Assembly (NCBI GenBank): GCA_944378225.1
Contig: CALWGE010000003.1
Coordinates: 5,455-69,454, forward strand
From: an uncultured Merdimonas sp.
GTDB lineage: Bacteria > Bacillota > Clostridia > Lachnospirales > Lachnospiraceae
Reading direction: 5' to 3'
DNA length: 64,000 nucleotides
The notes below the pieces were generated by a model. The model was not told the origin of the DNA. It saw nothing but the letters and a program-made list of their open reading frames with translations, and ran no database searches. Numbering within the stretch: position 1 is the first letter of the stretch; every line of letters begins with the position of its first letter. Both the position numbers and the translations under genes were made by a program. This document shows, one piece after another, positions 1-64,000 of this stretch.

Positions 1-19
1 CGGCTCTATTCCGGGGATC

Positions 20-1741
20 ATGCGTAAAGTCCGCAGTAAGATGCAGGAGCGCAGGAATATGAAACGCCACGGTACGGCCAGTTTTCCTTCTCCGGAAGAA
101 GCGAAGCGCCAGAGAGAAGCAGTTTTTCCGAATATGGTGAAATTCAGCATTCTGACGCCGCTTTATAATACACCGGAAAAATTTCTTACAGAACTTCTGG
201 ACTGTGTACAGGCTCAGACTTATCAGAACTGGGAACTGTGCCTGGCGGATGGAAGTGATCAGGAGCATTCTTATGTGGGAGAAATCTGCAGAAAGTATGC
301 TGCCGGGGATTCCCGTATTATTTATCATGTGCTGGATCATAATGAGGGTATTTCGGGAAATACGAACGCATGCCTGAAACTGGCTACCGGCGATTATATA
401 GCGCTTCTTGATCATGATGACATCCTGCATCCGGCTGTACTCTATGAGTATGTGAAGGCTATCAATGAAACGGGAGCCGATTATATATACTGTGACGAAA
501 TTACGTTTGAGGGTGACAGCATTGATCATATGATTGTCCTTCATTTCAAACCGGACTTTGCCATTGATAATTTAAGAGGAAATAATTACATCTGCCATTT
601 TTCAGCTTTTTCCAGACATCTGCTGGATGAGACAGGTGTATTCCGGAGTGAATACGACGGAAGTCAGGATCATGATATGATTCTGAGACTGACAGGAAAG
701 GCGAAAAAGGTATATCATGTGCCGAAGGCGCTCTACTACTGGCGCTCTCATAAGGCGTCCGTGGCTCAGGACATCAATGCGAAGACTTATGCGGTGGATG
801 CGGCCAAAAGAGCTGTTCATGATCACATACTGGATGTGTACGGTATGGAGGCAAAAGTGGAAAGTACACGCGCTTTTCCTACGATTTTCCGTATCCGTTA
901 TCCTCTGACAGAGCGGCCGCTGATTTCCATAGTGATCCCGAATAAGGATCATATGGAAGATCTGTCCCGCTGCGTGGAATCCATTATTAACAAATCCACC
1001 TATGAGAATTATGAGATTGTTATTGTAGAGAATAACAGTGAGACAAAGGAAATCTTTGATTATTACAAGGCTCTGGAGCACAATCCCAAGGTACGGGTTG
1101 TAAAATACGAGGGAGACTTCAACTATTCCCGTATCAATAACTTCGGCGTGACTTTTACGAATGGAAAGTATGTACTGCTGCTCAATAACGATATGAAGGT
1201 GATCACCCGGGAGTGGATGGAGGAGCTTCTTATGTATGCTCAGCGTCCGGATGTGGCTGCTGTGGGTGCAAAGCTTTATTATGCGGATAACACTATTCAG
1301 CATGCGGGTATTGTCATAGGCCTTGGAGCTCATCGGGCTGCGGGCCATACCCATTACAAGGATGACAAAATGCATCTGGGATATATGGGACGTCTCTGCT
1401 ATGCACAGGATGTGACAGCCGTAACAGGCGCCTGCCTGCTGGTCAGCCGTGCCCAGTATGATGAAGTGGGAGGCCTGGATGAGACCTTCAGCGTAGCCTT
1501 TAATGATGTAGACTTTTGCCTGAAACTGCGTCATGCGGGTTATCTGAATGTATTTACGCCTTTTGCAGAACTGTACCATTATGAGTCCAAGACGAGAGGT
1601 ATGGAAGAAGGAGAGAAGATGAAACGCTTCCAGCATGAGGTGGATCTGTTCCGTACAAAATGGAAGGCAGATCTGGATGCAGGAGATCCGTACTTTAACC
1701 CGAATTTTTCTCTGGACTATTCTGACTATACGATTAAATAG
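20..1741 (+). CDS. Two-domain family-2 glycosyltransferase (probably 5'-incomplete at the window edge)
   Basis: 573-aa ORF with two GT-A/GT2 cores ('FSILTPLYNTPEKFL...LLDHDD' and 'ISIVIPNKDHMEDL...LLNNDM'). The frame stays open back to nt 2. The residues before the first Met (GSIPGI-MRKVRSKMQERR) resemble 'GILSLYRKMKERQER' of the paralog at 27443, so the true start may lie upstream of the window. Confidence 0.8.
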   Translation: MRKVRSKMQERRNMKRHGTASFPSPEEAKRQREAVFPNMVKFSILTPLYNTPEKFLTELLDCVQAQTYQNWELCLADGSDQEHSYVGEICRKYAAGDSRIIYHVLDHNEGISGNTNACLKLATGDYIALLDHDDILHPAVLYEYVKAINETGADYIYCDEITFEGDSIDHMIVLHFKPDFAIDNLRGNNYICHFSAFSRHLLDETGVFRSEYDGSQDHDMILRLTGKAKKVYHVPKALYYWRSHKASVAQDINAKTYAVDAAKRAVHDHILDVYGMEAKVESTRAFPTIFRIRYPLTERPLISIVIPNKDHMEDLSRCVESIINKSTYENYEIVIVENNSETKEIFDYYKALEHNPKVRVVKYEGDFNYSRINNFGVTFTNGKYVLLLNNDMKVITREWMEELLMYAQRPDVAAVGAKLYYADNTIQHAGIVIGLGAHRAAGHTHYKDDKMHLGYMGRLCYAQDVTAVTGACLLVSRAQYDEVGGLDETFSVAFNDVDFCLKLRHAGYLNVFTPFAELYHYESKTRGMEEGEKMKRFQHEVDLFRTKWKADLDAGDPYFNPNFSLDYSDYTIK

Positions 1742-1753
1742 AAGACAATTTTC

Positions 1754-3667
1754 ATGAAATCAGGAGAGAGCATGGCAGAAAAGGGTGGATTCCGGGCAGG
1801 AACTATCGGAAATATCATAGCGGTAATTGCAGCTTTTCTGGCTGTCACAGGATTCAACCTGCTCTATCAGATACGCGGGGAGAGCACGCTGTTTTCCAAC
1901 AGTGTATTCTGCGGACTGGCATTTGGTGCTTTTCTGTATATCGGAATCCGTTTTTTTGCAGAAAGAATTTCAGAAAGGCTGCTTATTATTTCGCTGGCAG
2001 CCGGGATTGTTTTTGCAGCGATGACGGCCTTTGGCTTTTCTTTAAACTATACAGATACCATCTGGAATCCGCAGACATTTCCGGCACTTCTGTGTCTGAC
2101 TCCTTTTTTGGGAATCTGCACAGGTTTTGCGATACGCAGTCTGACGGAAGCTGACAGGCTTGAAAAGACAGACAGGAAAGAAAAAAAAGAGAACCGGTTC
2201 TGGCTCTGGCTTTCCGGCCTTTCTGATGGCAGATTTTATCTTGGGTGTGCAGGGATCCTGTTTCTGTGCTGGGTACCGGTGCTTCTGGCTGCCTGGCCGG
2301 GAATCTTTTCCTATGACTGCGGATGGCAGCTGGCAGCATTTGCAGATGGAGATGTCACAGGGCATCATCCGATTTTCCATACGGCGCTGCTGGGAATAAC
2401 GCGGATGATGGGAAGGTTTCTGTCCGGAACAGGACAGGAGGGAAATCAGACAGGAGCTTTGCTGTATTCGCTGATTCAGATGACAGCAATGGCATTCCTC
2501 TACGCAAGAGTCTGCCTGTTTCTGCGGCAGGAACGCGTTCCGCGCTGGCTTCAGGCCGGCACAGTGCTGTTCCTGGGACTTCATCCGGTGAACGGACTGA
2601 TGGCCCTCTGCGCCACCAAGGATTCTCTTTTTACAGCAGTATTTGCAGTATTCATTGTTCAGCTGTTCCGGATAACAGGCGATCAGGAAGCATTTTTTTC
2701 TTCCGGGAAAAGGCAGATCCTGTTCTGTGTCAATGTATTCTTTCTGTTTGCCCTGCGCAATAACGGATTTCACACATTTCTGATTACTGTACCGTTTCTG
2801 TTTCTGGCATTCCGACGGTTCTGGAAAAAACTGCTGCTGTTGACAGTTGTATGCCTGACGTTGTATGGAATTTACAACGGACCTGTTTACAGTGCGCTGG
2901 GAATTGAACCCGGAGATCCCCGGGAGATGTGCAGTGTACTGATGCAGTCAGCGGCCAGAGTATGGAATCTGGATAATCAGGGATTAACGGAAGAAGAGAA
3001 AGAAGCCTTTCTTTCCATTATTGACGAGGAAGGACTGAATACCTATCTGTCAAGATTTGCAGATCCGGTAAAAGCGTATTTTAACGGAGAAAAATTTGCA
3101 GAAGATCCTGTACCTTTTCTGCGGGCATGGTTTTCTGCCGGAATGCGGCATAAGAAAATGTATCTGGATTCTTTCCTGGCGAATACGTTCGGATACTGGT
3201 ATCCGGGAAATTCTATTGAAGATACAGAACAGGGAAGGGATTATTTTGAGTATTACTGCAAGGATTTCCGGGAAGATATAGATGTGGAGATGGAATCAAA
3301 ACTTCCGCAGCTCTCGGAGTTTTACAGGAAAATAGGAAATGAGTCTTCGTTTCAAAAAATTCCGGTGGCAGCGGCCTTGTTTAATCTTGGAGTATATACC
3401 TGGTTATGGATATTTACAGGTTTTCTGCTTCTATACAGAAAACAGTGGGGAAAGCTTTTGGTGCTGGTTCCCTTTGGAGCTTATTTTCTGACAAATCTTC
3501 TTGGACCTGTAGTGAAAATGCGTTATCATTACCCGTTTATTGCCTGCGCGCCGTTACTGTGCTGTCTTATATGGATGGTATGGAATGAACAGAAAAGGAA
3601 CAGTCAACCGGACGGCAGCATAGGGGGCAATCAGAAAAACGGGAAAAAGGAATGCAGCATATCATAG
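1754..3667 (+). CDS. Large polytopic membrane protein, candidate GT-C-type transferase/polymerase (function unknown)
   Basis: 637-aa ORF with many hydrophobic helices. An acidic loop 'YDCGWQLAAFADGDVTGHHP' follows an early helix, and there is a soluble-looking segment near the C-terminal third. Alternative start ATG 1772 lies behind GGAG. Sits between a GT2 and a polyprenyl-P sugar synthase. Confidence 0.55.
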   Translation: MKSGESMAEKGGFRAGTIGNIIAVIAAFLAVTGFNLLYQIRGESTLFSNSVFCGLAFGAFLYIGIRFFAERISERLLIISLAAGIVFAAMTAFGFSLNYTDTIWNPQTFPALLCLTPFLGICTGFAIRSLTEADRLEKTDRKEKKENRFWLWLSGLSDGRFYLGCAGILFLCWVPVLLAAWPGIFSYDCGWQLAAFADGDVTGHHPIFHTALLGITRMMGRFLSGTGQEGNQTGALLYSLIQMTAMAFLYARVCLFLRQERVPRWLQAGTVLFLGLHPVNGLMALCATKDSLFTAVFAVFIVQLFRITGDQEAFFSSGKRQILFCVNVFFLFALRNNGFHTFLITVPFLFLAFRRFWKKLLLLTVVCLTLYGIYNGPVYSALGIEPGDPREMCSVLMQSAARVWNLDNQGLTEEEKEAFLSIIDEEGLNTYLSRFADPVKAYFNGEKFAEDPVPFLRAWFSAGMRHKKMYLDSFLANTFGYWYPGNSIEDTEQGRDYFEYYCKDFREDIDVEMESKLPQLSEFYRKIGNESSFQKIPVAAALFNLGVYTWLWIFTGFLLLYRKQWGKLLVLVPFGAYFLTNLLGPVVKMRYHYPFIACAPLLCCLIWMVWNEQKRNSQPDGSIGGNQKNGKKECSIS

Positions 3668-3683
3668 ACGGAGGACATAGGAT

Positions 3684-4643
3684 ATGGATAAGATAGCGGT
3701 GCTTATCCCCTGCTATAATGAGAGTAAAACAGTAAAAAAAGTTGTAGAGGATTTCCGGAAGGCCCTGCCGGAGGCGGTAATCTACGTCTATGACAATAAT
3801 TCTACGGACGGGACGGCTGCGCTTGCTGAGGAAGCCGGCGCTGTAGTGCGTTATGAATATCAGCAGGGCAAGGGAAATGTCATACGCAGGATGTTCCGCG
3901 AAATAGACGCTCAGGTGTATGTGATGGTGGATGGAGACGACACATACCCGGCGGAAGCCGCGCCGGAGATGGTGCGTAAAGTCGTGGAGGAGCAATCAGA
4001 TATGGTGGTGGGCGACAGACTTTCTTCCACCTATTATACAGAAAACAAGCGACCCTTTCACAATTTTGGGAATTCTTTTGTGAAAAACTGTATCAATCGC
4101 TTTTTTGACACGAACATTCAGGATATCATGACGGGATACCGGGCTTTCAGCTATCAGTTTGTAAAGACCTTCCCGGTACTGTCCAGAGGATTTGAGATAG
4201 AGACTGAGATGAGTATCCATGCGGCAGACAAGCATATGCAGGTGGATCATGTGGTGATTGATTACAGGGATCGGCCGGAAGGCAGTGTTTCCAAGCTGAA
4301 TACGTTTTCGGACGGAATTAAGGTGCTCAGCCGGATTCTGAGTCTTTATAAGAACTATAAACCTCTGGCTTTCTTTTCCATGCTTTCAGGAGTGATGGCG
4401 GTACTTTCTGTAATCTTTCTGATTCCCATTCTGGTTGAATACTGGAAAACGGGGCTGGTTCCGCGTTTCCCGACTCTGATTGTCTGCGGTTTTGTCTTGA
4501 TTGCGGCTTTACAGTCTCTGTTTGCGGGCCTGGTGCTTCAGAGCATGGAACAGAAAAATAAACAGGATTTTGAGATGCGGCTGATTCAGGCTAAGGAATG
4601 CTTTGAGAGAACAAAAGCTTCTGAATCGGAGGAGCGTAAATGA
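3684..4643 (+). CDS. Polyprenyl-phosphate glycosyltransferase (GT2, GtrB/CsbB/DPM1-like)
   Basis: 319 aa. N-terminal GT2 core ('IAVLIPCYNESKTV...VYDNNSTDGT...MVDGDD') plus two C-terminal TM helices ('FFSMLSGVMAVLSVIFLIPIL', 'LIVCGFVLIAALQSLFAGLVL'), the architecture of Und-P-sugar synthases. Its stop overlaps the next start (ATGA at 4640). Confidence 0.75.
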   Translation: MDKIAVLIPCYNESKTVKKVVEDFRKALPEAVIYVYDNNSTDGTAALAEEAGAVVRYEYQQGKGNVIRRMFREIDAQVYVMVDGDDTYPAEAAPEMVRKVVEEQSDMVVGDRLSSTYYTENKRPFHNFGNSFVKNCINRFFDTNIQDIMTGYRAFSYQFVKTFPVLSRGFEIETEMSIHAADKHMQVDHVVIDYRDRPEGSVSKLNTFSDGIKVLSRILSLYKNYKPLAFFSMLSGVMAVLSVIFLIPILVEYWKTGLVPRFPTLIVCGFVLIAALQSLFAGLVLQSMEQKNKQDFEMRLIQAKECFERTKASESEERK

Positions 4644-6385
4644 AGAAAAGAAGTGTAAAGACAGGCGCGGCGCTGGCGGCGTCTGTTTTTCTTGTTTTTA
4701 TATGCGGCATTGCGATGTATCAGACTATGGGGTTTGTTTACGCAATTGCAGATGATGTTATCATGCGGGACATTGCGTCCGGAGCATTTACAGGAACGCC
4801 GGATGGACATCTGATTTTTGTAAAGTATGCACTGGGACTCGTCATCAGCTGTATGTATACCTGGAATTCGTCTGTAGACTGGTACGGTTTTTTTATGACC
4901 GGTGTCATCTTTCTTAGTCTGGCAGCTGTGATGTACCGGGGACTTTCCAGAGAAACGAGTCTGAAGTGGAAAGCTATGTATGCCGGAATTACGCTTGGAG
5001 TTTTCGGATGCGGAATGTTTTTTCATATCGCGCAGTTTGAGTGGACTGTCAGCGCGGCAGCCGCAGGAGCAGGAGCTCTGTATCTTTATGTTACGATGCG
5101 GACAGATGAAAACGGCGGGAAGCTTTTGGATGCCATTCTTATCTGGCTTTTGCTGACGTTGACTTATGGGATCAGAGATGACGTATTTCTGATGGTTCTT
5201 CCGGGCTTCGGAATTGCATTTCTGTGGAAATTTTTCCGTAAAGCAGAAGGAAAATTCCTGTTTGACTGGAAGCAGCTTTTGCTTCCGGCAGCAGTGTTTG
5301 GCACCATTGCAGTTATGATGCTGGCAGAACAGCAGGAATATCAGGGAAAAGAGTGGGAGGAATTCCGGACTTTTCAGTCGGCACGTTCTGATATCTACGA
5401 CTATTATGGAGTACCGGTCTATGAATCGAACCCGGCATTTTTTGATAAAATGGGCCTGAATGAGGCAGAGATTCGTAATCTCAGGCACTATGCTCTGTAT
5501 CTTGTGGAGGATATGGACGCGGAGCTTGTGAGAAGCCTTGCGGAAGAGGGAAAAAGACAGAGCGGTCAGCAGGGAGTGAAAGCAAAGATACGAAATGGCG
5601 TTCTTCTTGCGGCAAAGCAGGCTGTCGATAAAGAATATTTCACAGTCAGTATTCCTTTTCTTATTTTTCTGGCAGCTGTGCTTTATCTGATTTTCCGGTA
5701 TTACAGAAAAGCAGTCTGGCCTTTGCTGCTTTTTCTTGGAGCAGAAGGATGTCTGTGGCTGTATCTGGGAATTATGGGAAGACTTCCTGAGAGAGTGGCC
5801 TTTTCCATGCATCTGGTTACGCTTGCAGGAACGGCAGGAGCATTTCTGCACCTGTGGGGAAAATGGGAAGAGAGCGGCCGGAAAGGGGAAGGGTGTAAAA
5901 GAAAGCAGGTGTTTGTCACAGCTTTGCTGCTGTGTTCTCTTGCGGCAGCAGCCTGGCAGTGGAATGTTTCCTCTCAGGCAAATAAAGAAAAGCTGGCTAT
6001 GGATGGCAGTTATCAGCAGTTTAAACTGAGCTGCAAGGAGCAACCCGAAAATCTGTATTTTATAGAAACTTTTATGGCTGAGCCTGTAGGCGGCGCCCGT
6101 GTCAGCACACAGTATTCGGCACAAATCAATAATTGCCTGACTTTGGGAGACTGGTACAGTACGTCGCCTCTGGATGAACAGCGCATGAAAAAACTGGGAA
6201 TTCAGAATGTGGAAGATACGATTCTGCATAATCCGAATGCCTATCTGGTAGTTCGGGATGTAGAGAATCCGGGTTTTCTGAAAGATTATTTCGAGGAAAA
6301 GTATCCGCAGTGCAGTCTGGTTATGCGAAGAAGTGAGACAGTGGGAGGCAGGACTTATTTTCTGTATCAGATAAGCGGTGATTAA
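4640..6385 (+). CDS. Polytopic membrane protein, paralog 1 of a triplicated uncharacterised family (GT-C-like candidate)
   Basis: 581 aa. Shares 'A-DDVIMRDIASGAFTG.PD.HLIFVKY', 'VDWYG', 'FEWTVSAAAAGAG', 'RDDVFLM' and 'EWEEFR.FQSARSDIYDYYGVP.YE' with the next two ORFs. Confidence 0.6.
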   Translation: MKKRSVKTGAALAASVFLVFICGIAMYQTMGFVYAIADDVIMRDIASGAFTGTPDGHLIFVKYALGLVISCMYTWNSSVDWYGFFMTGVIFLSLAAVMYRGLSRETSLKWKAMYAGITLGVFGCGMFFHIAQFEWTVSAAAAGAGALYLYVTMRTDENGGKLLDAILIWLLLTLTYGIRDDVFLMVLPGFGIAFLWKFFRKAEGKFLFDWKQLLLPAAVFGTIAVMMLAEQQEYQGKEWEEFRTFQSARSDIYDYYGVPVYESNPAFFDKMGLNEAEIRNLRHYALYLVEDMDAELVRSLAEEGKRQSGQQGVKAKIRNGVLLAAKQAVDKEYFTVSIPFLIFLAAVLYLIFRYYRKAVWPLLLFLGAEGCLWLYLGIMGRLPERVAFSMHLVTLAGTAGAFLHLWGKWEESGRKGEGCKRKQVFVTALLLCSLAAAAWQWNVSSQANKEKLAMDGSYQQFKLSCKEQPENLYFIETFMAEPVGGARVSTQYSAQINNCLTLGDWYSTSPLDEQRMKKLGIQNVEDTILHNPNAYLVVRDVENPGFLKDYFEEKYPQCSLVMRRSETVGGRTYFLYQISGD

Positions 6386-6424
6386 TGTGCCGGACCGGAA
6401 ATGGACAGGGAAGGAGAAAAGGTG

Positions 6425-8212
6425 ATGAAGCAGATAAATGAAAAAATCAGGGTATTGTCTGTACTCTTTTTGTCTCTTGTGATTATGGGGCTTTATTTTC
6501 TGCTGCTGTATGGCCGCTTCCCATTTATCTATGATATTAATGACGACGTGGCTATGCGAAATGTGGCTGCGGGAGTCATTACAGGGGAACCGGACGCGCA
6601 TCTGATCCATATTAAATATATTCTGGGACTTTTTATCAGTGGATTATACAGAATTCTGCCTGGATTTGACTGGTACGGTCTGACCATGACAGGTATTATA
6701 CTTGTGGCTTTCGCCATGATTCTGTATCGAGGGCTGATATCAAAAAAAAGTGTGCTCTGGAAAGCGGGATACATAATAGTTTCACTTTTACTGTTCACCT
6801 GTGTGGGACTTCAGCATATCACGGCATTTCAGTGGACAGTAACGGCGGCCATTGCAGGCGCGGGCGGAATATATCTTTTTTATACATCCGGAGAGGGAGA
6901 AAAATTTCAGATCGTTCTGGAAGAAGGAATTGCGGTATGCCTGATCCTCCTTTCTCTGATGGTGCGAGATGATGTTTTTCTGATGATGCTTCCTCCTGCA
7001 GGACTTTGTTTCTGCTGGAGATATATATCTTTTCAGAGAAAAGGAAAACTTCCGTTTTCAATGCGGCATGTGGGAGTGCCGTTGGGATTGCTTATCGGGA
7101 CACTTACAATTCTTGGAATTGAGGCTTTTGCGTACCGTTCACCGGAATGGAGAGAATTCCTGGCTTATAATCAGGATCGGGAAGCAATTATGGATTATTA
7201 TGGGCTGGCTTCTTATGAGGAGGATTCCGAATTTTACGATTCTCTTGGGATAACGCCCGAGGAAGCCGAAAATATGCAGAGATATTCGCTGTATCTTGTG
7301 GATGGACTGTACAGTGAAAAGATGCATGCGCTTGCAGAACGCTCCAGAGAGCTTTATATTGCGCAGCATTCCACAAAAGCACGGATTGTGGAAGCGGCAG
7401 AAAGTATTTATGAGCATTGGTGCAAGGATACTTATCGCGGTACAAATCTGATTTGTCTGGCTGTTGTGGCAGGGACTCTTGGTTTCTGCTATGTGAAAGA
7501 CAGAAAACAATGGAACCTCGCCTGGTGTCTGACAGCAGTGACAGGTCTGTACTGGCTGTACCTGGGATACCGCGACCGGATTCTGGAACGGGTTGGTTTT
7601 GCGCTTTATCTTCTGCTGATTTTTGCCCTGCTTGCAGTCTGGTACCGGACAGCATTCCTGGAAACAGTGGAAGAGTTACCGGTGCGAGAAAAAAAGCACA
7701 CGGAGCTTATAAAGGCTCTGCCGGGTGCTGCGGTCTGGGCAGCGTCCTGCCTGGCGCTTACTCTGGCAGCCTTCAGCATCTGGAAAGGCGTAAAAGAGAA
7801 TAATTCCTGGCGCAGCAGTTACAATGAGGAATTTCTGGATGTAAACCGGTATATGGCGGAGCATATGGAAAATGTATATTTTATGACGACGTTTTCCATT
7901 GAGACTTATACGGATAATTTCACGATTCGAAGAGATTTTGAGTTCAGTAATCTGCTTTCTGTAGGAGGATGGCATACATTTTCTCCTCTTGAGAATGAAA
8001 AGGATGAGAAGCTGGGGATTCATGATCCGAAACGGGATATCGCTGAGAAAGAGAATGTCTATGTAATTTCATTGGAGAATGTAAATCTGCGGTATATGGA
8101 TCGGTATTTTACCAGTATATACGGAGAGAACTATCTGGGAAGAGAACTTACAGACGCGCTTGACTATGGGGAAAGGGTGTTTGAAGTGTACAATTTTGAG
8201 GTGGCGGAATGA
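6425..8212 (+). CDS. Polytopic membrane protein, paralog 2 of the triplicated family
   Basis: The ORF track starts at 6401, but ATG 6425 sits behind GAAGGAGAAAAGG. Motifs 'INDDVAMRNVAAGVITGEPDAHLIHIKY', 'FDWYG', 'FQWTVTAAIAGAG', 'RDDVFLMM' and 'EWREFLAYNQDREAIMDYYG'. Confidence 0.6.
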   Translation: MKQINEKIRVLSVLFLSLVIMGLYFLLLYGRFPFIYDINDDVAMRNVAAGVITGEPDAHLIHIKYILGLFISGLYRILPGFDWYGLTMTGIILVAFAMILYRGLISKKSVLWKAGYIIVSLLLFTCVGLQHITAFQWTVTAAIAGAGGIYLFYTSGEGEKFQIVLEEGIAVCLILLSLMVRDDVFLMMLPPAGLCFCWRYISFQRKGKLPFSMRHVGVPLGLLIGTLTILGIEAFAYRSPEWREFLAYNQDREAIMDYYGLASYEEDSEFYDSLGITPEEAENMQRYSLYLVDGLYSEKMHALAERSRELYIAQHSTKARIVEAAESIYEHWCKDTYRGTNLICLAVVAGTLGFCYVKDRKQWNLAWCLTAVTGLYWLYLGYRDRILERVGFALYLLLIFALLAVWYRTAFLETVEELPVREKKHTELIKALPGAAVWAASCLALTLAAFSIWKGVKENNSWRSSYNEEFLDVNRYMAEHMENVYFMTTFSIETYTDNFTIRRDFEFSNLLSVGGWHTFSPLENEKDEKLGIHDPKRDIAEKENVYVISLENVNLRYMDRYFTSIYGENYLGRELTDALDYGERVFEVYNFEVAE

Positions 8213-9918
8213 GAGAGAATATGAAAATGAAAAAGCTGTCGGCATTTGCTCTGTTTTTTCTTTTTTTGATAATTATTTTTTCTGTGCTCCCAGTAACTTA
8301 TGCCATTAATGATGACGTGGCCATGAGAGATATTGCATCAGGAGCTATGTCAGGACAGCCAGATTATCATCTTGTATTTGTAAAAGCGGTTCTTGGGCTT
8401 ATACTGCAGGCTATATATCTTCGTTTCCCGGGCATGGATTGGTACGGATTATTGTGGATGAGTTTTATTGTACTATCTGCTGCTTTGGTTTTATGGAATA
8501 TTCTTGCCATTTGTGAGAGAAAAAAGAAAAATTTGTTTATAGCTGCGGTTTTATTCCTGATGATATTTACTCTGACGGCTCTCGGACATCTGGTAAGTTT
8601 TCAGTTTACGGTGGTTGCCGGAATCCTGGCTGGAACAGCAATTTTTCTATACGGAGTGGATGAAAGCAAAGGGAAAAAAGAGTATCTGACAGCAGCATTG
8701 ATTATTTTTCTGATTTGGGCATCTTTTTGCGTCAGAGAAAATGTTCTCATGATGGCTGTCCCTTTTGGCGGTTTGATGATTCTGTATAAAACCGGAAGTG
8801 TAAAAAAGAAAGTGCTGATGGCTTTTATTGTGGTCATTGGTCTGGCAGGCATTATGCTGTTTGAACACATAGCATATTCCGGAGAAGAGTGGGAGACTTA
8901 TCGGTATTATAATTCAGCTCGTTCTGTGGTATATGATTATTATGGGGTGCCGCCGTATGAAGAGAATAAAGAGTTTTATAACAGTATCGGGTTCGAGGAA
9001 TATGATGTAGCAAATTTGGAGCGCTATCAGCTGGTTTTTGTGGATGAACTGGAAAATGGGAAAATGCAGCAGGTGGCGGAATATGCAAAACAGCAGTATA
9101 ATAAACAGAATACTTTGATTACCCGAATTAAATCCGGAATTAAGACAGCGATATTGGGAGAATGTGAAAAAGAAAATATTATTTTGAATCTTTTAGCCAA
9201 GCTATTGATTTTGTTTAATATGATATGGGGGATTCGACATAACAAAAAAAATTTTTTTATAATCAATGCAGGGTTTTTAGTATGTGAAGGAATACTGGTG
9301 CTTTATCTTGGATATGAAGGAAGACTGCCGGCCAGAGTGATGGCGGCATTGCTTCTGATAGAGTTTCTGTCGGCTTTGTCGGTCTGGTTTTCGAATCAAA
9401 GTGAGAGAGTGAAAACTGCAGAAGATAGAAAAGGGTACAGATGGAAAACGGCTTTTCTGTTCATAGCGTTATTGATTCTGTCCGGTTGTAAAATATCTGA
9501 GATATATGATTCTCAGACACAAAGATACAGAAGTAATCAAGAATACGAGCTTTTACAATCCTTTTATGTGAGTAACCCGGAAAACGTATATTATATTCCT
9601 GTTAATTGGACAGCGGCATATTCAAGTAATTTTTATATCAGGAAAGATGCCCAGGTTATTAATGGATTTAATCTGGGAGGCTGGACAAAACATCTTCCGG
9701 TTTATGAGAAAGGGTTGGAGAGATTCGGTATAGAGAATGAAGATACAGCTATTGTTGAAAATGAGAACGTATATTTGATTCTGAGTGCACCGTCCAGTAA
9801 AATCACGCCGCATTATGAAGAAAAGTATAAAGAAGTTCAATGGACACAGGTTGATACAGCTCCAGTCTACGGAATGGAGGTCCCTGTCTTTAAAATAACG
9901 GGAGGAGATAGAAAATGA
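8209..9918 (+). CDS. Polytopic membrane protein, paralog 3 of the triplicated family (AT-rich copy)
   Basis: 569 aa. Motifs 'INDDVAMRDIASGAMSGQPDYHLVFVK', 'MDWYG', 'FQFTVVAGILAG', 'RENVLMM' and 'EWETYRYYNSARSVVYDYYGVPPYE'. Start overlaps the upstream stop and the stop overlaps the wecE start. Visibly lower GC than paralogs 1 and 2. Confidence 0.6.
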   Translation: MRENMKMKKLSAFALFFLFLIIIFSVLPVTYAINDDVAMRDIASGAMSGQPDYHLVFVKAVLGLILQAIYLRFPGMDWYGLLWMSFIVLSAALVLWNILAICERKKKNLFIAAVLFLMIFTLTALGHLVSFQFTVVAGILAGTAIFLYGVDESKGKKEYLTAALIIFLIWASFCVRENVLMMAVPFGGLMILYKTGSVKKKVLMAFIVVIGLAGIMLFEHIAYSGEEWETYRYYNSARSVVYDYYGVPPYEENKEFYNSIGFEEYDVANLERYQLVFVDELENGKMQQVAEYAKQQYNKQNTLITRIKSGIKTAILGECEKENIILNLLAKLLILFNMIWGIRHNKKNFFIINAGFLVCEGILVLYLGYEGRLPARVMAALLLIEFLSALSVWFSNQSERVKTAEDRKGYRWKTAFLFIALLILSGCKISEIYDSQTQRYRSNQEYELLQSFYVSNPENVYYIPVNWTAAYSSNFYIRKDAQVINGFNLGGWTKHLPVYEKGLERFGIENEDTAIVENENVYLILSAPSSKITPHYEEKYKEVQWTQVDTAPVYGMEVPVFKITGGDRK

Positions 9919-11042
9919 TACCATTTAATGTGCCACCTTGTGTGGGAACAGAGTTACAGTATATCAAAGAGGCGATTGAGTCGCATAAAATATGCGGAGA
10001 CGGTGTTTTCACCAAAAAATGCAATGCGTGGCTGGAGGAGAGATTTCATGCGCAGAAAGTGCTCCTGACCACCAGTGGGACAACAGCTCTTGATATGGCA
10101 GCGTTGCTGTGTGAACTGCAGGAGGGAGACGAAGTAATTCTGCCAAGCTATACCTTTTCCAGTACAGCAACATCTGCAGTTCTGGGAGGAGCAAAGCTTG
10201 TATTTGTGGATATCCGTCCGGATACCATGAATATTGATGAAACAAAGATCGAAGAGGCCATTACAGAGAGGACGAAGGTTCTTATCGTTATGCATTATGC
10301 AGGAGTGGCCTGCAACATGGATGCAGTGATGGAGATTGCGCAAAGGCATAAACTGGTCGTGATAGAGGACGCTGCGCAGGGAGTCATGAGTACTTATAAA
10401 GGACGTGCGCTGGGAACCATTGGAGATTTCGGCTGCTATTCTTTTCACGAAACGAAAAACTACTCCATGGGAGAAGGCGGGGCGCTCGTCATCAATAATC
10501 CCAAATATAATGAGCGTGCGGAAATTTTGCGGGAAAAAGGAACTAATCGTTCAAAATTTTTCCGTGGTCAGGTAGATAAGTATACGTGGGTGGATTTTGG
10601 AGACAGTTACCTTCCCAGTGAACTGAATGCCGCTTATCTGTGGGCACAGCTTTGTGCTGCAGATGAGATTAATGATAATCGCATGGCGAGCTGGAATCAT
10701 TATTATCGTGAGCTGAAGGAGCTGGAAGATGAAGGGAAAATAGAACTGCCTGTCATTCCGAACGGTTGTGTACACAATGCGCATATGTTCTATATGAAAT
10801 GCAAGGATCTGGAGGAGAGAACGGCTCTTATTTCTTATTTGAAGAACAATGATATTTTGGCAGTATTCCATTATATTCCGCTTCATTCAGCTCCAGCGGG
10901 ATTGAAATATGGACGTTTTGTCGGAGAGGATATTTATACGACTATAGAAAGTGAACGTCTGGTACGGTTACCGCTGTATTACGGACTGGAATCGGAACAG
11001 GTAGATTTTGTTTGTGAGAAAATCAAGAATTTTTATGAATAA
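9915..11042 (+). CDS. wecE: dTDP-4-amino-4,6-dideoxy-D-galactose (Fuc4N) transaminase, DegT/WecE family
   Basis: 375 aa. Long blocks typical of WecE/RffA: 'SFHETKNYSMGEGGAL', 'REKGTNRSKFFRGQVDKYTWVD', 'AAYLWAQL', 'NAHMFYMK' and 'AVFHYIPLHSAPAG'. Confidence 0.85.
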   Translation: MIPFNVPPCVGTELQYIKEAIESHKICGDGVFTKKCNAWLEERFHAQKVLLTTSGTTALDMAALLCELQEGDEVILPSYTFSSTATSAVLGGAKLVFVDIRPDTMNIDETKIEEAITERTKVLIVMHYAGVACNMDAVMEIAQRHKLVVIEDAAQGVMSTYKGRALGTIGDFGCYSFHETKNYSMGEGGALVINNPKYNERAEILREKGTNRSKFFRGQVDKYTWVDFGDSYLPSELNAAYLWAQLCAADEINDNRMASWNHYYRELKELEDEGKIELPVIPNGCVHNAHMFYMKCKDLEERTALISYLKNNDILAVFHYIPLHSAPAGLKYGRFVGEDIYTTIESERLVRLPLYYGLESEQVDFVCEKIKNFYE

Positions 11043-11081
11043 GCGACTGTCTGAGGTAAAAAACAGAGAAAGGCGGAAAGA

Positions 11082-11807
11082 ATGAATATTGTAGATGCAT
11101 TCTGGGAAAAAAGGAATCTGGGCGTGGATGTGACGGAGATTCAATGTGAACTGACAGATCGGAAAGAAGATTTGAAGAAAGCACTTTCTGTGATTAAGAC
11201 GCCTTATTCTGTGTGCAAGATTCCCGGAGGAGCCGTGGAACTGCTTTTATGTGCGCAGGAACAGGGATATCAGGTGATAGAAATGAGTATTGGCCTGGAA
11301 GGGAAAGTAAAAGAACTGGCGCTTCCCACGATTTATAAACGGTTTGCTTCAGAAATTTCCATACGGGATGCTGAGCAGGATCAGATAGAGAAAGTATTGC
11401 GGGAAATAGAATCCGGAGACATTTTCAGTACAGATCGCATTGCACTGGATCCTCAGTTTGGGAAAAGAACAGCAGGAAAGAGATATGCGAACTGGACGCG
11501 GGACTTATTGCAGCAGGGAGCACGTCTGTGTATTGGCTATTATAAGGATAATCCGGTTGCTTTTGGAGTTAATAAAGATAAAGAAAGAGGTGTGTCAGAT
11601 GCTGTATTGGGAGGTGCCTTGGCCAGCGGAGCTGGAGTCGGACTAGGGTTCCTTTCCATATATGCAAATCTGGTATCGGGGATACAGCATGGAAATACAA
11701 AAATGAAAACACATGTTTCTTCAAATAATCCGCCTATTATCCATTTGCATCGTCAGTTTGGCTTTCATATCAGTGAGATGCAGTATGTATTAGTAAAACA
11801 TCAATAA
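11082..11807 (+). CDS. WecD-like dTDP-4-amino-4,6-dideoxyhexose N-acyltransferase (GNAT-type), tentative
   Basis: 241 aa directly after wecE. The layout resembles WecD/RffC as I recall it: an N-terminal 'FWEKRNLGVDV' block, a middle 'ELLLCAQEQGYQVIEMSIGLEG', and 'DRIALDPQFGKRTAGKRYANWTRDLL'. Assignment is by position plus a remembered pattern only. Confidence 0.5.
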   Translation: MNIVDAFWEKRNLGVDVTEIQCELTDRKEDLKKALSVIKTPYSVCKIPGGAVELLLCAQEQGYQVIEMSIGLEGKVKELALPTIYKRFASEISIRDAEQDQIEKVLREIESGDIFSTDRIALDPQFGKRTAGKRYANWTRDLLQQGARLCIGYYKDNPVAFGVNKDKERGVSDAVLGGALASGAGVGLGFLSIYANLVSGIQHGNTKMKTHVSSNNPPIIHLHRQFGFHISEMQYVLVKHQ

Positions 11808-11833
11808 AACATATTGAAGAGTGGCATTATGAA

Positions 11834-11862
11834 TTGACACTAAATAAAAATATAGGTAAAAT
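11834..11862 (+). promoter_or_regulatory. Sigma-A-type promoter (TTGACA-N17-TAAAAT) in front of the SDR-transketolase-ACP-ligase-LuxE-LuxC cassette
   Basis: TTGACA at 11834-11839, a 17-nt spacer, then TAAAAT at 11857-11862. Lies in the 106-nt AT-rich gap ~50 nt upstream of the GAAGGAGG RBS of the SDR gene. Confidence 0.55.
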
Positions 11863-11913
11863 CATACTGAGTCTGAAAGAAGTGTATTTATAGCGTTATT
11901 GAAGGAGGAAAAT

Positions 11914-12657
11914 ATGCTTACGAATAAAAACATAGTGGTTACAGGAGCAAATAGAGGAATTGGTAAAATGATTCTCCAGAAATGCGCTGAAAATCATGCT
12001 AATATCTGGGCATTGACGAGACATATTGATGATGAGATGCTTGGATTTTGGAAAACGCTAGAGAGCCAATATCATGTCTGGATTACTCCGGTAAAGATAG
12101 ATATGCAGAATGAAGATAGTGTAATAAGCAGTGCCAAAGAAATTTTAACAAGAAAAGAAGCTATTTGGGGAATTGTAAATAATGCGGGAATTACCGGAGA
12201 AAATCGATTGTTTGCTATGACTTCACAGGATGAACTTAGGAAAGTGTTTCAGACAAATTTCTTTTCTCCTATGTTGTTAACACAGAAACTGCTTAGAAAT
12301 ATGATTAAAAACAGAAAGGGCAGTATTGTAAATATATCTTCAGTGGCAGCTTTAGATGGAGAACCTGCTCAGTTTGCTTATGTGACAAGTAAGGCGTCTT
12401 TAGTAGGTGCCACAAAGAAACTCTCAAGCGAGCTTGCGGCAATAGGAATTCGTGTAAATGCAGTTGCTCCGGGAATGACAAATACCGGAATGATTGAACA
12501 GATGCAGGAAGAACTGAAGCAGAAGAGCCTGGAAAATATTCCCATGAAAAGACTTGCGAGACCGGAAGAAATCGCGGATACAGTAGTATTCTTGCTGTCA
12601 GAAAAAAGCAGTTTTATCACAGGTCAGGTCATCAGGGTAGATGGAGGAAAAATATGA
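11914..12657 (+). CDS. Short-chain dehydrogenase/reductase (FabG-like)
   Basis: ATG 11914 sits 6 nt after GAAGGAGG; the ORF track begins at TTG 11899. Motifs 'VVTGANRGIGK', 'NNAG', 'SS..A...........Y..SKA' and 'ITGQVIRVDGG'. Confidence 0.85.
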   Translation: MLTNKNIVVTGANRGIGKMILQKCAENHANIWALTRHIDDEMLGFWKTLESQYHVWITPVKIDMQNEDSVISSAKEILTRKEAIWGIVNNAGITGENRLFAMTSQDELRKVFQTNFFSPMLLTQKLLRNMIKNRKGSIVNISSVAALDGEPAQFAYVTSKASLVGATKKLSSELAAIGIRVNAVAPGMTNTGMIEQMQEELKQKSLENIPMKRLARPEEIADTVVFLLSEKSSFITGQVIRVDGGKI

Positions 12658-13463
12658 ATACAGAATTAATTGCGTGTATGAAAAAGGCTGCCGGAAATAT
12701 GCGCAGGAATATGCTGGAAATGACACTGCATGCAGGAGCCAACGGAGCTCATATAGGCGGTGCTTTGTCTGCAGCGGATCTTATGGCTGTGCTTTATTGC
12801 GGTATTATGGACAGAAAAGGCAAAGGCGATCATTTTGTTCTGAGCAAAGGACACTGTGCTTTGGTTCAGTATGCGGCGTTGTGTGAGACAGGAGCCATTT
12901 CGAAAGAGGAATTAATGACCTTTGAGGATAACGGGGGAATTTTTCCGGCTCATCCAGTGATGAATGACGCCATTGGAATTGAATTATCGAGCGGCAGCCT
13001 GGGTCTGGGTCTGGGATTTGGCATTGGCCTGGCACTGGCGGATAAGAAGAAACATACGGAAGCGAGAACGTACGTTCTGTTGGGAAATGGCGAGTGCAAT
13101 GAAGGAAGTATATGGGAAGCAGTCATGCAGGCTCCTAAATTGAAACTGGATAATCTGATAGGAATTCTGGATAATAATCATTTGCAGCTGGATGGTGCAC
13201 CAGAATCTATCGTTCCGCAATCTAATATTGCAGAAAATTTTCGTTCTTTTGGCTGGGAAGTTATCGAGATTGACGGACATGACATCAGGACTATTTATGA
13301 GACACTTTCACATTTGGAACAGGATGGCAGGCCCAAAATGATTGTGGCGGATACCATAAAAGGAAAAGGAGTTTCTTTTATGGAAAATCAGGTAAGATAT
13401 CATCATGCAGGTCTGACACAGGAGCAGTTTGAGCAGGCAATGGAGGAATTGAATAATGACTAA
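12654..13463 (+). CDS. Transketolase, N-terminal (ThDP/PP-binding) subunit
   Basis: 269 aa. Motifs 'GAHIGGALSAADL', 'DHFVLSKGH', 'GSLGLGLGFGIGLA' and 'GNGECNEGSIWEA'. ATG overlaps the SDR stop. Confidence 0.85.
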   Translation: MNTELIACMKKAAGNMRRNMLEMTLHAGANGAHIGGALSAADLMAVLYCGIMDRKGKGDHFVLSKGHCALVQYAALCETGAISKEELMTFEDNGGIFPAHPVMNDAIGIELSSGSLGLGLGFGIGLALADKKKHTEARTYVLLGNGECNEGSIWEAVMQAPKLKLDNLIGILDNNHLQLDGAPESIVPQSNIAENFRSFGWEVIEIDGHDIRTIYETLSHLEQDGRPKMIVADTIKGKGVSFMENQVRYHHAGLTQEQFEQAMEELNND

Positions 13464-14433
13464 TATTTCTAATGAAAACGTTGCTCTCTGGTCGAGAATA
13501 AGTTCAAGAAAAACTTTTGGTCTGGTTTTGGATGAACTAGCCTATGAACATCCGGAACTGATGGTACTTGTGGCCGATGTGGCGGATTCTGCTGGTCTGG
13601 GAGATTTTGAGAAACATCATCCGGAGCAATTTCTTAATGTAGGTATTGCGGAGCAGAATATGATTGCCATAGCAGCCGGACTGGCAAAATCAGGATATAA
13701 AGTGTTCGCGGTTTCCTTTGCGCCGTTTGCGTCCATGCGTTGTTTTGAAGTTCTTCGTACGTATCTGGGATATATGAATCTGGACGTCACAGTTGTGGGG
13801 ATTGCCAGTGGCCTGAGTATGGGGACAGGCGGAAATACTCATTACGGTCTGGAAGATCTGGCCCTTCCGAGAACGATTCCCAATATGACAGTCGTATCCC
13901 CGGCAGACTGCACGGAGACAGTGAAAGCAACAGAGGCGCTGCTGGAGCATAAAGGACCTGCGTACCTGCGACTGACCGGTGTAAACGGTAATCAGCCTGT
14001 ATATAAAGAAGATTATGATTTCCGGCTTGGCAAGGCAGCAAAAGTCAGAGAAGGCACGGACGTGGCGATTATCGCCACAGGCACTATGGTATACGAGTCG
14101 CTTCGCGCTACCAGAAAGCTGCAGAAAGAAGGAATTTCCTGCGCCATTCTGGATATGAGTACCGTGAAACCTCTGGATGAAGAGGCTTTGGAAGAAGCGT
14201 TTGATTCTTATAGGCTGGTTGTGACAGTAGAAGAACATACGCTTATTGGCGGTCTGGGTTCCGCGGCGGCAGAATATAAAGCACGGTATGGTAAGAAAAC
14301 AAAACTGGAAATGATAGGTCTGCCGGACAGCTTTGAAAAGGCAGGGACTTACGCATGGATGCTGGATAATCAGCGGCTGTCTGCAAGACATCTCGCGGAC
14401 AGGATTCTGGAAGTATATAAAACATTAGGTTAA
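13456..14433 (+). CDS. Transketolase, C-terminal (Pyr-binding) subunit
   Basis: 325 aa. Motifs 'FLNVGIAEQNMIAIAAGLA', 'FAPFASMRCFE', 'HYGLEDLALPRTIPNMTVVSPAD' and 'VTVEEHTLIGGLGS'. Overlaps the N-subunit by 8 nt. Confidence 0.85.
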   Translation: MTNISNENVALWSRISSRKTFGLVLDELAYEHPELMVLVADVADSAGLGDFEKHHPEQFLNVGIAEQNMIAIAAGLAKSGYKVFAVSFAPFASMRCFEVLRTYLGYMNLDVTVVGIASGLSMGTGGNTHYGLEDLALPRTIPNMTVVSPADCTETVKATEALLEHKGPAYLRLTGVNGNQPVYKEDYDFRLGKAAKVREGTDVAIIATGTMVYESLRATRKLQKEGISCAILDMSTVKPLDEEALEEAFDSYRLVVTVEEHTLIGGLGSAAAEYKARYGKKTKLEMIGLPDSFEKAGTYAWMLDNQRLSARHLADRILEVYKTLG

Positions 14434-14453
14434 CATTTAGGAGGGAAAATAAC

Positions 14454-14693
14454 ATGACAAACAAGGAAAAATATGTGAACGCGTTTACAGAGACTTTTGA
14501 CATTACAGAGGAAGAGACAAAGGGCCTTCAGTATTCCGGAATCTCCGCATGGGATTCTGTAGGACATATGTCCCTCGTGGCGGCTCTGGAAGATGCTTTT
14601 GATATTATGATGGACACGGATGATATTATTGATTTCAGCTCTTTTGAAAAGGGAATGGAAATACTGAGTGAGAAATATGATGTGGAATTTTAA
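14454..14693 (+). CDS. Acyl/peptidyl carrier protein (DltC-sized, 79 aa)
   Basis: A 'WDSVGHMSLVAALEDAF' phosphopantetheine-site-like DS motif in a 79-aa acidic protein, placed immediately before an adenylating ligase. Confidence 0.7.
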   Translation: MTNKEKYVNAFTETFDITEEETKGLQYSGISAWDSVGHMSLVAALEDAFDIMMDTDDIIDFSSFEKGMEILSEKYDVEF

Positions 14694-16089
14694 TAAATTT
14701 TCAGAAAATACTGCGCTGCAGTCCGATGACGGAACGCAGCTGACTTACAGAGAATTAGAGGAAGAGACAGGGCGGCTTGCGACAGCTATTGGAGAACGCT
14801 GCCTTGTTTTTTCCATGTGCAGCAATACGATAGGTTCTGTAATCGGTTACACAGCTTTCATACAGCACAGGATTGTTCCGGTTCTTCTGAATGCCCATCT
14901 GGATCCGGAACTACTTTCCGGTCTTCTTAAAACTTACTGCCCGGCATACCTGTGGATGCCGGATTTTATGACGGAGAAATATTCTGACTGGCAGAAGATA
15001 TATACAAGCAAAGGATACACATTGCTGAAAACAGATTATGAAAAAGTTTATCCGCTATATGAGGAACTGGGGCTTCTTTTGACTACCTCTGGTTCTACAG
15101 GCAGTCCCAAATTTGTAAGACAAAGTTATAAGAATATAGAAGCGAATACCAGGCAGATAGCGGAATATCTGGAACTGAATCAGGAGGAAAGACCCATTAC
15201 CACCCTTCCTATGAATTATACCTATGGTCTTTCCATCATCAACAGCCACCTTCTGGTGGGCGCCCGGATTCTTCTTACTGACAAAACCATGATGGAGAGG
15301 GGGTTCTGGTCATTTATGAAAGAACAGAAAGCAACCTCCTTTGGCGGAGTACCTTATACCTATGAGATGTTGGACAAACTACGGTTTTTCCGAATGGATC
15401 TTCCGGATTTGAAGACGATGACGCAGGCCGGCGGCAAACTGATTCCGGAGCTTCATAAGAAATTCGCGGAGTATGCGGCGGAAAAGGGAAAGAATTTTGT
15501 GGTGATGTACGGTCAGTGCGAGGCTACCGCCCGTATGGGATATCTTCCTGCAAAAAAAGCTGTGGAAAAATGTGGCTCCATGGGTATTGCAATTCCGGGG
15601 GGAATTTTCCATCTGATAGATGTAAATGGGGAAACAATTACAGAGCCACATGTGACCGGAGAGCTTGTGTACGAGGGAGAAAATGTGACCCTTGGATATG
15701 CTGAGTGCGGAGAAGACCTGATAAAAGGGGACGAAAGAAAGGGCATTCTCCAGACAGGCGATATGGCGCAGTTTGACGAGGACGGTTATTATTACATTGT
15801 AGGACGAAGAAAGCGATTTCTGAAAATATATGGAAACCGTGTGAACCTGGATGAAGTAGACCGGATGATTAAAGGAAAATTTGAAAATCTGGAATGCGCA
15901 AGTACCGGAGTGGACGATCATATGTATCTCTTTGTGACAGATGAAGCCTGCGCGGATCAGGTGAAAGAATTTGTGGTTGCGAAGACGGGGCTGAATCAGG
16001 CGGCGTTTCAGGTGATTGTGATAGACAGTATCCCGAAAAATGATTCCGGGAAAACACTTTACAGGGAACTGGAAAAGTATTACAAATAG
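14668..16089 (+). CDS. AMP-dependent (adenylate-forming) ligase, carrier-protein loading enzyme candidate
   Basis: 473 aa. AMP-binding signature 'LLTTSGSTGSPKFV', then 'YGQCEAT', 'TGDMAQFDEDGYYYIVGRRKRFLKIYGNRV' and a C-terminal 'GK'. The start is ambiguous (14668/14677/14680) and overlaps the end of the carrier gene. Confidence 0.8.
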   Translation: MRNMMWNFNKFSENTALQSDDGTQLTYRELEEETGRLATAIGERCLVFSMCSNTIGSVIGYTAFIQHRIVPVLLNAHLDPELLSGLLKTYCPAYLWMPDFMTEKYSDWQKIYTSKGYTLLKTDYEKVYPLYEELGLLLTTSGSTGSPKFVRQSYKNIEANTRQIAEYLELNQEERPITTLPMNYTYGLSIINSHLLVGARILLTDKTMMERGFWSFMKEQKATSFGGVPYTYEMLDKLRFFRMDLPDLKTMTQAGGKLIPELHKKFAEYAAEKGKNFVVMYGQCEATARMGYLPAKKAVEKCGSMGIAIPGGIFHLIDVNGETITEPHVTGELVYEGENVTLGYAECGEDLIKGDERKGILQTGDMAQFDEDGYYYIVGRRKRFLKIYGNRVNLDEVDRMIKGKFENLECASTGVDDHMYLFVTDEACADQVKEFVVAKTGLNQAAFQVIVIDSIPKNDSGKTLYRELEKYYK

Positions 16090-16127
16090 TCAGTTATGTC
16101 TATGTATGGGAAATAAGGGAGCGAAAC

Positions 16128-17219
16128 ATGAATTTTGAGGAAATGCTTCAGAGAACCCCCTATTCTTTTTCGAAAGAGGAAAAAGAAGCGGTGTTAACGG
16201 AGAGACTATCAGAACTTACTGAAAAGCACAGGGTATCCTGCCCTCCGTATGGAAATATATTGAGAAGCGCCGGATATGAGCGGGGAAGAATCGGCAGTTA
16301 TAAGGAACTGCCGTTCCTTCCTGTCCGTCTGTTTAAAGAACTGGAGCTGAAGAGCGTTCCGGATGACCAGATTGTAAAAACCATGACATCTTCCGGGACA
16401 ACTGGACAGGCGGTTTCAAAAATCTATCTGGATCGCGTTACATCTGCAAATCAACAGAAGGTAATGGTGAAGATAGTCTCCGATTTTACCGGAAGCAGCA
16501 GGATGCCTATGATTATACTGGATTGTCCTTCTGTGGTGAAAAACCGTCTGATGTTTTCAGCCAGAGGAGCGGGAATTCTGGGATTCTCCATTTTCGGGGC
16601 AAAAAGAATATACGCTCTGGATGACGATATGAAGCTGAATGTGGAAGGACTGAAGGCATTTCTGGATAAATACCGGGGGCAGAGAATTTTCCTGTTCGGC
16701 TTTACCTTTATGATCTGGCAGCATTTTTACAAGGAACTTGTCCGGCTGAAACAGGAAGGCATCACATTTGACCTGTCTGACGGTGTCCTGATTCATGGAG
16801 GCGGCTGGAAAAAACTTATCAGTGAAGCGGTAAGCCCGGAAGAATTTAAACGCTGTCTTACAGATGTCTGCGGTCTGAGCCATGTACATGATTATTATGG
16901 TATGGTGGAGCAGACAGGATGTATTTATATGGAATGTGAGTGCGGTCATCTGCATGCCAGTATTTTTTCCGATGTGATCATGAGGCGTCCTCTGGACTTT
17001 TCGGAATGTGAAGTTGGAGAAAAAGGAATCATTCAGGTGGTTTCCACTTTGCCCGAATCCTATCCCGGACATTCGCTGCTTACAGAGGATGAAGGAATTG
17101 TGCTGGGAGAGGATGACTGTCCCTGCGGCAGAAAAGGGAAATATTTCAAGGTGATCGGCAGGCTGAAAAATGCGGAGATACGGGGGTGCAGCGATACCTA
17201 TGCAGAAAAGTTTAGATAG
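16128..17219 (+). CDS. LuxE-like acyl-protein synthetase
   Basis: 363 aa. 'MTSSGTTGQAVSKIYLD' nucleotide-binding motif and a Cys in 'IRGCSDTYAEKFR' 11 residues from the C-terminus, the position of the acylated Cys in LuxE. Paired with a LuxC-like gene. Confidence 0.6.
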   Translation: MNFEEMLQRTPYSFSKEEKEAVLTERLSELTEKHRVSCPPYGNILRSAGYERGRIGSYKELPFLPVRLFKELELKSVPDDQIVKTMTSSGTTGQAVSKIYLDRVTSANQQKVMVKIVSDFTGSSRMPMIILDCPSVVKNRLMFSARGAGILGFSIFGAKRIYALDDDMKLNVEGLKAFLDKYRGQRIFLFGFTFMIWQHFYKELVRLKQEGITFDLSDGVLIHGGGWKKLISEAVSPEEFKRCLTDVCGLSHVHDYYGMVEQTGCIYMECECGHLHASIFSDVIMRRPLDFSECEVGEKGIIQVVSTLPESYPGHSLLTEDEGIVLGEDDCPCGRKGKYFKVIGRLKNAEIRGCSDTYAEKFR

Positions 17220-18414
17220 AGAACAGTTACAGGGAATACAGTATCTGGTGGGCAGTGAAGAAATCCTCGCGCGGCTGCCGCAGGCAAAAGCCAGAGAACC
17301 TTTTGATGAAAAAATACAGGAATTTTTAAATGCTCTTTCCAGAGCGCTGCTTTCCATGCCAGAGGCAAAATTTTATCCGGATGTTGTGACATTCGCGTTC
17401 TGGATTCGCAAATCCTCCTTAAAAAAACTGGCAGAACGTTTTGCGTCCGGGAACAGTCTGATTCAGCTGGGAAGGGGAACAGCCTTTCACATTGCCCCTT
17501 CCAATGTGGCAGTAAATTATGCATACTCCTTTGCGGCAGGTTTTATGACTGGAAACGCAAATGTGGTGCGCGTTCCGTCAAAGGATTTCCCGCAGATCGC
17601 CGTGATCAACAGGGCGGTCAATGCGGTTCTTGAGCAGTATCCGGATCAGAAGCCTTATATTTGCTTTGTGCGCTATGGGAGAGAACAGCGGATTAACGAC
17701 GTCCTTTCTGCAATCGCAGATGTCAGAATTGTCTGGGGCGGAGATAGGACCATTGCGGAGTTGAGAAAATCACCGTTAGGTCCCAGGGCATCGGAAATTA
17801 CCTTTGCAGATCGGTATTCTCTGGCCGTGATTGACAGCGATATCTATATGGCTGCGGAGAATCCGGGACGAATTGCGGATGATTTCTATAACGATACGTA
17901 CCTGACCGATCAGAATGCATGTACCAGTCCCAGAATCGTTGTATGGTATGGATCGCGGATTAGCGAGGCGAAGGAGCGTTTCTGGTCTCTTCTCCTGGAA
18001 AAGGTGCAGAAAAAATACGAATTTCAGCCAATTCAGGGAGTAAACAAACTGACAAATGTCTATCTGGCTTCAGCAGGTCACGAAGGGCTTCACGCCATTT
18101 ACTGTGGAGACAATCGTCTGGTTCGGGTCTCTCTGGAGCGTCTTTTTGAAGACCTGATGGACTTTCGGGGAGATTCCGGCTATTTTTATGAATACGACTG
18201 TCAGGATCTTCTGCAACTGCAAAACATTTGCGACGATACCCGTTGTCAGACGGTCTCCTATATCGGAGACCCCAGTATGTTCCTGCCGCTTGTAAAATCC
18301 GGCATTGCCGGAATAGATCGGATTGTTCCCATAGGCAAAACCATGGATTTTGATATGATCTGGGATGGGTATAACCTGTATGAGAGACTGACCAGGACGA
18401 TAAGCCTTATATAA
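17170..18414 (+). CDS. LuxC-like acyl-CoA/acyl-protein reductase (aldehyde-forming)
   Basis: 414 aa (404 aa if the start is ATG 17200). ALDH-superfamily-like with the candidate catalytic Cys in 'YLTDQNACTSPRIVVW'. Overlaps the LuxE-like stop by 20-50 nt. Confidence 0.6.
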   Translation: MRRYGGAAIPMQKSLDREQLQGIQYLVGSEEILARLPQAKAREPFDEKIQEFLNALSRALLSMPEAKFYPDVVTFAFWIRKSSLKKLAERFASGNSLIQLGRGTAFHIAPSNVAVNYAYSFAAGFMTGNANVVRVPSKDFPQIAVINRAVNAVLEQYPDQKPYICFVRYGREQRINDVLSAIADVRIVWGGDRTIAELRKSPLGPRASEITFADRYSLAVIDSDIYMAAENPGRIADDFYNDTYLTDQNACTSPRIVVWYGSRISEAKERFWSLLLEKVQKKYEFQPIQGVNKLTNVYLASAGHEGLHAIYCGDNRLVRVSLERLFEDLMDFRGDSGYFYEYDCQDLLQLQNICDDTRCQTVSYIGDPSMFLPLVKSGIAGIDRIVPIGKTMDFDMIWDGYNLYERLTRTISLI

Positions 18415-18444
18415 AGCAGCAAGAGAAACGGAAGGTACTGTAGA

Positions 18445-19140
18445 ATGAAACTGAAAAAATGCAGGCAGGATTTTACGTGATCTGGATTCTGATTCCCCTT
18501 TTATGGGTTTTATGTATTCTGTTTTGTAATGGGTATAAATTTGAATTATCGATTCTGATGCCTGTCTGGAACGATGAAATTGAATGGCATAAATTACAAT
18601 AGGCTATTCTATGACGTCTATGTCGGAAGGATTATGGTATGAGCTGGCGATTATACTGACGGGCAGTCTGATATGGATGGAACGTCATACAGAAAAACAG
18701 ATAAGTATTCAGGAAAGGAACTATGTGCCTATATAATTCTTGCATTTCTTCTCTTGTATGTAATTCAGGTTTATTCGATTCGACGATTACAACTATCTTT
18801 AGACAAATTGCCGAAAATGGATTCTATCATGGATTTTGTTTTTTTTCTGTAAAACTTTTTCGAAATCTGCGGACTGTAGATTTATTTTCCATATTCTTTG
18901 CAGCAACGGACACTTATGGTAAACTATCTGGTTATATTTTTTCTCCTCTTGTTTGATGTTGTTAAGAACAGGGAGCACCTTATGAACAACAGGAGTTATT
19001 ATCACGAAGCGGCATATTTTATGACAGGTTTTCTGATTGGCTACTGTACTCTCTATACAGGACAGGAATTGACGCCGGGCAGGGGAATTGAGAAAGAAAA
19101 AAGAATTCTTCAGGAGGGTTTTGGCTGAATAGGGATGCAG
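18445..19140 (+). pseudogene. AT-rich spacer carrying only short broken ORFs that encode hydrophobic peptides; likely decayed membrane-protein gene(s)
   Basis: No ORF longer than 80 aa with an RBS. Consecutive + strand fragments in different frames include 'VIWILIPLLWVLCILFCNGYKFELSILMPVWNDEIEWHKLQ*', 'MTSMSEGLWYELAIILTGSLIWMERH..*', '..LFSIFFAATDTYGKLSGYIFSPLV*' and '..NYLVIFFLLLFDVVKN..YFMTGFLIGYCTLYTGQ..*'. This is the only large non-coding gap in the window. Confidence 0.35.
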
Positions 19141-19368
19141 AACGGCGGCAGAGTCCTGTAGCCACATAGGGCAATGTAGATTTCAGATATCTTGTTTTGC
19201 CGGTGGGCTATGGCTCAAATTATATGGTAGATATTCAAATCGGTGAAACAGCAGGTTATGCAGTGATAAACTAGGGAGAGGAATATACAGAAAATCTCAC
19301 AGATGGCGGATCTAGAGTTCTTCTGGAAGATGAGTGGTTTGTGGTTTTACAGAATGAGAGGCGGAGTA

Positions 19369-20550
19369 ATGGTGAAGAATGAAAAGAAAAATCTGGTTAT
19401 AACAGTTTTTTTTGCCGTATTTCTGTTTGTGATTACCTATCAGGTTATCATGGGAGCGATTAGAAATCCATACAGCGATTATCTGGGGCATGCGGAAAAC
19501 GCGGAGTTACTTCTGAATTCCGGACTTGGGGCAGTGCTACATGAAATAGGATATCCTTTATGGGCCTTACTTACTGCGGGGATCATGAAAATATCCAGAG
19601 CACCGGCTTATGAAGCTTCCGCGATTGCGGGCGGAATTCTGAATGTTCTGACCTATGCGCTGATCTACATGTATCTGATAAAAGACCATAAGGAAGAAAA
19701 ATTTTGGATTGCTGCGTTAAGCTGGCTTCTGCTTTTGGCAGGGCCGTTTTATATTCCCTGGTATAATTCAGAGATATATGCGGGGCAGGTGACGCCAAAT
19801 ATCTGGCACAATCCCACGACTATCTGTGTCCGGCCCTTTGCTTTCGTGGCTTTTCTGACGATTCTGAAACTTTTGGAAGAATATGAGGAAGAGCAGAAAA
19901 AACTTACTGTCAGGGACTGGCTTCTGCTGGCTCTTGCCCTTGTATTTTGCAATCTGGCAAAGCCCAGTTTTGTACAGATAGCTGTTCCCGGGCTGGCGGT
20001 TTATTTAATTGTTTTGCTGATTCGCACCAGAGGAAAAGCTTTTAGCTTCTGTTTTCAGACTGCGTCAGCTTTTGTGCCCTGTGTCCTCGTGATGTTATGG
20101 CAGTTGCTGGTTTCTTTTGGAACATCCAGTTCTGCGGATGGGGGAATTGAAATAGCCTGGTTTGATGTGATGGGCGCGTCATCGCCAAGTATTCCGTTTT
20201 CCATGCTGCTGAGTTATCTTTTCCCTGTTTATGTTCTCCTGACTAATATCAGAATTGTCAGGGAGCGAGACATTCAGGTGACGTTTTTTATGTGGCTTGG
20301 CGGATTCCTGGAAGCAGCCATGCTGGCGGAGACAGGCTATCGGCGTTACCATGGAAACTTTGGATGGGGATATGTGCTGGCAACCTTTCTGGTCTATGTG
20401 GTGACTTTCCGGTATTTCCTGAAGCGCAATCAGGAATACGATTATGAAAATGTAAAAGATAGAATTCTTGTTATGGGGGGCTGGGTGATTTTTTTACTGC
20501 AGTTTGCTATAGGAATTTATTATATAAGCACGTTTTTTATTCCTGTGTAA
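19369..20550 (+). CDS. Polytopic membrane protein, ArnT/GT-C-like candidate acceptor transferase
   Basis: The ORF track starts at 19303, but ATG 19369 follows GAGAGGCGGAG. About 393 aa, very hydrophobic, with a first-loop motif 'NPYSDYLGHAENAE'. Sits directly upstream of the ArnC-like, ArnE/F-like and GtrA genes. Confidence 0.55.
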   Translation: MVKNEKKNLVITVFFAVFLFVITYQVIMGAIRNPYSDYLGHAENAELLLNSGLGAVLHEIGYPLWALLTAGIMKISRAPAYEASAIAGGILNVLTYALIYMYLIKDHKEEKFWIAALSWLLLLAGPFYIPWYNSEIYAGQVTPNIWHNPTTICVRPFAFVAFLTILKLLEEYEEEQKKLTVRDWLLLALALVFCNLAKPSFVQIAVPGLAVYLIVLLIRTRGKAFSFCFQTASAFVPCVLVMLWQLLVSFGTSSSADGGIEIAWFDVMGASSPSIPFSMLLSYLFPVYVLLTNIRIVRERDIQVTFFMWLGGFLEAAMLAETGYRRYHGNFGWGYVLATFLVYVVTFRYFLKRNQEYDYENVKDRILVMGGWVIFLLQFAIGIYYISTFFIPV

Positions 20551-20574
20551 CATTCTGGTAAAGGAGAGAAGAAA

Positions 20575-21516
20575 ATGGACATATCGTTTGTGATACCATG
20601 TTATGGTTCGGAACATACCATAGAGAAGGTTGTGACTGAACTGAGGAATACTATGGCCGGAAGGCCTGAATACAGCTATGAAATTATTCTGGTCAATGAT
20701 AATTCTCCGGACCAGGTCTGGGGCGTGATTCAGAAGCTGGCGAAGACGTATGATAATATAAAAGGAATCTCACTTGCCCGTAATTTTGGTCAGCATGCGG
20801 CTCTGATGGCCGGTTACAGGAACTGTAAGGGTGAGATTGTGGTTTCCCTCGATGATGACGGACAGACTCCGGCGGACGAGGCATTCCTTCTGATTGATAA
20901 AATTAAGGAAGGGTATGATGTGGTTTACGGATATTATCCGGAAATCAGGCAGTCACATTTCCGGATATTCGGCAGCTGGGTAAATGAGAAAATGATAGAA
21001 ATACTTCTGGGAAAACCGAAAAAGCTGAAGTGTACCAGCTATTATGCGGCCAGAAGATTTATTATTGAGGAGATGCTGCGGTATAAGAATTCCTATCCTT
21101 ATGTAGGCGGACTGGTACTGCGCAGTACAAAAAATATTGGAAATGTTCCTGTACACCATCGTGCAAGAATGGAGGGAAATTCCGGATATTCCATGGGGAA
21201 ACTGCTGGCGTTGTGGTTTAACGGATTTACAGCCTTTTCTGTGAAACCGCTTCGTCTGGCTACTGTGGTAGGCTTTTTGTGCGCTGTTGCAGGTTTTATT
21301 TATGGTCTGATTATGGTTGTGCGCAAACTGATGGGATTTACTACGGTTCTGGGTTATAGCTCTCTGATTACAGTGATTCTGTTTATTGGTGGTATTATCA
21401 TGGTTTTGCTTGGAATTATAGGAGAGTATATCGGACGGATTTATATCAGTCTGAATAACGCTCCTCAGTATGTGATTCGGGAAACGATAGGAGGCAGTGA
21501 TGAGAAAACTGACTAA
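20575..21516 (+). CDS. Polyprenyl-phosphate glycosyltransferase (GT2, ArnC/GtrB-like)
   Basis: 313 aa. Motifs 'ISFVIPCYGSEHTI', 'ILVNDNSPD', 'RNFGQHAALMAG' and 'VSLDDDGQTP', plus two C-terminal TM helices ending 'GIIGEYIGRIYISLNNAPQYVIRE'. Confidence 0.8.
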   Translation: MDISFVIPCYGSEHTIEKVVTELRNTMAGRPEYSYEIILVNDNSPDQVWGVIQKLAKTYDNIKGISLARNFGQHAALMAGYRNCKGEIVVSLDDDGQTPADEAFLLIDKIKEGYDVVYGYYPEIRQSHFRIFGSWVNEKMIEILLGKPKKLKCTSYYAARRFIIEEMLRYKNSYPYVGGLVLRSTKNIGNVPVHHRARMEGNSGYSMGKLLALWFNGFTAFSVKPLRLATVVGFLCAVAGFIYGLIMVVRKLMGFTTVLGYSSLITVILFIGGIIMVLLGIIGEYIGRIYISLNNAPQYVIRETIGGSDEKTD

Positions 21517-21859
21517 ATCGGAAAAGAAGACATTTTTGGGATTGCAGCTCCTGCTGTTGTTTTATTCACTGGGCGGTATCTGTTCCAAAATGGCGGCCGG
21601 GCAGCCGTTCCTGTCTCCAAAATATATTTTATATTATGGAATGGTGCTTTTTATCCTTGCTGTTTACGCAATCGGGTGGCAGCAGGTAATTAAGAGGCTG
21701 CCGCTGATTACCGCATATGCGTCCAAGGCAGTTACCGTCATCTGGGGAGTTGTCTGGGGAATGCTTGTTTTTAAAGAAAAAATTACCGTGACTAATGTGG
21801 CAGGCGCCGTTGTAATTATTGCGGGAATTCTTTTGGTTGTGTCGGAAGAGGAGAAATAA
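21500..21859 (+). CDS. Small 4-TM DMT/SMR-like protein (ArnE/ArnF-like flippase subunit candidate)
   Basis: About 119 aa. ATG 21500 lies 5 nt after GGAGG. Hydrophobic, EamA-half-like ('AGAVVIIAGILLV'). Immediately followed by a second protein of the same kind. Confidence 0.65.
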   Translation: MRKLTKSEKKTFLGLQLLLLFYSLGGICSKMAAGQPFLSPKYILYYGMVLFILAVYAIGWQQVIKRLPLITAYASKAVTVIWGVVWGMLVFKEKITVTNVAGAVVIIAGILLVVSEEEK

Positions 21860-21860
21860 C

Positions 21861-22190
21861 ATGGGAATTGTAATCTTTCTGGGCTCTGTGCTGGTGGCTT
21901 CGATTTCCCAGATTATGCTGAAAAAGAGTGCTGATCGAAAATACGACAGATGGATAGATGAGTATCTGAATTTCAGAGTGATTTTTGCCTATGGACTGTT
22001 CTTTTTATCCAGTCTGATGACCGTTTACGCCTATAAATTTGTTCCGCTTTCTTTAGGACCCGTACTTGAGGCCAGTGGATATATTTTTGTTTCTGTTATG
22101 GGATATTTAATTCTGAAAGAGAAGATTGGAAGAAAAAAATTGCTGGGACTTATTGTGATCATAGCAGGAATTATACTTTTTAATGTGTAA
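21861..22190 (+). CDS. Small 4-TM DMT/SMR-like protein (second ArnE/ArnF-like subunit candidate)
   Basis: About 109 aa from ATG 21861, behind GGAAGAGGAG (the ORF track starts at TTG 21819). Contains 'LGLIVIIAGIILFNV'. Confidence 0.65.
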   Translation: MGIVIFLGSVLVASISQIMLKKSADRKYDRWIDEYLNFRVIFAYGLFFLSSLMTVYAYKFVPLSLGPVLEASGYIFVSVMGYLILKEKIGRKKLLGLIVIIAGIILFNV

Positions 22191-22234
22191 AGTCTGAGGT
22201 CGCAATATATTAAGAAAACGGAGATTGAGATATT

Positions 22235-22663
22235 ATGAAAAAACTATTCGCGCAGATCATCAAATTCGGAGCCGTAGGGTTCCTGTGTTTCTTTATCGAT
22301 TATGCCATCATGGTAGGCCTGACAGAATTTGCAGGAATTCCATCCTTAGTATCCAGCGGCTGTTCCTATACCATTTCTACGGTTGTAAACTATATTCTGA
22401 GTGTCACTGTCGTGTTTGACGCGGATAAAGAAGCAAACAAGATGGTACAGTTTGTTGTGTTTGTGGTTCTGAGTCTCATTGGACTCGGTATTAATCAGCT
22501 CTGCATGTGGGGCGGCACGGCATGGCTGGAGCAGCTGATGGAGCAGAGCAGGCTTCTGGCAGGCTATTCACGTTATGCTTACATGGTAGTAAAAATCTTT
22601 GCGACTGCAGTGGTAATGGTATATAATTTCATTACAAGAAAGATTTTTATCGAGAAACACTGA
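22235..22663 (+). CDS. GtrA-family membrane protein (lipid-linked sugar translocation)
   Basis: 142 aa. 'IKFGAVGFLCFFIDYAIMVGL' and a C-terminal 'VMVYNFITRKIFI' are typical of the GtrA/GtcA family. Confidence 0.8.
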   Translation: MKKLFAQIIKFGAVGFLCFFIDYAIMVGLTEFAGIPSLVSSGCSYTISTVVNYILSVTVVFDADKEANKMVQFVVFVVLSLIGLGINQLCMWGGTAWLEQLMEQSRLLAGYSRYAYMVVKIFATAVVMVYNFITRKIFIEKH

Positions 22664-22684
22664 AAAAGCGGAAAGGAGCGGAAC

Positions 22685-24277
22685 ATGCGGAATCGAAGGA
22701 CAGCTCTTGGAATCGGACTGCTCCTGCTTATCTGCGGATGTCTGCGGTTTGTGCTTTTTCCACTGAAACTGCCTGATATGGGGACACAGACTTTGAGCGG
22801 GCAGGAGGCGGAGGCATTGATGGAAAGCCGGACTGTCACAGAGGATGAACTTCTTTCAGGACTTTTATTTGCCGGAGAGGAGCTTCCGTGGGACAGGCCT
22901 TCGGGTACCTTTTATCTGCCGGTGGACATGGATGAACCTTCCTGGGAAACAGGAACGTTCCAGGCGGCAGATTCCGGCGTGAAGATCTGGCTTCTGGATA
23001 ACCCTGCCGAGGATGATAAACAGGAGGCCGTCCGGGAGGGAAAAAGCTACAGGATTCTGGCAGTGAGCAAAAACAGTTATCGGGAATATCGTATCGTATT
23101 TACCGGACTGCCTGTTCTGACCCTGGACACGGATTCAGGAGCAGAAATCCGTTATGAAGAAATCCATGGAACCATGCGTTTTTATAAAGCAGATTCCAAG
23201 ACAGACTGGGTAACTGAAAGCGTTATGAGCGCGCATATCCGGGGAGGAAGCAGCCGCCTGAATCCGAAGAAATCCTATAAGATGACGCTGTATAAAGAGA
23301 ATCAGACAGGAAGCGGGAGCCTGCGCCAGAATCAGATGTCTTTTCTTGGAATGCGGGAGGACGACGAATGGCTTCTCTATGCCATGTACAGTGAGGATAC
23401 CAAGGTACGGGATAAGCTTTCACTGGATATCTGGAATGAGTCGGGAGCTTTACAGATTGACTCAGAAGGCTTTTACGGGTATCATATGGAATATATTGAG
23501 GTTTTCCAGAATGGCGAATACTATGGAATCTACGGACTGATGGAGCCTGTGGATTATAAGCAGCTGGAACTGACAAAGGAAAATGAGGCTCAGCCGGTGG
23601 AATATCTGTACAAGCAGAAAGATCCCGGAGTCTTTGAACTGAAAGGAAGCTGGACAGAGCAGACAGAAGAAGATTTTGATATGCTGAATACATATCTGGC
23701 GTATCTGGAGGCAGATGATGTGGAATTTGCAGAAATGATGCCCCAGCTTATTAATGTGGATAATGCGCTGGATGTCTGGCTGTATCTGCAGGCAGTTATC
23801 GGCATGGATAATATAGAGAGAAACATTTTTTATCCGACTGTCTGGGAAGAGGGAGAGTACCGGATACAGTTTATGCCCTGGGACATGGATTATACCTGGG
23901 GAAATGTACATGATTTTGACGCGGGCAACCGGACACGTTTTTCAGAAGAGATTCTGACCATGCGTATTGCCTGGAAGCTTGGAGATCGTCTGATCCTTCT
24001 GAATGTGGAAGGGGCCAGGGAAAAGATAAAGGCCCGGTGGAAGGAACTGCGTCAGACGGTGTATTCGGATGAGTGGCTGACGGAACATATAGATGCGTAT
24101 GCGCACCAGGTGGTGGATTCAGGAGCCTTTGAGAGGGATGGGGTTCGCTGGGTTAACAGCGGACATAACGGTGATTATGAGAGTCTGAAGAAACTGGTCT
24201 GTGAGAGAATGGCGTTTCTGGATGAACAGTTTGAGAATCCACTGGCCTATCTGGATTTGAAGGAGTATGTAGAGTGA
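22685..24277 (+). CDS. CotH-like (atypical kinase fold) protein with N-terminal membrane anchor, copy 1
   Basis: 530 aa. Anchor 'ALGIGLLLLICGCLRFVLF'. CotH-like blocks 'IRGGSSRLNPKKSYKM', 'DDEWLLYAMYSEDTKVRDKLSLDIWNE', 'YIEVFQNGEYYGIYGLMEPVDYKQL' and 'MPWDMDYTWG'. Confidence 0.75.
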   Translation: MRNRRTALGIGLLLLICGCLRFVLFPLKLPDMGTQTLSGQEAEALMESRTVTEDELLSGLLFAGEELPWDRPSGTFYLPVDMDEPSWETGTFQAADSGVKIWLLDNPAEDDKQEAVREGKSYRILAVSKNSYREYRIVFTGLPVLTLDTDSGAEIRYEEIHGTMRFYKADSKTDWVTESVMSAHIRGGSSRLNPKKSYKMTLYKENQTGSGSLRQNQMSFLGMREDDEWLLYAMYSEDTKVRDKLSLDIWNESGALQIDSEGFYGYHMEYIEVFQNGEYYGIYGLMEPVDYKQLELTKENEAQPVEYLYKQKDPGVFELKGSWTEQTEEDFDMLNTYLAYLEADDVEFAEMMPQLINVDNALDVWLYLQAVIGMDNIERNIFYPTVWEEGEYRIQFMPWDMDYTWGNVHDFDAGNRTRFSEEILTMRIAWKLGDRLILLNVEGAREKIKARWKELRQTVYSDEWLTEHIDAYAHQVVDSGAFERDGVRWVNSGHNGDYESLKKLVCERMAFLDEQFENPLAYLDLKEYVE

Positions 24278-25917
24278 AGAGACGGACGGCTCTTTTTCTG
24301 AATTTAATTCTGGCAGCATGCTGCCTGACATTTCTGTTTTTGTGGCCTTTGATTTGCGGGCCGATTGGCTATCGTGCAGGCACAGAGGACGAGATTAAAG
24401 AGCTTCTTGCCACACATACGGAAGCAGAAGAACCCTTTTTTACCGGCCTGGCTTTTTCAGGCGAGCAGCTTCCTTATGACATTGAGACAGCGACCTTTTA
24501 TCTTCCCCTGGATATGGACACAGATAAGTGGGAGACAGGGGAGCTGACAAGTACAGCTTCTGATGTGAGTTTGCTGTTTGAAGAGGAGTTTACCGCTTTT
24601 GAAAAACAGGAGGCTATCAAAAACGGCACACGATTTCTGTTTTATGCTGTGCGGGGACAGGAATATCAGAAATGCTGGCTGACAGCCACAGGTCTTCCGG
24701 TGATTTCGATTGAAACAGAGGCTTCGGCTGATATGGAGGTGTTTGGCGGAAGCGCGTATTTCTGGGATAGTCAGACAAAAAAAGACTGGACTTCTTCCAG
24801 CATTCTGGAAGCCAATATCCGGGGAAATACCAGCCGTACCTATGAGAAAAAAGGATATAAGCTGAATCTGAAAAAGCAGAACAAAAAAGGAGAGATAGTA
24901 GAGGATAAGAAGTCTCTTTTTGGACTCAGAAATGATGATGAATGGTTTCTGAATGCCATGTACAGTGATTCTTCCAAAATCCGGGATAAACTGAGCGCAG
25001 ATCTGTGGTCTCAGATTGGAGCTGTACAGGAGGAATTTCCGGAAGCTTATTTTGGTACCCGGATGACATATGTAGAAGTATTTTTCAACCATGAATACTG
25101 GGGATTGTATGTCCTGATGGAGCCGGTAGATTCCAAACAGCTTGACCGGACGCAGGAGGGAGCAGGAGCCGAGGAGGAATACTCCTATAAGTCTGTAACT
25201 CCTCAGAGCGAGGCGACGGAAGAACTTCTGGATCAGGAAACTTATGGTGAAACTCTTTCAGGATTTGAACTGAAGGGGACTTATTCTGTAACAGACAGGA
25301 GTTCCTGGGAGCCGTTGCTGTCTTATCTGGAACTGAGAGATCTGACCAGTGATCAGGAATTTGCTGAAAAAGCACCTGAGCTTGTGGATCAGGAGGGGGC
25401 TCTGGATATCTGGATCTATCTCCAGGCGGTTTTGGGTATCGACAATCGCGGAAAAAACATGTATTATGTGGCTAAGAACCGAGGAAATTTCCGGAAAATT
25501 TATTTTGCGCCCTGGGACATGGATATTACATGGGGCGATGCTCTGAGTGAGGGTACAGACGGAAAGATTTGGGATATAAGTCTCTATACGCCGCTTTATT
25601 CTGAGCGAATCAACTGGAGCTTTGGTGATCGCCTGCTTGAACTTGATGTGAGCAATTCCCGGGCTTATGTAAGTGAAAGATGGAAAGAACTTCGCAGCGG
25701 AGTTCTTTCAGATGAAACTCTCACAGATACAATAGACAGTCTGCTTCATCAGGTGCGTGATTCAGGTGCGCTGACCCGGGATGGACAGCGCTGGCCCGAC
25801 AGTAATTCCGGGCAGGATTACGAATTGTTTAAACGTATGGCGCTTTACCGGATGGGAATTCTGGATTATTATTTTGACGGAAATCTGGAAGAATACCTGG
25901 GACTGGGGTATGAGTAG
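24274..25917 (+). CDS. CotH-like protein with N-terminal membrane anchor, copy 2
   Basis: 547 aa. The GTG start overlaps the upstream stop. Anchor 'ALFLNLILAACCLTFLFLWPLI'. Blocks 'IRGNTSRTYEKKGYKL', 'DDEWFLNAMYSDSSKIRDKLSADLW', 'YVEVFFNHEYWGLYVLMEPVDSKQL' and 'APWDMDITWG'. Confidence 0.75.
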   Translation: MKRRTALFLNLILAACCLTFLFLWPLICGPIGYRAGTEDEIKELLATHTEAEEPFFTGLAFSGEQLPYDIETATFYLPLDMDTDKWETGELTSTASDVSLLFEEEFTAFEKQEAIKNGTRFLFYAVRGQEYQKCWLTATGLPVISIETEASADMEVFGGSAYFWDSQTKKDWTSSSILEANIRGNTSRTYEKKGYKLNLKKQNKKGEIVEDKKSLFGLRNDDEWFLNAMYSDSSKIRDKLSADLWSQIGAVQEEFPEAYFGTRMTYVEVFFNHEYWGLYVLMEPVDSKQLDRTQEGAGAEEEYSYKSVTPQSEATEELLDQETYGETLSGFELKGTYSVTDRSSWEPLLSYLELRDLTSDQEFAEKAPELVDQEGALDIWIYLQAVLGIDNRGKNMYYVAKNRGNFRKIYFAPWDMDITWGDALSEGTDGKIWDISLYTPLYSERINWSFGDRLLELDVSNSRAYVSERWKELRSGVLSDETLTDTIDSLLHQVRDSGALTRDGQRWPDSNSGQDYELFKRMALYRMGILDYYFDGNLEEYLGLGYE

Positions 25918-25974
25918 AAAGAGCAGGAACAGGGGAAACCAGACAGGTTTCCTGCGCCGGAAGGGAGAGAGAGC

Positions 25975-26670
25975 GTGGAGTATCGGAACGAACTTAAATA
26001 TGTAGTGTCGGAAACACAGCTTGTACTTCTGGAGAATCGGATTCGGAATCTGATCCGGCCAGACAGACATGCAGGCTCAGACGGCACATATCGAATCCGC
26101 AGCCTGTATTTTGATGACTGCGAAAATACCTGTTATCAGGAAAATGAAATGGGAACAGATCCACGGGAGAAATTCCGCATTCGTATTTATAACAGCGATG
26201 CGGGGAGAATCAGTCTGGAACTGAAGAAGAAGCAGCACAGCATGACGCAGAAAATTTCCTGCTTTCTGACGGAGGAGCAATGCAGAGAACTGATGGCAGG
26301 TCGGCCTCTTCCGGTAGATCCGTCTTATCCGCCGGTACTGCAGAAACTGAATCTGCTGATGCGGACCAGACTGATGAAGCCGCGGGTGATAGTGGAATAT
26401 GACAGAACTCCTTTTGTGGAGAAGCTTGGAAATACAAGAGTGACTCTGGATCGGAATATCCGATCTTCAGACGCCGTGTTGTCATTTCTGGAAAAGGACA
26501 TTCCGGGGCGGCCGGTGATGCCTGTGGGGAAACAGATTCTGGAGGTCAAGTACGATGAATTTCTGCCGGATCATCTGTACCGGAACCTGCAGCTTTCCAG
26601 CATGAGACAGACAGCTTTTTCAAAATATTATCTTTGCAGAAGGTTTTCGCTTACCGGAATTCGAGCCTGA
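25975..26670 (+). CDS. VTC-domain (polyphosphate-polymerase / triphosphate-tunnel-like) protein
   Basis: 231 aa, GTG start behind GGAAGGGAGAGAGAG. Motifs 'EYRNELKYVV', 'YRIRSLYFDD', 'REKFRIRIYN', 'ISLELKKK', 'VEYDRTPF', 'RVTLDRNI' and 'ILEVKYDEFLP' give the alternating basic beta-strand pattern of the VTC/CYTH tunnel. Confidence 0.7.
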   Translation: MEYRNELKYVVSETQLVLLENRIRNLIRPDRHAGSDGTYRIRSLYFDDCENTCYQENEMGTDPREKFRIRIYNSDAGRISLELKKKQHSMTQKISCFLTEEQCRELMAGRPLPVDPSYPPVLQKLNLLMRTRLMKPRVIVEYDRTPFVEKLGNTRVTLDRNIRSSDAVLSFLEKDIPGRPVMPVGKQILEVKYDEFLPDHLYRNLQLSSMRQTAFSKYYLCRRFSLTGIRA

Positions 26671-26758
26671 ATCGGAAAGCCGGGAGCTGAAATGTGGAAT
26701 AACCACTGTAGAAAATACAGTGTATATTCATAGAGAGAAATGGGAGGAACAATGAATA

Positions 26759-27433
26759 ATGGGATTTCAGGATGTATTTAAAAATTCATTTCTTGAGGGT
26801 TTTACAGGTATGGACATATCAGCCGGACGAATTATGGCTACCTTTACGGTAACCTGCATTCTCGCCTGCTATATTTTCCTTATTTACCGACTGATGACAA
26901 GAAGAGCCTTCTATTCCAAGAGCTTTAATGTATCAATGGCAGCTATCGCTGTGATTACGGCAGCAATTATTCTGGCTATGCAGTCTAATCTGGTGATTTC
27001 TCTTGGTATGGTCGGTGCATTGTCTATTGTCCGTTTCCGTACGGCAATTAAGGATCCTATGGACCTGGCATTCCTGTTCTGGTCTATCAGTGTGGGTATC
27101 ATCTGCGGTGCAGGCCTTTATGAGGTAGCTCTTCTGACCTGTCTGGTTGTGACGGTTCTTGTACTTGTGCTGGAAAATATTCCTGCGTCCAGAGCTCCGA
27201 TGATGCTGGTGGTAAATCTTTCAGATGCGGATCAGGAGTCCCGGGTACTGGATATAGCAAAAAAGTACAGCCGCTTTTATAAAGTGCGTTCCCGCAATAT
27301 TTCCGGGGGAAGTATGGATATGATTGTAGAGGTACGGGTGAAGGAAGAAAGTGCGCTGATAAAAGAAGTCTGCGCCCTTCCTGTGGTACAGTCCGCATCC
27401 CTGATCGCTCATGACGGCGAAGTGACCTTCTAG
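26759..27433 (+). CDS. DUF4956-like membrane protein (partner of the VTC-domain protein)
   Basis: 224 aa. Four or five TM helices followed by a soluble C-terminal domain. Signature-like 'LSIVRFRTAIKDPMDLAFLFWSISVGIICGAGLY'. Confidence 0.65.
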   Translation: MGFQDVFKNSFLEGFTGMDISAGRIMATFTVTCILACYIFLIYRLMTRRAFYSKSFNVSMAAIAVITAAIILAMQSNLVISLGMVGALSIVRFRTAIKDPMDLAFLFWSISVGIICGAGLYEVALLTCLVVTVLVLVLENIPASRAPMMLVVNLSDADQESRVLDIAKKYSRFYKVRSRNISGGSMDMIVEVRVKEESALIKEVCALPVVQSASLIAHDGEVTF

Positions 27434-27442
27434 GAGGCTTTT

Positions 27443-28897
27443 ATGGGAAATCTGACCGGACTATGGGGACGCGGCTGGCGTTTCGTGAGGAAGTACGGAA
27501 TTCTGAGCCTTTATCGAAAGATGAAGGAAAGGCAGGAGCGGAACCGGGCGGAGAAAGGGTATGAATCCTGGCTTTTTCAGAAACTTCCGGGAGAGGAAGA
27601 GACGCAGAGCCAGAGAAAAAGAGAATTTCCATTTGCGCCTGTGATCAGCGTGCTTGTGCCTGTTTATGAGACGCCGGAAAATTTTCTGCGCCAGATGCTG
27701 GAGTCTGTGCTGAAGCAGAGTTATGAAAAACTGGAACTGTGCATCACGGATGGCAGCCCCTCGGATCGTGTGAGACGGGTTGTGGAAGAATATGCTCTGC
27801 AGGATTCAAGGATACGGTATCAGAAGCTTGAAAAAAATCTGGGCATTGCCGGAAATACAAATGCAGCTCTGGAGCAGGCAGCAGGAGCTTATGTGGGTCT
27901 TCTGGATCATGACGATCTGCTGCTTCCGGGAGCTCTGTATGAAATTGTACAGGCTTTGAATGAGGGAGAACCGGCTGATGCAGTCTATACGGATGAGGAT
28001 AAGCTTGATCCGGAAAATAACCGGCATTTTCAGCCGCACTTTAAACCTGATTTCAATCCGGAATATTTAAGAAGCAATAATTATATCTGCCACTTCTTTG
28101 TGGTGAAACGGGAGATAGCTCTCAGGACAGGCGGATTTCGTGAAGAGTTTGACGGGGCGCAGGATCATGATTTTATTTTCCGGTGTACAGAACAGTCGCG
28201 AAAAGTGATTCATATTCCGAAGGTTCTTTATTCCTGGCGATGTCATGCCGCATCTACGGCGTCCAATCCTGAGAGCAAACTTTATGCTTATGAGGCAGGA
28301 AGACGGGCAGTGGCAGCTCATCTGGACAGAACAGGACGTACCGGCAGAGTTCTGAATACGGAAAATTATGGATTTTTTCGGGCGCAGTATCCCGGGAGTT
28401 CCGAATTATTAATAAAATCTTTCGAAAATTTTGATGGACATGCAGATGTAAATGTTGTATATTATGATAAGGCATGTAATAATTCTGTAACAATTTCTGG
28501 GAAGAAGAATTATGTGCTTTTTACCTGTGTCCGCGACGCGAAAGTGAATGCAGGTTTCTTTTCTGAACTTATGGCCTGCTGTAACCGGCCGGAAACAGGA
28601 CTGGCCTGTGCGAGGGTTTACGGAAAGAACAGACGGCTTTGCGGAGATATTCGTATGGCCGGTGTACAGGATCCGTTTTCAGAAGGAATGAGAGGAAAAA
28701 AAGCAGGATACTCTGGTTATTTTCACAGAATTCTTCTGCAGCAGGAACTGGAAAGACCTACGGACTGTTTCATGATTCGCAGGGAGCTTCTGGGAGAAAA
28801 TAAAGAGGTGTCAGTTCCTGAGTTGTGGAAACAGCTGAAGAAGGAAGGATACTTCATCTATTACGAGCCCTGGGCGGTGATGTATGAGAGCAGATAG
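27443..28897 (+). CDS. Family-2 glycosyltransferase (paralog of the N-terminal half of ORF 20-1741)
   Basis: 484 aa. Motifs 'ISVLVPVYETPENFLRQMLESVLKQSY', 'LLDHDD', 'NYICHFFVV' and 'GAQDHDFIFR'. Confidence 0.8.
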   Translation: MGNLTGLWGRGWRFVRKYGILSLYRKMKERQERNRAEKGYESWLFQKLPGEEETQSQRKREFPFAPVISVLVPVYETPENFLRQMLESVLKQSYEKLELCITDGSPSDRVRRVVEEYALQDSRIRYQKLEKNLGIAGNTNAALEQAAGAYVGLLDHDDLLLPGALYEIVQALNEGEPADAVYTDEDKLDPENNRHFQPHFKPDFNPEYLRSNNYICHFFVVKREIALRTGGFREEFDGAQDHDFIFRCTEQSRKVIHIPKVLYSWRCHAASTASNPESKLYAYEAGRRAVAAHLDRTGRTGRVLNTENYGFFRAQYPGSSELLIKSFENFDGHADVNVVYYDKACNNSVTISGKKNYVLFTCVRDAKVNAGFFSELMACCNRPETGLACARVYGKNRRLCGDIRMAGVQDPFSEGMRGKKAGYSGYFHRILLQQELERPTDCFMIRRELLGENKEVSVPELWKQLKKEGYFIYYEPWAVMYESR

Positions 28898-29843
28898 CAG
28901 TGTATCTATCGTGATACCTAATTATAATGGGATAAAGTTCATCCAGAAATGCCTGGAAGCATTGCTCGCAGATGCGCCCCAGGCTGAAATTCTGGTAGTG
29001 GATAATGGTTCTGCAGATGGAAGCCGTCAGCTGGTGGAAGAGAAGTTCCCCGGGGTACGGCTTATCGCTCTTGATCAGAATTATGGTTTTCCCCGTGCAG
29101 TGAATGAGGGAATTCAGGCATCATCCCGTCCCTATGTGATTCTGCTGAATAATGATACACAGGTTCTCCCGGGATTTACAGATGCGCTTACGGATGCGCT
29201 GACAACGGACAGACATGCATTTTCAGCTCAGGCAAAGCTTCTTTGCCTTTCTGATCCGGAGAAAATTGATGATGCAGGAAATTTTTACTGCGCTCTGGGC
29301 TGGGCTTATGCGAGAGGAAAAGACAAGCCGGCGGCATACTATGAAGAACCGGGAGAAGTGTTTGCGTCCTGTGCAGGAGCAGCAATTTACCGGAAAGAGC
29401 TTTTTGAAATAACAGGCTTTTTTGATGAAGCGCATTTTGCTTATCTGGAAGATATTGATGTGGGATGGAAAGCCAGAATTGCAGGGTACAGGAATCTGTA
29501 CGTTCCGGCTGCAAAAGTTCTCCATGCAGGGAGCGGCACCAGCGGATCCCGGTATAATGAATTTAAGGTGCGTTTAAGTTCGCGAAATAATATTTATCTG
29601 ATTTGGAAAAATATGCCGATTTTGCAGATAATACTGAATTTTCCTTTTCTTCTGGCGGGATTTGGAGTGAAGACTCTTTTCTTTTCAAGAAAGGGAATGG
29701 GAGGAATCTATGTCAGAGGACTGGGGGAAGGTTTTCGTCTGTGCAGGAGAGGGCGGAAAGTGAAGTTCCGCTGGAAAAACCTCCCCGCTTATGGAAAAAT
29801 CCAGATGGAATTATGGTTCAATACAGGAAAGAGATTTGGGTGA
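28884..29843 (+). CDS. Family-2 glycosyltransferase
   Basis: 319 aa. Motifs 'VSIVIPNYNG', 'VVDNGSADGS', 'LLNNDT' and 'YLEDIDVGWKARIAGY'. Overlaps the upstream gene by 14 nt. Confidence 0.8.
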   Translation: MRADSSVSIVIPNYNGIKFIQKCLEALLADAPQAEILVVDNGSADGSRQLVEEKFPGVRLIALDQNYGFPRAVNEGIQASSRPYVILLNNDTQVLPGFTDALTDALTTDRHAFSAQAKLLCLSDPEKIDDAGNFYCALGWAYARGKDKPAAYYEEPGEVFASCAGAAIYRKELFEITGFFDEAHFAYLEDIDVGWKARIAGYRNLYVPAAKVLHAGSGTSGSRYNEFKVRLSSRNNIYLIWKNMPILQIILNFPFLLAGFGVKTLFFSRKGMGGIYVRGLGEGFRLCRRGRKVKFRWKNLPAYGKIQMELWFNTGKRFG

Positions 29844-29849
29844 GAAAGA

Positions 29850-31259
29850 TTGATTAAGGACAACCAGCGTCATTTTAACAGGCTGCATGTGGTGCTGGAC
29901 GCATTTGTTATCGCTGCGTCTTATATGCTGGCCTGGTGGGTGCGATTCCCTCTTCAGAATAATATATCGGGTATTGTATTCCGGCATTACATGAGCATGC
30001 TGCCCTTTTTGTTTGTGCTTTATATAGGACTGTACGCTTTGTTTGGTCTTTATACGACAAAGAGCGTGCGCCGTAAGAGGGTTGAAGCCGAGAAGATTGT
30101 ACAGGCCAATACGATTGGTCTGGTTCTGTTCATGGCCGCGCTGTTCTTCTCCCGGGAAAATACAGAGTTTACGACAAACTATTCCCGAATGATGCTGGCA
30201 TGGTTTTATGTTTTCAATATCGGTCTGGAATGCCTGTTTCGCAATTTTATCCGTCTGGCTCTCCGCCATATCCGGGAAAAGGGCTTCAATCAGAAACATA
30301 TGATTCTGGTAGGATACAGTCGGGCGGCGGAAGAATATATTGACCGTATCAAGGCTAATCCGGAATGGGGCTATGATATTATGGGAATCCTGGACGATAA
30401 TGTTCAGCCAGGCATGAAATATCGTGGCGTGGAGGTCTTTGGACGGACAGAAGGAATTGAAGAGACACTGGAGAATGCCAAACCGGATGAGATTGCCATT
30501 ACTCTGGGATTGAGTGAATACTCGAAACTGGAGCATATTGTGGCAGTATGTGAGAAATCCGGCGTGCATACAAAGTTTATTCCGGATTACAATAACATTA
30601 TACCGACACGTCCTTATACAGAGGATCTGATGGGACTGCCGGTCATTAACATCCGACACGTCCCGTTGACAAACACGTTTAACGCTTTTCTGAAGCGTTC
30701 CATGGATTTGGCTGGGAGTGTCTGTGCTATTATACTGTTTTCGCCCGTAATGCTTCTGACGGCCGTGGCTGTCAAAATGACTTCGCCAGGCCCGCTTATA
30801 TATACCCAGGAGCGTGTAGGACTTCATAACAAGACATTCCGGATGTATAAATTCCGCTCTATGGATGTCCAGTCTCCCAAAAAGGAGAGAGGCGCCTGGA
30901 CGGTACCGGACGATCCGAGAGTGACAAAAGTGGGAAAAATCATACGGAAGACGAGCATTGACGAGCTTCCGCAGCTGTTTAATATATTAAAAGGGGATAT
31001 GAGCCTGGTAGGCCCGCGGCCGGAGCGTCCGTTTTTTGTGGAAAAGTTCCGGGAAGAGATCCCGCGTTACATGATTAAACACCAGGTGCGTCCGGGTATG
31101 ACCGGCTGGGCACAAATCAATGGCTACAGAGGAAACACCTCAATTCGAAAGCGAATCGAGTATGATCTCTATTACATTGAAAACTGGACGCTGGGGTTTG
31201 ATATAAAAATCTTATTTCTGACAATTTTCAAGGGCTTTATTAACAAAAATGCCTATTAA
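29850..31259 (+). CDS. Priming polyprenyl-phosphate hexose-1-phosphate transferase (WbaP/WcaJ/EpsL-type bacterial sugar transferase)
   Basis: 469 aa, TTG start. N-terminal TM helices, a central NAD-like linker, and a C-terminal catalytic block: 'KRSMDLAGS', 'FRMYKFRSM', '[40 protein letters not shown]', '[11 protein letters not shown]' and 'DLYYIENW'. Confidence 0.88.
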
Positions 31260-31286
31260 ATGTTGGGAAACAGAAAGGGTTATATT

Positions 31287-32504
31287 ATGGCAACCAATAC
31301 GAAAGGCAGAAATGCAGGAAAAAGAAACTCGGGAAACGGAAGACATAAGGAACATAGAACGCACAGAGAGCGGGATGAGTATGGCGAGTATAAACTCAGC
31401 CGGAAAGAGCAGAAACGTCTTAAGAAGGCAAAACGCAGAAGAAAGCTGATTGCCATCCTGGCTGTGGAATTTGTATTGATTCTTTTTCTGGGTATGGGCG
31501 TGTTTGCTTTGAGCAAGCTGGGCAAACTTCAGGATCTTGGTGTAAACCCGGATGACATTGGTATGAATGAGGATATTGATGAGGATACTGCAGAGCTCCT
31601 GAGCGGATATACCAATATTGCTCTCTTTGGTCTTGGCTCGAGAACGCCGGGAAGCCTTGGAGCGGGCGAATTGAGCGATACGATTATTATCGCCAGTATC
31701 AACAATGAGACCAAGGAAGTAAGGATGATATCTGTCTACCGTGATACTTATCTGAACCGTGCAGACGATACTTATGGTAAATGTAATGCTGCCTATTCCA
31801 AAGGCGGTCCCAAACAGGCCATTGAGATGCTGAATACCAATCTTGATCTGAACATCAAGTATTATGTCAGCATAGACTTTACTGCACTGATAAAAACCGT
31901 CGACCTGCTTGGCGGTGTGGAGATAGATGTTAAACCGGAAGAAGTTGACGCAATCAACGGATATATGTACGAGACTACAGAGATTGCCGAGAAAGCAGAC
32001 GATGACTCTATCAATCCTTACAACAGCTTTATCGAAGAACCGGGACTTCAGACACTGTATGGCGTTCAGGCTACAGCTTACTGCCGGATTCGTAAGGTCG
32101 GAAATAATGACTATGAAAGAACCGAGCGTCAGCGCCGCGTCATTGAGCAGATTGTAGAGAAGTCCAGAACAGCGGGACTTGGCAAGATTAATGCAATGAT
32201 TGATGAGGTATTTCCGCTGGTGGCAACAAATATACCCAAGACGACTCTGATCGGTATGGCAGCCAGCATGATGTCTTATGAACTGGGCGAGACAAGCGGT
32301 TTCCCCACATACAGAGTGGATAATATGAAGATGGATGGCCAGGCTGTGGTTATCCCTGCAGATCTGGTGGCAAATGTAACCGAGCTTCATCGGTTCCTCT
32401 TTGATGAAGAGGATTATTATCCGTCACCGACCGTTCTGGATATCAATGAGAAAATCATTTCGGATACGGGTGTAAAAGCACAGGAAACAGCCGGTACAGA
32501 ATAA
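31287..32504 (+). CDS. LytR-CpsA-Psr (LCP) family glycopolymer-peptidoglycan ligase
   Basis: ATG 31287 sits behind GAAAGGG (the ORF track starts at 31260). Basic cytoplasmic tail, one TM helix, and an LCP core: 'NIALFGLGSR', 'SDTIIIASIN', 'ISVYRDTY' and 'RIRKVGNNDYERTERQRRVI'. Confidence 0.85.
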   Translation: MATNTKGRNAGKRNSGNGRHKEHRTHRERDEYGEYKLSRKEQKRLKKAKRRRKLIAILAVEFVLILFLGMGVFALSKLGKLQDLGVNPDDIGMNEDIDEDTAELLSGYTNIALFGLGSRTPGSLGAGELSDTIIIASINNETKEVRMISVYRDTYLNRADDTYGKCNAAYSKGGPKQAIEMLNTNLDLNIKYYVSIDFTALIKTVDLLGGVEIDVKPEEVDAINGYMYETTEIAEKADDDSINPYNSFIEEPGLQTLYGVQATAYCRIRKVGNNDYERTERQRRVIEQIVEKSRTAGLGKINAMIDEVFPLVATNIPKTTLIGMAASMMSYELGETSGFPTYRVDNMKMDGQAVVIPADLVANVTELHRFLFDEEDYYPSPTVLDINEKIISDTGVKAQETAGTE

Positions 32505-32516
32505 GGCCGAATATAA

Positions 32517-32551
32517 ATGGACGGGGAAGAGATCTGCCTCGTCCATTTTTT
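32517..32551 (+). terminator. Rho-independent terminator closing the glycan operon
   Basis: ATGGACGGGG (32517-32526) pairs with CCTCGTCCAT (32537-32546), including one G-U pair. A TTTTTT run follows. Confidence 0.7.
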
Positions 32552-32572
32552 CTTGAAGGATGGGAGAATAGA

Positions 32573-33508
32573 ATGAAAATAGATGTAATCATACCGGTTC
32601 ACAGACCGGGACCGGAATTTGAAGAGCTTCTGAAGAGACTGGAAAACCAGACTCTTCCGGTTCACAGGATTCTGATTATGAATACCCGGTCAGAGGTGGA
32701 TGTGGAAAAAATGACGGCAGACCACCCTAAGGTGGTGACAGTATCACTGGAAAAGAAAGAATTTGATCACGGAGGTACGCGGGACCGGGCAGCAAGATTA
32801 TCGGATGCCGAGTATCTGCTGTTCCTGACGCAGGATGCTTTGCCGGCGGATGAGTTTCTGGTGGAACGTCTTTTTGCGCCTTTTGCGGATAAGAGAGTAA
32901 AGGCTGCTTATGGAAGGCAGCTTCCAAGGGAAAACTGCAGAGAACTGGAGCGATATACGAGGGACTTTAATTACCCCGAGAAAAGCCGGATTAAGACGGC
33001 AGAGGATCTTCCGGTTCTGGGAATTAAGACCTTTTTCTGCTCCAACGTCTGTGCCATGTATGAGAGAGAGACGTATCTGGCACAGGGCGGGTTCCCTGCC
33101 CGTACCATTTTTAATGAAGACATGATTTATGCAGGCGGTCTGATTCAGAATGGGTGGGCAATCGCCTATGCGGCCGATGCAAGGGTGATTCATTCTCACA
33201 ACTACAGCGGCAGGCAGCAGTTCCATCGGAATTTTGATCTGGCAGTTTCTCAGGCGGAGCATCCGGAAATTTTCGGCGGTATCGCTTCGGAGAGTGAAGG
33301 AATCCGGCTGGTAAAAAAAACGGCGAAGCACTGTCTGAGCATCGGAAAGCTCTGGCTCATCCCTGTTCTTATCTGGCAGAGCGTATGCAAATATCTGGGC
33401 TACCGACTGGGAAAATTCTATCGGAAGCTTCCGGAGAGCATAATACTGGCATGTACTATGAACCGGGGTTACTGGAAGAAGAAAAATTCGGAGAATAACA
33501 GAAACTAG
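32573..33508 (+). CDS. Family-2 glycosyltransferase (rhamnosyltransferase-like)
   Basis: 311 aa. Motifs 'IDVIIPVHRPGPEFEELLKRLENQT', 'FLTQDALP' and 'FCSNVCAMYER'. Confidence 0.7.
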   Translation: MKIDVIIPVHRPGPEFEELLKRLENQTLPVHRILIMNTRSEVDVEKMTADHPKVVTVSLEKKEFDHGGTRDRAARLSDAEYLLFLTQDALPADEFLVERLFAPFADKRVKAAYGRQLPRENCRELERYTRDFNYPEKSRIKTAEDLPVLGIKTFFCSNVCAMYERETYLAQGGFPARTIFNEDMIYAGGLIQNGWAIAYAADARVIHSHNYSGRQQFHRNFDLAVSQAEHPEIFGGIASESEGIRLVKKTAKHCLSIGKLWLIPVLIWQSVCKYLGYRLGKFYRKLPESIILACTMNRGYWKKKNSENNRN

Positions 33509-33520
33509 AAGGAGAACGTT

Positions 33521-34762
33521 TTGACAGATTTATATGAAAATCAGGACGCAAAGGAAAAGGTCATTTTAATCGGGGTGAGTACCAGGGAAGATGAGGATGT
33601 GGAAGCTTCCCTGGATGAGCTGGAAGAACTGGCAGATACGGCAGGAGCCGAAGTCCTGGGACGTGTGATTCAAAACCGGGAGTCTGTGCATCCCGGTACT
33701 TATATCGGAAAGGGAAAGATAGAAGAAGTACGCTGCCTCGCGCAGGAAACAGGGGCTGACGGAGTCATCTGCGACGATGAACTGACGCCGGCTCAGCTTC
33801 GGGGGCTGGAAGAAAGACTGGAACTGAAGATTATGGATCGGACTCTGGTGATTCTTGACATTTTTGCCAGGCACGCCTCTACCAGCGAAGGAAAACTGCA
33901 GGTGGAGATGGCTCAGCTCAGTTACCGTCTTGCAAGGCTTTCCGGAATGGGAAAGAGTCTTTCCCGTCTTGGAGGAGGAATCGGAACGAGAGGACCGGGA
34001 GAGAAAAAGCTGGAAACAGACCGGAGACTTATCCGAAGCCGCATGGCAAGGCTGCGCCGGGAACTTGGGGAGATGCAGCTTCACCGGGATACAGCGCGGA
34101 AACAGAGAATGGAGCATTCTGTGCCTGTGGCAGCTATTGTAGGGTATACGAATGCAGGAAAATCCACACTGCTGAACTCCCTGACAGGAGCAGGAATCCT
34201 GGCACAGGATCAGCTTTTCGCCACACTGGATCCCACCACCCGGCGTATGACTCTGCCTGGAGGACAGGAACTTCTTCTCACAGATACGGTAGGCTTTATC
34301 CGTAAGCTCCCGCACCATCTGGTAGAAGCTTTTAAAAGCACACTGGAAGAAGCTCGCTATGCAGATTTTATTCTTCATGTGGCAGACAGTTCCAATCCTC
34401 AGATGGAGGTGCAGATGGAAACTGTTTATGAGACCCTTTCGGAACTTGGTGTTACGGGAAAGACGGTAATCACTCTGTTTAACAAGAAGGATTTGACAGA
34501 GGGAGAGGAGATGCCGAAAGATCTGATAGCCAGCAGGACGCTGGCTATCTCTGCAGTTACCGGCGAGGGGCTTGAGGAACTGAAGAATCTTCTGGAAAAG
34601 GTTTTACAGGAAAGCCGCGTGCTGATGGAGAAAGTATATCCGTATGCGCAGGCAGGAGATATCGCCCGCATACGAAAATACGGTCAGGTTGTGGAGGAAG
34701 AATATCGGGAAGACGGGATTTATATCAAAGCATTTCTTCCCCGAACAGAAAAGGATTTGTGA
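33521..34762 (+). CDS. hflX: GTPase HflX
   Basis: 413 aa, TTG start after AAGGAGAA. Motifs 'ILDIFARHA.T.EGKLQVE.AQL.Y', 'GGGIGTRGPGEKKLE.DRR', 'VGYTNAGKSTLLN' and 'DTVGFI'. Confidence 0.9.
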   Translation: MTDLYENQDAKEKVILIGVSTREDEDVEASLDELEELADTAGAEVLGRVIQNRESVHPGTYIGKGKIEEVRCLAQETGADGVICDDELTPAQLRGLEERLELKIMDRTLVILDIFARHASTSEGKLQVEMAQLSYRLARLSGMGKSLSRLGGGIGTRGPGEKKLETDRRLIRSRMARLRRELGEMQLHRDTARKQRMEHSVPVAAIVGYTNAGKSTLLNSLTGAGILAQDQLFATLDPTTRRMTLPGGQELLLTDTVGFIRKLPHHLVEAFKSTLEEARYADFILHVADSSNPQMEVQMETVYETLSELGVTGKTVITLFNKKDLTEGEEMPKDLIASRTLAISAVTGEGLEELKNLLEKVLQESRVLMEKVYPYAQAGDIARIRKYGQVVEEEYREDGIYIKAFLPRTEKDL

Positions 34763-34838
34763 TCTTTTGGTAGCATGAAGCGGGTTCCCGTGTTACAATG
34801 AAAGGAAATTAAGAAAATATTCCAAGGAGGATATCATC

Positions 34839-35765
34839 ATGATAAACAAACTGGTTGCAAAAATTCAGAAGACAAAAGCTCCCATCGTGGTGGGATTGGA
34901 TCCTATGCTTTCCTATATTCCGGAGCATATCCAGAAGAAAGCATTTGAGGAATACGGCGAAACACTGGAAGGAGCTGCAGAGGCTATCTGGCAGTTTAAT
35001 AAGGAAATCGTAGACAAGACCTACGATCTGATTCCGGCTGTTAAGCCGCAGATTGCCATGTATGAGCAGTTTGGAATTGAAGGCCTGAAGGCATATAAAA
35101 AGACCATAGATTACTGCAAGTCCAAGGATCTGGTGGTAATCGGTGATATCAAGCGCGGAGATATCGGATCTACCTCTGCGGCTTACGCGGTAGGCCATCT
35201 GGGAAAGGTTCAGGTGGGAAGCAAGTGTTTTGTACCATTTGACGAGGATTTTGCCACAGTAAATCCGTATCTGGGAAGCGACGGCGTGAAACCGTTTATG
35301 GAGGTATGTCAGGAGGAAGGAAAAGGTATCTTTGTACTCGTAAAAACCTCCAATCCGTCCAGCGGAGAGTTTCAGGATCGTCTGGTAGACGGTCGGCCGC
35401 TCTACGAGCTGGTGGGCGAAAAGGTTGCCCAGTGGGGTGAGGAGCATATGGGAGACAGCTACAGCTATGTGGGCGCTGTAGTCGGCGCCACCTATCCTGA
35501 AATGGGAGCGGTATTGAGAAAACTGATGCCGAAGACCTTTATTCTGGTTCCGGGCTATGGAGCGCAGGGAGGAAAAGGAAAGGATCTCGTAAACTTCTTT
35601 AATGAAGATGGACTGGGGGCTATCGTAAACTCTTCCAGAGGAATTATCGCTGCTTATAAGCAGGAAAAATATGCTTCCTTCGGCGCAGAGAATTTCGGAG
35701 ATGCATCCAGAGCGGCTGTGGAAGACATGGCAGAGGATATCCGTCAGGCGCTGGAAACACGTTAG
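34839..35765 (+). CDS. pyrF: Orotidine-5'-phosphate decarboxylase (long type 2)
   Basis: 308 aa. Motifs 'VGLDP', 'KPQIAMYE' and 'GDIKRGDIGSTS'. Sits in a pyr gene context. Confidence 0.88.
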   Translation: MINKLVAKIQKTKAPIVVGLDPMLSYIPEHIQKKAFEEYGETLEGAAEAIWQFNKEIVDKTYDLIPAVKPQIAMYEQFGIEGLKAYKKTIDYCKSKDLVVIGDIKRGDIGSTSAAYAVGHLGKVQVGSKCFVPFDEDFATVNPYLGSDGVKPFMEVCQEEGKGIFVLVKTSNPSSGEFQDRLVDGRPLYELVGEKVAQWGEEHMGDSYSYVGAVVGATYPEMGAVLRKLMPKTFILVPGYGAQGGKGKDLVNFFNEDGLGAIVNSSRGIIAAYKQEKYASFGAENFGDASRAAVEDMAEDIRQALETR

Positions 35766-35810
35766 ATTCTGTACCGTGGCTATACCAGGGTGAATAAAAA
35801 GGCGCATTCT

Positions 35811-35835
35811 CTTCCGGGAACAGGTTCCCGGGAAG
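35811..35835. repeat. GC-rich palindromic hairpin containing GTTCCCGGGAA (copy 1)
   Basis: CTTCCGGG-AACAGGTT-CCCGGGAAG lies between pyrF and pyrK. The 11-mer GTTCCCGGGAA (35824-35834) recurs at 38326-38336. Confidence 0.6.
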
Positions 35836-35863
35836 ACAGAAAATACGGCTAAAGGAGAGCTTT

Positions 35864-36634
35864 ATGAAATACAGAGAAACAGCTGTGATTCTGGAACAGC
35901 GGGAAATTTCAGAAAATATATACAGCCTGTGGCTGCATGCAGATGATATTGTAAGGGAAGCAAGACCCGGACAGTTTGTGTCCGTTTACTGTCAGGATGA
36001 GAGCCGTCTGCTGCCCCGTCCTATCAGTATCTGCGAACTGGATAAGGAGAGCGGAAGACTGCGTCTGGTGTACCGGGCAGCAGGAGCGGGAACACAGGAA
36101 TTTTCGGGCTATGGTCCCGGAGATACCCTGGAACTGGTGGGCCCTCTGGGAAATGGCTTCCCTCTGGATAAAGGGTATGAAAAGCCGCTTCTTGTTGGCG
36201 GCGGCATTGGAGTGCCTCCCATGGTAGAGCTTGCAAAATGGCTGCCGGGAGAGAAAACAGTAGTATCCGGTTATCGGAACAGCGATCTGTTCCTGAAGGA
36301 GGAACTGTCCAGGAATGCGGTCCTGTATGTTTCCACCGAGGATGGCAGCGCAGGAACAAAAGGAAACGTGCTGGATGCAATTCGGGAAAATCATCTGGAG
36401 ACGGACGCTATTTTTGCATGCGGACCATCTCCCATGCTGAGGGCTCTTAAGGCTTATGCTGCAGAGCAGGGAATTGACTGCTATCTTTCTCTGGAAGAAC
36501 GGATGGCCTGCGGAATCGGAGCCTGTCTGGCCTGTGTCTGCACTTCCAAAGATATAGATGCGCATACCAATGTAAAGAATAAGCGGATCTGCAAGGACGG
36601 TCCTGTCTTTGCGGCAGAGGAGATAGAGTTATGA
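35864..36634 (+). CDS. pyrK: Dihydroorotate dehydrogenase B electron-transfer subunit
   Basis: 256 aa. FAD/NAD-binding fold with a C-terminal 2Fe-2S Cys cluster 'MACGIGACLACVC...C'. Overlaps pyrD. Confidence 0.9.
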   Translation: MKYRETAVILEQREISENIYSLWLHADDIVREARPGQFVSVYCQDESRLLPRPISICELDKESGRLRLVYRAAGAGTQEFSGYGPGDTLELVGPLGNGFPLDKGYEKPLLVGGGIGVPPMVELAKWLPGEKTVVSGYRNSDLFLKEELSRNAVLYVSTEDGSAGTKGNVLDAIRENHLETDAIFACGPSPMLRALKAYAAEQGIDCYLSLEERMACGIGACLACVCTSKDIDAHTNVKNKRICKDGPVFAAEEIEL

Positions 36635-37536
36635 TGAATATGAGTGTGAATCTGGCCGGGGTGGAGTTCAAAAACCCGGTGATGACTGCGTCCGGAACCT
36701 TTGGGTCCAGCGCGGAGTATGGAGAATTCTATGATCTGGGATGCCTGGGAGCTGTTGTAACGAAAGGCGTGGCGAATGTTCCCTGGCCGGGCAATCCGGT
36801 GCCCCGCATTGCAGAGACAAAGAGCGGTATGCTGAATGCCATCGGTCTGCAGAATCCGGGAATTGATGTGTTTATTAAACGGGATCTGCCTCTTCTGAAA
36901 AAATATGATACAAAAATCATTGTGAACGTCTGCGGAAAGACTGTGGAAGATTACTGTGAAGTAGTGGAGCGGCTTTCTGATCAGCCGGTGGATATGCTGG
37001 AGATTAATGTTTCCTGCCCTAATGTAAAGGAAGGAGGCATTGCCTTTGGTCAGAAGCCGGATGCTCTGGAAGCAATCACGAAAGAAGTGAAGCGTCACGC
37101 AAAGCAGCCTGTTATTATGAAGCTGAGCCCCAATGTTACTGATATTACGGAGATGGCCCGGGCTGCCGAGGCCGGCGGTGCAGATGTACTTTCTCTGATC
37201 AATACGATCACAGGCATGAAAATCGATATTCACAGAAGAACCTTTGCGATTGCCAACAAAACGGGGGGTATGTCAGGACCTGCAGTAAAGCCGGTGGCTG
37301 TGCGTATGGTTTATCAGGTGGCGCACGCCGTATCTCTCCCCATTATTGGAATGGGCGGAATCATGAACGGTGACGATGCCATGGAATTTATCCTGGCAGG
37401 AGCTTCTGCCGTATCTGTGGGAACGGCGAATTTTGCCAATCCTTTTGCTGCAAAAGAAACGGCAGAGGGAATCCGTGCTTATATGGAAAAGTATCAGGTG
37501 GAAGATATCCGGGATCTGATCGGGGCTGTAGAGTGA
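36631..37536 (+). CDS. pyrD: Dihydroorotate dehydrogenase 1B catalytic subunit
   Basis: 301 aa. Motifs 'ASGTFG', 'GAVVTKG', 'NAIGLQNPG', 'NVSCPNVK' and 'GGMSGPAVKPVA'. Confidence 0.92.
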   Translation: MMNMSVNLAGVEFKNPVMTASGTFGSSAEYGEFYDLGCLGAVVTKGVANVPWPGNPVPRIAETKSGMLNAIGLQNPGIDVFIKRDLPLLKKYDTKIIVNVCGKTVEDYCEVVERLSDQPVDMLEINVSCPNVKEGGIAFGQKPDALEAITKEVKRHAKQPVIMKLSPNVTDITEMARAAEAGGADVLSLINTITGMKIDIHRRTFAIANKTGGMSGPAVKPVAVRMVYQVAHAVSLPIIGMGGIMNGDDAMEFILAGASAVSVGTANFANPFAAKETAEGIRAYMEKYQVEDIRDLIGAVE

Positions 37537-37640
37537 GACGAGGCTTCAGCCACAGGCTGGCGCTGTCTCCTTACATTGAAAAAACAGGAAACCTGTGTTA
37601 GAATTGGAAAGAAGAACGAAAAGCAGGAGGACAGACAGAG

Positions 37641-38321
37641 ATGGAACAGTATAAGCAGGAATTTATTGAATTTATGATAGACTGTCAGGCACTGAAATTT
37701 GGTGAATTTACATTAAAAAGCGGAAGAAAATCTCCGTTTTTCATGAATGCCGGAGCGTATGTGACCGGGTCTCAGCTGAAAAAGCTGGGAGAGTACTATG
37801 CAAAAGCTATACATAACACATATGGTGATGATTTTGATGTGCTGTTTGGACCGGCTTACAAAGGAATTCCTATCAGTGTGGTAACTGCAGTGGCTTACAG
37901 CGAGCTGTACGGAAAAGAAGTCCGCTACTGCTCTGACAGGAAGGAAGAGAAGGATCACGGTGCAGACAAGGGCAGCTTTCTCGGAAGCAGCTTAAAGGAC
38001 GGAGATCGTGTCATCATGATTGAGGATGTAACCACGTCCGGAAAATCCATGGAAGAGACAGTGCCCAAGGTAAAGGGCGCTGCTGATGTGGAGATTAAAG
38101 GTCTGATGGTATCCCTGAATCGCATGGAAGTAGGAAAGGGCGGAGTCAAAAGCGCTCTGGAGGAAATCAAGGAATTCTATGGCTTTGATGCAAACGCCAT
38201 TGTGACTATGGCAGATGTGGTGGAATATCTTCACAAGCGCCCCTATCAGGGAAAAGTTATCATTGATGACGCATTAAAGGCTGCGATTGACGCATACTAC
38301 GAACAATACGGAGTGAAATAA
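37641..38321 (+). CDS. pyrE: Orotate phosphoribosyltransferase
   Basis: 226 aa. 'FGEFTLKSGR.SP.F' and the PRPP loop 'VIMIEDVTTSGKS'. Confidence 0.9.
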   Translation: MEQYKQEFIEFMIDCQALKFGEFTLKSGRKSPFFMNAGAYVTGSQLKKLGEYYAKAIHNTYGDDFDVLFGPAYKGIPISVVTAVAYSELYGKEVRYCSDRKEEKDHGADKGSFLGSSLKDGDRVIMIEDVTTSGKSMEETVPKVKGAADVEIKGLMVSLNRMEVGKGGVKSALEEIKEFYGFDANAIVTMADVVEYLHKRPYQGKVIIDDALKAAIDAYYEQYGVK

Positions 38322-38326
38322 TTTTG

Positions 38327-38356
38327 TTCCCGGGAAAGGCACCGCCCTCCCGGGAA
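38327..38356. repeat. Palindromic hairpin containing GTTCCCGGGAA (copy 2); possible weak terminator after pyrE
   Basis: TTCCCGGGA (38327-38335) pairs with TCCCGGGAA (38348-38356) across a 12-nt loop. No T-run follows. Confidence 0.5.
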
Positions 38357-38379
38357 TAAAAGAAAAGAGAGCAGGAGGT

Positions 38380-38538
38380 ATGCAGATGAGCGAGAGGGCA
38401 TACAAGACGATGACAAGTACAGGAGCCGGCAGGCTGGTGCTGGGAATTATTCTTCTGGTGACAGGTTTTGCAGCGGGACTTCTGATGGTGATTAATGGAG
38501 CCAGGCTTCTGAAGTCCAGATCTGATCTGATATTTTAG
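38380..38538 (+). CDS. Small (52 aa) single-TM protein, below the cutoff of the ORF track
   Basis: ATG 38380 lies 1-2 nt after GCAGGAGG. Translation: 'MQMSERAYKTMTSTGAGRLVLGIILLVTGFAAGLLMVINGARLLKSRSDLIF*'. Confidence 0.4.
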   Translation: MQMSERAYKTMTSTGAGRLVLGIILLVTGFAAGLLMVINGARLLKSRSDLIF

Positions 38539-38555
38539 GGCAAAGGCAGGGCAGA

Positions 38556-39029
38556 ATGAGCAGAAATTCCATAAAGAAACTGAAGGCGGGGGGACGAGTG
38601 CTTCTGGTCCTTTATCTGGCGTGCCTGATTTACTTCATGTTTTTCTCGGAAAGCTATGGAAGAACCGAAGTTCATGCAGAATACAGATATAATCTGGTGC
38701 TTTTTCAGGAGATACGCCGTTTTCTGAAGTATCGGGATATTCTTGGCATGCCGTCAGTCTTGATCAACGTAGCAGGCAATGTGATAGTTTTTATTCCTTA
38801 TGGCTGTGGATTGCCGCTGCTGTTTGAACGTCTCCAGAATTTTTTCAGGGTTGCGGTTTTGTCTTTCGGGGCCAGTCTGCTGGCTGAGACCATGCAGCTG
38901 ATTCTCAAAGTGGGCTGCTTTGATGTAGACGATCTGCTGCTGAACACTGTCGGCGGATGCATCGGGTATTTTATGTTCCTGTGGATTCGGCGATACTGGA
39001 GGAATCGATATGGCAAGAAGAAATTATAA
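38556..39029 (+). CDS. VanZ-family membrane protein
   Basis: 157 aa. 'NVAGNVIVFIPYGCGLP' and 'DVDDLLLNTVGGCIGY' are typical VanZ blocks. Confidence 0.75.
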   Translation: MSRNSIKKLKAGGRVLLVLYLACLIYFMFFSESYGRTEVHAEYRYNLVLFQEIRRFLKYRDILGMPSVLINVAGNVIVFIPYGCGLPLLFERLQNFFRVAVLSFGASLLAETMQLILKVGCFDVDDLLLNTVGGCIGYFMFLWIRRYWRNRYGKKKL

Positions 39030-39321
39030 ATTTACAGATAAAAAGCATACCAGACAGGGGATTATGTCCCTGGCGCTTGGTGCGGCAGCCCTGATCCTGA
39101 CTGCGGTATCCCTGTCTATGGCTTACCGTCTTTCCGGCGGAGCGGGAAGCGCTGTAGGATTGATGGGGATTCTGGCACTGCTGTGCAGTATCACAGGTTT
39201 TGTTCTGGCAGTCAGAGGATTTCAGGAAGATGATGTTTATTATATTTCGTCCCAGACAGGTGCACTTCTGAATGGCGTTCTGTTTATCGGCTGGGCGATA
39301 GTAGGTATCATAGGAATGTAG
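39010..39321 (+). CDS. Small membrane protein (3 TM), unknown function
   Basis: 103 aa. Begins 'MARRNYKFTDKKHTRQG', then three hydrophobic helices. Overlaps the VanZ stop. Confidence 0.55.
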   Translation: MARRNYKFTDKKHTRQGIMSLALGAAALILTAVSLSMAYRLSGGAGSAVGLMGILALLCSITGFVLAVRGFQEDDVYYISSQTGALLNGVLFIGWAIVGIIGM

Positions 39322-39332
39322 GAGGCATAAGG

Positions 39333-41423
39333 ATGGGGGTTGAGACAGACTGCATGGAAGAGACAGAAGAAATTCAGGAGCGGTACGGACTCGCATCGGA
39401 GCGAATACGGGCGATGAAGGAGGAGACGGCGGTGTCGGCTCCTTTTTATGAATATTTTCAGAGAACAGCAGACTTTATTCTGGAAGCCCAGCGTCTGGCG
39501 GAGGATGTGCGTCAGGGACGGCAGAAGGAGATGACGCTTGCAGAGCTTCAGGCACAGAACCAGAGGCTTTATGCGGATGTTGCGGGAGATGCTTATGAAG
39601 AAAGCTTTGCAAATCCAGCATTTGCAGTCCGAATGCTGGGAAATGAATACGGACAGATGCTTAGCTTCCTTTATACAGAGATCAGAGGAATGACAGCCTG
39701 GGCCGCAGAACAGCGGTACGAGGATATGACAATAGCATCTGAACTGTTTCTTGAGGTATATAATGCCTTTGAAGTAGAGGAGATTCCCTCGGCAAAAAGT
39801 CTGCGACAGATTATTTACTGGTATATCAGTGATTACTGTGAAATATTTATTCCACAGAGAGTTCGGGAACAGCTGGATCCTTCTCTTACTTTCGCGAAAG
39901 ACATTATCTGTGGGTCGGATCTTTCAGATCCCCGGTATCTGTACAGGTTCGGGGAATATATTACAGAAAACGAGCTTGGCACAAGCCGGTTTCTGGCAGA
40001 GCTTCCCCAGCGGGAAATTGAAGCGATGGCCTCTACTTTTACAGAGGGATATCGGATTGGATTTGTAAATGCGGGAATTGATCTCAGTAAAAAAAAGACG
40101 GTAAATATCCGTTGGTCTCTGGGATTTGAGAGGGTAGTCCGCGAAGCGATTGCCCAGTTTGAACGGATGGGGCTTCAGAGCATTCTTTATCGGGAAGCCC
40201 GCCATAGTCTGAACCGCAGACCTCAGGGGAATCCCGGATATGGAAGCACGCCGCCCAGCAAACAGTTTGTATTTGATCATAAGGAAGATTCCGCATTGTG
40301 GATGGATAAAAATCTGGTTGAGCGGCGTCTCTCAGTTCTTCATGGAGCCTATGAGCAGTATAAGGAGCTGGCGGCTGTTCATGCGGGGCCTGCCGTGATG
40401 GAGATATTCGGAGAGAAACCATTCCTTCCGGAGAACTGCAAAGAGGCTCTGAAACTGGATGAAAAGCAGAGAGAGCTGAGTGTCTTCTATAACAGCGAAG
40501 CAGGACAGCTGGTAAACCGCTATATTCCAGGGGACGAGCGGAGCTTTACGATTATAGCCTGGCCAATCCCGGAGATTGGCGAAAATTTCAGAGAGATTTT
40601 TGCTGAGACTGTAAAAATCAACAATCTGGATTATCATCTGTATCAGGGAATTCAGCAGAAACTGATTGATGCTCTGGATCAGGGAGAATATGTACAGATT
40701 CTGGGAGCAGGTTCCAATCGGACAGATATGCGGGTACAGCTCTGGCAGCCTGAAGATCCGGAAAAGGAGACAAGCTTCGAAAACTGCGTGGCAGATGTGA
40801 ACATTCCTGTGGGCGAAGTGTTTACTTCTCCCCGGCTTACAGGTACGAATGGTACTCTGCATGTAAGCGAGGTATATCTGAATGATCTGAAGTACCTGGA
40901 TCTGGAACTGACCTTCCGTGACGGAAAAATTGAAGATTTTTCCTGCAGGAATTTCGATGATCCTGAGGAAAACAGGAAATTCATCAAAAACAACGTGCTT
41001 TTCAACCATGATACGCTGCCGCTGGGAGAATTTGCTGTAGGAACAAATACTACGGCATATATGATGGCAAAAAAATATGATATCGGATCCAAGCTTCCTA
41101 TTCTGATTGCAGAGAAGATGGGTCCCCATTTTGCTGTAGGGGATACCTGTTATTCCTGGTCAGAAGACAGTATCACTTATAATCCGGACGGAAAGAAAAT
41201 CACTGCAAAGGATAATGAATGTTCTCTGCTCAGAAAGACTGATATTTCAAAAGCATATTTTAACTGCCATACGGATATTACGATTCCTTATGATGAACTG
41301 GACAGCATTACAGTGGTCCGGCCTGACGGAAGCAGGATTCCTCTGATTGAGAAAGGACGTTTTGTGCTTCCGGGAACAGAAGAACTGAATCGGCCTTTTG
41401 AGAAAGATGCCGATGTGGGCTGA
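39333..41423 (+). CDS. M29 (aminopeptidase T/PepS)-like aminopeptidase with a long N-terminal extension
   Basis: 696 aa, AGGAGG 8 nt upstream. C-terminal blocks 'NIPVGEVFTSP', 'LGEFAVGTN' and 'GPHFAVGD' resemble thermophilic metalloprotease M29. Confidence 0.6.
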   Translation: MGVETDCMEETEEIQERYGLASERIRAMKEETAVSAPFYEYFQRTADFILEAQRLAEDVRQGRQKEMTLAELQAQNQRLYADVAGDAYEESFANPAFAVRMLGNEYGQMLSFLYTEIRGMTAWAAEQRYEDMTIASELFLEVYNAFEVEEIPSAKSLRQIIYWYISDYCEIFIPQRVREQLDPSLTFAKDIICGSDLSDPRYLYRFGEYITENELGTSRFLAELPQREIEAMASTFTEGYRIGFVNAGIDLSKKKTVNIRWSLGFERVVREAIAQFERMGLQSILYREARHSLNRRPQGNPGYGSTPPSKQFVFDHKEDSALWMDKNLVERRLSVLHGAYEQYKELAAVHAGPAVMEIFGEKPFLPENCKEALKLDEKQRELSVFYNSEAGQLVNRYIPGDERSFTIIAWPIPEIGENFREIFAETVKINNLDYHLYQGIQQKLIDALDQGEYVQILGAGSNRTDMRVQLWQPEDPEKETSFENCVADVNIPVGEVFTSPRLTGTNGTLHVSEVYLNDLKYLDLELTFRDGKIEDFSCRNFDDPEENRKFIKNNVLFNHDTLPLGEFAVGTNTTAYMMAKKYDIGSKLPILIAEKMGPHFAVGDTCYSWSEDSITYNPDGKKITAKDNECSLLRKTDISKAYFNCHTDITIPYDELDSITVVRPDGSRIPLIEKGRFVLPGTEELNRPFEKDADVG

Positions 41424-41459
41424 AAAAGAAGAAATATGAATATCCATGCACTTTACGGG

Positions 41460-41488
41460 TTGACAGACAGAACTTTGGACTGTAAACT
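41460..41488 (+). promoter_or_regulatory. Candidate sigma-A promoter of the pur cluster (TTGACA-N17-TAAACT)
   Basis: TTGACA at 41460-41465, a 17-nt spacer, then TAAACT at 41483-41488. Lies ~90 nt upstream of purE. Confidence 0.35.
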
Positions 41489-41576
41489 CATTTATAAGCA
41501 CAGACATAAAAAATAAGGCTAGTTATAAGAAAAACTAATAAATATTAATCAATTACAAATGACAGGGAGGTACTCT

Positions 41577-42077
41577 ATGGCTAAGGTAGGTATTGTAATG
41601 GGCAGCGATTCGGATATGCCTGTGATGAAGAAGGCAGCTGAGGTGCTGGAGCAGCTGGGAGTGGATTTTGAGATGACTATCATTTCTGCTCACAGAGAGC
41701 CGGATGTATTTTTCGAGTATGCGAAAAGTGCAGAGAGTAAAGGATTTAAGGTAATCATTGCCGGAGCAGGTATGGCGGCCCATCTGCCTGGTATGTGTGC
41801 AGCAATCTTTCCGATGCCGGTTATCGGTATTCCGATGCATACCACATCTCTGGGAGGAAGGGATTCCCTGTACTCCATTGTACAGATGCCTTCCGGTATT
41901 CCGGTAGCGACAGTAGCTATAAACGGCGGAGTGAATGCTGGACTGCTGGCTGCCAAGATTCTGGCAACTTCTGATCCGGAGCTTCTGGCACGGCTGAAAT
42001 CCTATGCCGAGGGGCTGAAGGAGCAGGTGGAAAAGAAGGCAGAGCGTCTTGCAGAGGTAGGCTATCAGAACTACTAA
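41577..42077 (+). CDS. purE: N5-carboxyaminoimidazole ribonucleotide mutase
   Basis: ATG 41577 lies 6 nt after GGGAGG (the ORF track starts at 41559). Motifs '[10 protein letters not shown]', 'SAHR.P' and '[13 protein letters not shown]'. Confidence 0.9.
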
Positions 42078-42105
42078 AAGGATAATCAGGGAGGGAAATA
42101 ACAGG

Positions 42106-43131
42106 ATGGATTATAAGAATGCTGGTGTAGATATTGAGGCCGGTTACCGGTCAGTAGAACTGATGAAGGAACACGTAAAGAGAACCATGCGTCCGGAAGT
42201 ACTTACAGGTCTGGGCGGATTTTCCGGAGCCTTTTCTATGGAAGCATACAAAAACATGGAGAAGCCGACGCTGGTATCCGGTACAGATGGCGTGGGAACA
42301 AAGCTGAAACTGGCGTTTCTGATGAATAAGCACGATACCGTAGGAATTGACTGTGTGGCTATGTGCGTCAATGACATTGCCTGCGCAGGAGGAGAGCCTC
42401 TGTTTTTCCTGGACTATATTGCCTGCGGAAGAAATATTCCGGAGCGGATTGCGACTATCGTAAGCGGTGTGGCAGAAGGCTGCCGTCAGGCAGGAGCAGC
42501 CCTGATTGGCGGTGAAACGGCAGAGATGCCAGGATTTTATCCGGTAGACGAATACGATCTGGCAGGTTTTGCAGTGGGAATTGTGGATCAGAAAAATCTG
42601 ATCACGGGTGCAGACATTAAAGCAGGAGATGTACTGGTAGGTATGGCCTCCTCCGGTGTGCACAGTAACGGATTCTCTCTGGTGCGCAAAGTGTTTACCA
42701 TGAAAGAGGAATACCTGAATACATATTTTGAAAGTCTGGGAAGAACTCTGGGAGAGGCCTTGATTGAGCCTACAAAGATTTATGTGAAGGCTCTTCAGAC
42801 AGTGAAAAACGCCGGTGTAAATATTAAGGGCTGCAGCCATATCACAGGCGGAGGCTTCTATGAAAATATTCCGCGTATGCTGCCGGACGGCATGCGTGCG
42901 GTTATTAAGAAAGACAGCTATGAAGTGCCCATGATATTCCGGATGCTGAAGGAAGACGGACGTATCGAGGAGCAGATGATGTATAACACGTTTAACATGG
43001 GAATCGGTATGGTCCTGGCTGTGGATCCCTCTCAGGCAGATGCCTGCGTGGCAGCCATTCGGGAGTCCGGCGAAACACCGTATATTCTGGGAGAAGTCCA
43101 GGCCGGTGAAAAGGGAGTGACATTATGCTGA
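42106..43131 (+). CDS. purM: Phosphoribosylformylglycinamidine cyclo-ligase (AIR synthetase)
   Basis: 341 aa. Motifs 'YKNAGVDI', '[10 protein letters not shown]', '[12 protein letters not shown]' and 'GGETAEMPG'. Confidence 0.92.
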
Positions 43132-43721
43132 AAGTAGCAGTTCTCGTATCCGGCGGAGGAACAAATCTGCAGGCAATTCTGGATGCCGCGGAAACCGGAC
43201 GCGTCCGAAATGCGGAGATTGTGGCAGTGATCAGCAATAATCCGTCAGCATTTGCTCTGGAAAGAGCGAAGAAGCATGGAATACCTGCTGTATGCGTATC
43301 CAGAAAGGAATGCGGCACAAAGGAGGCGTTTGACCAGGCTCTTCTGGAAGCTATCAGGGAGAGCGGAGCGGATCTTGTGGTTCTGGCAGGATGTCTGGTG
43401 GTAATTCCCGAGAGTATTATACAGGAGTACAGGGGACGAATTATCAATATTCATCCTTCCCTCATCCCTTCTTTCTGTGGAACCGGATACTATGGTCTGA
43501 AGGTTCACGAGGCTGCGCTGGCCCGGGGTGTGAAAGTTACAGGGGCTACAGTGCATTTTGTAGACGAAGGGACGGATACAGGACCGATACTGCTGCAGAA
43601 AGCTGTAGAGGTAAAGGAAGGCGATACGCCTGAGATTCTGCAGAGACGCGTGATGGAAGAAGCAGAGTGGATTCTGCTTCCCAAAGCTATCGATATGCTG
43701 GCAAATAAGGAAAATCAGTAA
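43125..43721 (+). CDS. purN: Phosphoribosylglycinamide formyltransferase
   Basis: 198 aa. Motifs '[13 protein letters not shown]', 'INIHPSLIP', '[16 protein letters not shown]' and others. Confidence 0.9.
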
Positions 43722-43770
43722 ACATACAGAGAACAGGAAGAAACAGGAAACAGTACGGGGAGGTACGGCT

Positions 43771-45042
43771 ATGAAGATTTTGATCGTGGGTTCCGGCGGA
43801 CGCGAGCATGCTATTGCCTGGAAGATTGCCCAGAGTCCGAAAGCGGACAAAATATATTGCGCTCCGGGTAATGCAGGTATTGAAGAATATGCGGAATGCG
43901 TACCTATTGGTGCGATGGAATTCGAAAAGCTGGCGGCATTTGCCAAAGAAAAGGAAATCGATCTTACGGTAGTAGGTATGGATGATCCGCTGGTAGGCGG
44001 TATCGTAGACGTATTTGAAAAAGAGGGTCTGCGCGTTTTTGGGCCCCGTAAAAATGCTGCAATCCTGGAGGGCTCCAAAGCTTTTTCCAAAGATCTGATG
44101 AAGAAATACGGAATCCCGACAGCAGCTTATGAAAATTTTGATGATCCGGAAAAGGCGCTGGCCTACCTGGAAACAGCGGAGTTCCCGATTGTACTGAAGG
44201 CAGACGGACTTGCTCTGGGGAAAGGCGTACTGATTTGTAATACGCTGGAAGAGGCAAAAGATGGTGTACGTACGATTATGCTGGATAAACAGTTTGGCAC
44301 AGCAGGAAACCGTATGGTAATTGAAGAGTTTATGACAGGCCGTGAAGTGTCTGTTCTGAGCTTTGTAGATGGAAGCACTATTAAATGTATGACTTCTGCC
44401 CAGGATCATAAGCGGGCATTGGATGGCGACCAGGGACTGAACACCGGCGGAATGGGAACCTTTTCCCCCAGTCCTTTCTATACGCAGGAAGTGGATGAGT
44501 TCTGCCGGAAACATATTTACCAGGCTACAGTGGATGCCATGGCAGCAGAGGGGCGTCCTTTCAAAGGCGTGATTTTCTTTGGACTGATGCTTACCCCCAA
44601 GGGACCAAAGGTTCTGGAATATAATGCACGTTTTGGAGATCCGGAAGCCCAGGTAGTGCTTCCACGTATGAAAAATGACATTGTAGATGTGTTTGAAGCC
44701 TGCATAGACGGTACGCTTGATCAGATCGATCTGCAGTTTGAAGATAATGCAGCTGTCTGTGTTGTGCTGGCTTCCGGCGGATATCCGGTATCTTACGGAA
44801 AGGGATATCCCATCGAAGGACTGGAAAGTCTTAAAGGCAAAGAGGGCGTTTACGTCTTTCATGCCGGCACGAAAAAGGAAAACGGACAGTTTGTCACCAA
44901 TGGAGGCAGGGTGCTGGGTGTGACAGCCACAGGTCCTGATTTGAAGAAGGCCCGTGCCAACGCTTACGAGGCGGTAAAGCAGGTGACTTTCGAAAAAGCT
45001 TATTGCCGCAGCGACATTGGAAAGGCCATTGATGAGGCGTAG
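43771..45042 (+). CDS. purD: Phosphoribosylamine-glycine ligase
   Basis: 423 aa. Motifs 'MKILIVGSGGREHA', 'APGNAG', 'VLKADGLALGKGV', 'EYNARFGDPE' and 'GGRVLGV'. Confidence 0.92.
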   Translation: MKILIVGSGGREHAIAWKIAQSPKADKIYCAPGNAGIEEYAECVPIGAMEFEKLAAFAKEKEIDLTVVGMDDPLVGGIVDVFEKEGLRVFGPRKNAAILEGSKAFSKDLMKKYGIPTAAYENFDDPEKALAYLETAEFPIVLKADGLALGKGVLICNTLEEAKDGVRTIMLDKQFGTAGNRMVIEEFMTGREVSVLSFVDGSTIKCMTSAQDHKRALDGDQGLNTGGMGTFSPSPFYTQEVDEFCRKHIYQATVDAMAAEGRPFKGVIFFGLMLTPKGPKVLEYNARFGDPEAQVVLPRMKNDIVDVFEACIDGTLDQIDLQFEDNAAVCVVLASGGYPVSYGKGYPIEGLESLKGKEGVYVFHAGTKKENGQFVTNGGRVLGVTATGPDLKKARANAYEAVKQVTFEKAYCRSDIGKAIDEA

Positions 45043-45117
45043 CAAAAGGCAGAGATGCGCCTGCGCGGCGCAGACGGTGCAAAGGCGACGCCGATAAATG
45101 AGCTGCAGGAATGTAAG

Positions 45118-45162
45118 GAACAGAATGACTTGTAGGAATACAGGTGATTCTGTTCTTTTTTT
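45118..45162 (+). terminator. Rho-independent terminator after purD
   Basis: GAACAGAAT (45118-45126) pairs with ATTCTGTTC (45147-45155). Seven Ts follow (45156-45162). Confidence 0.7.
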
Positions 45163-45255
45163 GCAGTTTCCTGCAACTTTTTGTTTTCTTTTTTTATCTA
45201 TATAATAGAAAACGCAATAAGATACAGCGCTGTAATAATAAGGAAGGTGATTACC

Positions 45256-45748
45256 ATGACACAGAATTTATATGACAGAGTAGTCAGATGCGTCATAGAA
45301 AATCAGAATAAATTTTATCGACTGGCTTTCAGCTATGTACAGAATCAGGAGGACGCTCTTGACGCCGTACAGAGCGCGGTATGTAAGGCTCTGGAACATT
45401 ATGGGGATAAAGAACAGTGCGGCTGTAAAGACATGGATTTACCGGATTGTGGTAAATGAAAGTCTTTCCATTCTGCGGGAGCGGGGGAGAGAGGTATTGT
45501 CAGGAGAAGAATCACAGCCGGAAGAACCGTATGTGGAAAAGGGATTTGACCAGCCGGAAGAAGATTTGTACGGACATATAAACCGGCTGGAACCAGAGGT
45601 CCAGGAAATTATAAAATTGAGATTTTACGAGGAATTGTCCCTGCAGGAGATATCTCAGATTATGGAGATGAATCTGAATACAGTGAAATCAAAACTGTAT
45701 CGGGGACTGAAGGCATTGAGAATATCGATTCAGGAGGTGGGAGCATGA
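45256..45748 (+). pseudogene. ECF (sigma-70 family, SigV-like) RNA polymerase sigma factor interrupted by a 1-nt frameshift
   Basis: Region 2 ('DALDAVQSAVCKALEHY') is in the frame that starts at ATG 45256. Its continuation ('IKNSAAVKTWIYRIVVNESLSIL...', region 4 'LSLQEISQIMEMNLNTVKSKLYRG') is in the next frame. The switch maps to the GGGG run at 45403-45406. The total length of 493 nt is not a multiple of 3. Confidence 0.7.
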
Positions 45749-46620
45749 ACCGAATGGAGAATGCAAAAAAGAAATATGATGAGATTCCGATTCCGGAGGA
45801 ATTATCGCAACGTATTATGTGGGAAGTAGAAAAGGCAAATCAGAAGAAAAAAATGTCCGGGGCCCGGAAGAGCAAACATCTGCGTTCATGGCAGAAGGGG
45901 CTTGTGGCGGCAGCGGCAGTTATGGCAGTTTTTGTGACGGCATTGAATACCAGCACAGCATTTGCACAGAATATGGGAGAACTTCCGGTCATTGGGGCCT
46001 TTGCCAGAGTTCTTACCTTCCGTTCCTATGAAACAGAGACAGAAGATGATCTGAAAATTTCTGTGGAGATTCCGACTATTGAGATGATAGCGGAGGGAAC
46101 CGGTAACCTGGCAGATTCCGTGAATGAAGAGATTCTTGCTATGTGTGAACAGTTTGCAGATGAGGCAGTAGAGCGTGCGAAAGAATACAGGACCGCGTTT
46201 CTGGAGACAGGCGGTACCGAGGAAGAATGGGCAGCTCATAATATTGAAATTTACGTGGGTTATGAGGTTAAAGCCCAGACGGACAAATATCTGTCTGTAA
46301 TAGTGACAGGCAGCGAAAACTGGTCAAACGCTTATGCCGAAACACGGTATTACAATTTTGATCTGGAAAAAGGACGACAGGTGACACTGGAAGATCTCCT
46401 GGGCGCTGACTATAAGGAAATCGCAGATGAGGCTATATTAAGCCAGATTCCCGAGAAAGAAGCTCAGAGTGGAATGGATTACTGGGAAGAAGATTTTACA
46501 GGTGTAACAGAAGATACGAATTTTTATGTAAATGAGGCCGGTAATCCGGTAATTGTGTTTGGACAATATGAGATTGCCCCTGGAGCAGCCGGAGAACCTG
46601 AGTTTGAAATCGTGAGGTGA
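45745..46620 (+). CDS. RsiV-like anti-sigma factor (N-terminal anti-sigma segment, one TM, extracytoplasmic DUF4163/DUF3298-like domain)
   Basis: 291 aa. The start overlaps the sigma stop. TM helix 'GLVAAAAVMAVFVTAL'. C-terminal part contains 'YLSVIVTGSENWSNAYAETRYYNFDLEKG' and 'PVIVFGQYEIAPGAAGEPEFEI'. Confidence 0.6.
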   Translation: MNRMENAKKKYDEIPIPEELSQRIMWEVEKANQKKKMSGARKSKHLRSWQKGLVAAAAVMAVFVTALNTSTAFAQNMGELPVIGAFARVLTFRSYETETEDDLKISVEIPTIEMIAEGTGNLADSVNEEILAMCEQFADEAVERAKEYRTAFLETGGTEEEWAAHNIEIYVGYEVKAQTDKYLSVIVTGSENWSNAYAETRYYNFDLEKGRQVTLEDLLGADYKEIADEAILSQIPEKEAQSGMDYWEEDFTGVTEDTNFYVNEAGNPVIVFGQYEIAPGAAGEPEFEIVR

Positions 46621-47216
46621 GAAAAATGACGGGAGCAGGATATAAAAAGATAATTTTACTGTGCACAGCAGTGTTCCTGCTCTCGGGATGTACTCTTTCA
46701 CCGGGCAGAAAAACTCTGGCTGATACAGTACTTACGGGAGTGCAGAAAGCAGAGGCGGCAGGAATAGAAGAAGACAGCAGAAGAGTTCTTGAAACCCTGT
46801 GGAAAATTCCCGGAATGAAGGATGAACAGACAGCGGAGCTGCTGGGAGGCGGCGAAGAGAACTGGACAGAAGACGGAACTCTGTATATCGGAAGAATCTA
46901 TCAGACGGAGCTGTTTGGAGAAAAATGTAAGGTCCTCACTTCGTGCAGTAATGACAGAATTGTAAAAGCTGTAACCGTCTGGGTTGTTCATGGAGAGAGG
47001 GAAGTCAGCGAGGAAGAAGCCAGGCTGTGGACAGAACGGATTTCAGACATGATGAATGCAGATCCTGTCTGCCGGTATCAGCTTCTGGAGTATCGTTCTC
47101 TGGAATCAGGAGCCAGAAGCTGGAAATGGATTCAGGATGATCTTTCCGTCAGCATGTGTCAGATGAAAGATATATTGAGCATAAGCTTTCAGCCGGCAGA
47201 CAGCACATGGAAGTGA
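46617..47216 (+). CDS. Lipoprotein, unknown function
   Basis: Lipobox 'VFLLSGC' after a short basic N-terminus. The start may be GTG 46617 or ATG 46626. Confidence 0.6.
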   Translation: MRKMTGAGYKKIILLCTAVFLLSGCTLSPGRKTLADTVLTGVQKAEAAGIEEDSRRVLETLWKIPGMKDEQTAELLGGGEENWTEDGTLYIGRIYQTELFGEKCKVLTSCSNDRIVKAVTVWVVHGEREVSEEEARLWTERISDMMNADPVCRYQLLEYRSLESGARSWKWIQDDLSVSMCQMKDILSISFQPADSTWK

Positions 47217-47242
47217 GAAAACAAACAGGAGGATTTAAGAAA

Positions 47243-47809
47243 ATGAGAATTACGAAACTGCTTGCTGCGGCAGGTTTGACTGCAGTGATGATAATGAGTG
47301 GCTGCGGACAAGAGAAAACAGAGGAAATGACTGTACAGGAGACCACTCAGACTACTGAACAGGGAACAGAATCAGTTCAAGAAGAAATTTCTGCGGGTGC
47401 AGAGGAAACAGAAGAGGAAGCTGACAATGAGCAGGAGATGAGCTCCGGTACAGAACCGGTTTATGAGGACAATTTTGCCGTTGGGCAGGAAGCGGCAGCG
47501 GCCTTTTGTGAAAAAGTAAAGGAGGCAGCAGCGGCAGAGGATCTTGAGGCTCTGGCAGAACTGACATCTTTCCCTGTCTATGTAGGACTGCCGGATACGG
47601 ACGGAATTGTGGAGACAAAGGAAGATTTTATTAATCTGGGTGCGGAAAAAATCTTTACTGAAGAAATGCTTTCTGCTGTGTCAGAAGCGGACGTCAGTGG
47701 ACAGGAACCCAGTATGGCAGGTTTTGTAATGGAAGGCGAAAGCGGAAGACCGAATATTATTTTTGGTGTCGTGGAAGGAAAACTGGCGATAACGGGAATG
47801 AATTACTGA
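47243..47809 (+). CDS. Lipoprotein with an acidic linker, unknown function
   Basis: ATG 47243 sits behind ACAGGAGGA (the ORF track starts at 47156). Begins 'MRITKLLAAAGLTAVMIMSGC', a lipobox. Confidence 0.65.
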   Translation: MRITKLLAAAGLTAVMIMSGCGQEKTEEMTVQETTQTTEQGTESVQEEISAGAEETEEEADNEQEMSSGTEPVYEDNFAVGQEAAAAFCEKVKEAAAAEDLEALAELTSFPVYVGLPDTDGIVETKEDFINLGAEKIFTEEMLSAVSEADVSGQEPSMAGFVMEGESGRPNIIFGVVEGKLAITGMNY

Positions 47810-47830
47810 TAAAGCAGATTTTGACTGAAA

Positions 47831-47885
47831 AACAGAAGCCCCTGAGCTGCGGATTTGTTTTGCCTGCAGCTCAGGGGCTTCTGTT
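47831..47885. terminator. Bidirectional intrinsic terminator between convergent genes
   Basis: A perfect 20-bp inverted repeat, AACAGAAGCCCCTGAGCTGC (47831-47850) and GCAGCTCAGGGGCTTCTGTT (47866-47885), with a 15-nt loop. Flanked by an A-run on the left and a T-run on the right. Confidence 0.8.
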
Positions 47886-47891
47886 TTCAGG

Positions 47892-50369
47892 TTATCCTGT
47901 CAGGATTCGCATGCTCTGTGCGATGAGAAAACACAGAATTAATCCTGTTCCAGTGGGAAGAGCCGCGGCGAGAAAAGACCATTTCCAGGAACCGGTCTCC
48001 CGGCGGATAGTCAGAAGCGTTGCGGCACAGGGCCAGTGAAAGAGCATGAAGATGAGAGTACATATGGCGGTAACGGCAGTCCACCCATTAGACATAAGGA
48101 TGGATGCCAGATCCGGGAACGAATTCGTTTCCAGGAGTATTCCCTGCTGAAGATAAGCAGACAGCATAATAGGCACTACGATTTCGTTGGCAGGAAGACC
48201 AAGGATGAAAGCCATCAGGATTACGCCGTCAAGTCCGAAGGGTGTGGCCAGAGGATCCATTACTCCGGCACACAGGGACAGGAGACTGGTATCGTTTACA
48301 TAAATGTTTGCCAGCAGCCATATCAGAACGCCGGCCGGAACTGCAGCTGTTACAGCTCTGCCCAGAACAAAAAAAGTTCTGTCCAGAAGAGAGCGGATGA
48401 TAATCTTTCCAGGCTGAGGCCTCCGGTAAGGGGGAAGCTCCAGGGTAAAGGCGGAAGGAAGTCCCCGGAGAAGCGTTACCGACAAAAGGCGGGAAATCAG
48501 CAGAGCTGTACCTGCGGCCAGGATCATTACAGCAGTCAGAAGCAGTGCAGGAAACAGAAAAGCAGCCGCAGGATTCTTTCCCATATTGTTGCAGACAGTA
48601 CCGGAAAGAAAGGTAAGGAACAGAAAAATCAGAGTAATCAGGGCAGGAAAACGACCGTTGCATGGGATAAAGCCGGCGGTCAGAATCGCAATCATCCGTT
48701 CCCGTGGTGATTCAATGATCCTGCATCCGGTAACCCCCACAGCGTTGCATCCGAAGCTCATGCAGAGAGTCAGGGCCTGTTTCCCGCAGGAACGGCAGCG
48801 CTGAAAAGCATGGTCCAGATTATAGGCAATTCGCGGAAGGTAACCGGTATCTTCCAGAAACGTAAACAGCGGAAAGAAAATTGCCATGGGCGGAAGCATG
48901 ACAGAGACGACCCAGGCCAGGACACGATAGGCACCGTCTGTCAGCATGCTGCAAAGCCAGGCAGGAGTCCTGAGCTGCACAAGGACAGAGGACAAGATAT
49001 CCTGGAAGCTGAACAGAATCCGCGACAGCAGTTCCGATGGATAGTTGGCTCCTGCAATAGTCAGCCAGAGAATAAAAGCCAATAAAAACAGCATAACAGG
49101 GTAGGCGGAAAAACGGCCGGTCAGAATACGGTCAAGAAAGCGTTCTTTTTTCTGTACGGCCAGACTGTCTGTCTGTACGGCTTTATGAGCGATTTCTCCG
49201 GCCCGGTTCAGAATGCTCTCGGCTACTGCGTCAGAAAGAGTTTCGTTTTCATCAGATTCAGCATGGCTTTTCAGCCCGGCTGCATACAGTACGGAATTGG
49301 CCTCTCCGAGGGCAGACTGAACAGAAAAATTATTTTTAAGATGGAATCCCAGGTGTTTTTCGAGACCGGCCTCCAGGGAACGGTCCTCTTCCAGAAGCCG
49401 CAGCGCAAGCCATCTGGCAGGCAGAAGACTGTCTGTAAGTTTATGAATCGGATTTTCAAGAATCTGTATGGCAGCCTCCAGAGGAGCCGGGTAGGGGACG
49501 GGAGAGGCCGGACGCATGCCGGGACCGTCAAGAAGCTTATCCAGAGCCTCTGTGAGTCTGCTGAGAGTGGTTTTATCCCGGGCAGTAATACCGACCACAG
49601 GAACTCCGAGATCGGCGGACAGTGTTTTCAGATTGATGTGAATACTGCGTTTTGCAGCTTCATCCATCATATTTATACAGACGACGGTTCTTGGACAAAG
49701 CTCAAGAATCTGAAGAACAAGATTGAGATTCCGTTCAAGGCAGCAGGCATCGCAGACGGCGATAACCGCTTCTGCGCCGCCAAAACACAGAAAATCCCTT
49801 GTGATTTCTTCTTCAGGGGAGCGGGGAGACAGAGAATAGGCGCCAGGTGTGTCGGTCAGGCGGTATCGGTGAAGAACAGTTTCAAAAGTTCCGGAAGCCT
49901 GTTCTATTGTTTTTCCGGGCCAGTTCCCAGTGTGCTGATGCAGACCGGTCAGACCGTTGAAAACGGTGCTCTTTCCTACATTGGGATTGCCGGCCAAAGC
50001 CACAGACCGGAAAGAACGCCCGGGTTCAGTCTGTTCCACAACAATCTGCCTGCTGTCACGGTCCCGAAGCGCAATAACGGTTCCGCGTATCAGAAAGGCG
50101 GCAGGGTCGCCTGCAGGACTGCGCCCTACGCAGGAAACAGGAGCGTGGGAACCAAGCCCCAGATCCAAAAATCTTCGTCTCAGGTTTCCACTGCATAGAA
50201 TTCTCCGGACTCTGGCACTCTGTCCGGGTTTCAGTTCATTTAAGGTACTGTATTTGGAAAGCAATAGATTCACCCCGTGCAGAATTGCGTTTTCCCGGTT
50301 TCGGCAATGCACTGACCCGGGGAAGCGCAGTTTATAATCCACAATATGCAAGAATCTGTTATTTGACAA
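47892..50369 (-). CDS. feoB: Ferrous iron transporter FeoB with an N-terminally fused FeoA domain
   Basis: FeoA-like 'LNELKPGQSARVRRI...GLGSHAPVSCVGRSPAGDPAAFLIRGTVIALR', then the G-domain 'VALAGNPNVGKSTVFNGLTG...HTGNWPGKT' and a polytopic permease. The 5' end is uncertain: a TTG at 50369 with no clear RBS. Confidence 0.88.
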   Translation of the reverse strand: MSNNRFLHIVDYKLRFPGSVHCRNRENAILHGVNLLLSKYSTLNELKPGQSARVRRILCSGNLRRRFLDLGLGSHAPVSCVGRSPAGDPAAFLIRGTVIALRDRDSRQIVVEQTEPGRSFRSVALAGNPNVGKSTVFNGLTGLHQHTGNWPGKTIEQASGTFETVLHRYRLTDTPGAYSLSPRSPEEEITRDFLCFGGAEAVIAVCDACCLERNLNLVLQILELCPRTVVCINMMDEAAKRSIHINLKTLSADLGVPVVGITARDKTTLSRLTEALDKLLDGPGMRPASPVPYPAPLEAAIQILENPIHKLTDSLLPARWLALRLLEEDRSLEAGLEKHLGFHLKNNFSVQSALGEANSVLYAAGLKSHAESDENETLSDAVAESILNRAGEIAHKAVQTDSLAVQKKERFLDRILTGRFSAYPVMLFLLAFILWLTIAGANYPSELLSRILFSFQDILSSVLVQLRTPAWLCSMLTDGAYRVLAWVVSVMLPPMAIFFPLFTFLEDTGYLPRIAYNLDHAFQRCRSCGKQALTLCMSFGCNAVGVTGCRIIESPRERMIAILTAGFIPCNGRFPALITLIFLFLTFLSGTVCNNMGKNPAAAFLFPALLLTAVMILAAGTALLISRLLSVTLLRGLPSAFTLELPPYRRPQPGKIIIRSLLDRTFFVLGRAVTAAVPAGVLIWLLANIYVNDTSLLSLCAGVMDPLATPFGLDGVILMAFILGLPANEIVVPIMLSAYLQQGILLETNSFPDLASILMSNGWTAVTAICTLIFMLFHWPCAATLLTIRRETGSWKWSFLAAALPTGTGLILCFLIAQSMRILTG

Positions 50370-50477
50370 CGCAGGCCTCAGCGATTATAATAAGGTAAGC
50401 ATGATATGCATAAAAATCAATATCATGAGGTACAGTATTTCATTTAACCACAAGATATATGATGATGGAGGATAATA

Positions 50478-51656
50478 ATGATGAAGAGACTTTGCCGGAA
50501 ACGGGGAGTTTGGAAATACATGGGAGGATTGGCCTTATGTGGGGCCTGTGTACTGTTCCTGAGTATGGGACTTGGAGGAAAAGCTGCGCGTACAGGTACA
50601 GTATCTGTGGAGAGCGCGCGTGTGCGTGCCGAAGCATCCACAGGTGCGGATGTAGCAGGCTCCCTGGCATCGGGAGATACGGTTGATGTGATAGGTGAGA
50701 CGGAAAGCGGCGGAAGTACCTGGTATCAGGTTCAGTATACACAGGACGGAGAACAGATAACGGGATGGCTTCGTTCCGATTTGCTTTCTGTCAGCGGAAC
50801 TGAAGAAGAACCTCGGGAACCCGAAGAAACAGGTGAAACAGAGGAGACGGAATCTTCTTCAGCAGCCTTTACGATTCTGGAACCGACGATAGCGCCAACT
50901 GCCGAATATCTGACAGAGACCACAGTTCAGGTGGGTGAGACATCCTTTACCGCCTGGCAGGCAAATGCAGATTCAGCTGTTTATCTGGTATGGGCAGCGG
51001 CAGCAGACGGTACAGAGGGCTGGTACTGGTATGATCCGGCTCAGGGGACTTTTCAGCAGGATCTGGGACAGTTTGGCGCAGAGGGTCTGGTAGATGCTCT
51101 TCAGGACGAATTGACATCCCTGAAGGAATCCAGTGCAAAGGATCTGAGCATGCGTCTCTATATTATAATAGGGCTTGGGGTTCTGAGCGTAATTCTTCTT
51201 GTTCTTGTCATTATATTTGCTGTAAAGAGCAGAAATGTGGAATACGAATATGATGATGGCGATGAGGAAGACGAAGACGATACTGCAGAAGATGACGATG
51301 ATTATGAGGATGAGAAACCCAGAAAAAGAGGCGGATTTTTCAGAAAACGGAAAGAGGAAGAAGACGACGAGGAAGACGACTTTGATGAGTTTGTCGAAGC
51401 TGTAAGAAGAAAAAAGGCAGCTGATGCAGCTGCGGAAAAAGACTTTGACGCAGACGAAGAAACAGAAGAAGAGGAAGAAGAAAAGATCGATCTGACTTTG
51501 ACAGCAAATCTTCCTCAGATTGATATGACTGAGGTGGATGAGATAGAGAAAGAAGCGGGAAAGACATCTGAAAAATCGGAACAGGCTCGAAAAGTGAAGG
51601 ATGAGGAAGAGGATTTCGATATTGAGATTTTTGATTTGGAAGATCTGAATCTGTAG
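50478..51656 (+). CDS. SH3b-domain membrane protein with a polyacidic cytoplasmic tail
   Basis: GGAGG 6 nt upstream. Signal/anchor 'GGLALCGACVLFLSMGL'. SH3b-like 'VESARVRAEASTGADVAGSLASGDTVDVIGE...WYQVQY...GWLRSDLL'. TM helix 'LYIIIGLGVLSVILLVLVIIFAV'. About 150 residues dominated by D/E follow. Confidence 0.7.
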   Translation: MMKRLCRKRGVWKYMGGLALCGACVLFLSMGLGGKAARTGTVSVESARVRAEASTGADVAGSLASGDTVDVIGETESGGSTWYQVQYTQDGEQITGWLRSDLLSVSGTEEEPREPEETGETEETESSSAAFTILEPTIAPTAEYLTETTVQVGETSFTAWQANADSAVYLVWAAAADGTEGWYWYDPAQGTFQQDLGQFGAEGLVDALQDELTSLKESSAKDLSMRLYIIIGLGVLSVILLVLVIIFAVKSRNVEYEYDDGDEEDEDDTAEDDDDYEDEKPRKRGGFFRKRKEEEDDEEDDFDEFVEAVRRKKAADAAAEKDFDADEETEEEEEEKIDLTLTANLPQIDMTEVDEIEKEAGKTSEKSEQARKVKDEEEDFDIEIFDLEDLNL

Positions 51657-51748
51657 AGCTGAGCAGTATATAAGCCGGAAATCTGATATACTTAAGAAAA
51701 GAGAAGGGCGGGGTGACGAACCTCGCCCCTTGTAACAGGAGGAAATGT

Positions 51749-54190
51749 ATGTTTGAGAATTATACCGATAAGGCGGCAAGAGTTCTGAAGCAGGCTGTAA
51801 AGGCATCCAGAGAACTCGGCCAGAATTATACAGGTACAGAGCATATCCTGCTGGCCATTCTGCGGGAGAAGGACTGTGCTGCAGCACGGCTTCTGGCAGA
51901 ACGGAAGGCAGATGAAAAGACAGTGACAGAGCTCATCCGGGATTTGATCTCTCCGGAAAATGGAGTAGTTCTGGCAGAGAGAGAGGGATTTACTCCGAGA
52001 GCAGAAAAGGTTCTGGAGGATGCCTGTCAGGAAGCGGTTCGTTTTCACGAGAAAAAGGCGGGAACTGAGCATATTCTGATTGCCATACTTAAAGATGTGG
52101 AATGTGCTGCCAGCCGTCTGCTGAATACCATGAATGTGAACGCGAAAGAATTGTATACGGCTATGCTGAATTCCATGGGGAAGACGGGGCAGGCATACCG
52201 TGAGGAGGCTGCGCGGAGCGGACGTGCTCAGGGACAGGGAAAGAGCACACAGACTCTGGAGCAGTACAGCCGGGATCTGACGGAGCTGGCCAGAGAGCGG
52301 AGACTGGAGCCCTGCATCGGAAGGGAAAAGGAGATTCGTCGTCTGATTCAGACCTTAAGCCGGAGGACAAAGAATAATCCCTGTCTGATAGGGGAACCCG
52401 GCGTAGGAAAAACAGCAATTGTGGAAGGGCTGGCAGAGCGTATTGTGGAAGGAGCAGTGCCTGATTCAGTAAAAGGAAAGAGGGTCCTGACTCTTGATTT
52501 GTCCGGTATGGTGGCAGGAACCAAGTATCGGGGTGAATTTGAAGAGCGGATAAAAAACGTCATGGAGGAGGTCATTCATGCCGGAGATGTGCTGCTTTTC
52601 ATCGATGAACTGCATACACTGATAGGAGCCGGCGGAGCAGAAGGCGCCATGGATGCGGCAAATATTCTGAAGCCGGCTCTCTCAAGAGGCGAGCTTCAGG
52701 TAATTGGAGCCACTACTGTAGAGGAGTACCGGAAGCATATAGAAAAGGATGCAGCTCTGGAACGCCGGTTTCAGCCGATTATGGTGGAAGAACCTACAGA
52801 AGAAGAAACGGTGGAAATTTTAAAAGGTCTGCGTGAAAATTATGAAAAGCATCATCAGGTAGTAATCGCGGATGAAGCGCTGGAGGCAGCTGTCAAACTG
52901 TCAAAACGGTATATCAGCGATCGCTTTCTTCCGGATAAAGCGATAGATCTGGTAGATGAAGCCTGCGCCCGCGTACGGCTGGGCGGAACGCAGCTCCTGA
53001 ATCTGTCATCAGGACTGGAACAGCAGAGCGCAGCACTGCTGGAAGAGATTGAAGAGGCAGTCCTGCAGCAGAATTTTGAGCGGGCAGCAGAGCTTCGGAA
53101 GGAACGGGTGCAGATAGAAGAAAAACTGGCGAAGGAAAAGCAGAAGACAGGACGCGGCCGGGGCAGAAAGGCGCTGTCTGTAGGAGAAAATGAAATTGCC
53201 CAGGTAGTGGCAGAGTGGACAAAGATTCCGGTCAGCAAGCTGGCAGAGACGGAGACCCAGAGACTGCAGAAACTGGAAAAAATTCTTCACAAACGTGTGA
53301 TTGCGCAGAATGAGGCGGTGGAAGCGGTAGCCAGAGCTGTACGCCGGGGACGTGTGGGTCTGAAGGATCCGAAGCGGCCTATCGGTTCTTTCCTGTTTCT
53401 CGGTCCTACCGGTGTGGGCAAGACAGAGCTGTCCAAGGCTCTTGCAGAGGTTCTGTTTGGCCGTGAGGAGGCTATGATCCGTGTTGATATGTCGGAATAT
53501 ATGGAGAAACACAGTGTTTCCAGACTTATTGGAGCGCCTCCGGGATATGTGGGACATGATGATGGCGGACAGCTTTCCGAAAAAGTCCGGAGAAATCCTT
53601 ATACCGTAATTCTTTTTGATGAGATTGAAAAGGCTCATCCGGATATTTTTAATATTCTTCTTCAGGTTCTGGATGACGGACGGATTACGGATTCTCAGGG
53701 AAGAACTGTGGATTTCAAAAATACTGTGATTATTATGACTTCAAATGCGGGAGCAGGCTCCATTATTTCTCCCAAAAAGCTTGGTTTTGCATCTTCTGAT
53801 GATGAAAAACAGAATTATGAGGCTATGAAATCCAGTGTAATGGAAGAAGTGCGGCGGATGTTTAAACCGGAATTTCTGAACCGTATCGATGAGATTATTG
53901 TTTTCCATTCTCTGAACAAAGAGCAGATGAAGCATATTGTAACCATACTGTTCAAAGAACTGTCAGATCGCTGCAGAGAGCAGATGGGTATTACGCTGAA
54001 AATACGGGACAGTGTGAAAACTCATATTGTTGACAGCGCTTATGATGTAAAGTACGGAGCGCGTCCGTTAAAGCGGGCGATTCAGACACAGGTAGAGGAT
54101 CCGCTTGCAGATGCCCTGCTTTCAGGGACTATTCACAAGGGCGGGGATGTAACGGTTACCATGCGGAAAGGGAAGGTTACGTTTATCTGA
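51749..54190 (+). CDS. clpC: ATP-dependent Clp protease ATP-binding subunit ClpC
   Basis: ATG 51749 follows ACAGGAGGAAA (the ORF track starts at 51713). Two Clp_N repeats, Walker A 'GEPGVGKTA' and 'GPTGVGKTE', and a UVR-like linker '[22 protein letters not shown]'. Confidence 0.9.
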
Positions 54191-54306
54191 CGGCGCTGGC
54201 GCGGTCAGCGCCCCGTGCCTTACGAATTACAAAAAAAGTCTGGAAATACAGAACCGGATCGTTTATAATCAAGGCATCACAAGATCCATTTGGGAGGACG
54301 AAAGAA

Positions 54307-54720
54307 ATGGCAGCAGTAAAAGAATTAATCCGTGCGGAAGAAGACGGCAGTATCAGCTTTGGCGATTATGAGCTGGCATCCAAGACGAAGAAGCAGGATT
54401 TCGAATATCAGGGAGATATTTACAAAGTAAAGACCTTTCGTGAGATTACGAAACTGGAAAGGAACGAGATGTTCGTATATGAGTCTGTACCGGGGACGGC
54501 AGTGGAACACTTCCGGGCGGATGCGAACAGTGTGGAATTTCAGGTAGACGGACCGGAGGACGCACAGATTACGCTTGGTATGGAGGATGATACCGAATAC
54601 CTGACGCTGGTGAACGGTGTGAGCACAGGCGCGATTAAAACGGGACTGGGAGGCAAGCTGGTACTGAGTGTAGAGCTTGGAAATACAGACGCAGTCACAG
54701 TAAAGATTCTGAAGGCATAG
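54307..54720 (+). CDS. Hypothetical soluble protein (137 aa)
   Basis: Clean ORF between clpC and radA. I recognise no family. Acidic and beta-rich-looking. Confidence 0.55.
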   Translation: MAAVKELIRAEEDGSISFGDYELASKTKKQDFEYQGDIYKVKTFREITKLERNEMFVYESVPGTAVEHFRADANSVEFQVDGPEDAQITLGMEDDTEYLTLVNGVSTGAIKTGLGGKLVLSVELGNTDAVTVKILKA

Positions 54721-54729
54721 GAAGAGCGT

Positions 54730-56094
54730 ATGGCAAAAAGCAGGACAACGGTATTTTTCTGTCAGAATTGCGGATACGAGTCTCCGAAATGGATGGGACA
54801 GTGTCCGGGATGCCGGGAGTGGAATACCTTTGTGGAAGAGACTGTTGACAAAAAAAGCACCGGTAAGGTGAAAGATGAGAGAAAGGCAGCCGCAGCGCCG
54901 GTCTGCCTTTCTTCTGTTAAGATGGAAGAGGAAGAGAGGATCAGCTCCGGTCTGGAAGAACTGGATCGGGTACTGGGAGGCGGAATTGTGCCGGGGTCGC
55001 TGGTTCTGGTGGGAGGAGATCCGGGGATTGGGAAATCCACGCTTCTGCTTCAGGTGTGCAGGAAGCTTGCCGGAGACAGCCGGGAGGTTCTGTACATATC
55101 GGGTGAGGAATCTTTAAAACAGATTAAAATGCGGGCGGCCCGGATTGGCAGCTTTTCAGATCAGTTCCGCCTGTTCTGTGAGACGAATCTGGATGTGATT
55201 CAGGATACAATTCGCGCTTCTGTGCCTCAGGCAGTTGTGATAGATTCCATTCAGACCATGTACAGTGAAAATGTCAGTTCTGCACCGGGCAGTGTCTCTC
55301 AGGTAAGAGAAGCCACAGCAGTATTTCTGCAGCTGGCCAAGGGATTGGGCACTTCTGTATTTATCGTTGGTCATGTGACCAAGGAAGGAACTGTGGCGGG
55401 GCCCAGAGTGCTGGAACATATGGTGGATACGGTGCTTTATTTTGAGGGGGATCGTCATGCATCTTATCGCATTTTAAGAGCTGTAAAAAATCGTTTTGGC
55501 TCAACGAACGAGATTGGTGTTTTCGAAATGCGTGAGAGTGGGCTGGAGGAGGTACAGAATCCTTCGGAATTTATGCTGAACGGAAGACCGGAAGATTCCT
55601 CCGGATCGATTGTGGCCTGTTCGGTGGAAGGAACCCGTCCGATTCTTCTGGAGATTCAGGCTCTCGTCACGAGAAGCCCTCTGGCTGTGCCCAGACGGAC
55701 CGCGGCAGGCATGGATTACAACAGGGTAAATCTTCTGCTGGCAGTACTGGAAAAAAGGCTTCATCTGCAGCTTTCAGGCAGTGATGTTTATATTAATATT
55801 GCGGGCGGTCTGCGTATCAGTGAGCCGGCGATTGATCTGGCTGTCGTGCTTGCTGTGGTATCCAGCGCCCGTGACAGGGCGATTGATGAAAAAACGCTGG
55901 CGTTTGGCGAGGTAGGCTTAAGCGGCGAGGTAAGAGCAGTCAGTCAGGCTGCTCAGCGCGTGCAGGAGGCGAAGAAGCTGGGATTTACCACTGTAATTCT
56001 TCCCCAGGCCTGCCGGGAACAGATTGGCGATGTCAAAGGAATCCGGCTGTGCGGTGTCCGCACGGTGGCGGAGGCAGTAGGGGTGATTCTGTAA
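54730..56094 (+). CDS. radA: DNA repair protein RadA/Sms
   Basis: Zn-finger 'FCQNCGYESPKWMGQCPGCREWN', Walker A 'GGDPGIGKSTLLLQ', 'KNRFG' and a Lon-like C-terminal domain. Confidence 0.92.
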   Translation: MAKSRTTVFFCQNCGYESPKWMGQCPGCREWNTFVEETVDKKSTGKVKDERKAAAAPVCLSSVKMEEEERISSGLEELDRVLGGGIVPGSLVLVGGDPGIGKSTLLLQVCRKLAGDSREVLYISGEESLKQIKMRAARIGSFSDQFRLFCETNLDVIQDTIRASVPQAVVIDSIQTMYSENVSSAPGSVSQVREATAVFLQLAKGLGTSVFIVGHVTKEGTVAGPRVLEHMVDTVLYFEGDRHASYRILRAVKNRFGSTNEIGVFEMRESGLEEVQNPSEFMLNGRPEDSSGSIVACSVEGTRPILLEIQALVTRSPLAVPRRTAAGMDYNRVNLLLAVLEKRLHLQLSGSDVYINIAGGLRISEPAIDLAVVLAVVSSARDRAIDEKTLAFGEVGLSGEVRAVSQAAQRVQEAKKLGFTTVILPQACREQIGDVKGIRLCGVRTVAEAVGVIL

Positions 56095-56876
56095 TGCGTT
56101 TTCGGCCGTGTATTGATATTCACAATGGAAAAGTAAAACAAATTGTAGGAGGCAGTCTTGCGGATCGGGATGATTCTGCGGAGGAGAATTTTGTATCACA
56201 GCAGACGGCTGCCTGGTATGCTTCCCTGTATCGGAAAGACGGACTGACCGGCGGCCATGTAATTCTGCTGAACGGGGCGGATTCGCCCTATTTTGAGGAG
56301 ACAAGGCAGCAGGCGCTGGAAGCTCTGCGGGCATATCCGGACGGACTTCAGCTGGGAGGCGGGGTGACGCCGGAGAATGCCTGTGAGTATCTGGATGCAG
56401 GAGCTTCCCATGTGATTGTTACCTCTTATGTATTCCGGAATGGACAGATTCAGTATGATAATCTGGAGAAAATGAGGAATACTGTAGGAAAAGAGAAACT
56501 GGTACTGGATCTCAGCTGCCGAAAGAAAAAGGGGGAGAACGGGGAAGCTTATTTTGTAGTGACAGACCGCTGGCAGAAATGGACGGATGTTGAGGTTTCT
56601 CCTGCCCTGCTGGAGGAGCTTTCGCGAAGCTGCAGTGAATTTCTGATTCATGCAGTGGATGTGGAAGGGAAGGCATCCGGTGTGGAACGTGAACTGGTTC
56701 AGATGCTGGGAAAATGGGAAGGGATTCCTGTTACATATGCCGGAGGAGTGGGCAGTACAGCGGATCTGGAGATTCTGCGGACACTGGGCCGGGGCCGGGT
56801 AGATGTGACGATTGGAAGCGCGCTTGACCTTTTTGGCGGTTGTATCCCCTACCGGAATGTGGTATACTTGAACTAG
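56094..56876 (+). CDS. His6/eukaryote-type HisA-family isomerase (ProFAR isomerase-like), orphan
   Basis: The ATG shares the TAATG overlap with the radA stop (the ORF track starts at 56049). Motifs 'MRFRPCIDIHNGKVKQIVGGSL', 'LQLGGGV', 'IHAVDVEGK' and 'TYAGGV'. Confidence 0.7.
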   Translation: MRFRPCIDIHNGKVKQIVGGSLADRDDSAEENFVSQQTAAWYASLYRKDGLTGGHVILLNGADSPYFEETRQQALEALRAYPDGLQLGGGVTPENACEYLDAGASHVIVTSYVFRNGQIQYDNLEKMRNTVGKEKLVLDLSCRKKKGENGEAYFVVTDRWQKWTDVEVSPALLEELSRSCSEFLIHAVDVEGKASGVERELVQMLGKWEGIPVTYAGGVGSTADLEILRTLGRGRVDVTIGSALDLFGGCIPYRNVVYLN

Positions 56877-56903
56877 TAAAAAAAACGTAAAGGAGTTGAG
56901 TCT

Positions 56904-57428
56904 ATGCGTTATATTATCAGCGGAAAGAACATCGATGTGACAGAAGGGCTTCGGACGGCGATTACAGACAAGCTTGGGAAGCTGGAGCGCTATTTTACTC
57001 CTGACACAGAGGTACAGGTAACCTTAAGTGTCGAAAAAGAGAGGCAGAAAATCGAAGTGACGATTCCTGTAAAGGGCACAGTGATTCGCTCTGAGCAGGT
57101 AAGCAATGATATGTATGTATCCATTGATCTGGTGGAAGAAGTCATTGAGCGTCAGCTGCGCAAGTATAAGAATAAGATCGTGCAGCGCGAGCAGGGCGGA
57201 GGCAGTTTCCGTCAGGAGTTTATCGATAGAGAGGCAGAGGATGAGGAGGTTCGCATCATCCGTACAAAACAGTATGACCTGAAGCCGCTGTATCCTGAAG
57301 ATGCATGCGTGCAGATGGAGATGCTGGGACACAGCTTCTACGTATTTGTGAACGCAGAGACGGATCAGGTAAATGTGGTTTATAAGAGAAAGGGAAATAC
57401 CTACGGACTTCTGGAGCCTGAGAAATAA
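56904..57428 (+). CDS. hpf: Ribosome hibernation promoting factor (long HPF)
   Basis: 174 aa. An 'I.GKNI.VT..LR' N-terminal domain plus the C-terminal dimerisation domain 'MEMLGHSFYVFVNAETDQVNVVYKRKGNTYGLLEP'. Confidence 0.9.
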   Translation: MRYIISGKNIDVTEGLRTAITDKLGKLERYFTPDTEVQVTLSVEKERQKIEVTIPVKGTVIRSEQVSNDMYVSIDLVEEVIERQLRKYKNKIVQREQGGGSFRQEFIDREAEDEEVRIIRTKQYDLKPLYPEDACVQMEMLGHSFYVFVNAETDQVNVVYKRKGNTYGLLEPEK

Positions 57429-57494
57429 GAGGAAATGCTTTGCGGCCGGCAGATTAGGGCAGGGCAGATTTTCCTGTAAATAAAGAGAAAAGAG

Positions 57495-57550
57495 CGGGGA
57501 TGACGGACTGGTGAACAGCCGGCTGTCATCCCCGGTTTATTGCTGTTTTT
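57495..57550 (+). terminator. Intrinsic terminator after hpf
   Basis: CGGGGATGAC (57495-57504) pairs with GTCATCCCCG (57525-57534). A T-rich tail ending TGTTTTT follows. Confidence 0.6.
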
Positions 57551-57581
57551 ACCTGTTTTTTCCGGCTGCATATTTCTTTTC

Positions 57582-57610
57582 TTGAATAATCCTCCGTATA
57601 GTGCTAAAAT
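57582..57610 (+). promoter_or_regulatory. Candidate secA promoter (TTGAAT-N17-TAAAAT)
   Basis: TTGAAT at 57582-57587, a 17-nt spacer, then TAAAAT at 57605-57610. Confidence 0.45.
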
Positions 57611-57703
57611 ACAAAACGGAGTATTGTCTGAATTAAAAAAATGCAGGCTGCGGGGCGGAACAGCCGTTTTTAAATGCAGCAGCACAGAGATTGGAGTAAT
57701 CAG

Positions 57704-60274
57704 ATGGGTTTTTTGACAAAGGTTTTCGGCACGCATTCTGAGCGTGAATTAAAACTGATCTATCCCCTGGTGGATAAAATCGAAGCTCTCCGGCCGGAGA
57801 TGATGAAGCTTTCGGACGAGGAGCTGAAAGGAAAGACGAGGGAGTTTAAGCAGCGCCTGGCAAATGGCGAGACACTGGATGATCTGCTGGTGGATGCTTT
57901 TGCGGCAGTCCGCGAGGCGGCAAGACGTGTTCTTGGTATGGAGCATTACCGGGTACAGCTGATTGGCGGAATTATCCTGCATCAGGGACGTATTGCCGAG
58001 ATGAAGACGGGTGAAGGAAAGACGCTTGTGTCTACGCTGCCTGCATATCTGAACGCTCTGGAAGGCAAGGGAGTTCATATCGTGACAGTCAACGATTACC
58101 TGGCACATCGTGACTCAGAATGGATGGGAAAAGTACACGAAGCTCTGGGACTGACGGTAGGCGTGGTTCTGAATGGAAACACAAATGATGAGCGCCGGGC
58201 TGCCTATGCCTGCGATATTACCTATGTAACAAATAATGAGCTTGGTTTCGACTATCTGCGTGATAACATGGTTATCTATAAAGAGCAGCTGGTACAGAGA
58301 GAGCTCCATTATGCCATTATCGATGAGGTGGACTCGGTTCTGATCGACGAGGCCAGAACCCCCCTGATTATTTCCGGTCAGAGCGGAAAATCCACAAAGC
58401 TTTATGAGGTTTGTGACGCGCTGGCAAAGACCATGAAGCGTGGAGAAGCCAGCGGTGAATTTTCCAAAATGAATGCCATTATGGGCGAGGAGATTACAGA
58501 GACCGGTGAATTCATTGTTAATGAAAAGGATAAGATTGTAAATCTGACTGCCGACGGAGTAAAGCGGGTAGAGCAGTACTTCCATATTGAAAATCTGGCA
58601 GATCCGGAGAATCTGGAGATTCAGCATAATATGATTCTGGCTCTGCGGGCCAATTATCTGATGTTCCGGGATCAGGACTATGTGGTAAAGGATGATCAGG
58701 TTCTGATCGTAGATGAGTTTACAGGTCGTATCATGCCGGGACGCCGCTATTCCGATGGTCTCCATCAGGCTATTGAGGCGAAGGAACATGTAAAGGTGAA
58801 GCGGGAGAGCAAAACTCTGGCGAATATCACCTTCCAGAATTTCTTTAACAAATATGACAAGAAGGCCGGTATGACAGGTACGGCATTGACGGAAGAGAAG
58901 GAGTTCCGGGAGATCTACGGTATGGATGTTATCGAAATTCCCACGAACCGTCCTGTAATCCGTAAAGACCTGGACGACGCCGTATATAAAACGAAAAAAG
59001 AAAAATTCCACGCAGTGGTAGAGTCTATCAAGGAAGCTCACGCGAAAGGGCAGCCGGTTCTGGTAGGCACGATTACGATTGAGACTTCAGAGTATCTGAG
59101 CGGACTTCTGCGGAAGCAGGGAATCCCTCATGAAGTACTGAACGCAAAGTTCCATGAACGTGAGGCAGAAATCGTCGCTCTGGCCGGACAGCACGGTGCC
59201 GTAACGATTGCCACCAATATGGCTGGTCGTGGTACGGATATCAAGCTGGATGATGAGGCGAAAGCGGCAGGAGGTCTGAAAATCATCGGTACGGAACGTC
59301 ATGAGGCGAGACGTATTGACAATCAGCTGCGCGGTCGTTCCGGACGCCAGGGAGATCCGGGTGAATCCCGTTTTTATATTTCTCTGGAGGACGATCTGAT
59401 GCGTCTGTTCGGATCTGAACGTCTGATGAGTATTTTTAACGCACTGGGTGTACCTGAGAATGAGCAGATAGAACACAAGATGCTGTCTGATGCCATTGAA
59501 AAGGCTCAGAAGAAGATTGAGAGCAATAACTTTGGTATCCGTAAAAACCTGCTGGAATATGATCAGGTTATGAACGAGCAGCGTGAAATTATCTACGCGG
59601 AGCGTCGGCGTGTACTGAATGGTGAGAGTATGCGTGATGCTGTATACAAGATGATTACCGACACGGTGGAGAATGTTGTCGACAGTCTGATTGGAGATGA
59701 CCAGGACAAGGCGGACTGGGATCTGTTAGGACTTAATGAGACTCTTCTGCGAACGATTCCTCTTGAGCCTGTTACACCGGAACGCATTGGAGATAAGAAG
59801 AATAAGAACGAGCTGAAACATATGCTGAAGGAAGAGGCTGTGAAGCTTTATGAGCTGAAAGAGTCTGAATTCCCGAATCCGGAAATGCTTCGTGAACTGG
59901 AGCGTGTATTCCTTCTGAAGGTTATTGACCGGAAGTGGATGGATCATATCGACGATATGGATCAGCTGCGTCAGGGTATCGGACTTCAGGCTTTTGCTCA
60001 GCGTGATCCGCTGGTAGAATATAAACTGAGCGGATATGAAATGTTCTCGGCCATGACAGCCAGCATTCAGGAAGAGACAGTACGGATCCTGATGCATGTG
60101 CGTGTGGAGGAAAAGGCAGAGCGTGAGCAGGTTGCCAAGGTAACCGGTACGAATAAGGATACTTCCCTGGCAAGTGCGCCGAAAAAGCGGGAAGCGGCAA
60201 AAGTATATCCAAACGATCCCTGTCCCTGTGGAAGCGGCAAAAAATATAAACAGTGCTGCGGAAGAAAGGCATAG
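57704..60274 (+). CDS. secA: Preprotein translocase ATPase SecA
   Basis: ATG 57704 follows GGAG (the ORF track starts at 57674). Motifs '[10 protein letters not shown]', '[10 protein letters not shown]', '[17 protein letters not shown]' and '[10 protein letters not shown]', plus the C-terminal Zn motif '[14 protein letters not shown]'. Confidence 0.95.
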
Positions 60275-60315
60275 AAGACAGAGGCGTAAGAGAGACTGAA
60301 GGAAAATTTGGAAAG

Positions 60316-60376
60316 CCCCCTTTCAGAAAGGCAAGCGGATCAGGAAAGCTTGTTATCTGAAAGGGGGTATGTTTTT
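60316..60376 (+). terminator. Terminator-like hairpin after secA
   Basis: CCCCCTTTCAG (60316-60326) pairs with CTGAAAGGGGG (60357-60367), with an inner CAAGC/GCTTG pairing. TATGTTTTT follows. Confidence 0.55.
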
Positions 60377-60421
60377 ACGAAAGAATACTTGATTCTGTTA
60401 TAGCAGCGGGGAGATTGAAAA

Positions 60422-61069
60422 ATGGAATTTATAAAGATTGACAGAAACGCCTGGATCCGGGAGGAATATTTTGAACATTATATTTCACGTGTTCCCTGTA
60501 CTTACAGCATGACTGTAAAACTGGACATTACTGCTCTGAAAAGCAGGGGTCAGAAGCTGTATCCTGCCATGCTGTATTACCTTTCGACCATCGTAAATCG
60601 CCATCCGGAGTTCAGAACGGCATTTAACAAACAAGGCGAACTGGGGATTTACAGTGAAATGGTACCGTCTTATACCGTGTTTCATAAAGATACAGAAACA
60701 TTTTCGGAACTCTGGACAGTTTATAAAGAAGACTATGAAAGCTTCTGCTCAGAATATGAAAAGGATATTCTTCAATATGGAAACTGTAAAGGTCTGACGG
60801 GAAAACCCGATGTTCCGGAAAATGTCTTTCCTGTGTCGATGATTCCATGGTTTTCATTTGAAGGATTTAATCTGAATCTGAAAAAAGACGGTGATTACCT
60901 GCTCCCCATCTTTACCATGGGAAAATATTACGAAGAAAATGGACGGATTAAACTTCCTCTTGCTATTCAGGTTCATCATGCTGCCGCAAAAGTATTTATA
61001 TCCGCTTTCTTCAGATGCATCTGGGAGTGGAGCCGGAGGAGATTGGTTTTAATCAGCCCAAGGGAATGA
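60422..61069 (+). CDS. Type-A chloramphenicol acetyltransferase-like (CatA-like) O-acetyltransferase with an aberrant C-terminus
   Basis: 215 aa. Classical CAT blocks 'VPCTYSMTVKLDIT', 'LYPAMLYY', 'PSYTVFH', 'VSMIPW.SF.GFNLN', 'PIFTMGKYY' and 'LPLAIQVHHA'. The expected 'HHAVCDG' reads 'HHAAAKV', and the tail is an atypical W/R-rich sequence. Confidence 0.8.
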   Translation: MEFIKIDRNAWIREEYFEHYISRVPCTYSMTVKLDITALKSRGQKLYPAMLYYLSTIVNRHPEFRTAFNKQGELGIYSEMVPSYTVFHKDTETFSELWTVYKEDYESFCSEYEKDILQYGNCKGLTGKPDVPENVFPVSMIPWFSFEGFNLNLKKDGDYLLPIFTMGKYYEENGRIKLPLAIQVHHAAAKVFISAFFRCIWEWSRRRLVLISPRE

Positions 61070-61117
61070 TGTATCCCACAGAGAATCCATTTGCGTAAAA
61101 CACAGGCAAGTATTTGT

Positions 61118-61145
61118 TTGTATGTTCTGACACAGATGCTATAAT
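61118..61145 (+). promoter_or_regulatory. Candidate xylB promoter with extended -10 (TTGTAT-N16-TGcTATAAT)
   Basis: TATAAT at 61140-61145 preceded by TGC. TTGTAT at 61118-61123. Confidence 0.35.
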
Positions 61146-61232
61146 GGACTCAGAGACAATTCAGGGACGCCCCGTCTGAGCGGGGCATCCCTGTCTGAAT
61201 TTCAAAAACAGGGAAGATGTAGGAGAAAACAT

Positions 61233-62702
61233 ATGCTGTATGTAGGAATTGATTTGGGAACTTCTGCGGTAAAGCTGCTTCTGATGGACGGAGCCGGAAA
61301 GATACAGAAAATTGTGTCGAAAGAATATCCGCTGTATTTTCCCAACCCCGGATGGTCGGAGCAGAATCCGGAGGACTGGTATAACCAGAGCATGGAAGGT
61401 TTAAAGGAGCTTCTTTCAGACTGCGACAAATCTCAGGTGGCAGGAATCGGTTTCGGCGGTCAGATGCATGGCCTGGTAATTCTGGATAAAGAGGATCAGG
61501 TAATTCGTCCGGCGATCCTGTGGAACGACGGACGTACCGGAGAAGAGACAGACTATCTGAATGAAGTGGTTGGAAAGGAGAAACTGTCAGCCTGGACTGC
61601 AAATATTGCTTTTGCCGGATTTACGGCTCCGAAGATTCTCTGGGTAAAAAAGCATGAACCTGAAAACTTTGCAAAGATCGAGAAAATCATGCTGCCGAAG
61701 GACTATCTGGCGTACCGCCTGAGCGGAACCTTCTGCACAGATGTATCCGACGCTTCCGGCATGCTGCTTTTTGACGTGGAGCATAAATGCTGGTCAAAGG
61801 AAATGATGGAGATCTGCGGTGTGGAAGAAAGACAGATGCCGGAAATCTTTGAAAGCTATGAGGCGGTGGGAACCCTGAAACCGGAGCTTGCCCAGGAACT
61901 GGGACTTCCGCCGGAGGTGAAAATTGCGGCTGGTGCGGGGGATAACGCGGCAGCCGCCGTAGGAACGGGAACAGTCGGAGACGGAGCCTGCAACATTTCT
62001 CTGGGAACGTCAGGAACCATCTTTATTTCCAGCGAAAATTTTGGAGTGGATGAGCACAACGCCCTTCATTCTTTTGCCCACGCAGATGGACATTACCATC
62101 TGATGGGGTGTATGCTGAGCGCAGCTTCCTGCAATAAATGGTGGATGGATGAAATACTGCGCACCGGAGATTACTCCGGGGAGCAGAAGGATATACGGAT
62201 GGATGAGCTTGGGAAGAATCCGGTATTTTTCCTGCCTTATCTGATGGGAGAGCGCAGTCCTCACAATGATCCCAATGTGCGCGGAACTTTTATCGGTATG
62301 AGTATGGATACCACCAGGGAGCAGATGACGCAGGCGGTGCTGGAAGGCGTTATCTTCGGTCTCCGGGACTCTTTTGAGGTGGCAAAATCGCTTGGAATCC
62401 GGATCAGCCGGACGAAAATATGCGGAGGCGGAGCAAAAAGTCCCCTGTGGCGTCAGATGACAGCTGATATCCTGAATATTAAGGTGGATATTCCCGAGAG
62501 CGAGGAAGGACCCGCCATGGGAGGGGCCATGCTGGCGGCTGTAGCCTGCGGGGAGTATTCCAGTGTTGAGGAGGCTGCCGCGCGGATTGTAAAAGTTGTG
62601 GATACGGTAGAGCCTGTTCCGGAAAACGCTGCCCGCTATGAGGAGAAGTATCGGAAGTTCCGGAAGATTTATCCGGCAGTAAAAGAACTGTTTCCGATGT
62701 AA
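61233..62702 (+). CDS. xylB: Xylulokinase
   Basis: 489 aa. Motifs 'YVGIDLGTSAVK', 'GFGGQMHG', 'ILWNDGR', 'FTAPKILWV', 'LPKDYL', 'GAGDNAAAAVG' and 'PYL.GERSPH'. Confidence 0.88.
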   Translation: MLYVGIDLGTSAVKLLLMDGAGKIQKIVSKEYPLYFPNPGWSEQNPEDWYNQSMEGLKELLSDCDKSQVAGIGFGGQMHGLVILDKEDQVIRPAILWNDGRTGEETDYLNEVVGKEKLSAWTANIAFAGFTAPKILWVKKHEPENFAKIEKIMLPKDYLAYRLSGTFCTDVSDASGMLLFDVEHKCWSKEMMEICGVEERQMPEIFESYEAVGTLKPELAQELGLPPEVKIAAGAGDNAAAAVGTGTVGDGACNISLGTSGTIFISSENFGVDEHNALHSFAHADGHYHLMGCMLSAASCNKWWMDEILRTGDYSGEQKDIRMDELGKNPVFFLPYLMGERSPHNDPNVRGTFIGMSMDTTREQMTQAVLEGVIFGLRDSFEVAKSLGIRISRTKICGGGAKSPLWRQMTADILNIKVDIPESEEGPAMGGAMLAAVACGEYSSVEEAAARIVKVVDTVEPVPENAARYEEKYRKFRKIYPAVKELFPM

Positions 62703-62736
62703 GGGAAGCAAAGGCGTTTTGAATCGGGAAAGAACT

Positions 62737-62765
62737 GTATAATTTTGGATTTACAGGCCATACTC
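62737..62765 (+). promoter_or_regulatory. Possible forespore (sigma-G/F-type) promoter upstream of the SASP gene
   Basis: GTATA (62737-62741), a 17-nt spacer, then CATACTC (62759-62765). Compare my remembered consensus G-H-A-T-R ... CAT-x-H-TA. Weak match by eye only. Confidence 0.3.
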
Positions 62766-62828
62766 CTTTTAGCATGAGTTTCTCTGCCTGAGAGGCAGGG
62801 AGAATTGCGGAAAGGGGTATGGTTTTTT

Positions 62829-63065
62829 ATGGCAAAAAAGAAGATGACAGATTTAGCAAAACTGGAGCCGGAGGAACAGCTTAAATATGAAATTGCAGAG
62901 GAACTGGGACTGCTGGATAAAGTGATGTCTGAAGGATGGAAAGCTCTGTCTGCAAAAGAAACAGGACGTATCGGGGGATTGATGACGAAGAAAAAGAAGG
63001 AAATGAAAGAAAAACTTCAAAAAGAAGCCGAGGAACAGGAGAAACTGATGGAAGAACTGTTGTAA
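62829..63065 (+). CDS. Alpha/beta-type small acid-soluble spore protein (SASP)-like
   Basis: 78 aa from ATG 62829. 'LKYEIAEELGL' and 'TGRIGGLMTKK' match the two conserved SASP blocks. Unusual K/E-rich C-terminal extension. Confidence 0.65.
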   Translation: MAKKKMTDLAKLEPEEQLKYEIAEELGLLDKVMSEGWKALSAKETGRIGGLMTKKKKEMKEKLQKEAEEQEKLMEELL

Positions 63066-63110
63066 ATCTGACTGCGGAAATGAGAAAGCTTTGTGATTCG
63101 GAAATTGTGA

Positions 63111-63139
63111 TTGTGTTCTTCGGAGCGGACTGTTATAAT
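63111..63139 (+). promoter_or_regulatory. Candidate promoter with extended -10 (TTGTGT-N17-TGtTATAAT) driving the riboswitch leader
   Basis: TATAAT at 63134-63139 preceded by TGT. A weak -35, TTGTGT, at 63111-63116. Confidence 0.4.
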
Positions 63140-63165
63140 AATTATAACTAAATGATACCGGCAGA

Positions 63166-63452
63166 GGATGACCCTAGAGACTTTCATCTGTGCGCAGCAT
63201 ATATTGCAAAATATGGCGCTGCAGACAGAGGAGGCGCCGAAGAAGCAAATGAGAGAGCTCATCATTCTCTCGTGGAAACTGACAGGCAGAAGGAAGGTTA
63301 TCCGACGGAACTCTGGAGAGAGCGGAACAATCAGGCAAGGCTGAGGGAAAATGCAGTTTCAGCCGGTTTACTCCGCCGCCTACGTGGCTATAACCAACTG
63401 GTAAAAGGACAGAGAGACAGATGCAGAAGGCGTCCGTCTCCCTGTCCTTTTT
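63166..63452 (+). promoter_or_regulatory. Tandem glycine riboswitch (two aptamers plus an expression-platform terminator), ON-switch architecture
   Basis: Aptamer 1: P1 pairs GGAUGACC (63166-63173) with GGUUAUCC (63296-63303). Its core reads 'CUAGAGAC', 'GGCGCCGAAGAAGCAA' and 'CAGGCAGAAGGAA'. Aptamer 2: 'ACUCUGGAGAG' (63311-) ... 'CUGGUAAAAGGACAGAG' (-63414). The 3' strand of P1 in aptamer 2 is also the 5' arm of the terminator, as in the B. subtilis gcvT leader as I remember it. Confidence 0.7.
63406..63452 (+). terminator. Riboswitch-controlled intrinsic terminator
   Basis: AGGACAGAGAGAC (63406-63418) pairs with GTCTCCCTGTCCT (63436-63448) with one mismatch. A TTTTT run follows, ending 30 nt before the next ATG. 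Confidence 0.75.
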
Positions 63453-63482
63453 AGTTCAGAAAAGGAAAGGAGAGATTAAAAT

Positions 63483-64000
63483 ATGAGAATGATGCTGGTC
63501 GGCGCAGGAGCTGTGGGAGAATGTATTCTGAAAGTATTGAAAAAAAGGGACAGAGAGGGAGAATGGCTTTCTTTTGTGCTGATCTCCGATTATGACGGAG
63601 CACGGGCAGAAGAGGTGAGAAAGCATGTAACAGAAGAGGGAGCAGAAGGAATAAAGTTTGCTTCCGTACAGGCAGATGCTCATGACAGAGAAAAGCTGAC
63701 AGAATTGATGAGGCAATATGAAATAGATTTTGTCATGGACGCAGCATCGCCATTTGTCAGCAATTATATTTTTGACGCTGCCTATGAAGCAGGGGCTGAT
63801 TATGCAAGTATGGGCACCTGGTCTGTACCAAAGGAGAATCCCGCATTTGGCACAGGATTTGAAGGAAGCTATCTGGAACCTATGACAAAATATAATTTTG
63901 ATCGGCATGAGGCATGGAAGGCCAGAGGGCAGATGGCATGTATCTGTCTTGGGATTGATCCAGGAGTGGTCAATGTTTTTGCAAAATATGCAGCGGAATA
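63483..64000 (+). CDS. Saccharopine dehydrogenase-family NAD(P)-binding protein (3'-truncated by the window end)
   Basis: ATG 63483 sits behind AAAGGAAAGGAGAG. Rossmann N-terminus 'MRMMLVGAGAVGECILKVL', then 'DFVMDAASPFVSNYIFDAAYEAGADY' and 'GIDPGVVNVF'. Absent from the ORF track because it has no stop inside the window. Confidence 0.7.
   Translation, partial: MRMMLVGAGAVGECILKVLKKRDREGEWLSFVLISDYDGARAEEVRKHVTEEGAEGIKFASVQADAHDREKLTELMRQYEIDFVMDAASPFVSNYIFDAAYEAGADYASMGTWSVPKENPAFGTGFEGSYLEPMTKYNFDRHEAWKARGQMACICLGIDPGVVNVFAKYAAE

Follow-up and report, generated by a model that had tools for sequence, protein, structure and literature searches.

Multi-component systems that glycosylate polymers outside the cytoplasm are well known. 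The Gram-positive examples include CsbB/GtcA/YfhO, GtlA/GtlB, CsdAB/CD/EF of L. lactis and GacI-L of S. pyogenes; they combine a membrane-anchored GT-A enzyme making a C55-P-sugar, a flippase of the GtrA type or of another kind, and a polytopic GT-C enzyme, an external loop of which bears an acidic motif; this enzyme is encoded next to the synthase gene and acts on an exported wall glycopolymer (PMC8035078). GT-C enzymes typically carry a DxD-like motif in one of their external loops and a catalytic Asp following TM1 (PMC8035078, PMC11127046), and three characterised GT-Cs of such systems, CsdB, YkoS and GltB, carry no Pfam domain (PMC8035078). In the Gtr systems of Shigella and Salmonella and in the mycobacterial Emb/Aft enzymes, a single conserved lipid-sugar synthase is accompanied by several divergent GT-Cs whose acceptor positions or linkages are not the same (PMC11127046). 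The GT136 enzyme (C. youngae ORF12), a GT-C without annotation, was recognised from an AlphaFold model, shown to decorate a polymer exported by an ABC transporter, and founded a new CAZy family (PMC11127046). Lachnospiraceae are abundant gut commensals; the wall glucorhamnan of one member at least, R. gnavus, carries glucose side chains and drives TLR4-dependent inflammation (PMC6601261), and the attachment of such side chains in Clostridia is unstudied.

The window, that is, the whole stretch of DNA analysed here, comprises 64,000 nt of an uncultured Merdimonas sp. (Lachnospiraceae; assembly GCA_944378225.1, contig CALWGE010000003.1, positions 5,455-69,454, forward strand). Three tandem genes near its 5' end are ancient paralogs that quite likely encode polytopic glycosyltransferases of the GT-C type (class A-like), decorating a wall polymer from outside the cell. 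They and their immediate neighbours are:

1..1741, + strand, two-domain GT2 of about 655 aa, 5' end cut at the window edge, candidate cytoplasmic polymerising glycosyltransferase
1754..3667, + strand, DUF6020 polytopic membrane protein, 637 aa (PF19484, 1.7e-45)
3684..4643, + strand, DPMS/AglJ-like GT2 with two C-terminal TM helices (PF00535; TIGR04182 AglJ, 8e-62)
4640..6385, + strand, paralog 1, 581 aa, member of a predicted GT-C-fold family without annotation
6401..8212, + strand, paralog 2, 603 aa, the protein used for modelling; likelier start at ATG 6425
8209..9918, + strand, paralog 3, 569 aa
9915..11042, + strand, WecE-type dTDP-4-amino-4,6-dideoxyhexose aminotransferase (NF008687, 6.5e-191)

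A sequence-only reading of this DNA had described the three open reading frames as homologous along their whole length, and pairwise BLASTP bears this out, with near-full-length alignments between paralogs 1 and 2 (31% identity, E 2e-86), 1 and 3 (30%, 3e-72) and 2 and 3 (30%, 6e-74). The motif blocks that it listed are all found in the alignment of the three proteins: (A/N)DDV(I/A)MR...G.PD.HL, DWYG, F(E/Q)(W/F)TV, R(D/E)(D/N)V and EW...R....DYYG...YE. The genes are tightly packed; the upstream GT2 ends in a stop codon overlapping the start of paralog 1 (ATGA, 4640-4643), paralogs 1 and 2 are spaced by 15 nt, paralogs 2 and 3 overlap in a second ATGA (8209-8212), and paralog 3 shares 4 nt (9915-9918) with the WecE gene. 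ATG 6425 is the likelier start of paralog 2 because it is preceded by a better Shine-Dalgarno sequence, GGAAGGAG, than the other start. Paralog 3 has a GC content of 38.1%, versus 45-47% for paralogs 1 and 2.

The GT2 coupled to paralog 1 had been read as a polyprenyl-phosphate sugar synthase, and that assignment stands: besides its AglJ match, the protein matches the Pyrococcus Dol-P-Man synthase (5mlz, 3.8e-11) and is a probable polyprenyl-phosphate hexose synthase. The DUF6020 protein on its other side has a confident model (pLDDT 90.5) whose top 13 PDB matches are GT-C structures (best E 0.045), and it shows a hhalign probability of 6% against the paralog family; judging from this model it is probably a fourth GT-C-fold enzyme, with no sequence kinship to the paralogs. 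Further glycopolymer genes lie downstream:

19303..20550, + strand, polytopic membrane protein u415, 415 aa, no family match (hhalign 50% against the paralog family, weak)
20575..21516, + strand, ArnC/GtrB-like GT2 with two C-terminal TM helices (NF007986, 3.3e-52; PgfS, 2.8e-46)
21497..22190, + strand, two EamA/SMR-type small membrane proteins, 120 and 123 aa (PF00892; ArnE 2.9e-6, ArnF 7.4e-5)
22235..22663, + strand, GtrA-family small membrane protein, candidate flippase (PF04138, 1.1e-20)
29850..31259, + strand, WcaJ-type undecaprenyl-phosphate glucose phosphotransferase, polymer primer (TIGR03023, 1.5e-149)
31260..32504, + strand, LytR-CpsA-Psr (LCP) ligase joining glycopolymer to peptidoglycan (PF03816, 4.4e-33)

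Matches of the ArnC/GtrB-like GT2 to solved ArnC (9hwj, 4e-42) and GtrB (5ekp, 2e-36) identify it, at the level of sequence, as the second polyprenyl-phosphate sugar synthase of the locus. The EamA pair is a candidate ArnE/ArnF-like flippase for a lipid-linked sugar, and u415 is a possible, weak candidate for a further lipid-sugar-dependent transferase. The second synthase, the flippase candidates and the polytopic DUF6020 and u415 proteins had escaped the sequence-only reading; with them, more than one pairing of synthase and transferase is possible. Two membrane-anchored GT-A-type synthases and two sets of candidate flippases (GtrA and the EamA pair, 12 kb from the paralogs) are thus encoded in the same locus as the parts of an exported glycopolymer pathway, namely a Wzm/Wzt exporter and Rml genes further upstream, GT2 enzymes, the WcaJ-like primer and the LCP ligase; no Wzy was recognised in the locus.

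The sequence-only reading could not place the paralogs in any named Pfam family, and indeed none of the three has a meaningful Pfam or NCBIfam match at E <= 1. The Pfam models PMT, PMT_2, YfhO, Glucos_trans_II and STT3 match neither the paralogs (E <= 1) nor 59 relatives (E <= 0.01); PDB sequences gave no match to the three proteins, family profiles included, and sequence methods (Pfam, NCBIfam, PDB, family profiles) provide no link from the family to any characterised GT-C. Weak matches to DUF6057 in 6 of the 59 distant members (best E 8.5e-6), to DUF6056 in three and to DUF6541 in one suggest a remote kinship with these uncharacterised polytopic membrane families; membership in DUF6056 or DUF6057 is defined by a family HMM match above the gathering score, and the window paralogs match none of the three DUFs at E <= 1. 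No function is known for these DUFs, so the link brings no functional information. Clustering at 50% identity shows a large family of 5,103 clusters, of which 998 are at E <= 1e-30; plasmid records contain no match and phage records a single weak one. The transferases had also been called novel: the sequence family is indeed new to the databases, but the kind of enzyme and the system to which it would belong are already familiar, and the known picture of how such glycosylation systems work is unchanged by it.

The evidence for the enzyme class comes from structure. The AlphaFold2 model of paralog 2 (pLDDT 89.3, pTM 0.89) comprises 11 TM helices, a number with which hydropathy agrees and which lies within the 7-14 of the GT-C class, followed at the C-terminus by an alpha/beta domain, soluble and about 115-140 aa long. 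Searched against the PDB with Foldseek, the model finds only GT-C enzymes among its best ten matches (ArnT, PglB, AftD, ALG12, DPY19 and STT3; probability 0.91-1.0), led by ArnT (5f15, probability 1.0) and followed by Pmt4 and AftB; these are structures that serve as GT-C references in PMC11127046 and PMC8035078. Non-related membrane proteins, transporters included, stay below a probability of 0.15. Individual figures are marginal or modest, with a best E of 8.8e-4 and global TM-scores of 0.27-0.44 against the usual same-fold level of 0.5, so that the match is a moderate one and the argument for a GT-C fold draws on the specificity of the hit list, not on any single score.

The pattern of conservation points the same way. 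Residues D48, D49, G58, R189 and W524 are invariant in the 59 relatives (22-31% identity), and the D48-D49 pair lies just after TM1 (residues 16-39 of the model), in a loop that contains two short helices. Conservation reaches 80% or more at 33 positions; apart from Met1 they all fall on the predicted outer face or at outer helix ends (EL1, EL3, EL4, EL5, the C-terminal domain and the helix ends themselves). The side was set by the positive-inside rule, from the model and charge counts: the N-terminus and the short inner loops hold 12.8 K+R versus 5.5 D+E, while EL1, EL4 and the C-terminal domain are net acidic, and the loop charges obey the rule. The earlier predictions of some 9-11 helices, a soluble C-terminal domain, a GT-C-type fold and an outward-facing DDV loop are therefore all in agreement with the model; a non-GT-C fold and a cytoplasmic DDV, named beforehand as observations that would speak against that reading, were not found in silico.

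A survey of the family, which had been proposed along with these predictions, covered 30 Lachnospiraceae genome loci and a wider set of 29 dereplicated family clusters. A cassette of two GT2 genes, DUF6020, a third GT2, the paralogs and WecE is present, whole or for the most part, in 29 of the 30 loci (the exception being L032), although three related loci (L018-L020) have no adjacent GT2. The paralog 2 clade occurs in all 29 cassette-bearing loci and the paralog 1 clade in 23 of the 30, while the paralog 3 clade is sporadic (the window and six other loci); by sequence, the three paralogs form old orthologous clades of which the second is constant and the other two variable. The two-domain GT2 is conserved at 81-97% across related loci. 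Across loci the synthase is 67-92% identical and the paralogs 25-78%, and the partner GT2 retains 67-70% identity at loci where that of the family protein drops to only about 25%; by analogy, a conserved synthase with a variable GT-C is the Gtr pattern. In the wider set, a polyprenyl-phosphate-type GT2 lies at most three genes away in 13 of the 29 clusters, in at least five gene orders, and no lipid-sugar GT2 is found at that distance in the other 16, some of which are on short contigs. By Pfam census, families of glycan synthesis and modification predominate among 120 neighbouring genes.

Taken together with the known systems, the locus suggests the following scheme. The polymer backbone would be primed on undecaprenyl phosphate by the WcaJ-like enzyme, assembled in the cytoplasm by GT2 enzymes, exported through the Wzm/Wzt ABC transporter and joined to peptidoglycan by the LCP ligase. 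In parallel, the upstream DPMS/AglJ-like GT2, the ArnC-like GT2 12 kb downstream, or both, would load undecaprenyl phosphate with a sugar that GtrA or the ArnE/F-like pair may flip outward. Each paralog would then bind the lipid-phosphate sugar at the membrane's outer face and transfer its sugar to the exported polymer, with D48/D49 of the first external loop as candidate catalytic residues and the invariant arginines R189, R393 and R397 as candidate phosphate binders. A lipid-phosphate-linked donor is inferred from the coupled, recurrent DPMS/AglJ-like GT2. Acceptor position or linkage probably varies among the paralogs; it is plausible that three copies mean three such positions or linkages, which fits three ancient clades of variable presence.

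The locus shares with the Gram-positive systems described above (PMC8035078) the membrane-anchored GT-A synthase, the GtrA-type or other candidate flippase and the polytopic GT-C-like protein with an acidic external-loop motif, as well as the adjacency of synthase and GT-C genes; as in those systems, the acceptor may be an exported wall glycopolymer. Unlike them, its paralogs have no similarity to the YfhO, PMT_2 or Glucos_trans_II models, one synthase is flanked by three tandem paralogs and a DUF6020 GT-C-like protein, two synthases and two kinds of flippase occur in a single locus, and the host belongs to the Lachnospiraceae (Clostridia), in which systems of this kind have gone unstudied. 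The contrast between conserved synthase and divergent paralogs is shared with Gtr and Emb/Aft; however, Gtr genes are phage-borne and the GtrC types are unrelated to one another and to this family, whereas the paralogs are chromosomal, tandem and members of old orthologous clades. In GT136, too, an Asp follows TM1 and there is an additional extracytoplasmic domain, but this enzyme differs in its undP-ribofuranose donor, its UbiA-type synthase and a MATE protein as flippase. ArnT (GT83), the best fold match, also carries acidic residues after TM1 and conserved basic residues on the outer face; it has no sequence similarity to the paralogs, 13 TM helices instead of 11 and a different C-terminal domain.

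Comparison with the Arn pathway (ArnB/ArnC/ArnE-F/ArnT) raises the question of the donor, as the locus has an ArnB counterpart (the DegT-family WecE) together with ArnC-like and ArnE/F-like genes. With the same fold and chemistry, at least one paralog might use an undecaprenyl-phosphate-linked N-acylated 4-amino-4,6-dideoxyhexose in place of a neutral hexose supplied by the adjacent DPMS-like GT2, the amino sugar being made and delivered by WecE, an N-acyltransferase, the ArnC-like GT2 and the ArnE/F-like flippase, with the family member as ArnT counterpart; this is a possible, if doubtful, alternative. The WecE gene directly follows the paralogs not only in the window but in 29 of the 30 related loci, lies within three genes of a family member in 11 of the 29 clusters, and the full ArnC-like, ArnE/F-like and GtrA set is within the window. 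At five loci (L034, L036, L041, L054, L081) distant relatives with 25-28% identity again adjoin a WecE that is 66-69% identical, and the genes there also include one for an enzyme of the GNAT or ATP-grasp type, besides an ArnC-like GT2 and an EamA pair; one of these, the 15.8-kb locus L036, has no DUF6020 or u415 homologue, which leaves the family member as sole such candidate. Yet paralog 1 is coupled to the DPMS/AglJ-like GT2 and not to the ArnC-like one, and many family loci (type B, L062-L087) have a DPMS-like GT2 and no WecE. A cytoplasmic GT2 may simply consume the WecE product, the role of amino-sugar transferase could fall to u415 or DUF6020, and no GtrB/ArnC-type enzyme is known to use a dTDP-sugar. 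In its fullest form, which is somewhat unlikely, this proposal makes the family the ArnT-like final enzyme of an Arn-type route in Gram-positive gut Clostridia, adding an unusually N-acylated 4-amino-4,6-dideoxyhexose, made by WecE and the acyl-building genes at 11082-18414, from undecaprenyl phosphate to wall polysaccharide. Such a route would depart from the Arn pathway in its dTDP-derived sugar and in its acceptor, a wall polysaccharide and not lipid A. If true, GT-C enzymes would gain a new class of donor and CAZy a new family, and the variable paralog set, with paralog 2 in every cassette and paralogs 1 and 3 optional, would underlie serotype-like variation, between gut Lachnospiraceae, of immunologically relevant wall glycans.

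Other readings concern the acceptor and the activity itself. The protein glycosyltransferases PglB, STT3, Pmt4 and DPY19 are among the fold matches, the nearest match of the adjacent GT2 is AglJ, from the N-glycosylation of archaeal S-layers, and the second GT2 has a match in PgfS, which belongs to the protein glycosylation system of S. mutans; that the paralogs glycosylate S-layer proteins or surface adhesins, in the manner of PMT, PglB/AglB or the streptococcal Pgf membrane proteins, is nevertheless unlikely, given a polysaccharide locus with ABC exporter, Rml genes, WcaJ-like primer and LCP ligase, neighbours that include no gene for a candidate acceptor protein, and paralogs that show no WWDYG-type or PMT loop-5/MIR features and leave Pfam STT3 and PMT unmatched. 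It is very unlikely that they act as polymerases or ligases on undecaprenyl-diphosphate-linked oligosaccharides (Wzy-, WaaL- or PglB-type donors) instead of transferring monosaccharides: such enzymes do occur with a GT-C fold (PMC10920833), PglB and STT3 are matched, and a WcaJ-type primer is encoded in the locus without a recognised Wzy, but the ABC exporter of the locus needs none, the partner that recurs is a synthase of polyprenyl-monophosphate sugar, and the locus of the L036 relative already has its own EpsG/Wzy-like protein and Wzx. No SEDS structure figures among the 50 Foldseek matches listed for paralog 2, and WaaL (7tpg) is matched, among those listed, by DUF6020 only (probability 0.12). 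The modest TM-scores and marginal E-values would also accommodate a scaffold, transporter or flippase that merely shares the helical-bundle architecture of GT-C enzymes. Such a non-catalytic role is highly improbable in view of an invariant acidic pair and arginines on a single membrane face, best matches confined to GT-C enzymes with transporters below 0.15, and dedicated flippase candidates already in the locus.

Should the activity of GT-C transferases decorating the exported wall polymer be shown, a new CAZy family would probably be justified, as it was for GT136. Recognition of the family as GT-C would point to candidates that may determine surface variation at strain level, phage receptors and immune recognition, and would improve the annotation of many gut metagenome loci. 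The database names of relatives were 'hypothetical protein' in every case seen, and some relatives carry an F5/8 type C lectin-type domain at their C-terminus.

The three tandem open reading frames at 4640-9918 (paralogs 1-3), which a sequence-only reading had described as homologous polytopic membrane proteins, align pairwise along their whole length at 30-31% identity (BLASTP E 2e-86, 3e-72 and 6e-74); to judge from these alignments their paralogy is far above chance, and every motif block listed in that reading is found in all three. They sit in a wall-glycopolymer locus that begins upstream of the window, where its first part is visible on a 99% identical metagenomic contig, and ends at ~33.5 kb, directly before hflX.

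Features of the wall-glycopolymer locus (E-values in brackets)
Upstream of window: RmlA, RmlC, a 273-aa protein, Wzm/Wzt ABC exporter
...-1741: GT2 of two domains, truncated at the edge of the window
1754-3667: DUF6020 polytopic protein
3684-4643: GT2 whose C-terminal part has two TM helices; its nearest matches are AglJ (8e-62) and the solved Pyrococcus Dol-P-Man synthase (3.8e-11)
4640-6385, + strand: paralog 1, 581-aa ORF
6401-8212, + strand: paralog 2, 603-aa ORF
8209-9918, + strand: paralog 3, 569-aa ORF
9915-11042: WecE-type aminotransferase (6.5e-191)
11082-18414: genes that look suited to acyl-group building
19303-20550: 415-aa polytopic protein
20575-21516: ArnC/GtrB-like GT2 (ArnC 4e-42, GtrB 2e-36)
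21497-22190: ArnE/F-like EamA pair
22235-22663: GtrA-family protein
22685-27433: two CotH proteins, VTC, DUF4956
27443-29843: two further GT2s
29850-31259: WcaJ-type primer (1.5e-149)
31260-32504: LCP ligase
32573-33508: final GT2 in the locus

Little or no DNA separates the paralogs and their immediate neighbours: the stop of the upstream GT2 and the start of paralog 1 share an ATGA overlap, which bears out the translational coupling proposed earlier, the junction of paralogs 2 and 3 is likewise an ATGA overlap, and paralog 3 overlaps the downstream gene by 4 nt. Paralogs 1 and 2 are 15 nt apart; the ATG at 6425 has a good Shine-Dalgarno sequence ahead of it and is therefore the likelier start of paralog 2. 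None of the three matches any Pfam or NCBIfam model, just as no Pfam family could be named by eye, and sequences in the PDB give nothing meaningful with the three paralogs or with 3- and 59-sequence profiles. Membership tests place the paralogs in no named GT-C sequence family, and DUF6056 or DUF6057 are matched weakly by a minority of distant relatives only.

An AlphaFold2 model, made for paralog 2 only and built on 35 sequences, is confident (mean pLDDT 89.3, pTM 0.89). After TM1 (~16-39) it shows an external loop (40-90) that contains two short helices; six more TM helices lead to an external helical region of 98 residues (245-342), and four further TM helices to a C-terminal alpha/beta domain (~488-603). 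When the model is compared with the PDB by Foldseek, the first ten places are all taken by GT-C enzymes (ArnT, PglB, AftD, ALG12, DPY19, STT3; probability 0.91-1.0), as the GT-C proposal had anticipated, with Pmt4 and AftB next in the list, while other helical proteins, GPCRs and ABC transporters among them, stay below a probability of 0.15. E-values (8.8e-4 at best) and TM-scores (0.27-0.44) are modest, so it is the specificity of the match list that carries the GT-C inference. Among 59 aligned relatives of 22-31% identity, D48, D49, G58, R189 and W524 (paralog 2 numbering) are invariant and about 20 more residues nearly so; the apparent loss of the D48-D49 motif in one relative, P0173, was rejected as an exception since its gene call is N-terminally truncated. 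Read in the N-in orientation from loop charges and the model, the short inner loops carry 12.8 K+R vs 5.5 D+E, acidic residues outnumber basic ones in the first and fourth external loops and in the C-terminal domain, and the 33 positions with at least 80% conservation (initiator Met aside) all fall in outer loops, outer helix ends or the C-terminal domain. Charges and conservation thus agree in turning the DDV loop outward, as had been suggested, and a cytoplasmic placement was not obtained. GT-C enzymes are described as having a DxD-like motif in an external loop (Rismondo et al., PMC8035078), a catalytic Asp after TM1 (Kelly et al., PMC11127046) and conserved residues on the outer face (PMC10920833); the motif, predicted topology and conservation of paralog 2 correspond to this pattern.

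The spread and copy number of the family, a survey of which had been recommended, reveal a large family with three orthologous clades and variable copies. A three-paralog profile run against 1.84 billion representative proteins collects 5,103 clusters (50% identity), 998 of them at E <= 1e-30. The database names seen for relatives all read "hypothetical protein", and among ten diverse relatives the name is absent or of this kind in all ten; a literature search on DUF6020, DUF6056/6057 and GT-C enzymes together with Lachnospiraceae found nothing on the family. Thirty loci come from species-representative genomes, almost all Lachnospiraceae (Merdimonas, Merdisoma, Anaerosacchariphilus, Laedolimicola, Lachnoclostridium An131/An138) and a few evidently mis-binned; in 29 of the 30, the cassette of two GT2s, DUF6020, GT2, paralogs and WecE is complete or mostly so. 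The neighbour-joining tree resolves three clean orthologous clades; the paralog duplications are therefore old and copy number is variable, mostly two per locus and sometimes three. The paralog 2 clade is present in 29/29 cassette loci, the paralog 1 clade in 23 and the paralog 3 clade in the window and six others; a decayed paralog 3, looked for in related locus L004, was not found. Paralog 3 (38.1% GC, GC3 36%) and the SDR gene (11899-12657; 38.6% GC) are markedly AT-richer than the whole window (46.7%) and paralogs 1 and 2 (45-47%), and this low GC suggests later acquisition of both, consistent for paralog 3 with the sporadic spread of its clade. Across the related loci the GT2s are 77-97% conserved, as against 45-78% for the paralogs.

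At 55 further loci with distant relatives, a polyprenyl-phosphate-type GT2 again lies beside the family gene, in varied orders and orientations: the family gene may be convergent with a DUF6020-like gene and a DPMS-like GT2 67-70% identical to the window copy (type B), stand between a DPMS-like and an ArnC-like GT2 (type C), or follow WecE and precede a GNAT, an ArnC-like GT2 and a gene like DUF6020 or the 415-aa protein (type D). After dereplication into 29 clusters, and counting within three genes, such a GT2 is found in 13/29, WecE in 11/29, another family member in 12/29 and DUF6020 in 8/29; a Pfam census of 120 neighbours gives mostly GT2, GDSL/SGNH, DegT, Acyl_transf_3, GtrII, GNAT, GT1 and Wzx. 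An extra F5/8 type C domain is found at the C-terminus of some relatives. These associations support a role for the family in extracytoplasmic glycan modification dependent on lipid-linked donors. At loci L062-L087 (e.g. L064:1717-6501), the DPMS-like GT2 is 67-70% identical to the window copy, the adjacent family protein only ~25% and the DUF6020-like protein ~26%; by sequence, the donor-making enzyme appears to be kept while the transferases diverge.

Most likely, the sugar would be loaded on undecaprenyl phosphate by a membrane-anchored GT2, flipped in its lipid-linked form by GtrA or the EamA pair, and transferred by each paralog, on the outer side of the membrane, to the exported polymer; the polymer itself is probably exported by the ABC transporter and then attached to peptidoglycan. 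By analogy with ArnT and PglB, D48/D49 are a candidate catalytic or metal-binding pair and R189, R393 and R397 candidate phosphate ligands. As to the donor, the ATGA coupling speaks for the DPMS-like GT2 as partner and hence for a hexose; WecE, an N-acyltransferase, an ArnC-like GT2 and an EamA pair, which are adjacent time and again, suggest an amino-sugar route like that of Arn for some family members at least. The arrangement resembles Gtr seroconversion systems and mycobacterial Emb/Aft in pairing a conserved synthase with divergent, variably present GT-Cs (PMC11127046), and the idea that the paralogs may differ in acceptor position or linkage fits this analogy. A mobile seroconversion module is not evident, since tblastn finds no family match in plasmids and one in phages (25.5% identity, E 2e-31, full-length; MT837038.1, 5519-7351). 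The phage record is a 7.9-kb contig of human faecal origin, unannotated and labelled "Bacteriophage sp."; the relative on it may come from a prophage or from contaminating bacterial DNA.

The DUF6020 protein also yields a confident model (pLDDT 90.5), and the 13 best PDB matches to it are all GT-C (including Pmt4, STT3 and ArnT), though weaker than those of paralog 2 (E 0.045 or worse), so that Pfam DUF6020 is probably another unrecognised GT-C family; the lipid-sugar synthase would then probably be flanked by four GT-C enzymes, DUF6020 and paralogs 1-3. There are two gene orders in which DUF6020 accompanies the DPMS-like GT2 and the paralog family. Profile-profile comparison gave no convincing relation of the paralogs to DUF6020 (probability 6%) or to the 415-aa protein (50%, E 1.6e-4, 169 columns), and they are treated as separate families.

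The finding is real and the GT-C interpretation sound: the sequence family is large and is new in the sense of unannotated; the type of enzyme and the type of system are both well understood, and the host group is one where such systems have not been studied. CsdB, YkoS and GltB are characterised Gram-positive GT-Cs without any Pfam domain (PMC8035078), and CAZy GT136 was recently founded by an unannotated GT-C after its activity had been demonstrated (PMC11127046). Interest would be greater if the donor were an Arn-like amino sugar, or if the system brought serotype-like variation to immunologically active wall glycans (cf. R. gnavus glucorhamnan, PMC6601261).

A second lipid-linked-sugar module (19303-22663) comprises the 415-aa protein, which has no family match, the ArnC/GtrB-like GT2, two EamA/SMR proteins resembling ArnE/ArnF and the GtrA-family protein; with WecE, it has the look of an Arn-type pathway, here in a Gram-positive host. 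The 11082-18414 set, after WecE, opens with a 241-aa protein without family match (possibly a WecD-like N-acyltransferase), the SDR, a transketolase split into N and C halves and a 79-aa ACP-sized ORF (~14454-14693, no family match on record), and is completed by an AMP-ligase, LuxE and LuxC. The set seems fit for making an unusual acyl group, perhaps meant for N-acylation of the 4-amino sugar; in related loci it is replaced by a GNAT or ATP-grasp enzyme. Between the two halves of the locus, 890 bp (18415-19302; AT-rich, 38% GC, no long ORF) show no Rfam match and no trace of a locus gene; this stretch may be a promoter region or a boundary between operons. Midway through the locus, 22685-27433 encodes two tandem CotH kinase-like proteins, one VTC-domain protein and one DUF4956 membrane protein. 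Rfam has no match in the locus; elsewhere in the window, and unrelated to the paralogs, a glycine-GGAnGA riboswitch lies at 63158-63416 (RF03166, 137.9 bits).

Follow-up and report, generated by a model that had tools for sequence, protein, structure and literature searches.

A gene cassette with a split transketolase that most likely makes a short, polyhydroxylated acyl substituent for an amino sugar in the wall glycan of a gut member of the Clostridia

Gene order, promoter and neighbours of the cassette

The stretch of DNA analysed here (the window) comprises 64,000 nucleotides from an uncultured Merdimonas sp. (contig CALWGE010000003.1). Within a glycan locus, it carries seven consecutive genes for a short-chain dehydrogenase (SDR), the two subunits of a split transketolase (TK), an acyl carrier protein (ACP), an AMP-forming ligase, and LuxE- and LuxC-family proteins (Table 1). 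All seven lie where an earlier note, made from the letters alone, had placed them, and neighbouring genes overlap or are separated by no more than 38 nt. Other genomes carry these genes in the same order, so their grouping is not accidental. The SDR starts at an ATG that follows AAGGAGG (the mechanical open reading frame begins at TTG 11899), and the internal Met of LuxC is a candidate start (M11, invariant in A1).

The promoter proposed in the earlier note is present as described: TTGACA (11834-11839) and TAAAAT (11857-11862) lie 17 nt apart, inside the 106-bp gap between the stop of the upstream 241-aa gene (11807) and the SDR start. The pattern alone is not significant, as there are 33 promoter-like sites in the 8-23 kb region and 30.9 ± 5.6 in shuffled sequences. 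In three related genomes, however, both hexamers, their spacing and a downstream CATACTGAGT are conserved while the spacer and flanks have diverged; this footprint supports the prediction that these boxes form a real sigma-70-type promoter. The gap is absent in more distant relatives. A conserved promoter of its own allows the cassette to be regulated apart from the sugar genes; no terminator-like site was found between the upstream genes and the cassette, so read-through is also possible.

Table 1. Features of the locus (window positions).
Feature	Position	Strand	Evidence
WecE, dTDP-4-keto-6-deoxyglucose 4-aminotransferase	9915..11042	+	NF008687 634 bits (cut-off 375); TIGR02379 630 bits; PF01041 E 1.8e-84
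WecD-fold two-domain GNAT, 241 aa, presumed N-acyltransferase onto dTDP-Fuc4N	11082..11807	+	profile and Foldseek matches to 2fs5 WecD
Promoter, predicted sigma-70-type	11834..11862	+	11/12 consensus matches; conserved in three related genomes (L004, L002, L003)
SDR, FabG-like, TK-linked subgroup, presumed ketoreductase of ketol product	11914..12657	+	adh_short_C2 E 1.4e-54
Transketolase N, ThDP-binding (PP) subunit	12654..13463	+	PF00456 E 8e-37
Transketolase Pyr+C subunit	13456..14433	+	PF02779 E 2.4e-34; PF02780 E 1.9e-29
Acyl carrier protein, 79 aa	14454..14693	+	WDSVGHM; AF2 fold; Foldseek
AMP-forming ligase, stand-alone, DltA-like size, presumed ACP loader	14677 (or GTG 14668)..16089	+	PF00501 E 1.2e-38
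LuxE-family acyl-protein synthetase	16128..17219	+	PF04443 E 3.6e-52
LuxC-family acyl-thioester reductase, aldehyde-forming	17170 (or conserved Met 17200)..18414	+	PF05893 E 2.8e-24
Membrane-protein gene remnant, frame-broken	18447..19379	+	tblastn fragments in several frames; relatives intact (529 aa)
ArnC/PgfS-like GT2, presumed undecaprenyl-phosphate aminosugar transferase	20575..21516	+	best NCBIfam match ArnC, E 3.3e-52, under cut-off
Small EamA/SMR-like membrane pair, ArnE/ArnF-like, presumed flippase	21497..22190	+	PF00892; weak ArnE/ArnF matches
GtrA-family membrane protein	22235..22663	+	PF04138 E 1.1e-20

The upstream genes fit the WecE/WecD-like reading of the earlier note. Specifically, WecE scores well over its equivalog cut-off, and its product, dTDP-Fuc4N, is the presumed acyl acceptor. 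Pfam and NCBIfam searches with the adjacent 241-aa protein returned no match; a profile search matched it to WecD (2fs5, residues 43-236, E 2e-4), and WecD is also its best structural match, found by Foldseek with an AF2 model of pLDDT 94.8 (top match 2fs5_A, E 3.9e-14, TM 0.74/0.79).

Predicted activities of the cassette enzymes

Profile searches bore out the LuxE (PF04443), LuxC (PF05893) and transketolase assignments of the earlier note, and its reading of the chemistry holds as well: together the parts can activate a carboxylate, bind it to a carrier, reduce it, and transfer a two-carbon ketol unit. The carrier was the exception, having no Pfam match and a weak NCBIfam ACP match (E 0.003); it is an ACP by its fold. 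Its four-helix AF2 model (pLDDT 87) retrieved ACPs as all of its top Foldseek matches (TM 0.70-0.79), its homologs are annotated as ACPs by NCBI and JGI, and WDSVGHM, whose Ser opens helix 2, is invariant (68/68). LuxE aligns with 7xc6_E (E 2.5e-16), its C-terminal RGCSD Cys falling on KGCSL, and in LuxC the DQNACTSP motif aligns with DQQACFST of 7xc6_A; these Cys residues are invariant in 81/81 and 84/84 homologs, respectively. The carrier Ser and both catalytic Cys residues are intact.

The SDR is closer to TK-adjacent SDRs (mean identity 46%) than to ACP-adjacent ones (37%). Both transketolase subunits resemble the split enzyme of C. hydrogenoformans (PP subunit, best PDB match 6yak_A, E 7e-59; Pyr+C subunit versus 6yaj, E 2e-65), with the same two-subunit architecture, the ThDP-activating Glu (GIAEQNM) and the donor-side His residues. 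Despite these similarities, the window enzyme lacks a His equivalent to E. coli H461, and it is encoded within an operon for glycan tailoring, not as part of central metabolism. In addition, GEDGxSHQ is replaced by GTGGNTHY in the window and across its clade; the GEDG Asp, which binds the acceptor 2-OH in canonical transketolases, is missing from the window, from most of the Clostridia clade and from Rhizobium. This loss fits an aldehyde that is not alpha-hydroxylated, such as a diacid semialdehyde. The PP subunit also has GNGE where GDGE is expected, changing the Mg-binding GDG to GNG, which counts against the pathway model given below.

Distribution of the module and a proposed pathway

The search for related blocks that the earlier note had suggested recovered the core in polysaccharide loci and all seven gene types, together with DegT and an acyltransferase, on Rhizobium plasmids. 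ACP, AMP-ligase, LuxE and LuxC form a portable core of polysaccharide and flagellin-glycan loci in at least four phyla. This core is constant across the 62 Clostridia loci compared, which also include LuxE-LuxC fusions (RfbN-like), and in most of them, as in the window, the ligase gene lies directly 3′ of the ACP gene. To this core the SDR-TK trio may or may not be added, and it travels as a unit of its own: the TK pair occurs in 31/62 loci, and in 25 of these an SDR lies immediately 5′ of TKN. TK pairs and ALS-like ThDP carboligases almost exclude each other (one overlap), as expected of alternative enzymes acting on the same aldehyde, and extra TK pairs adjoin extra LuxE-LuxC pairs in four loci (L054, L068, L070, L094).

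The suggested link to amino sugars is strengthened by these loci, in which an aminotransferase and an N-acyltransferase repeatedly flank the module. DegT is found in 30/62, and an N-acyltransferase (LbH, GNAT or WecD-like) in 36/62, abutting the module in 32. An ArnC-like GT2 is co-located with the module in 12/62 loci and also in L093, where a single run reads DegT-LIG-LuxE-LuxC-ACP-GT2-WecDlike-SDR-TKN-TKC-MBL-EamA-EamA. In five loci (L027, L056, L086, L093, L094), the EamA pair has DegT, the GT2 and the WecD-like gene as its neighbours. An LDH/MDH-family gene follows LuxC in 24-26 related loci and encodes Arg at the Q102 specificity position, a residue that points to dicarboxylic 2-oxo or 2-hydroxy acids as probable substrates; the MDH-like gene and a thioesterase, both frequent in relatives, are absent from the window, which speaks against the pathway proposed below.

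We propose that the product of the block is most likely a short acyl group rich in hydroxyls, destined for the amino sugar of the wall glycan; this product, its attachment site, the starter acid, the TK donor and the sequence of reactions are those that we infer from the gene set. Because one adenylating enzyme is coupled to a reductase and a second, separate one to a carrier, the substrate probably has two carboxyls and is most likely malate or another C4 diacid. LuxE would adenylate one carboxyl and hold the acyl group on its C-terminal Cys, from which it would pass to the LuxC Cys, a transfer consistent with the conserved residues, and be released as an aldehyde by NAD(P)H. The transketolase may then move a two-carbon ketol from a ketose or hydroxypyruvate-type donor onto this aldehyde, and the adjacent SDR would reduce the resulting ketone to yield a C6 polyhydroxy acid, whose remaining carboxyl the ligase would load onto the ACP, a pairing suggested by synteny. 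The WecD-fold transferase could place the acyl group on N4 of the WecE-made dTDP-4-amino-4,6-dideoxygalactose, the ArnC-like GT2 would put the sugar on undecaprenyl phosphate, and the ArnE/F-like pair and/or GtrA would flip it for a membrane transferase to join to the wall polymer. It is probable that the cassette supplies an amino sugar with an N-acyl (or O-acyl) substituent. The particular sequence of LuxC aldehyde, TK extension and SDR reduction is tentative, its chances falling somewhat short of even, and the explanation taken as a whole is slightly more likely right than wrong.

Transfer by the WecD-fold protein bears on whether one pathway or two are present. GNAT donors are usually acyl-CoA rather than acyl-ACP, which counts against an ACP-fed reaction, and some loci with a WecD-like homolog lack the cassette (L084, L086), so the window transferase could simply acetylate. 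WecE and the WecD-like protein might then make ordinary dTDP-Fuc4NAc, while the cassette, under its own conserved promoter, supplies an ester O-linked to the polymer, modifies a different sugar, or yields a free metabolite such as an aldehyde or polyol; elsewhere the core does serve other sugars, for example in NeuB-type nonulosonic acid loci (22/62). We consider this separation unlikely, because no acyltransferase beyond the WecD-like protein was found in the 32-kb glycan locus, five of the seven distant WecD-like homologs sampled adjoin LuxE/LuxC cassettes, an N-acyltransferase so often abuts the module, and L093 mixes the cassette genes with the GT2, WecD-like and EamA genes.

The independent movement of the SDR-TK trio would also suit a role on the sugar itself, adding a two-carbon branch to dTDP-4-keto-6-deoxyglucose, which must exist as the WecE substrate, or supplying a rare sugar phosphate, while the ACP, ligase, LuxE and LuxC would make a simple hydroxyacyl group, as they do in V. 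cholerae. Enzymes that use ThDP to attach two-carbon branches to keto-sugars are well established (YerE and AviB1/B2, for the yersiniose and avilamycin sugars); to our knowledge, however, these are ALS-like or PDH-E1-like and not transketolases. The pairing of extra TK with extra LuxE-LuxC genes, the near-exclusivity of TK and ALS-like enzymes, the lack in the window of a second SDR/ADH that could reduce the LuxC aldehyde to an alcohol, and the 12/31 TK loci with no DegT within 10 kb make this reading quite improbable.

Comparison with known systems

Contrary to the earlier note, which knew of no characterised pathway with this set of genes, comparable systems have been described in V. cholerae O1, in flagellin islands and in Dickeya zeae. 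Flagellin glycosylation islands of Aeromonas and enterobacteria contain the five-gene core (PMC7874193, PMC4875605), and in Dickeya zeae the full set, with tktA/tktB adjacent to vioA, is described but uncharacterised (PMC7575072). These islands share the gene families of the window, Dickeya adding the split transketolase and a 4-aminotransferase, but they glycosylate flagellin in Proteobacteria, whereas the cassette of the window belongs to a locus for a wall polysaccharide that also encodes an LCP ligase and a lipid-carrier route of Arn-like type; moreover, Dickeya has two fabG genes and the window only the TK-linked type.

The islands are uncharacterised and have been interpreted as making fatty acids or liposugars, and their authors (PMC4875605, PMC7874193) suggest such a route, in which the module reduces an activated fatty acid to an aldehyde or alcohol and the glycan bears a lipid chain. 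The homology of LuxE and LuxC to the fatty-acid reductase of luminous bacteria, the FabG-like SDR and the KAS III and FabA/Z genes of some related loci agree with this. We find it very improbable for the window, which has no ketosynthase, dehydratase or enoyl reductase and in which a transketolase would have no obvious role on a fatty chain; the MDH-type Arg of the linked dehydrogenase and the C4 hydroxy acid made in V. cholerae also speak against it. So does the Pse derivative of A. piscicola (376.14 Da), which is only 60 Da above Pse5Ac7Ac; by our arithmetic it corresponds to Pse5Ac7Ac with one acetyl swapped for a C4H6O3 acyl, in favour of the short-acyl model. Likewise, the window shares with luminous LuxCDE (7xc6, the P. 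phosphoreum LuxC-LuxE complex) the two families and their Cys residues, but it lacks LuxD, LuxA and LuxB, scores far under the NCBIfam equivalog cut-offs (LuxE 60 versus 550 bits, LuxC 34 versus 750), couples LuxE and LuxC to an ACP, a ligase and sugar genes, and has a small polar diacid rather than myristate as its predicted substrate.

For delivery, the DegT aminotransferase, N-acyl step, ArnC-like GT2, small EamA/SMR pair and GtrA recall Arn (L-Ara4N) and CsbB/GtcA/YfhO-type glycosylation, and YfhO is present in loci related to the window. In contrast to those systems, all window matches fall under equivalog cut-offs, a deformylase-type step is missing, and a wall polymer of Gram-positive type is presumably the target. 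In addition, none of the large membrane proteins of the window matched a GT-C, YfhO or ArnT family, which counts against the proposed model.

In function, the nearest precedent is rfb/wbeKLMNO of V. cholerae O1, which provides 2,4-dihydroxybutyryl for perosamine. Its ACP, ligase, LuxE/LuxC and dehydrogenase have long been proposed to make the N-(3-deoxy-L-glycero-tetronyl) group of perosamine, with genetic evidence (Morona 1995, as cited in PMC4772473 and PMC12208996) and wbeL genetics (PMC3441752). Compared by description, both systems have a carrier, an AMP-ligase (WbeL 471 aa; window 470-473), LuxE and LuxC (fused in RfbN) and a dehydrogenase, and the V. cholerae product, like that proposed here, is a short hydroxyacyl amide-linked to a 4-amino-4,6-dideoxyhexose. 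V. cholerae, however, uses GDP-perosamine instead of dTDP-Fuc4N and an iron-ADH instead of an SDR, has no transketolase, and builds a Gram-negative O-antigen. Its acyltransferase, which we take to be RfbO, is presumably LbH-type, not WecD-fold as in the window. By this analogy, the window cassette appears to be a transketolase-bearing variant of the V. cholerae O1-antigen decoration module.

Gene layout and probable promoter of the cassette

The window is a gene array on one strand from a Lachnospiraceae-type Clostridium whose closest genomes, among the matches listed, are Lachnoclostridium sp. An138 and An131 and a Merdimonas MAG (LuxC 80-81% identical). The one long gene identified on its minus strand encodes a FeoA-FeoB fusion. 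The first 32.5 kb form a cell-wall glycan locus, and the remainder is housekeeping. Upstream of the cassette, the glycan locus encodes several GT2 enzymes, a DUF6020 protein, three large membrane proteins without annotation, WecE, and a 241-aa protein; downstream lie an ArnC-like GT2, two small EamA proteins, GtrA, two CotH proteins, and VTC and DUF4956 genes, and further in the locus there are more GT2 enzymes, an initiating sugar transferase, and an LCP ligase. The seven cassette genes listed in the earlier note (an SDR, the subunits TKN and TKC of a split transketolase (TK), a 79-aa carrier protein (ACP), an AMP-forming ligase, LuxE, and LuxC) were confirmed together with their domain assignments, and three start sites were corrected: the SDR begins at an ATG with AAGGAGG ahead of it, the ligase probably has a different start, and LuxC may begin at a conserved Met.

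A near-consensus promoter, TTGACA-N17-TAAAAT, had been read ahead of the SDR. The pattern is present, but a regional scan finds no more of its kind than expected in shuffled sequence, and support for the promoter therefore rests on conservation. In the three closest genomes (loci L002-L004) both boxes and their spacing are kept while the spacer and flanks have diverged, and the boxes persist also in genomes with a replaced SDR allele downstream. Because boxes and spacing are conserved amid this divergence, we accept the element as a probable promoter. No terminator lies ahead of it, so read-through from WecE is possible. Rfam detects no riboswitch or other RNA element near the cassette; its sole match in the window is a Glycine-GGAnGA riboswitch (RF03166, 137.9 bits) at 63 kb. 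Near SecA there is a gene of the chloramphenicol acetyltransferase family (PF00302, E 3e-72).

The SDR has been exchanged among close relatives: the window protein has 81% amino-acid identity to that of L004 and 42% to those of L002 and L003, with whose genes there is no nucleotide alignment, while both flanks retain 73-79% nucleotide identity. The ~890-bp 'spacer' 3′ of LuxC is a frame-broken remnant of a gene for a 529-aa multi-pass membrane protein, intact in all three closest genomes; the final piece of this remnant runs into the start annotated for the following ORF, which probably begins at 19369 instead (see table). The same genomes keep the two CotH kinase-like genes, the VTC-domain gene, and the DUF4956 gene inside the glycan locus, a block for which polyphosphate or phosphorylation chemistry is a possibility.

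Coordinates of features in the window and in loci of other genomes
Feature	Locus	Position	Remark
DUF6020 protein	window	1754-3667	
Three large membrane proteins	window	4640-9918	
WecE	window	9915-11042	
241-aa protein	window	11082-11807	
TTGACA-N17-TAAAAT	window	11834-11862	probable promoter
Cassette	window	11914-18414	
SDR	window	11914-12657	start ATG 11914
SDR	L002/L003	4736-5480	replaced allele
Ligase	window	14677	probable start
LuxC	window	17200	possible start
Membrane-protein gene remnant	window	18447-19379	
ORF after remnant	window	19369	probable true start
CotH, VTC, and DUF4956 genes	window	22685-27433	
FeoA-FeoB fusion	window	47892-50369	minus strand
Chloramphenicol acetyltransferase family gene	window	60422-61069	
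Glycine-GGAnGA riboswitch	window	63158-63416	
LDH/MDH-family gene	L067	11242-12207	
LDH/MDH-family gene	L007	11270-12238	

The carrier, ligase, LuxE, and LuxC core

LuxE and LuxC score well above their gathering thresholds (178 bits against 24.9 for PF04443, and 86.2 bits against 21 for PF05893) and match two chains of the P. phosphoreum fatty-acid reductase complex 7xc6. LuxE has both the adenylate-forming SSGT(T/S)G motif and the acyl-carrying C-terminal Cys, its RGCSD aligning with KGCSL of 7xc6_E and the Cys being invariant in 81/81 homologs; the catalytic Cys of LuxC, in DQNACTSP (aligned to DQQACFST of 7xc6_A), is invariant in 84/84. Because these acyl-Cys residues are aligned and invariant, the pair is expected to work as in the lux system: the acid and ATP would give acyl-AMP, then acyl-S-LuxE and acyl-S-LuxC, and finally the aldehyde. 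Both proteins fall below the NCBIfam equivalogs for bioluminescence (LuxE, 60.5 bits against a cut-off of 550 for the long-chain enzyme, NF052244; LuxC, 34.5 bits against 750), and LuxD- and LuxAB-type families were not found among the window genes scanned. The window thus shares with the lux system the catalytic Cys residues of LuxE and LuxC but not luxD or luxAB, and with scores so far under the cut-offs we rejected bioluminescence as a function. De novo fatty-acid synthesis in the window was rejected as well, as it has no KAS, dehydratase, or enoyl-reductase genes.

The carrier and the 241-aa protein are both blank in Pfam and NCBIfam, and it took profile and fold comparisons to resolve them. 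For the carrier, the Pfam PP-binding model gives no match and the NCBIfam ACP match is weak (E 0.003, 17.7 bits against a cut-off of 66), but its assignment as a carrier holds at the level of fold: the AF2 model (pLDDT 87) is a four-helix ACP fold with helix 2 starting from Ser35, and every top Foldseek match is an ACP (TM 0.70-0.79). WDSVGHM is invariant among its homologs, which NCBI and JGI name ACP, and places the Ser of the phosphopantetheine D-S site at the start of helix 2.

Two LuxC motifs were searched and matched 339 GTDB species genomes; the best 80 loci, almost all from gut Clostridia (Lachnospiraceae or Oscillospiraceae), were retrieved together with 10 kb on either side, and their ORFs were clustered and the cluster representatives annotated. 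Of the 62 loci whose context spans at least 15 kb, essentially all have the ACP-ligase-LuxE-LuxC core. The split TK pair occurs in 31 of the 62, with an SDR immediately upstream of TKN in 25 of the 31, and an ALS-like enzyme, an alternative ThDP enzyme, occurs in 11, one of which also has TK; 20 loci have neither ThDP enzyme, and 19 of these have an SDR. The nonulosonic acid synthase NeuB is found in 22 loci, including 9/10 that are ALS-only and just 3/31 that are TK-only. DegT aminotransferases are present in 30/62 loci and N-acyltransferases (LbH, GNAT, or WecD-like) in 36/62, adjoining a module gene in 32. The block, which the earlier note had tied to its glycan locus, recurs in other glycan loci: the arrangement WecE, WecD-like, SDR, TKN, TKC, ACP, ligase, LuxE, LuxC is identical in L002-L004 and L006, and L072, L082, and L093 have the same gene set in other orders. 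Outside Bacillota, Rhizobium plasmids carry TKN-TKC-LbH-ACP-ligase, then DegT-LuxE-LuxC, then the SDR (33-60% identity), and Deinococcus and Ponticoccus plasmids carry ACP-SDR-ligase-LuxE-LuxC, the Deinococcus copy inside an EPS locus. The SDRs split into TK-linked and ACP-linked subgroups, that of the window being TK-linked. A type II thioesterase sits between ligase and LuxE in 42 of the 80 fetched loci and is missing from the window.

Several loci depart from this plan. Some have LuxE-LuxC fusions, and in others a further LuxE-LuxC pair lies beside a further TK pair. Duplicate LuxE-LuxC pairs, in part of the loci together with duplicate TK pairs, are found in L015, L017, L032, L045, L051, L054, L057, L060, L068, L070, and L094; this may mean that two acyl groups are made (for instance for N5 and N7 of nonulosonic acids) or that the chemistry is iterative. 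Larger cassettes in L082 and L092 add two KAS III, a FabA/ApeI-like dehydratase, a second carrier, and a metallo-beta-lactamase-fold protein, and suggest that the acyl products of some lineages are longer or branched. L019 (JAFYYJ010000005.1), a Salinivirgaceae (Bacteroidota) MAG among the best 80, is 59% identical to the Clostridia proteins and could be a case of horizontal transfer or a binning error.

The two adenylating enzymes, one partnered with the reductase and the other with the carrier, point most simply to a substrate bearing two carboxyls. An LDH/MDH-family gene, absent from the window, directly follows LuxC in 24-26 loci (24 of the 62; for example L067 and L007) and carries AGR[GN]RKPGE[ST]R, with an MDH-type Arg at the Q102 specificity position. 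Since Arg at Q102 is the classical determinant of oxaloacetate/malate over pyruvate/lactate, this supports a C4 di-acid. For A. piscicola, whose island has the five-gene core, the Pse derivative is 376.14 Da, and replacement of one acetyl of Pse5Ac7Ac by C4H6O3 gives 316.13 - 42.01 + 102.03 = 376.15 Da. As a rule, annotation labels LuxC and LuxE of glycan loci as bioluminescence or fatty-acid proteins, and their presence is taken as evidence for liposugars, that is, for a module supplying a lipid chain to the glycan. This is very improbable here: chain-building enzymes are absent from the window, the products of precedent systems are small, and the linked dehydrogenase carries the MDH-type Arg. 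We argue that LuxC and LuxE instead provide the reducing steps of a portable module that makes short, polar N-acyl groups, substituents that define serotypes, as in V. cholerae O1; this reading corrects a widespread annotation habit. The core module is common, and its add-ons (TK, ALS-like, MDH-like, and KAS III) suggest that gut commensals have diversified their surface-glycan chemistry in a combinatorial way.

Transketolase acceptor site and proposed chain extension

As had been proposed, the PP, Pyr, and C domains of a transketolase are carried on two adjacent subunits (PF00456, PF02779, PF02780), and their best PDB matches, 6yak and 6yaj, are of the biochemically active split enzyme of C. 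hydrogenoformans. The two enzymes share the two-subunit layout and the ThDP-activating Glu (GIAEQNM in the window), and the N-terminal His residues are also kept. In contrast to the C. hydrogenoformans enzyme, the ThDP-Mg region of the window TK reads GNGECNEG...DNN, with GNG for GDG (about a quarter of the clade members have GNG and the others GDG), and its acceptor site has GTGGNTHY and ASGL where 6yaj has GEDGASHQ and THAG. The window TK thus lacks both the GEDG Asp (E. coli D469) and the phosphate-binding His (H461). GTGGNTHY in place of the canonical GEDG(A/P)(S/T)HQ recurs in most of 41 Clostridia clade members and in Rhizobium. The Asp (D469 in E. coli, D477 in yeast) hydrogen-bonds the C2 hydroxyl of the acceptor, and D469 substitutions improve the use of non-hydroxylated aldehydes. 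Because this residue is missing, the TK clade seems suited to acceptors that have no alpha-hydroxyl, as would be the case for a semialdehyde that LuxC forms from a -CH2-COOH terminus.

In the window, TK and the SDR replace the aldehyde-reducing dehydrogenase, and we therefore propose C2-ketol extension followed by ketone reduction. The presumed order of steps is as follows. LuxE and LuxC, as a carboxylate reductase, would convert one end of a C4 dicarboxylic acid to an aldehyde; the split TK, without its 2-OH-binding Asp, would add a glycolaldehyde unit from a putative donor; and the SDR would reduce the ketone, giving de novo a sugar-acid-like C6 polyhydroxy acyl group (e.g. 3-deoxyhexonoyl, +162.05 Da). 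The acid would be loaded on ACP, and the WecD-like enzyme may then use the acyl-ACP to form an amide with dTDP-Fuc4N. We put forward this role of TK as a chain-extension enzyme tentatively, as possible rather than probable. Formation of glycolyl-ACP of the reported QncN/L/M type was considered as well and is unlikely because no lipoyl/E2-like component is present. Alternatively, TK could act on a keto-sugar to yield a branched-chain sugar, which we consider decidedly unlikely, as it fits poorly with the mutual exclusivity of TK and ALS and with the TK pairs found beside extra LuxE-LuxC pairs. If chain extension by TK is true, the step is a new biosynthetic role for the transketolase family and a natural counterpart of the engineered D469 variants that accept non-hydroxylated aldehydes. 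It would also account for the uncharacterised tktAB islands found in Dickeya and Rhizobium and for roughly half of the glycan loci with LuxC in gut Clostridia, with the ALS-like enzyme as an alternative carboligase in nonulosonic-acid loci.

The presumed acceptor sugar and comparison with known systems

WecE scores 634 bits against the equivalog cut-off of 375 for dTDP-4-amino-4,6-dideoxygalactose transaminase (NF008687), which bears out the amino-sugar assignment made earlier; rmlA and rmlB are missing from the window, and the dTDP-keto-sugar must therefore come from elsewhere in the genome. The neighboring 241-aa protein matches no Pfam or NCBIfam family model. A profile of 31 of its homologs matches WecD (2fs5) over nearly the full length (E 2e-4), and WecD is also the top structural match to its model (pLDDT 94.8; TM 0.74/0.79, 16% identity). 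When seven distant homologs were sampled independently of LuxC, five (L082, L091, L092, L093, and L094) had a LuxE/LuxC-type cassette beside them and two (L084 and L086) had none; the WecD-like family is therefore tied to the cassette strongly, not obligatorily. Because WecD-like proteins also work without cassettes, the locus might make plain Fuc4NAc alongside an unrelated cassette product. We regard this as unlikely: the glycan locus has no second acyltransferase, and L093 interleaves all the genes.

On our preferred reading, in which the cassette acylates Fuc4N, the modified sugar would then be exported. The downstream GT2 is closest to ArnC and PgfS (ArnC score 177.5 bits, cut-off 529); similarity of the two EamA proteins to ArnE/ArnF is weak (27.5 and 23.2 bits, cut-offs 92 and 99). 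The set of GT2, EamA pair, WecD-like, and WecE-type proteins recurs in other loci, and YfhO GT-C enzymes occur in the related loci L086 and L094 only; together, these gene patterns support a route in which undecaprenyl phosphate carries the putative modified sugar to an acceptor outside the cytoplasm. No GT-C of the ArnT/YfhO kind was recognised in the window, where the large membrane proteins except DUF6020 match nothing in Pfam or NCBIfam. Three of these (581, 603, and 569 aa) are consecutive and mutually weakly similar, with the DUF6020 protein nearby, and are candidates for a polymerase or a GT-C-like transferase for a lipid-linked sugar.

The earlier note knew of no characterised pathway with this gene set, a claim that is not supported for the core, which is of a known, poorly characterised kind and belongs with the V. 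cholerae tetronate module and the flagellin-island 'FAS-like' genes. A malate starter and an RfbO transferase were reportedly part of the V. cholerae O1 route set out by Morona and colleagues in 1995. In the O1 proposal, as cited in PMC4772473 and PMC12208996, 2,4-dihydroxybutyrate is formed by RfbN (LuxE/LuxC) with an alcohol dehydrogenase and loaded on the carrier RfbK by the ligase RfbL/WbeL, and the group ends as the N-acyl of perosamine. The seven-gene set itself has been drawn in Dickeya zeae (PMC7575072) but never explained, and in the literature only genomic descriptions of glycan-locus LuxE/LuxC modules or the TK add-on were found, with no biochemical characterisation. The finding is not unprecedented; it gives a specific chemical hypothesis, with mass predictions for flagellin and wall glycans in the culturable Dickeya zeae, Rhizobium, and Lachnoclostridium sp. 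An131/An138.

The setting is new for the seven-gene set: a wall glycan in a Gram-positive organism, with a putative lipid-carrier route that resembles Arn. Like the V. cholerae tetronate module, to which we liken it by gene content, the window has ACP, AMP-ligase, LuxE, and LuxC beside a 4-aminotransferase and a presumed N-acyltransferase. Modules of that type reduce the aldehyde with a dedicated alcohol dehydrogenase, either an RfbM-type Fe-ADH or the ACP-linked SDR; the window has no Fe-ADH, and its sole SDR is of the TK-linked subgroup. Taken with WecE and the WecD-like protein, the cassette follows the same logic as the V. cholerae-type module, and this logic holds across the 62 loci.

Follow-up and report, generated by a model that had tools for sequence, protein, structure and literature searches.

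The 64-kb window, i.e. the whole stretch of DNA that was analysed, contains a four-gene cassette that is a duplicated-CotH version of a CotH/VTC/DUF4956 module, located inside a GtrA/GT2/PGT/LCP wall-glycan operon. The core unit has three components, namely one or more exported CotH kinases, a predicted polyphosphate polymerase that is Vtc4-like and cytoplasmic, and the DUF4956 membrane protein. The analysis shows which families the proteins belong to, how they are predicted to lie relative to the membrane, that the catalytic residues are kept and that the genes are linked in different phyla, and the association of the three genes is far beyond chance. A preliminary description of the window regarded the module as a candidate undescribed system. 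However, cotH together with genes for a polyphosphate polymerase and a DUF4956 protein was reported in 2020 as a cassette accessory to the pel operons of Gram-positive bacteria (Whitfield, PMC7112168), and one such cassette, SIR_1594-SIR_1592 of Streptococcus intermedius, has been deleted gene by gene (mBio 2025, PMC12345266).

The cassette and its operon

All four genes are on the + strand. CotH-A (22685..24277, 530 aa) and CotH-B (24274..25917, 547 aa), both Pfam CotH PF08757, are followed by VTC (25975..26670, 231 aa, Pfam PF09359), a stand-alone Vtc4-like triphosphate-tunnel domain, and by the DUF4956 membrane protein (26759..27433, 224 aa, Pfam PF16316). CotH-B has a GTG start with a 4-nt overlap of the CotH-A stop, intergenic spacing over 19303-34762 is -41 to +88 nt, and no convincing intergenic terminator was found in this gene run. 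Directly upstream of CotH-A is the gene for a GtrA-family small membrane protein (22235..22663, + strand, Pfam PF04138, E=1.1e-20). Downstream, also on the + strand and identified using Pfam, are two GT2 genes (27443-28897 and 28884-29843), a WbaP-like polyprenyl-phosphate priming transferase (Bac_transf, PGT; 29850-31259), an LCP ligase (31260-32504) and a third GT2 (32573-33508). These wall-glycopolymer genes (27443..33508) form one operon with the cassette. The same gene run includes upstream genes (19303..22190, + strand) that, based on Pfam and TM counts, encode a polytopic membrane protein of 415 aa that matches no Pfam family, an ArnC/GtrB-like GT2 with TM helices at its C-terminus and two small EamA (ArnE/F-like) proteins, and are probably an extracytoplasmic glycosylation module. 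Pfam searches across the 64-kb window found neither pel genes nor a DUF4832 hydrolase.

The order GtrA-CotH-VTC-DUF4956-GT2-GT2-PGT-LCP-GT2 is kept across genera, down to 35-69 % identity. Among the loci surveyed (see below), the GtrA neighbour is syntenic in L001-L005 and L013, the downstream GT2-GT2-PGT-LCP-GT2 order is the same in L001-L005, L008 and L013, and the upstream run (19303..22190) is syntenic in L001 and L002. The preliminary description had placed these four genes, tightly packed on the + strand, between GtrA and the glycosyltransferase/priming/LCP genes, and this observation is confirmed, with the family calls far above threshold in Pfam.

Predicted properties of the four proteins

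CotH-A and CotH-B, which are 39 % identical over their full length, matched Pfam CotH well above the gathering cut-off (E=7.7e-39, 134.5 bits and E=2.2e-42, 146.1 bits, respectively). Each has a single N-terminal hydrophobic segment preceded by basic residues (RNRR in CotH-A, KRR in CotH-B). In CotH-A, this signal-anchor or lipobox-like segment (residues 7-25) precedes a ~150-aa region that matches no Pfam family, after which comes the CotH domain (184-511); in CotH-B, the segment (5-23) has a LAAC lipobox-like motif. Profile alignment revealed that both copies keep the conserved kinase residues (catalytic Asp, WDxD Asps and KKxY Lys), namely the catalytic-loop Asp (GMDNIERN), PWDMD and KKSYK in CotH-A, and D390, D415, D417 and K192 in CotH-B. 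CotH-B matched Bacillus cereus CotH (5jd9), as did the family profile (E=9.1e-29). CotH is an established Ser/Thr protein kinase, and mutating D228 or D251 of Bacillus subtilis CotH, the equivalents of the retained Asps, inactivates the kinase (PMC7821199). Both window proteins are predicted from their sequences to be exported or membrane-anchored atypical kinases with an extracytoplasmic catalytic domain.

The window proteins have the kinase domain of Bacillus CotH (B. cereus 5jd9/5jda; B. subtilis), with its catalytic-loop Asp and its metal-binding Asp of the WDxD motif. However, CotB and CotG, the coat proteins on which Bacillus CotH acts, are modified within the mother cell, whereas the window proteins carry an N-terminal export/anchor segment and the extra ~150-aa region before the kinase domain, and are encoded in a vegetative envelope operon. 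By analogy only, they can be likened to Fam20C and Fam20B, secretory-pathway kinases with an atypical kinase fold whose targets, secreted proteins or glycans, are modified outside the cytosol with ATP imported into the Golgi lumen.

VTC includes no hydrophobic segment in its 231 aa and matched Pfam VTC well above the gathering cut-off (E=4.3e-37, 128.4 bits); the family profile matched the yeast Vtc4 catalytic domain (3g3q) with E=3.2e-11. When aligned, K8, R68, R70, K84, K93 and Y142 correspond to Vtc4 K200, R264, R266, K281, K294 and Y359, and R144, R155, E190, K192, S216 and K217 to R361, R373, E426, K428, S457 and K458 (roles of the Vtc4 residues in 10.1101/2023.01.27.525886). All of the triphosphate- and Mn-binding residues of Vtc4 are conserved in the window protein, and all 12 aligned residues are invariant in 43 diverse homologs (36-58 % identity). 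K217 is the equivalent of K458, the Lys that distinguishes active Vtc4 from inactive yeast Vtc2 and Vtc3, which have Ile or Leu at this position (10.1101/2023.01.27.525886). From this complete set of catalytic residues, we infer that VTC makes polyphosphate, and it is predicted to be a cytoplasmic polyphosphate polymerase.

DUF4956 matched Pfam PF16316 well above the gathering cut-off (E=4.5e-14, 53 bits), and matched MgtC below the thresholds in Pfam (24.5 bits, cut-off 31.4) and NCBIfam (20.8, threshold 214). An AF2 model built with an MSA, of moderate confidence (pLDDT 70), has five TM helices (about 22-49, 52-73, 77-93, 100-117 and 121-140) and a beta-alpha-beta-beta-alpha-beta C-terminal domain (148-217) that is ACT-like and, with topology assigned by the positive-inside rule, predicted to be cytoplasmic. 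Only this domain was matched using Foldseek, to ACT, NikR-C and BMC-H folds, and no structural relative of the membrane domain, VTC pore included, was found in the PDB. The homolog alignment has an invariant core, SLGMVGALSIVRFRTAIKDPxDLxFLFW, with R92, R94, K98 and D102 invariant and R44, R48 and K54 present in 90 % or more. The basic residues R92, R94, K98, R44, R48 and K54 are on loops predicted to be cytoplasmic, and recall the rings of basic residues that line the yeast polyphosphate channel at its mouth (10.1101/2023.01.27.525886). A channel role for DUF4956 is suggested by analogy only.

The preliminary description had suggested, by analogy with yeast VTC, that the VTC tunnel could dock on a membrane channel. 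DUF4956 is unrelated to the yeast VTC membrane subunits; its membrane domain had no Foldseek match in the PDB, and its nearest sequence relative is MgtC, at a sub-threshold level. MgtC/SapB proteins (Salmonella MgtC) are built similarly, with a small ACT-like domain on the cytoplasmic side after five TM helices, but the sequence match is weak, covers the TM region and is below curated thresholds. Furthermore, DUF4956 has its own invariant RFRTAIKDPxD motif, and MgtC lacks the linkage to VTC and CotH.

Gene linkage and known systems

In a survey of 80 genomes/loci anchored on VTC, DUF4956 was found directly downstream on the same strand in 76, with gaps mostly of -25 to +60 nt and many pairs overlapping. 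Of the four exceptions, three are cut off by a contig edge and one (L050) truly lacks DUF4956. DUF4956 is a near-obligate genomic partner of VTC. CotH adjoins the pair in 70 of the 80 loci, in Bacillota and Treponema, with one to three copies per locus that often overlap VTC or DUF4956. Pfam CotH was confirmed in 81/81 candidates, 79 of which have an N-terminal hydrophobic segment, and some carry surface-type domains (Fn3_assoc, CHB_HEX_C, InlB B-repeat, LTD). Six loci with adequate flanks contain VTC-DUF4956 and no CotH, indicating that the pair can function without the kinase. GT2/PGT/LCP/GtrA genes are within 8 kb of only 23 of the 80 triads, and the other triads have heterogeneous neighbours. 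Of the 80 triads, 17 are beside PGT/LCP genes, and no Pel families were among the commonest neighbour families of the set. Hence, a glycan substrate is not general, which weakens the earlier proposal of a wall glycopolymer target, and these counts point to a portable three-gene module as the core. The published finding that CotH/VTC/DUF4956 synteny is not found outside pel loci (PMC12345266) does not hold, as it is contradicted by the window and by the 80-triad survey. The interpretation in the preliminary description is supported by the four family calls, the predicted extracytoplasmic position of both CotH domains, the retained kinase and polymerase residues and the strong co-localization across genomes.

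The pel-operon cassette (SIR_1594-SIR_1592) and the window share all three families and their order, CotH, VTC, DUF4956. Both combine a secreted or anchored CotH with a soluble VTC and an MgtC-like TM protein that ends in an ACT-like tail, and in both the genes are contiguous with an extracellular glycan pathway. They differ in that the window host locus is of the PGT/GT2/LCP/GtrA type, without pel genes or the DUF4832 hydrolase, and has two copies of CotH, neither with the FN3 domain. With the yeast VTC complex (Vtc4/Vtc3/Vtc1), the window shares the catalytic tunnel domain, with the full triphosphate-/Mn-binding set and the Vtc4-specific Lys, and obligate pairing with a membrane component. 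Import into the vacuole lumen is topologically equivalent to export from a bacterium, and by analogy translocation may be coupled to synthesis here. However, the window VTC has no SPX domain, its catalytic and membrane parts are separate polypeptides, and the yeast membrane subunits are of the 3-TM DUF202 type, whereas DUF4956, their counterpart in the window, has five TM helices and an ACT-like tail; the membrane parts share no structural or sequence similarity.

Possible roles of the module

The interpretation in the preliminary description is, as a whole, partly supported. The reading that fits best, which we favour tentatively, is that VTC makes polyphosphate, DUF4956 exports or presents it and the anchored CotH uses it on a surface substrate. 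Polyphosphate would be made from ATP by VTC at the inner face of the membrane. VTC would act on, and probably dock to, a DUF4956 oligomer whose cytoplasmic loops carry the invariant Arg/Lys; docking is suggested by the near-obligate gene adjacency. By analogy with, rather than homology to, the VTC complex of eukaryotes, DUF4956 would pass or present the polymer outward, where the CotH ectodomains may take it as phosphoryl donor for, or attach it to, a surface substrate. In the window lineage, the likely substrate would be the wall glycopolymer attached by LCP, or else a protein involved in its handling. We know of no protein-kinase-fold enzyme that uses polyphosphate as donor.

The S. intermedius deletions gave mild phenotypes and did not establish the mechanism (PMC12345266). 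Deleting CotH or DUF4956 changes the exopolysaccharide level and halves aggregation, with Pel lowered by the CotH deletion and shifted in the opposite direction by the DUF4956 deletion; unlike for both neighbours, no change in aggregation or Pel level was described for SIR_1593, the VTC homolog (PMC12345266). Together with the family calls, topology, retained residues, gene linkage and synteny, the CotH and DUF4956 phenotypes count for the polyphosphate-donor reading, and the SIR_1593 result counts against it. Also counted against it are that the S. intermedius authors suggested a cytoplasmic location for the polyphosphate (PMC12345266), that MgtC, the closest family of DUF4956, has a known role as a regulator rather than a channel, that the DUF4956 membrane domain has no PDB structural relative, the moderate confidence of the DUF4956 model and its topology by the positive-inside rule, the six loci without CotH, and glycan genes near only 23 of 80.

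A cytoplasmic polyphosphate/phosphate-homeostasis unit with a loosely linked surface kinase is unlikely, though the nearest alternative. Polyphosphate would stay inside, as favoured by the S. intermedius authors (PMC12345266), with DUF4956 serving as an MgtC-like membrane anchor or regulator that senses a metabolite through its ACT-like domain, and CotH would use another donor outside (e.g. released ATP), co-located only through shared envelope/biofilm regulation. The weak MgtC match and ACT-like fold are consistent with this, as are regulation of ATP synthase and PhoR by MgtC, the few loci without CotH and the opposite Pel shifts (PMC12345266). However, co-regulation alone poorly explains an exported kinase adjacent, and often overlapping, in 70/80 loci across phyla; the eukaryotic VTC catalytic domain is always coupled to membrane transit (10.1101/2023.01.27.525886), and the invariant basic cluster suggests handling of a polyanion rather than small-molecule sensing. 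We consider it quite improbable that CotH is instead an ATP-dependent extracytoplasmic switch that phosphorylates glycan-pathway proteins at the surface or in the membrane (such as LCP or the polymerase and export components) and so tunes polymer output, with VTC/DUF4956 in some other supporting role. The established activity of CotH (PMC7821199), the catalytic residues kept in both copies, the Pel decrease on CotH deletion (PMC12345266), stable synteny with PGT/LCP genes in the window lineage and the same role proposed for Pel by Whitfield et al. (PMC7112168) agree with a switch, but an ATP source outside the membrane is not evident, the near-obligate VTC/DUF4956 linkage is left unexplained and most triads are not beside glycan genes. 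The lowest probability is given to surface polyphosphate as the end product, with the pair exporting it and CotH covalently anchoring chains instead of single phosphates, the acceptor being a wall polymer or protein, to form an anionic surface layer. This shares the linkage and topology evidence with the polyphosphate-donor reading; CHB_HEX_C, Fn3_assoc, LTD and InlB repeats on CotH point to surface-polymer binding, and one to three CotH per locus would be expected for enzymes with different acceptors. However, the chemistry is without precedent in the kinase fold, and the evidence does not separate chain anchoring from simple phosphorylation.

The module is widespread and had already been noticed, and is found here in a cell-wall glycan operon, outside the Pel operon that had been taken as its only setting.

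A variant of a known module

The cassette found in the window is a variant of a module that is already known, marked by a duplicated CotH gene and by its setting among wall-glycan genes of the LCP type. ORF calls and Pfam searches bear out the four consecutive + strand genes noticed at the outset, namely CotH-A (22685-24277, +; 530 aa; Pfam CotH, E=7.7e-39), CotH-B (24274-25917, +; 547 aa; E=2.2e-42), VTC (25975-26670, +; 231 aa; Pfam VTC, PF09359, E=4.3e-37) and DUF4956 (26759-27433, +; 224 aa; Pfam DUF4956, E=4.5e-14, plus an MgtC match below threshold). All four family matches are well over the Pfam gathering cut-offs. The flanks identified with Pfam are also those originally listed, with GtrA upstream and GT2, GT2, a WbaP-like Bac_transf priming transferase, LCP and GT2 downstream. 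Gene spacing across 19303-34762 is -41 to +88 nt, CotH-A and CotH-B overlap by 4 nt, and no convincing intergenic terminator was found inside the gene run that contains the cassette.

The preliminary description regarded the cassette as undescribed. However, cotH, the polyphosphate polymerase gene and DUF4956 have already been listed together in print (PMC7112168, PMC12345266). Whitfield et al. (2020) listed these genes and DUF4832 among the accessory genes that adjoin pelDEADAFG in streptococci, clostridia and bifidobacteria, and suggested that CotH might regulate Pel via phosphorylation (PMC7112168). In a study of S. intermedius (bioRxiv 2024; mBio 2025), SIR_1594 was modelled as a secreted CotH-FN3 protein, SIR_1593 as a VTC-like protein with catalytic residues present and SIR_1592 as an MgtC-like TM domain plus ACT (PMC12345266). 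In NELoc-2 of C. perfringens, VTC, a 222-226-aa membrane protein and CotH lie beside a chitin-synthase-like GT (PMC2879425). No biochemical study of a bacterial VTC-domain protein or of DUF4956 was found in the literature.

The window cassette shares the contiguous cotH, polyphosphate polymerase and DUF4956 genes of the Gram-positive pel accessory cassette, but it is not contiguous with pelDEADAFG (usually accompanied by the DUF4832 hydrolase), and no Pel or DUF4832 families are among the Pfam matches of the main ORFs of the window (20-62702). CotH/VTC/DUF4956 synteny has been stated not to be found outside pel loci (PMC12345266). This is contradicted by the window, which lacks pel genes, and likewise by the survey reported below, where the recurrent neighbours of the three genes are PGT (priming transferase), LCP, GT2 and GtrA genes, or unrelated genes.

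The region 19303-22190, which directly precedes GtrA and the cassette, encodes a 415-aa polytopic membrane protein with no Pfam match, an ArnC/GtrB-like GT2 and two small, overlapping EamA proteins (ArnE/F-like). This looks like a module for lipid-linked-sugar flipping and extracytoplasmic glycosylation, and its synteny is kept only in the closest genomes. The preceding ~890 nt (18415-19302), between a LuxC-like gene and the first gene of the run, contain no convincing + strand ORF and no detected Rfam family, and are likely to be the promoter and leader region of the run. Farther upstream is a large block of sugar-modification and GT genes. The part of the glycan locus at 9915-18414 encodes a DegT-type aminotransferase, a 241-aa product without a Pfam match, an SDR, a split transketolase (N and C halves), an AMP-binding enzyme, a LuxE-like acyl-protein synthetase and the LuxC-like acyl-CoA reductase, an unusual set that suggests an uncommon pathway of sugar or acyl modification. 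Three successive ORFs of 569-603 aa (4640-9918), with 6-10 predicted TM and no Pfam match, come after a DUF6020 membrane protein and GT2 genes and may be uncharacterized glycan polymerases or GT-C-type transferases. The remainder of the window is chromosomal housekeeping (pyrimidine/purine synthesis, ClpC, RadA and SecA), GC content is uniform throughout, and there are no Rfam families or tRNA genes near the cassette. No tRNA genes were found in the whole window, and its sole Rfam match is a glycine-GGAnGA riboswitch (RF03166; 63158-63416, +; 137.9 bits).

The encoded proteins

CotH-A and CotH-B score 134.5 and 146.1 bits, respectively, against a PF08757 cut-off of 23.8, and are paralogs that share 39 % identity over their full length. 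A profile of 81 CotH sequences aligns with B. cereus CotH (5jd9; E=9.1e-29). The homolog search started from CotH-B returned nothing but close sequences, ~80 % identical, and so added little. The basic N-termini (MRNRR and MKRR) are each followed by one hydrophobic segment with a lipobox-like Cys. Whether this serves as a signal-anchor or as the signal of a lipoprotein, the kinase domain is predicted to lie outside the membrane, in agreement with the extracytoplasmic catalytic domains first proposed. An N-terminal hydrophobic segment is present in 79 of the 81 surveyed CotH ORFs, and subsets of these carry surface-type domains (Fn3_assoc, CHB_HEX_C, InlB B-repeat and LTD). The stretch of ~150 aa between anchor and kinase domain has no Pfam match at E up to 10 in either CotH-A or CotH-B.

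Residues were mapped via the 5jd9 alignment. The catalytic-loop Asp (D390 in CotH-B) and the WDxD Asps (D415 and D417) fall in near-invariant columns, with Asp in 75, 80 and 74 of the 81 homologs, respectively; these column counts replaced a strict PWDxDxxW regex, which matched 24 of 86 CotH ORFs. Their B. subtilis equivalents are D228 (catalytic) and D251 (metal-binding), and mutants in these are inactive kinases (PMC7821199). Both window copies have Asp in the D390, D415 and D417 columns as well as the KKxY Lys, and with these catalytic residues retained are predicted to be catalytically competent. Among the other triad-linked CotH, the catalytic-loop Asp is replaced by Gly, Ala, Tyr or Glu in loci L028 (253-2283), L079 (8024-9940 and 11393-13252), L080 (8060-9985), L050 (5846-7477) and L074 (11364-12971). 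These may be pseudokinases or alignment shifts. In six others, the second WDxD Asp is replaced by Asn.

Spore-coat CotH (with CotB/CotG) belongs to the mother cell and to sporulation. In contrast, the window proteins have an N-terminal anchor and envelope glycan neighbours, with neither the intracellular location nor the sporulation neighbours of that system, and the original assignment to an envelope glycan rather than a sporulation context stands.

The third gene encodes, as proposed, a soluble VTC-type domain, with no hydrophobic segment. In eukaryotes the VTC complex includes SPX and a fused or associated 3-TM (DUF202-type) pore, whereas Pfam finds the VTC domain alone in the 231-aa window protein. 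PDB searches with the single sequence and with a narrow profile gave no match, and only a broad 43-sequence profile reached the catalytic domain of yeast Vtc4 (3g3q/8i6v; E=3.2e-11). Twelve positions of the window VTC could be equated with Vtc4 residues (in brackets), namely K8 (K200), R68 (R264), R70 (R266), K84 (K281), K93 (K294), Y142 (Y359), R144 (R361), R155 (R373), E190 (E426), K192 (K428), S216 (S457) and K217 (K458), and all twelve are invariant among homologs 36-58 % identical to the window VTC. In yeast Vtc4, K200, R264, R266, K281, Y359, R361, S457 and K458 coordinate triphosphate, E426 binds Mn2+, mutation of any of the eight triphosphate-coordinating residues leads to less cellular polyP, and K458 is the one residue swapped (to Ile/Leu) in the inactive Vtc2 and Vtc3 (10.1101/2023.01.27.525886). 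As this set is complete and invariant, with the K458 equivalent not Ile or Leu, the window VTC is classed as Vtc4-like and is predicted to be an active polymerase. Stand-alone VTC proteins of ~230 aa form 4,891 clusters (50 % identity) at E<=1e-3. Neither the 150 best VTC representatives nor the 120 best DUF4956 matches included a fusion of VTC to DUF4956 or CotH, and two long VTC ORFs (in loci L028 and L056) are upstream-start artefacts that overlap CotH.

The fourth gene product scores 53 bits against a PF16316 cut-off of 30.6, and its homologs are annotated PF16316; the search for DUF4956 gave at least 8,000 candidates, at which it saturated. An AF2 model based on an MSA was moderate (pLDDT 70; the single-sequence model was poor, with pLDDT 57) and has five membrane helices, as expected of the multi-TM DUF4956-like protein originally called, followed by a beta-alpha-beta-beta-alpha-beta domain. 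In Foldseek searches, this C-terminal domain alone was matched, weakly, to ACT, NikR-C and BMC-H folds, and it has no Pfam match at E up to 10. The membrane domain has no structural match in the PDB, the VTC chains 7ytj and 8i6v included. Though related in appearance to MgtC/SapB, the protein falls below the cut-offs for that family, with 24.5 bits against 31.4 for Pfam MgtC, and 20.8 and 17.4 bits against 214 and 255 for the NCBIfam models. The family has an invariant core, SLGMVGALSIVRFRTAIKDPxDLxFLFW...GIxCGA; R92, R94, K98 and D102 do not vary, and conservation is >=90 % at R44, R48 and K54. The positive-inside rule would place the two basic loops, as well as the ACT-like domain, on the cytoplasmic side.

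Distribution of the CotH/VTC/DUF4956 triad

A pattern scan of species-representative genomes recovered at least 593 VTC relatives, and the best 80 loci, from Lachnospiraceae, Oscillospiraceae, other Clostridia, a Bulleidia-labelled bin and Treponema, were analysed. The linkage seen in the window recurs across these genomes. In 76/80 loci the next gene after VTC, on the same strand, is DUF4956, and the two frequently overlap. Three of the remaining four loci are at a contig end; the fourth, L050 (5104-7477), is the sole locus with adequate flanks in which CotH comes straight after VTC and DUF4956 is absent. A neighbouring CotH is present in 70/80 loci, and four of the ten exceptions meet contig ends. 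This count was obtained with iterated HMMs; single-sequence phmmer found CotH at about half of the loci. As the iteration had not converged, Pfam was used to check for drift, and it confirmed all 81 candidates as CotH. The conserved unit is the triad of CotH, VTC and DUF4956.

The commonest architecture (C, CotH; V, VTC; D, DUF4956) is C-V-D (44 loci), followed by V-D-C (6), C-C-V-D, the window type (4), C-V-D-C (4) and C-C-C-V-D (1). The last is L060 (3122-10109), with three tandem CotH ahead of VTC. The whole triad is present in tandem in L051 (8075-11390 and 17739-20665) and L068 (6052-12379), and as an inverted pair in L028 (253-7282). These duplications, together with the tandem CotH, indicate that the copy number of both the module and CotH is evolutionarily labile. 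In the Treponema loci (L033, L045, L046, L052 and L073), a shorter CotH (~410-450 aa), divergently transcribed, is upstream of VTC, and L052 and L073 have a second copy directly downstream; the triad therefore crosses phyla with different gene arrangements. VTC-DUF4956 without CotH within the fetched flanks was seen in L032, L037, L053, L062, L077 and L076 (9983-11382). The L076 pair is inside a GT2/PGM/GtrA/PGT/LCP locus, and hence linkage of VTC-DUF4956 to glycan genes does not require CotH.

GT2, PGT, LCP or GtrA genes are within 8 kb in only 23 of the 80 loci. The same-strand neighbours in the other 57 belong to 143 Pfam families, each in at most eight proteins; no Pel family is among the 25 commonest listed, and a search for a conserved fourth partner in these loci found none. 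In the window lineage, the order GtrA-CotH(x1-2)-VTC-DUF4956-GT2-GT2-PGT-LCP-GT2 is kept even where identity drops to 35-69 %, with CotH the fastest-evolving member and DUF4956 among the slowest.

Possible functions and significance

Bacterial polyP is attributed to PPK1 and PPK2, and ATP is scarce outside the bacterial cell. In the model that best fits the anatomy of the module, polyP would be made from ATP by VTC at the membrane, received at the basic cytoplasmic face of DUF4956, probably an oligomer, and passed outwards by it, and the anchored CotH ectodomains would modify a surface substrate, with polyP either as the donor or as the group attached. In the window lineage this substrate would plausibly be the LCP-attached glycopolymer or its machinery. 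We infer all of synthesis, export, donor use and substrate, and hold the model tentatively, as somewhat less than probable. The narrower proposal, that VTC and DUF4956 form a two-protein polyP synthase-translocase that arose in evolution independently of the eukaryotic VTC pore, feeding anchored CotH that would be the first kinase-fold enzymes with polyP as phosphoryl or polyphosphoryl donor, is possible but doubtful. Several points count against the best-fitting model. DUF4956 has no homology to the yeast pore, the known role of MgtC relatives is regulatory, some VTC-DUF4956 pairs lack CotH, and we know of no kinase-fold enzyme that uses polyP.

The S. intermedius authors proposed that polyP stays cytoplasmic (bioRxiv 2024; PMC12345266), and no change in aggregation or Pel level was described on deletion of SIR_1593, the VTC gene (PMC12345266), which also speaks against that model. 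A role in cytoplasmic polyP homeostasis, the kinase being only loosely linked, is nevertheless judged unlikely when set beside the adjacency of CotH at most loci. Deletion of SIR_1592 raised Pel and deletion of SIR_1594 lowered it, each cutting aggregation by >50 % (PMC12345266). A regulatory protein kinase that depends on ATP is a further reading, and seems quite improbable. That anchoring of polyP is itself the end product is to us the least probable of these readings. The initial interpretation is supported in part: the families, predicted topology, catalytic residues (with predicted competence) and linkage are borne out by the sequence analysis, and the claim to an undescribed system fell.

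Very widespread as it is, the module has not escaped notice in print, and it lends itself to a sharp, testable hypothesis. The Vtc4-like family comprises thousands of clusters, with DUF4956 as membrane partner (76/80) and an exported kinase usually adjacent. In S. intermedius the module affects Pel-dependent aggregation, and C. perfringens carries it within the necrotic-enteritis locus NELoc-2. As it is not Pel-specific, the published hypothesis can be recast, with a general and portable envelope module in place of accessory genes for Pel, and experiments have a wider range of possible hosts. If the VTC-DUF4956 pair exports polyP to CotH, this would explain kinases that work outside the bacterial cell and would provide a third bacterial route to polyP, together with a surface modification that bears on biofilm formation, aggregation and interaction with the host. 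Were the synthase-translocase proposal true, it would account for the energy supply of a bacterial kinase outside the cell and represent surface phosphorylation of a new type in gut Firmicutes, streptococci, bifidobacteria and spirochaetes.
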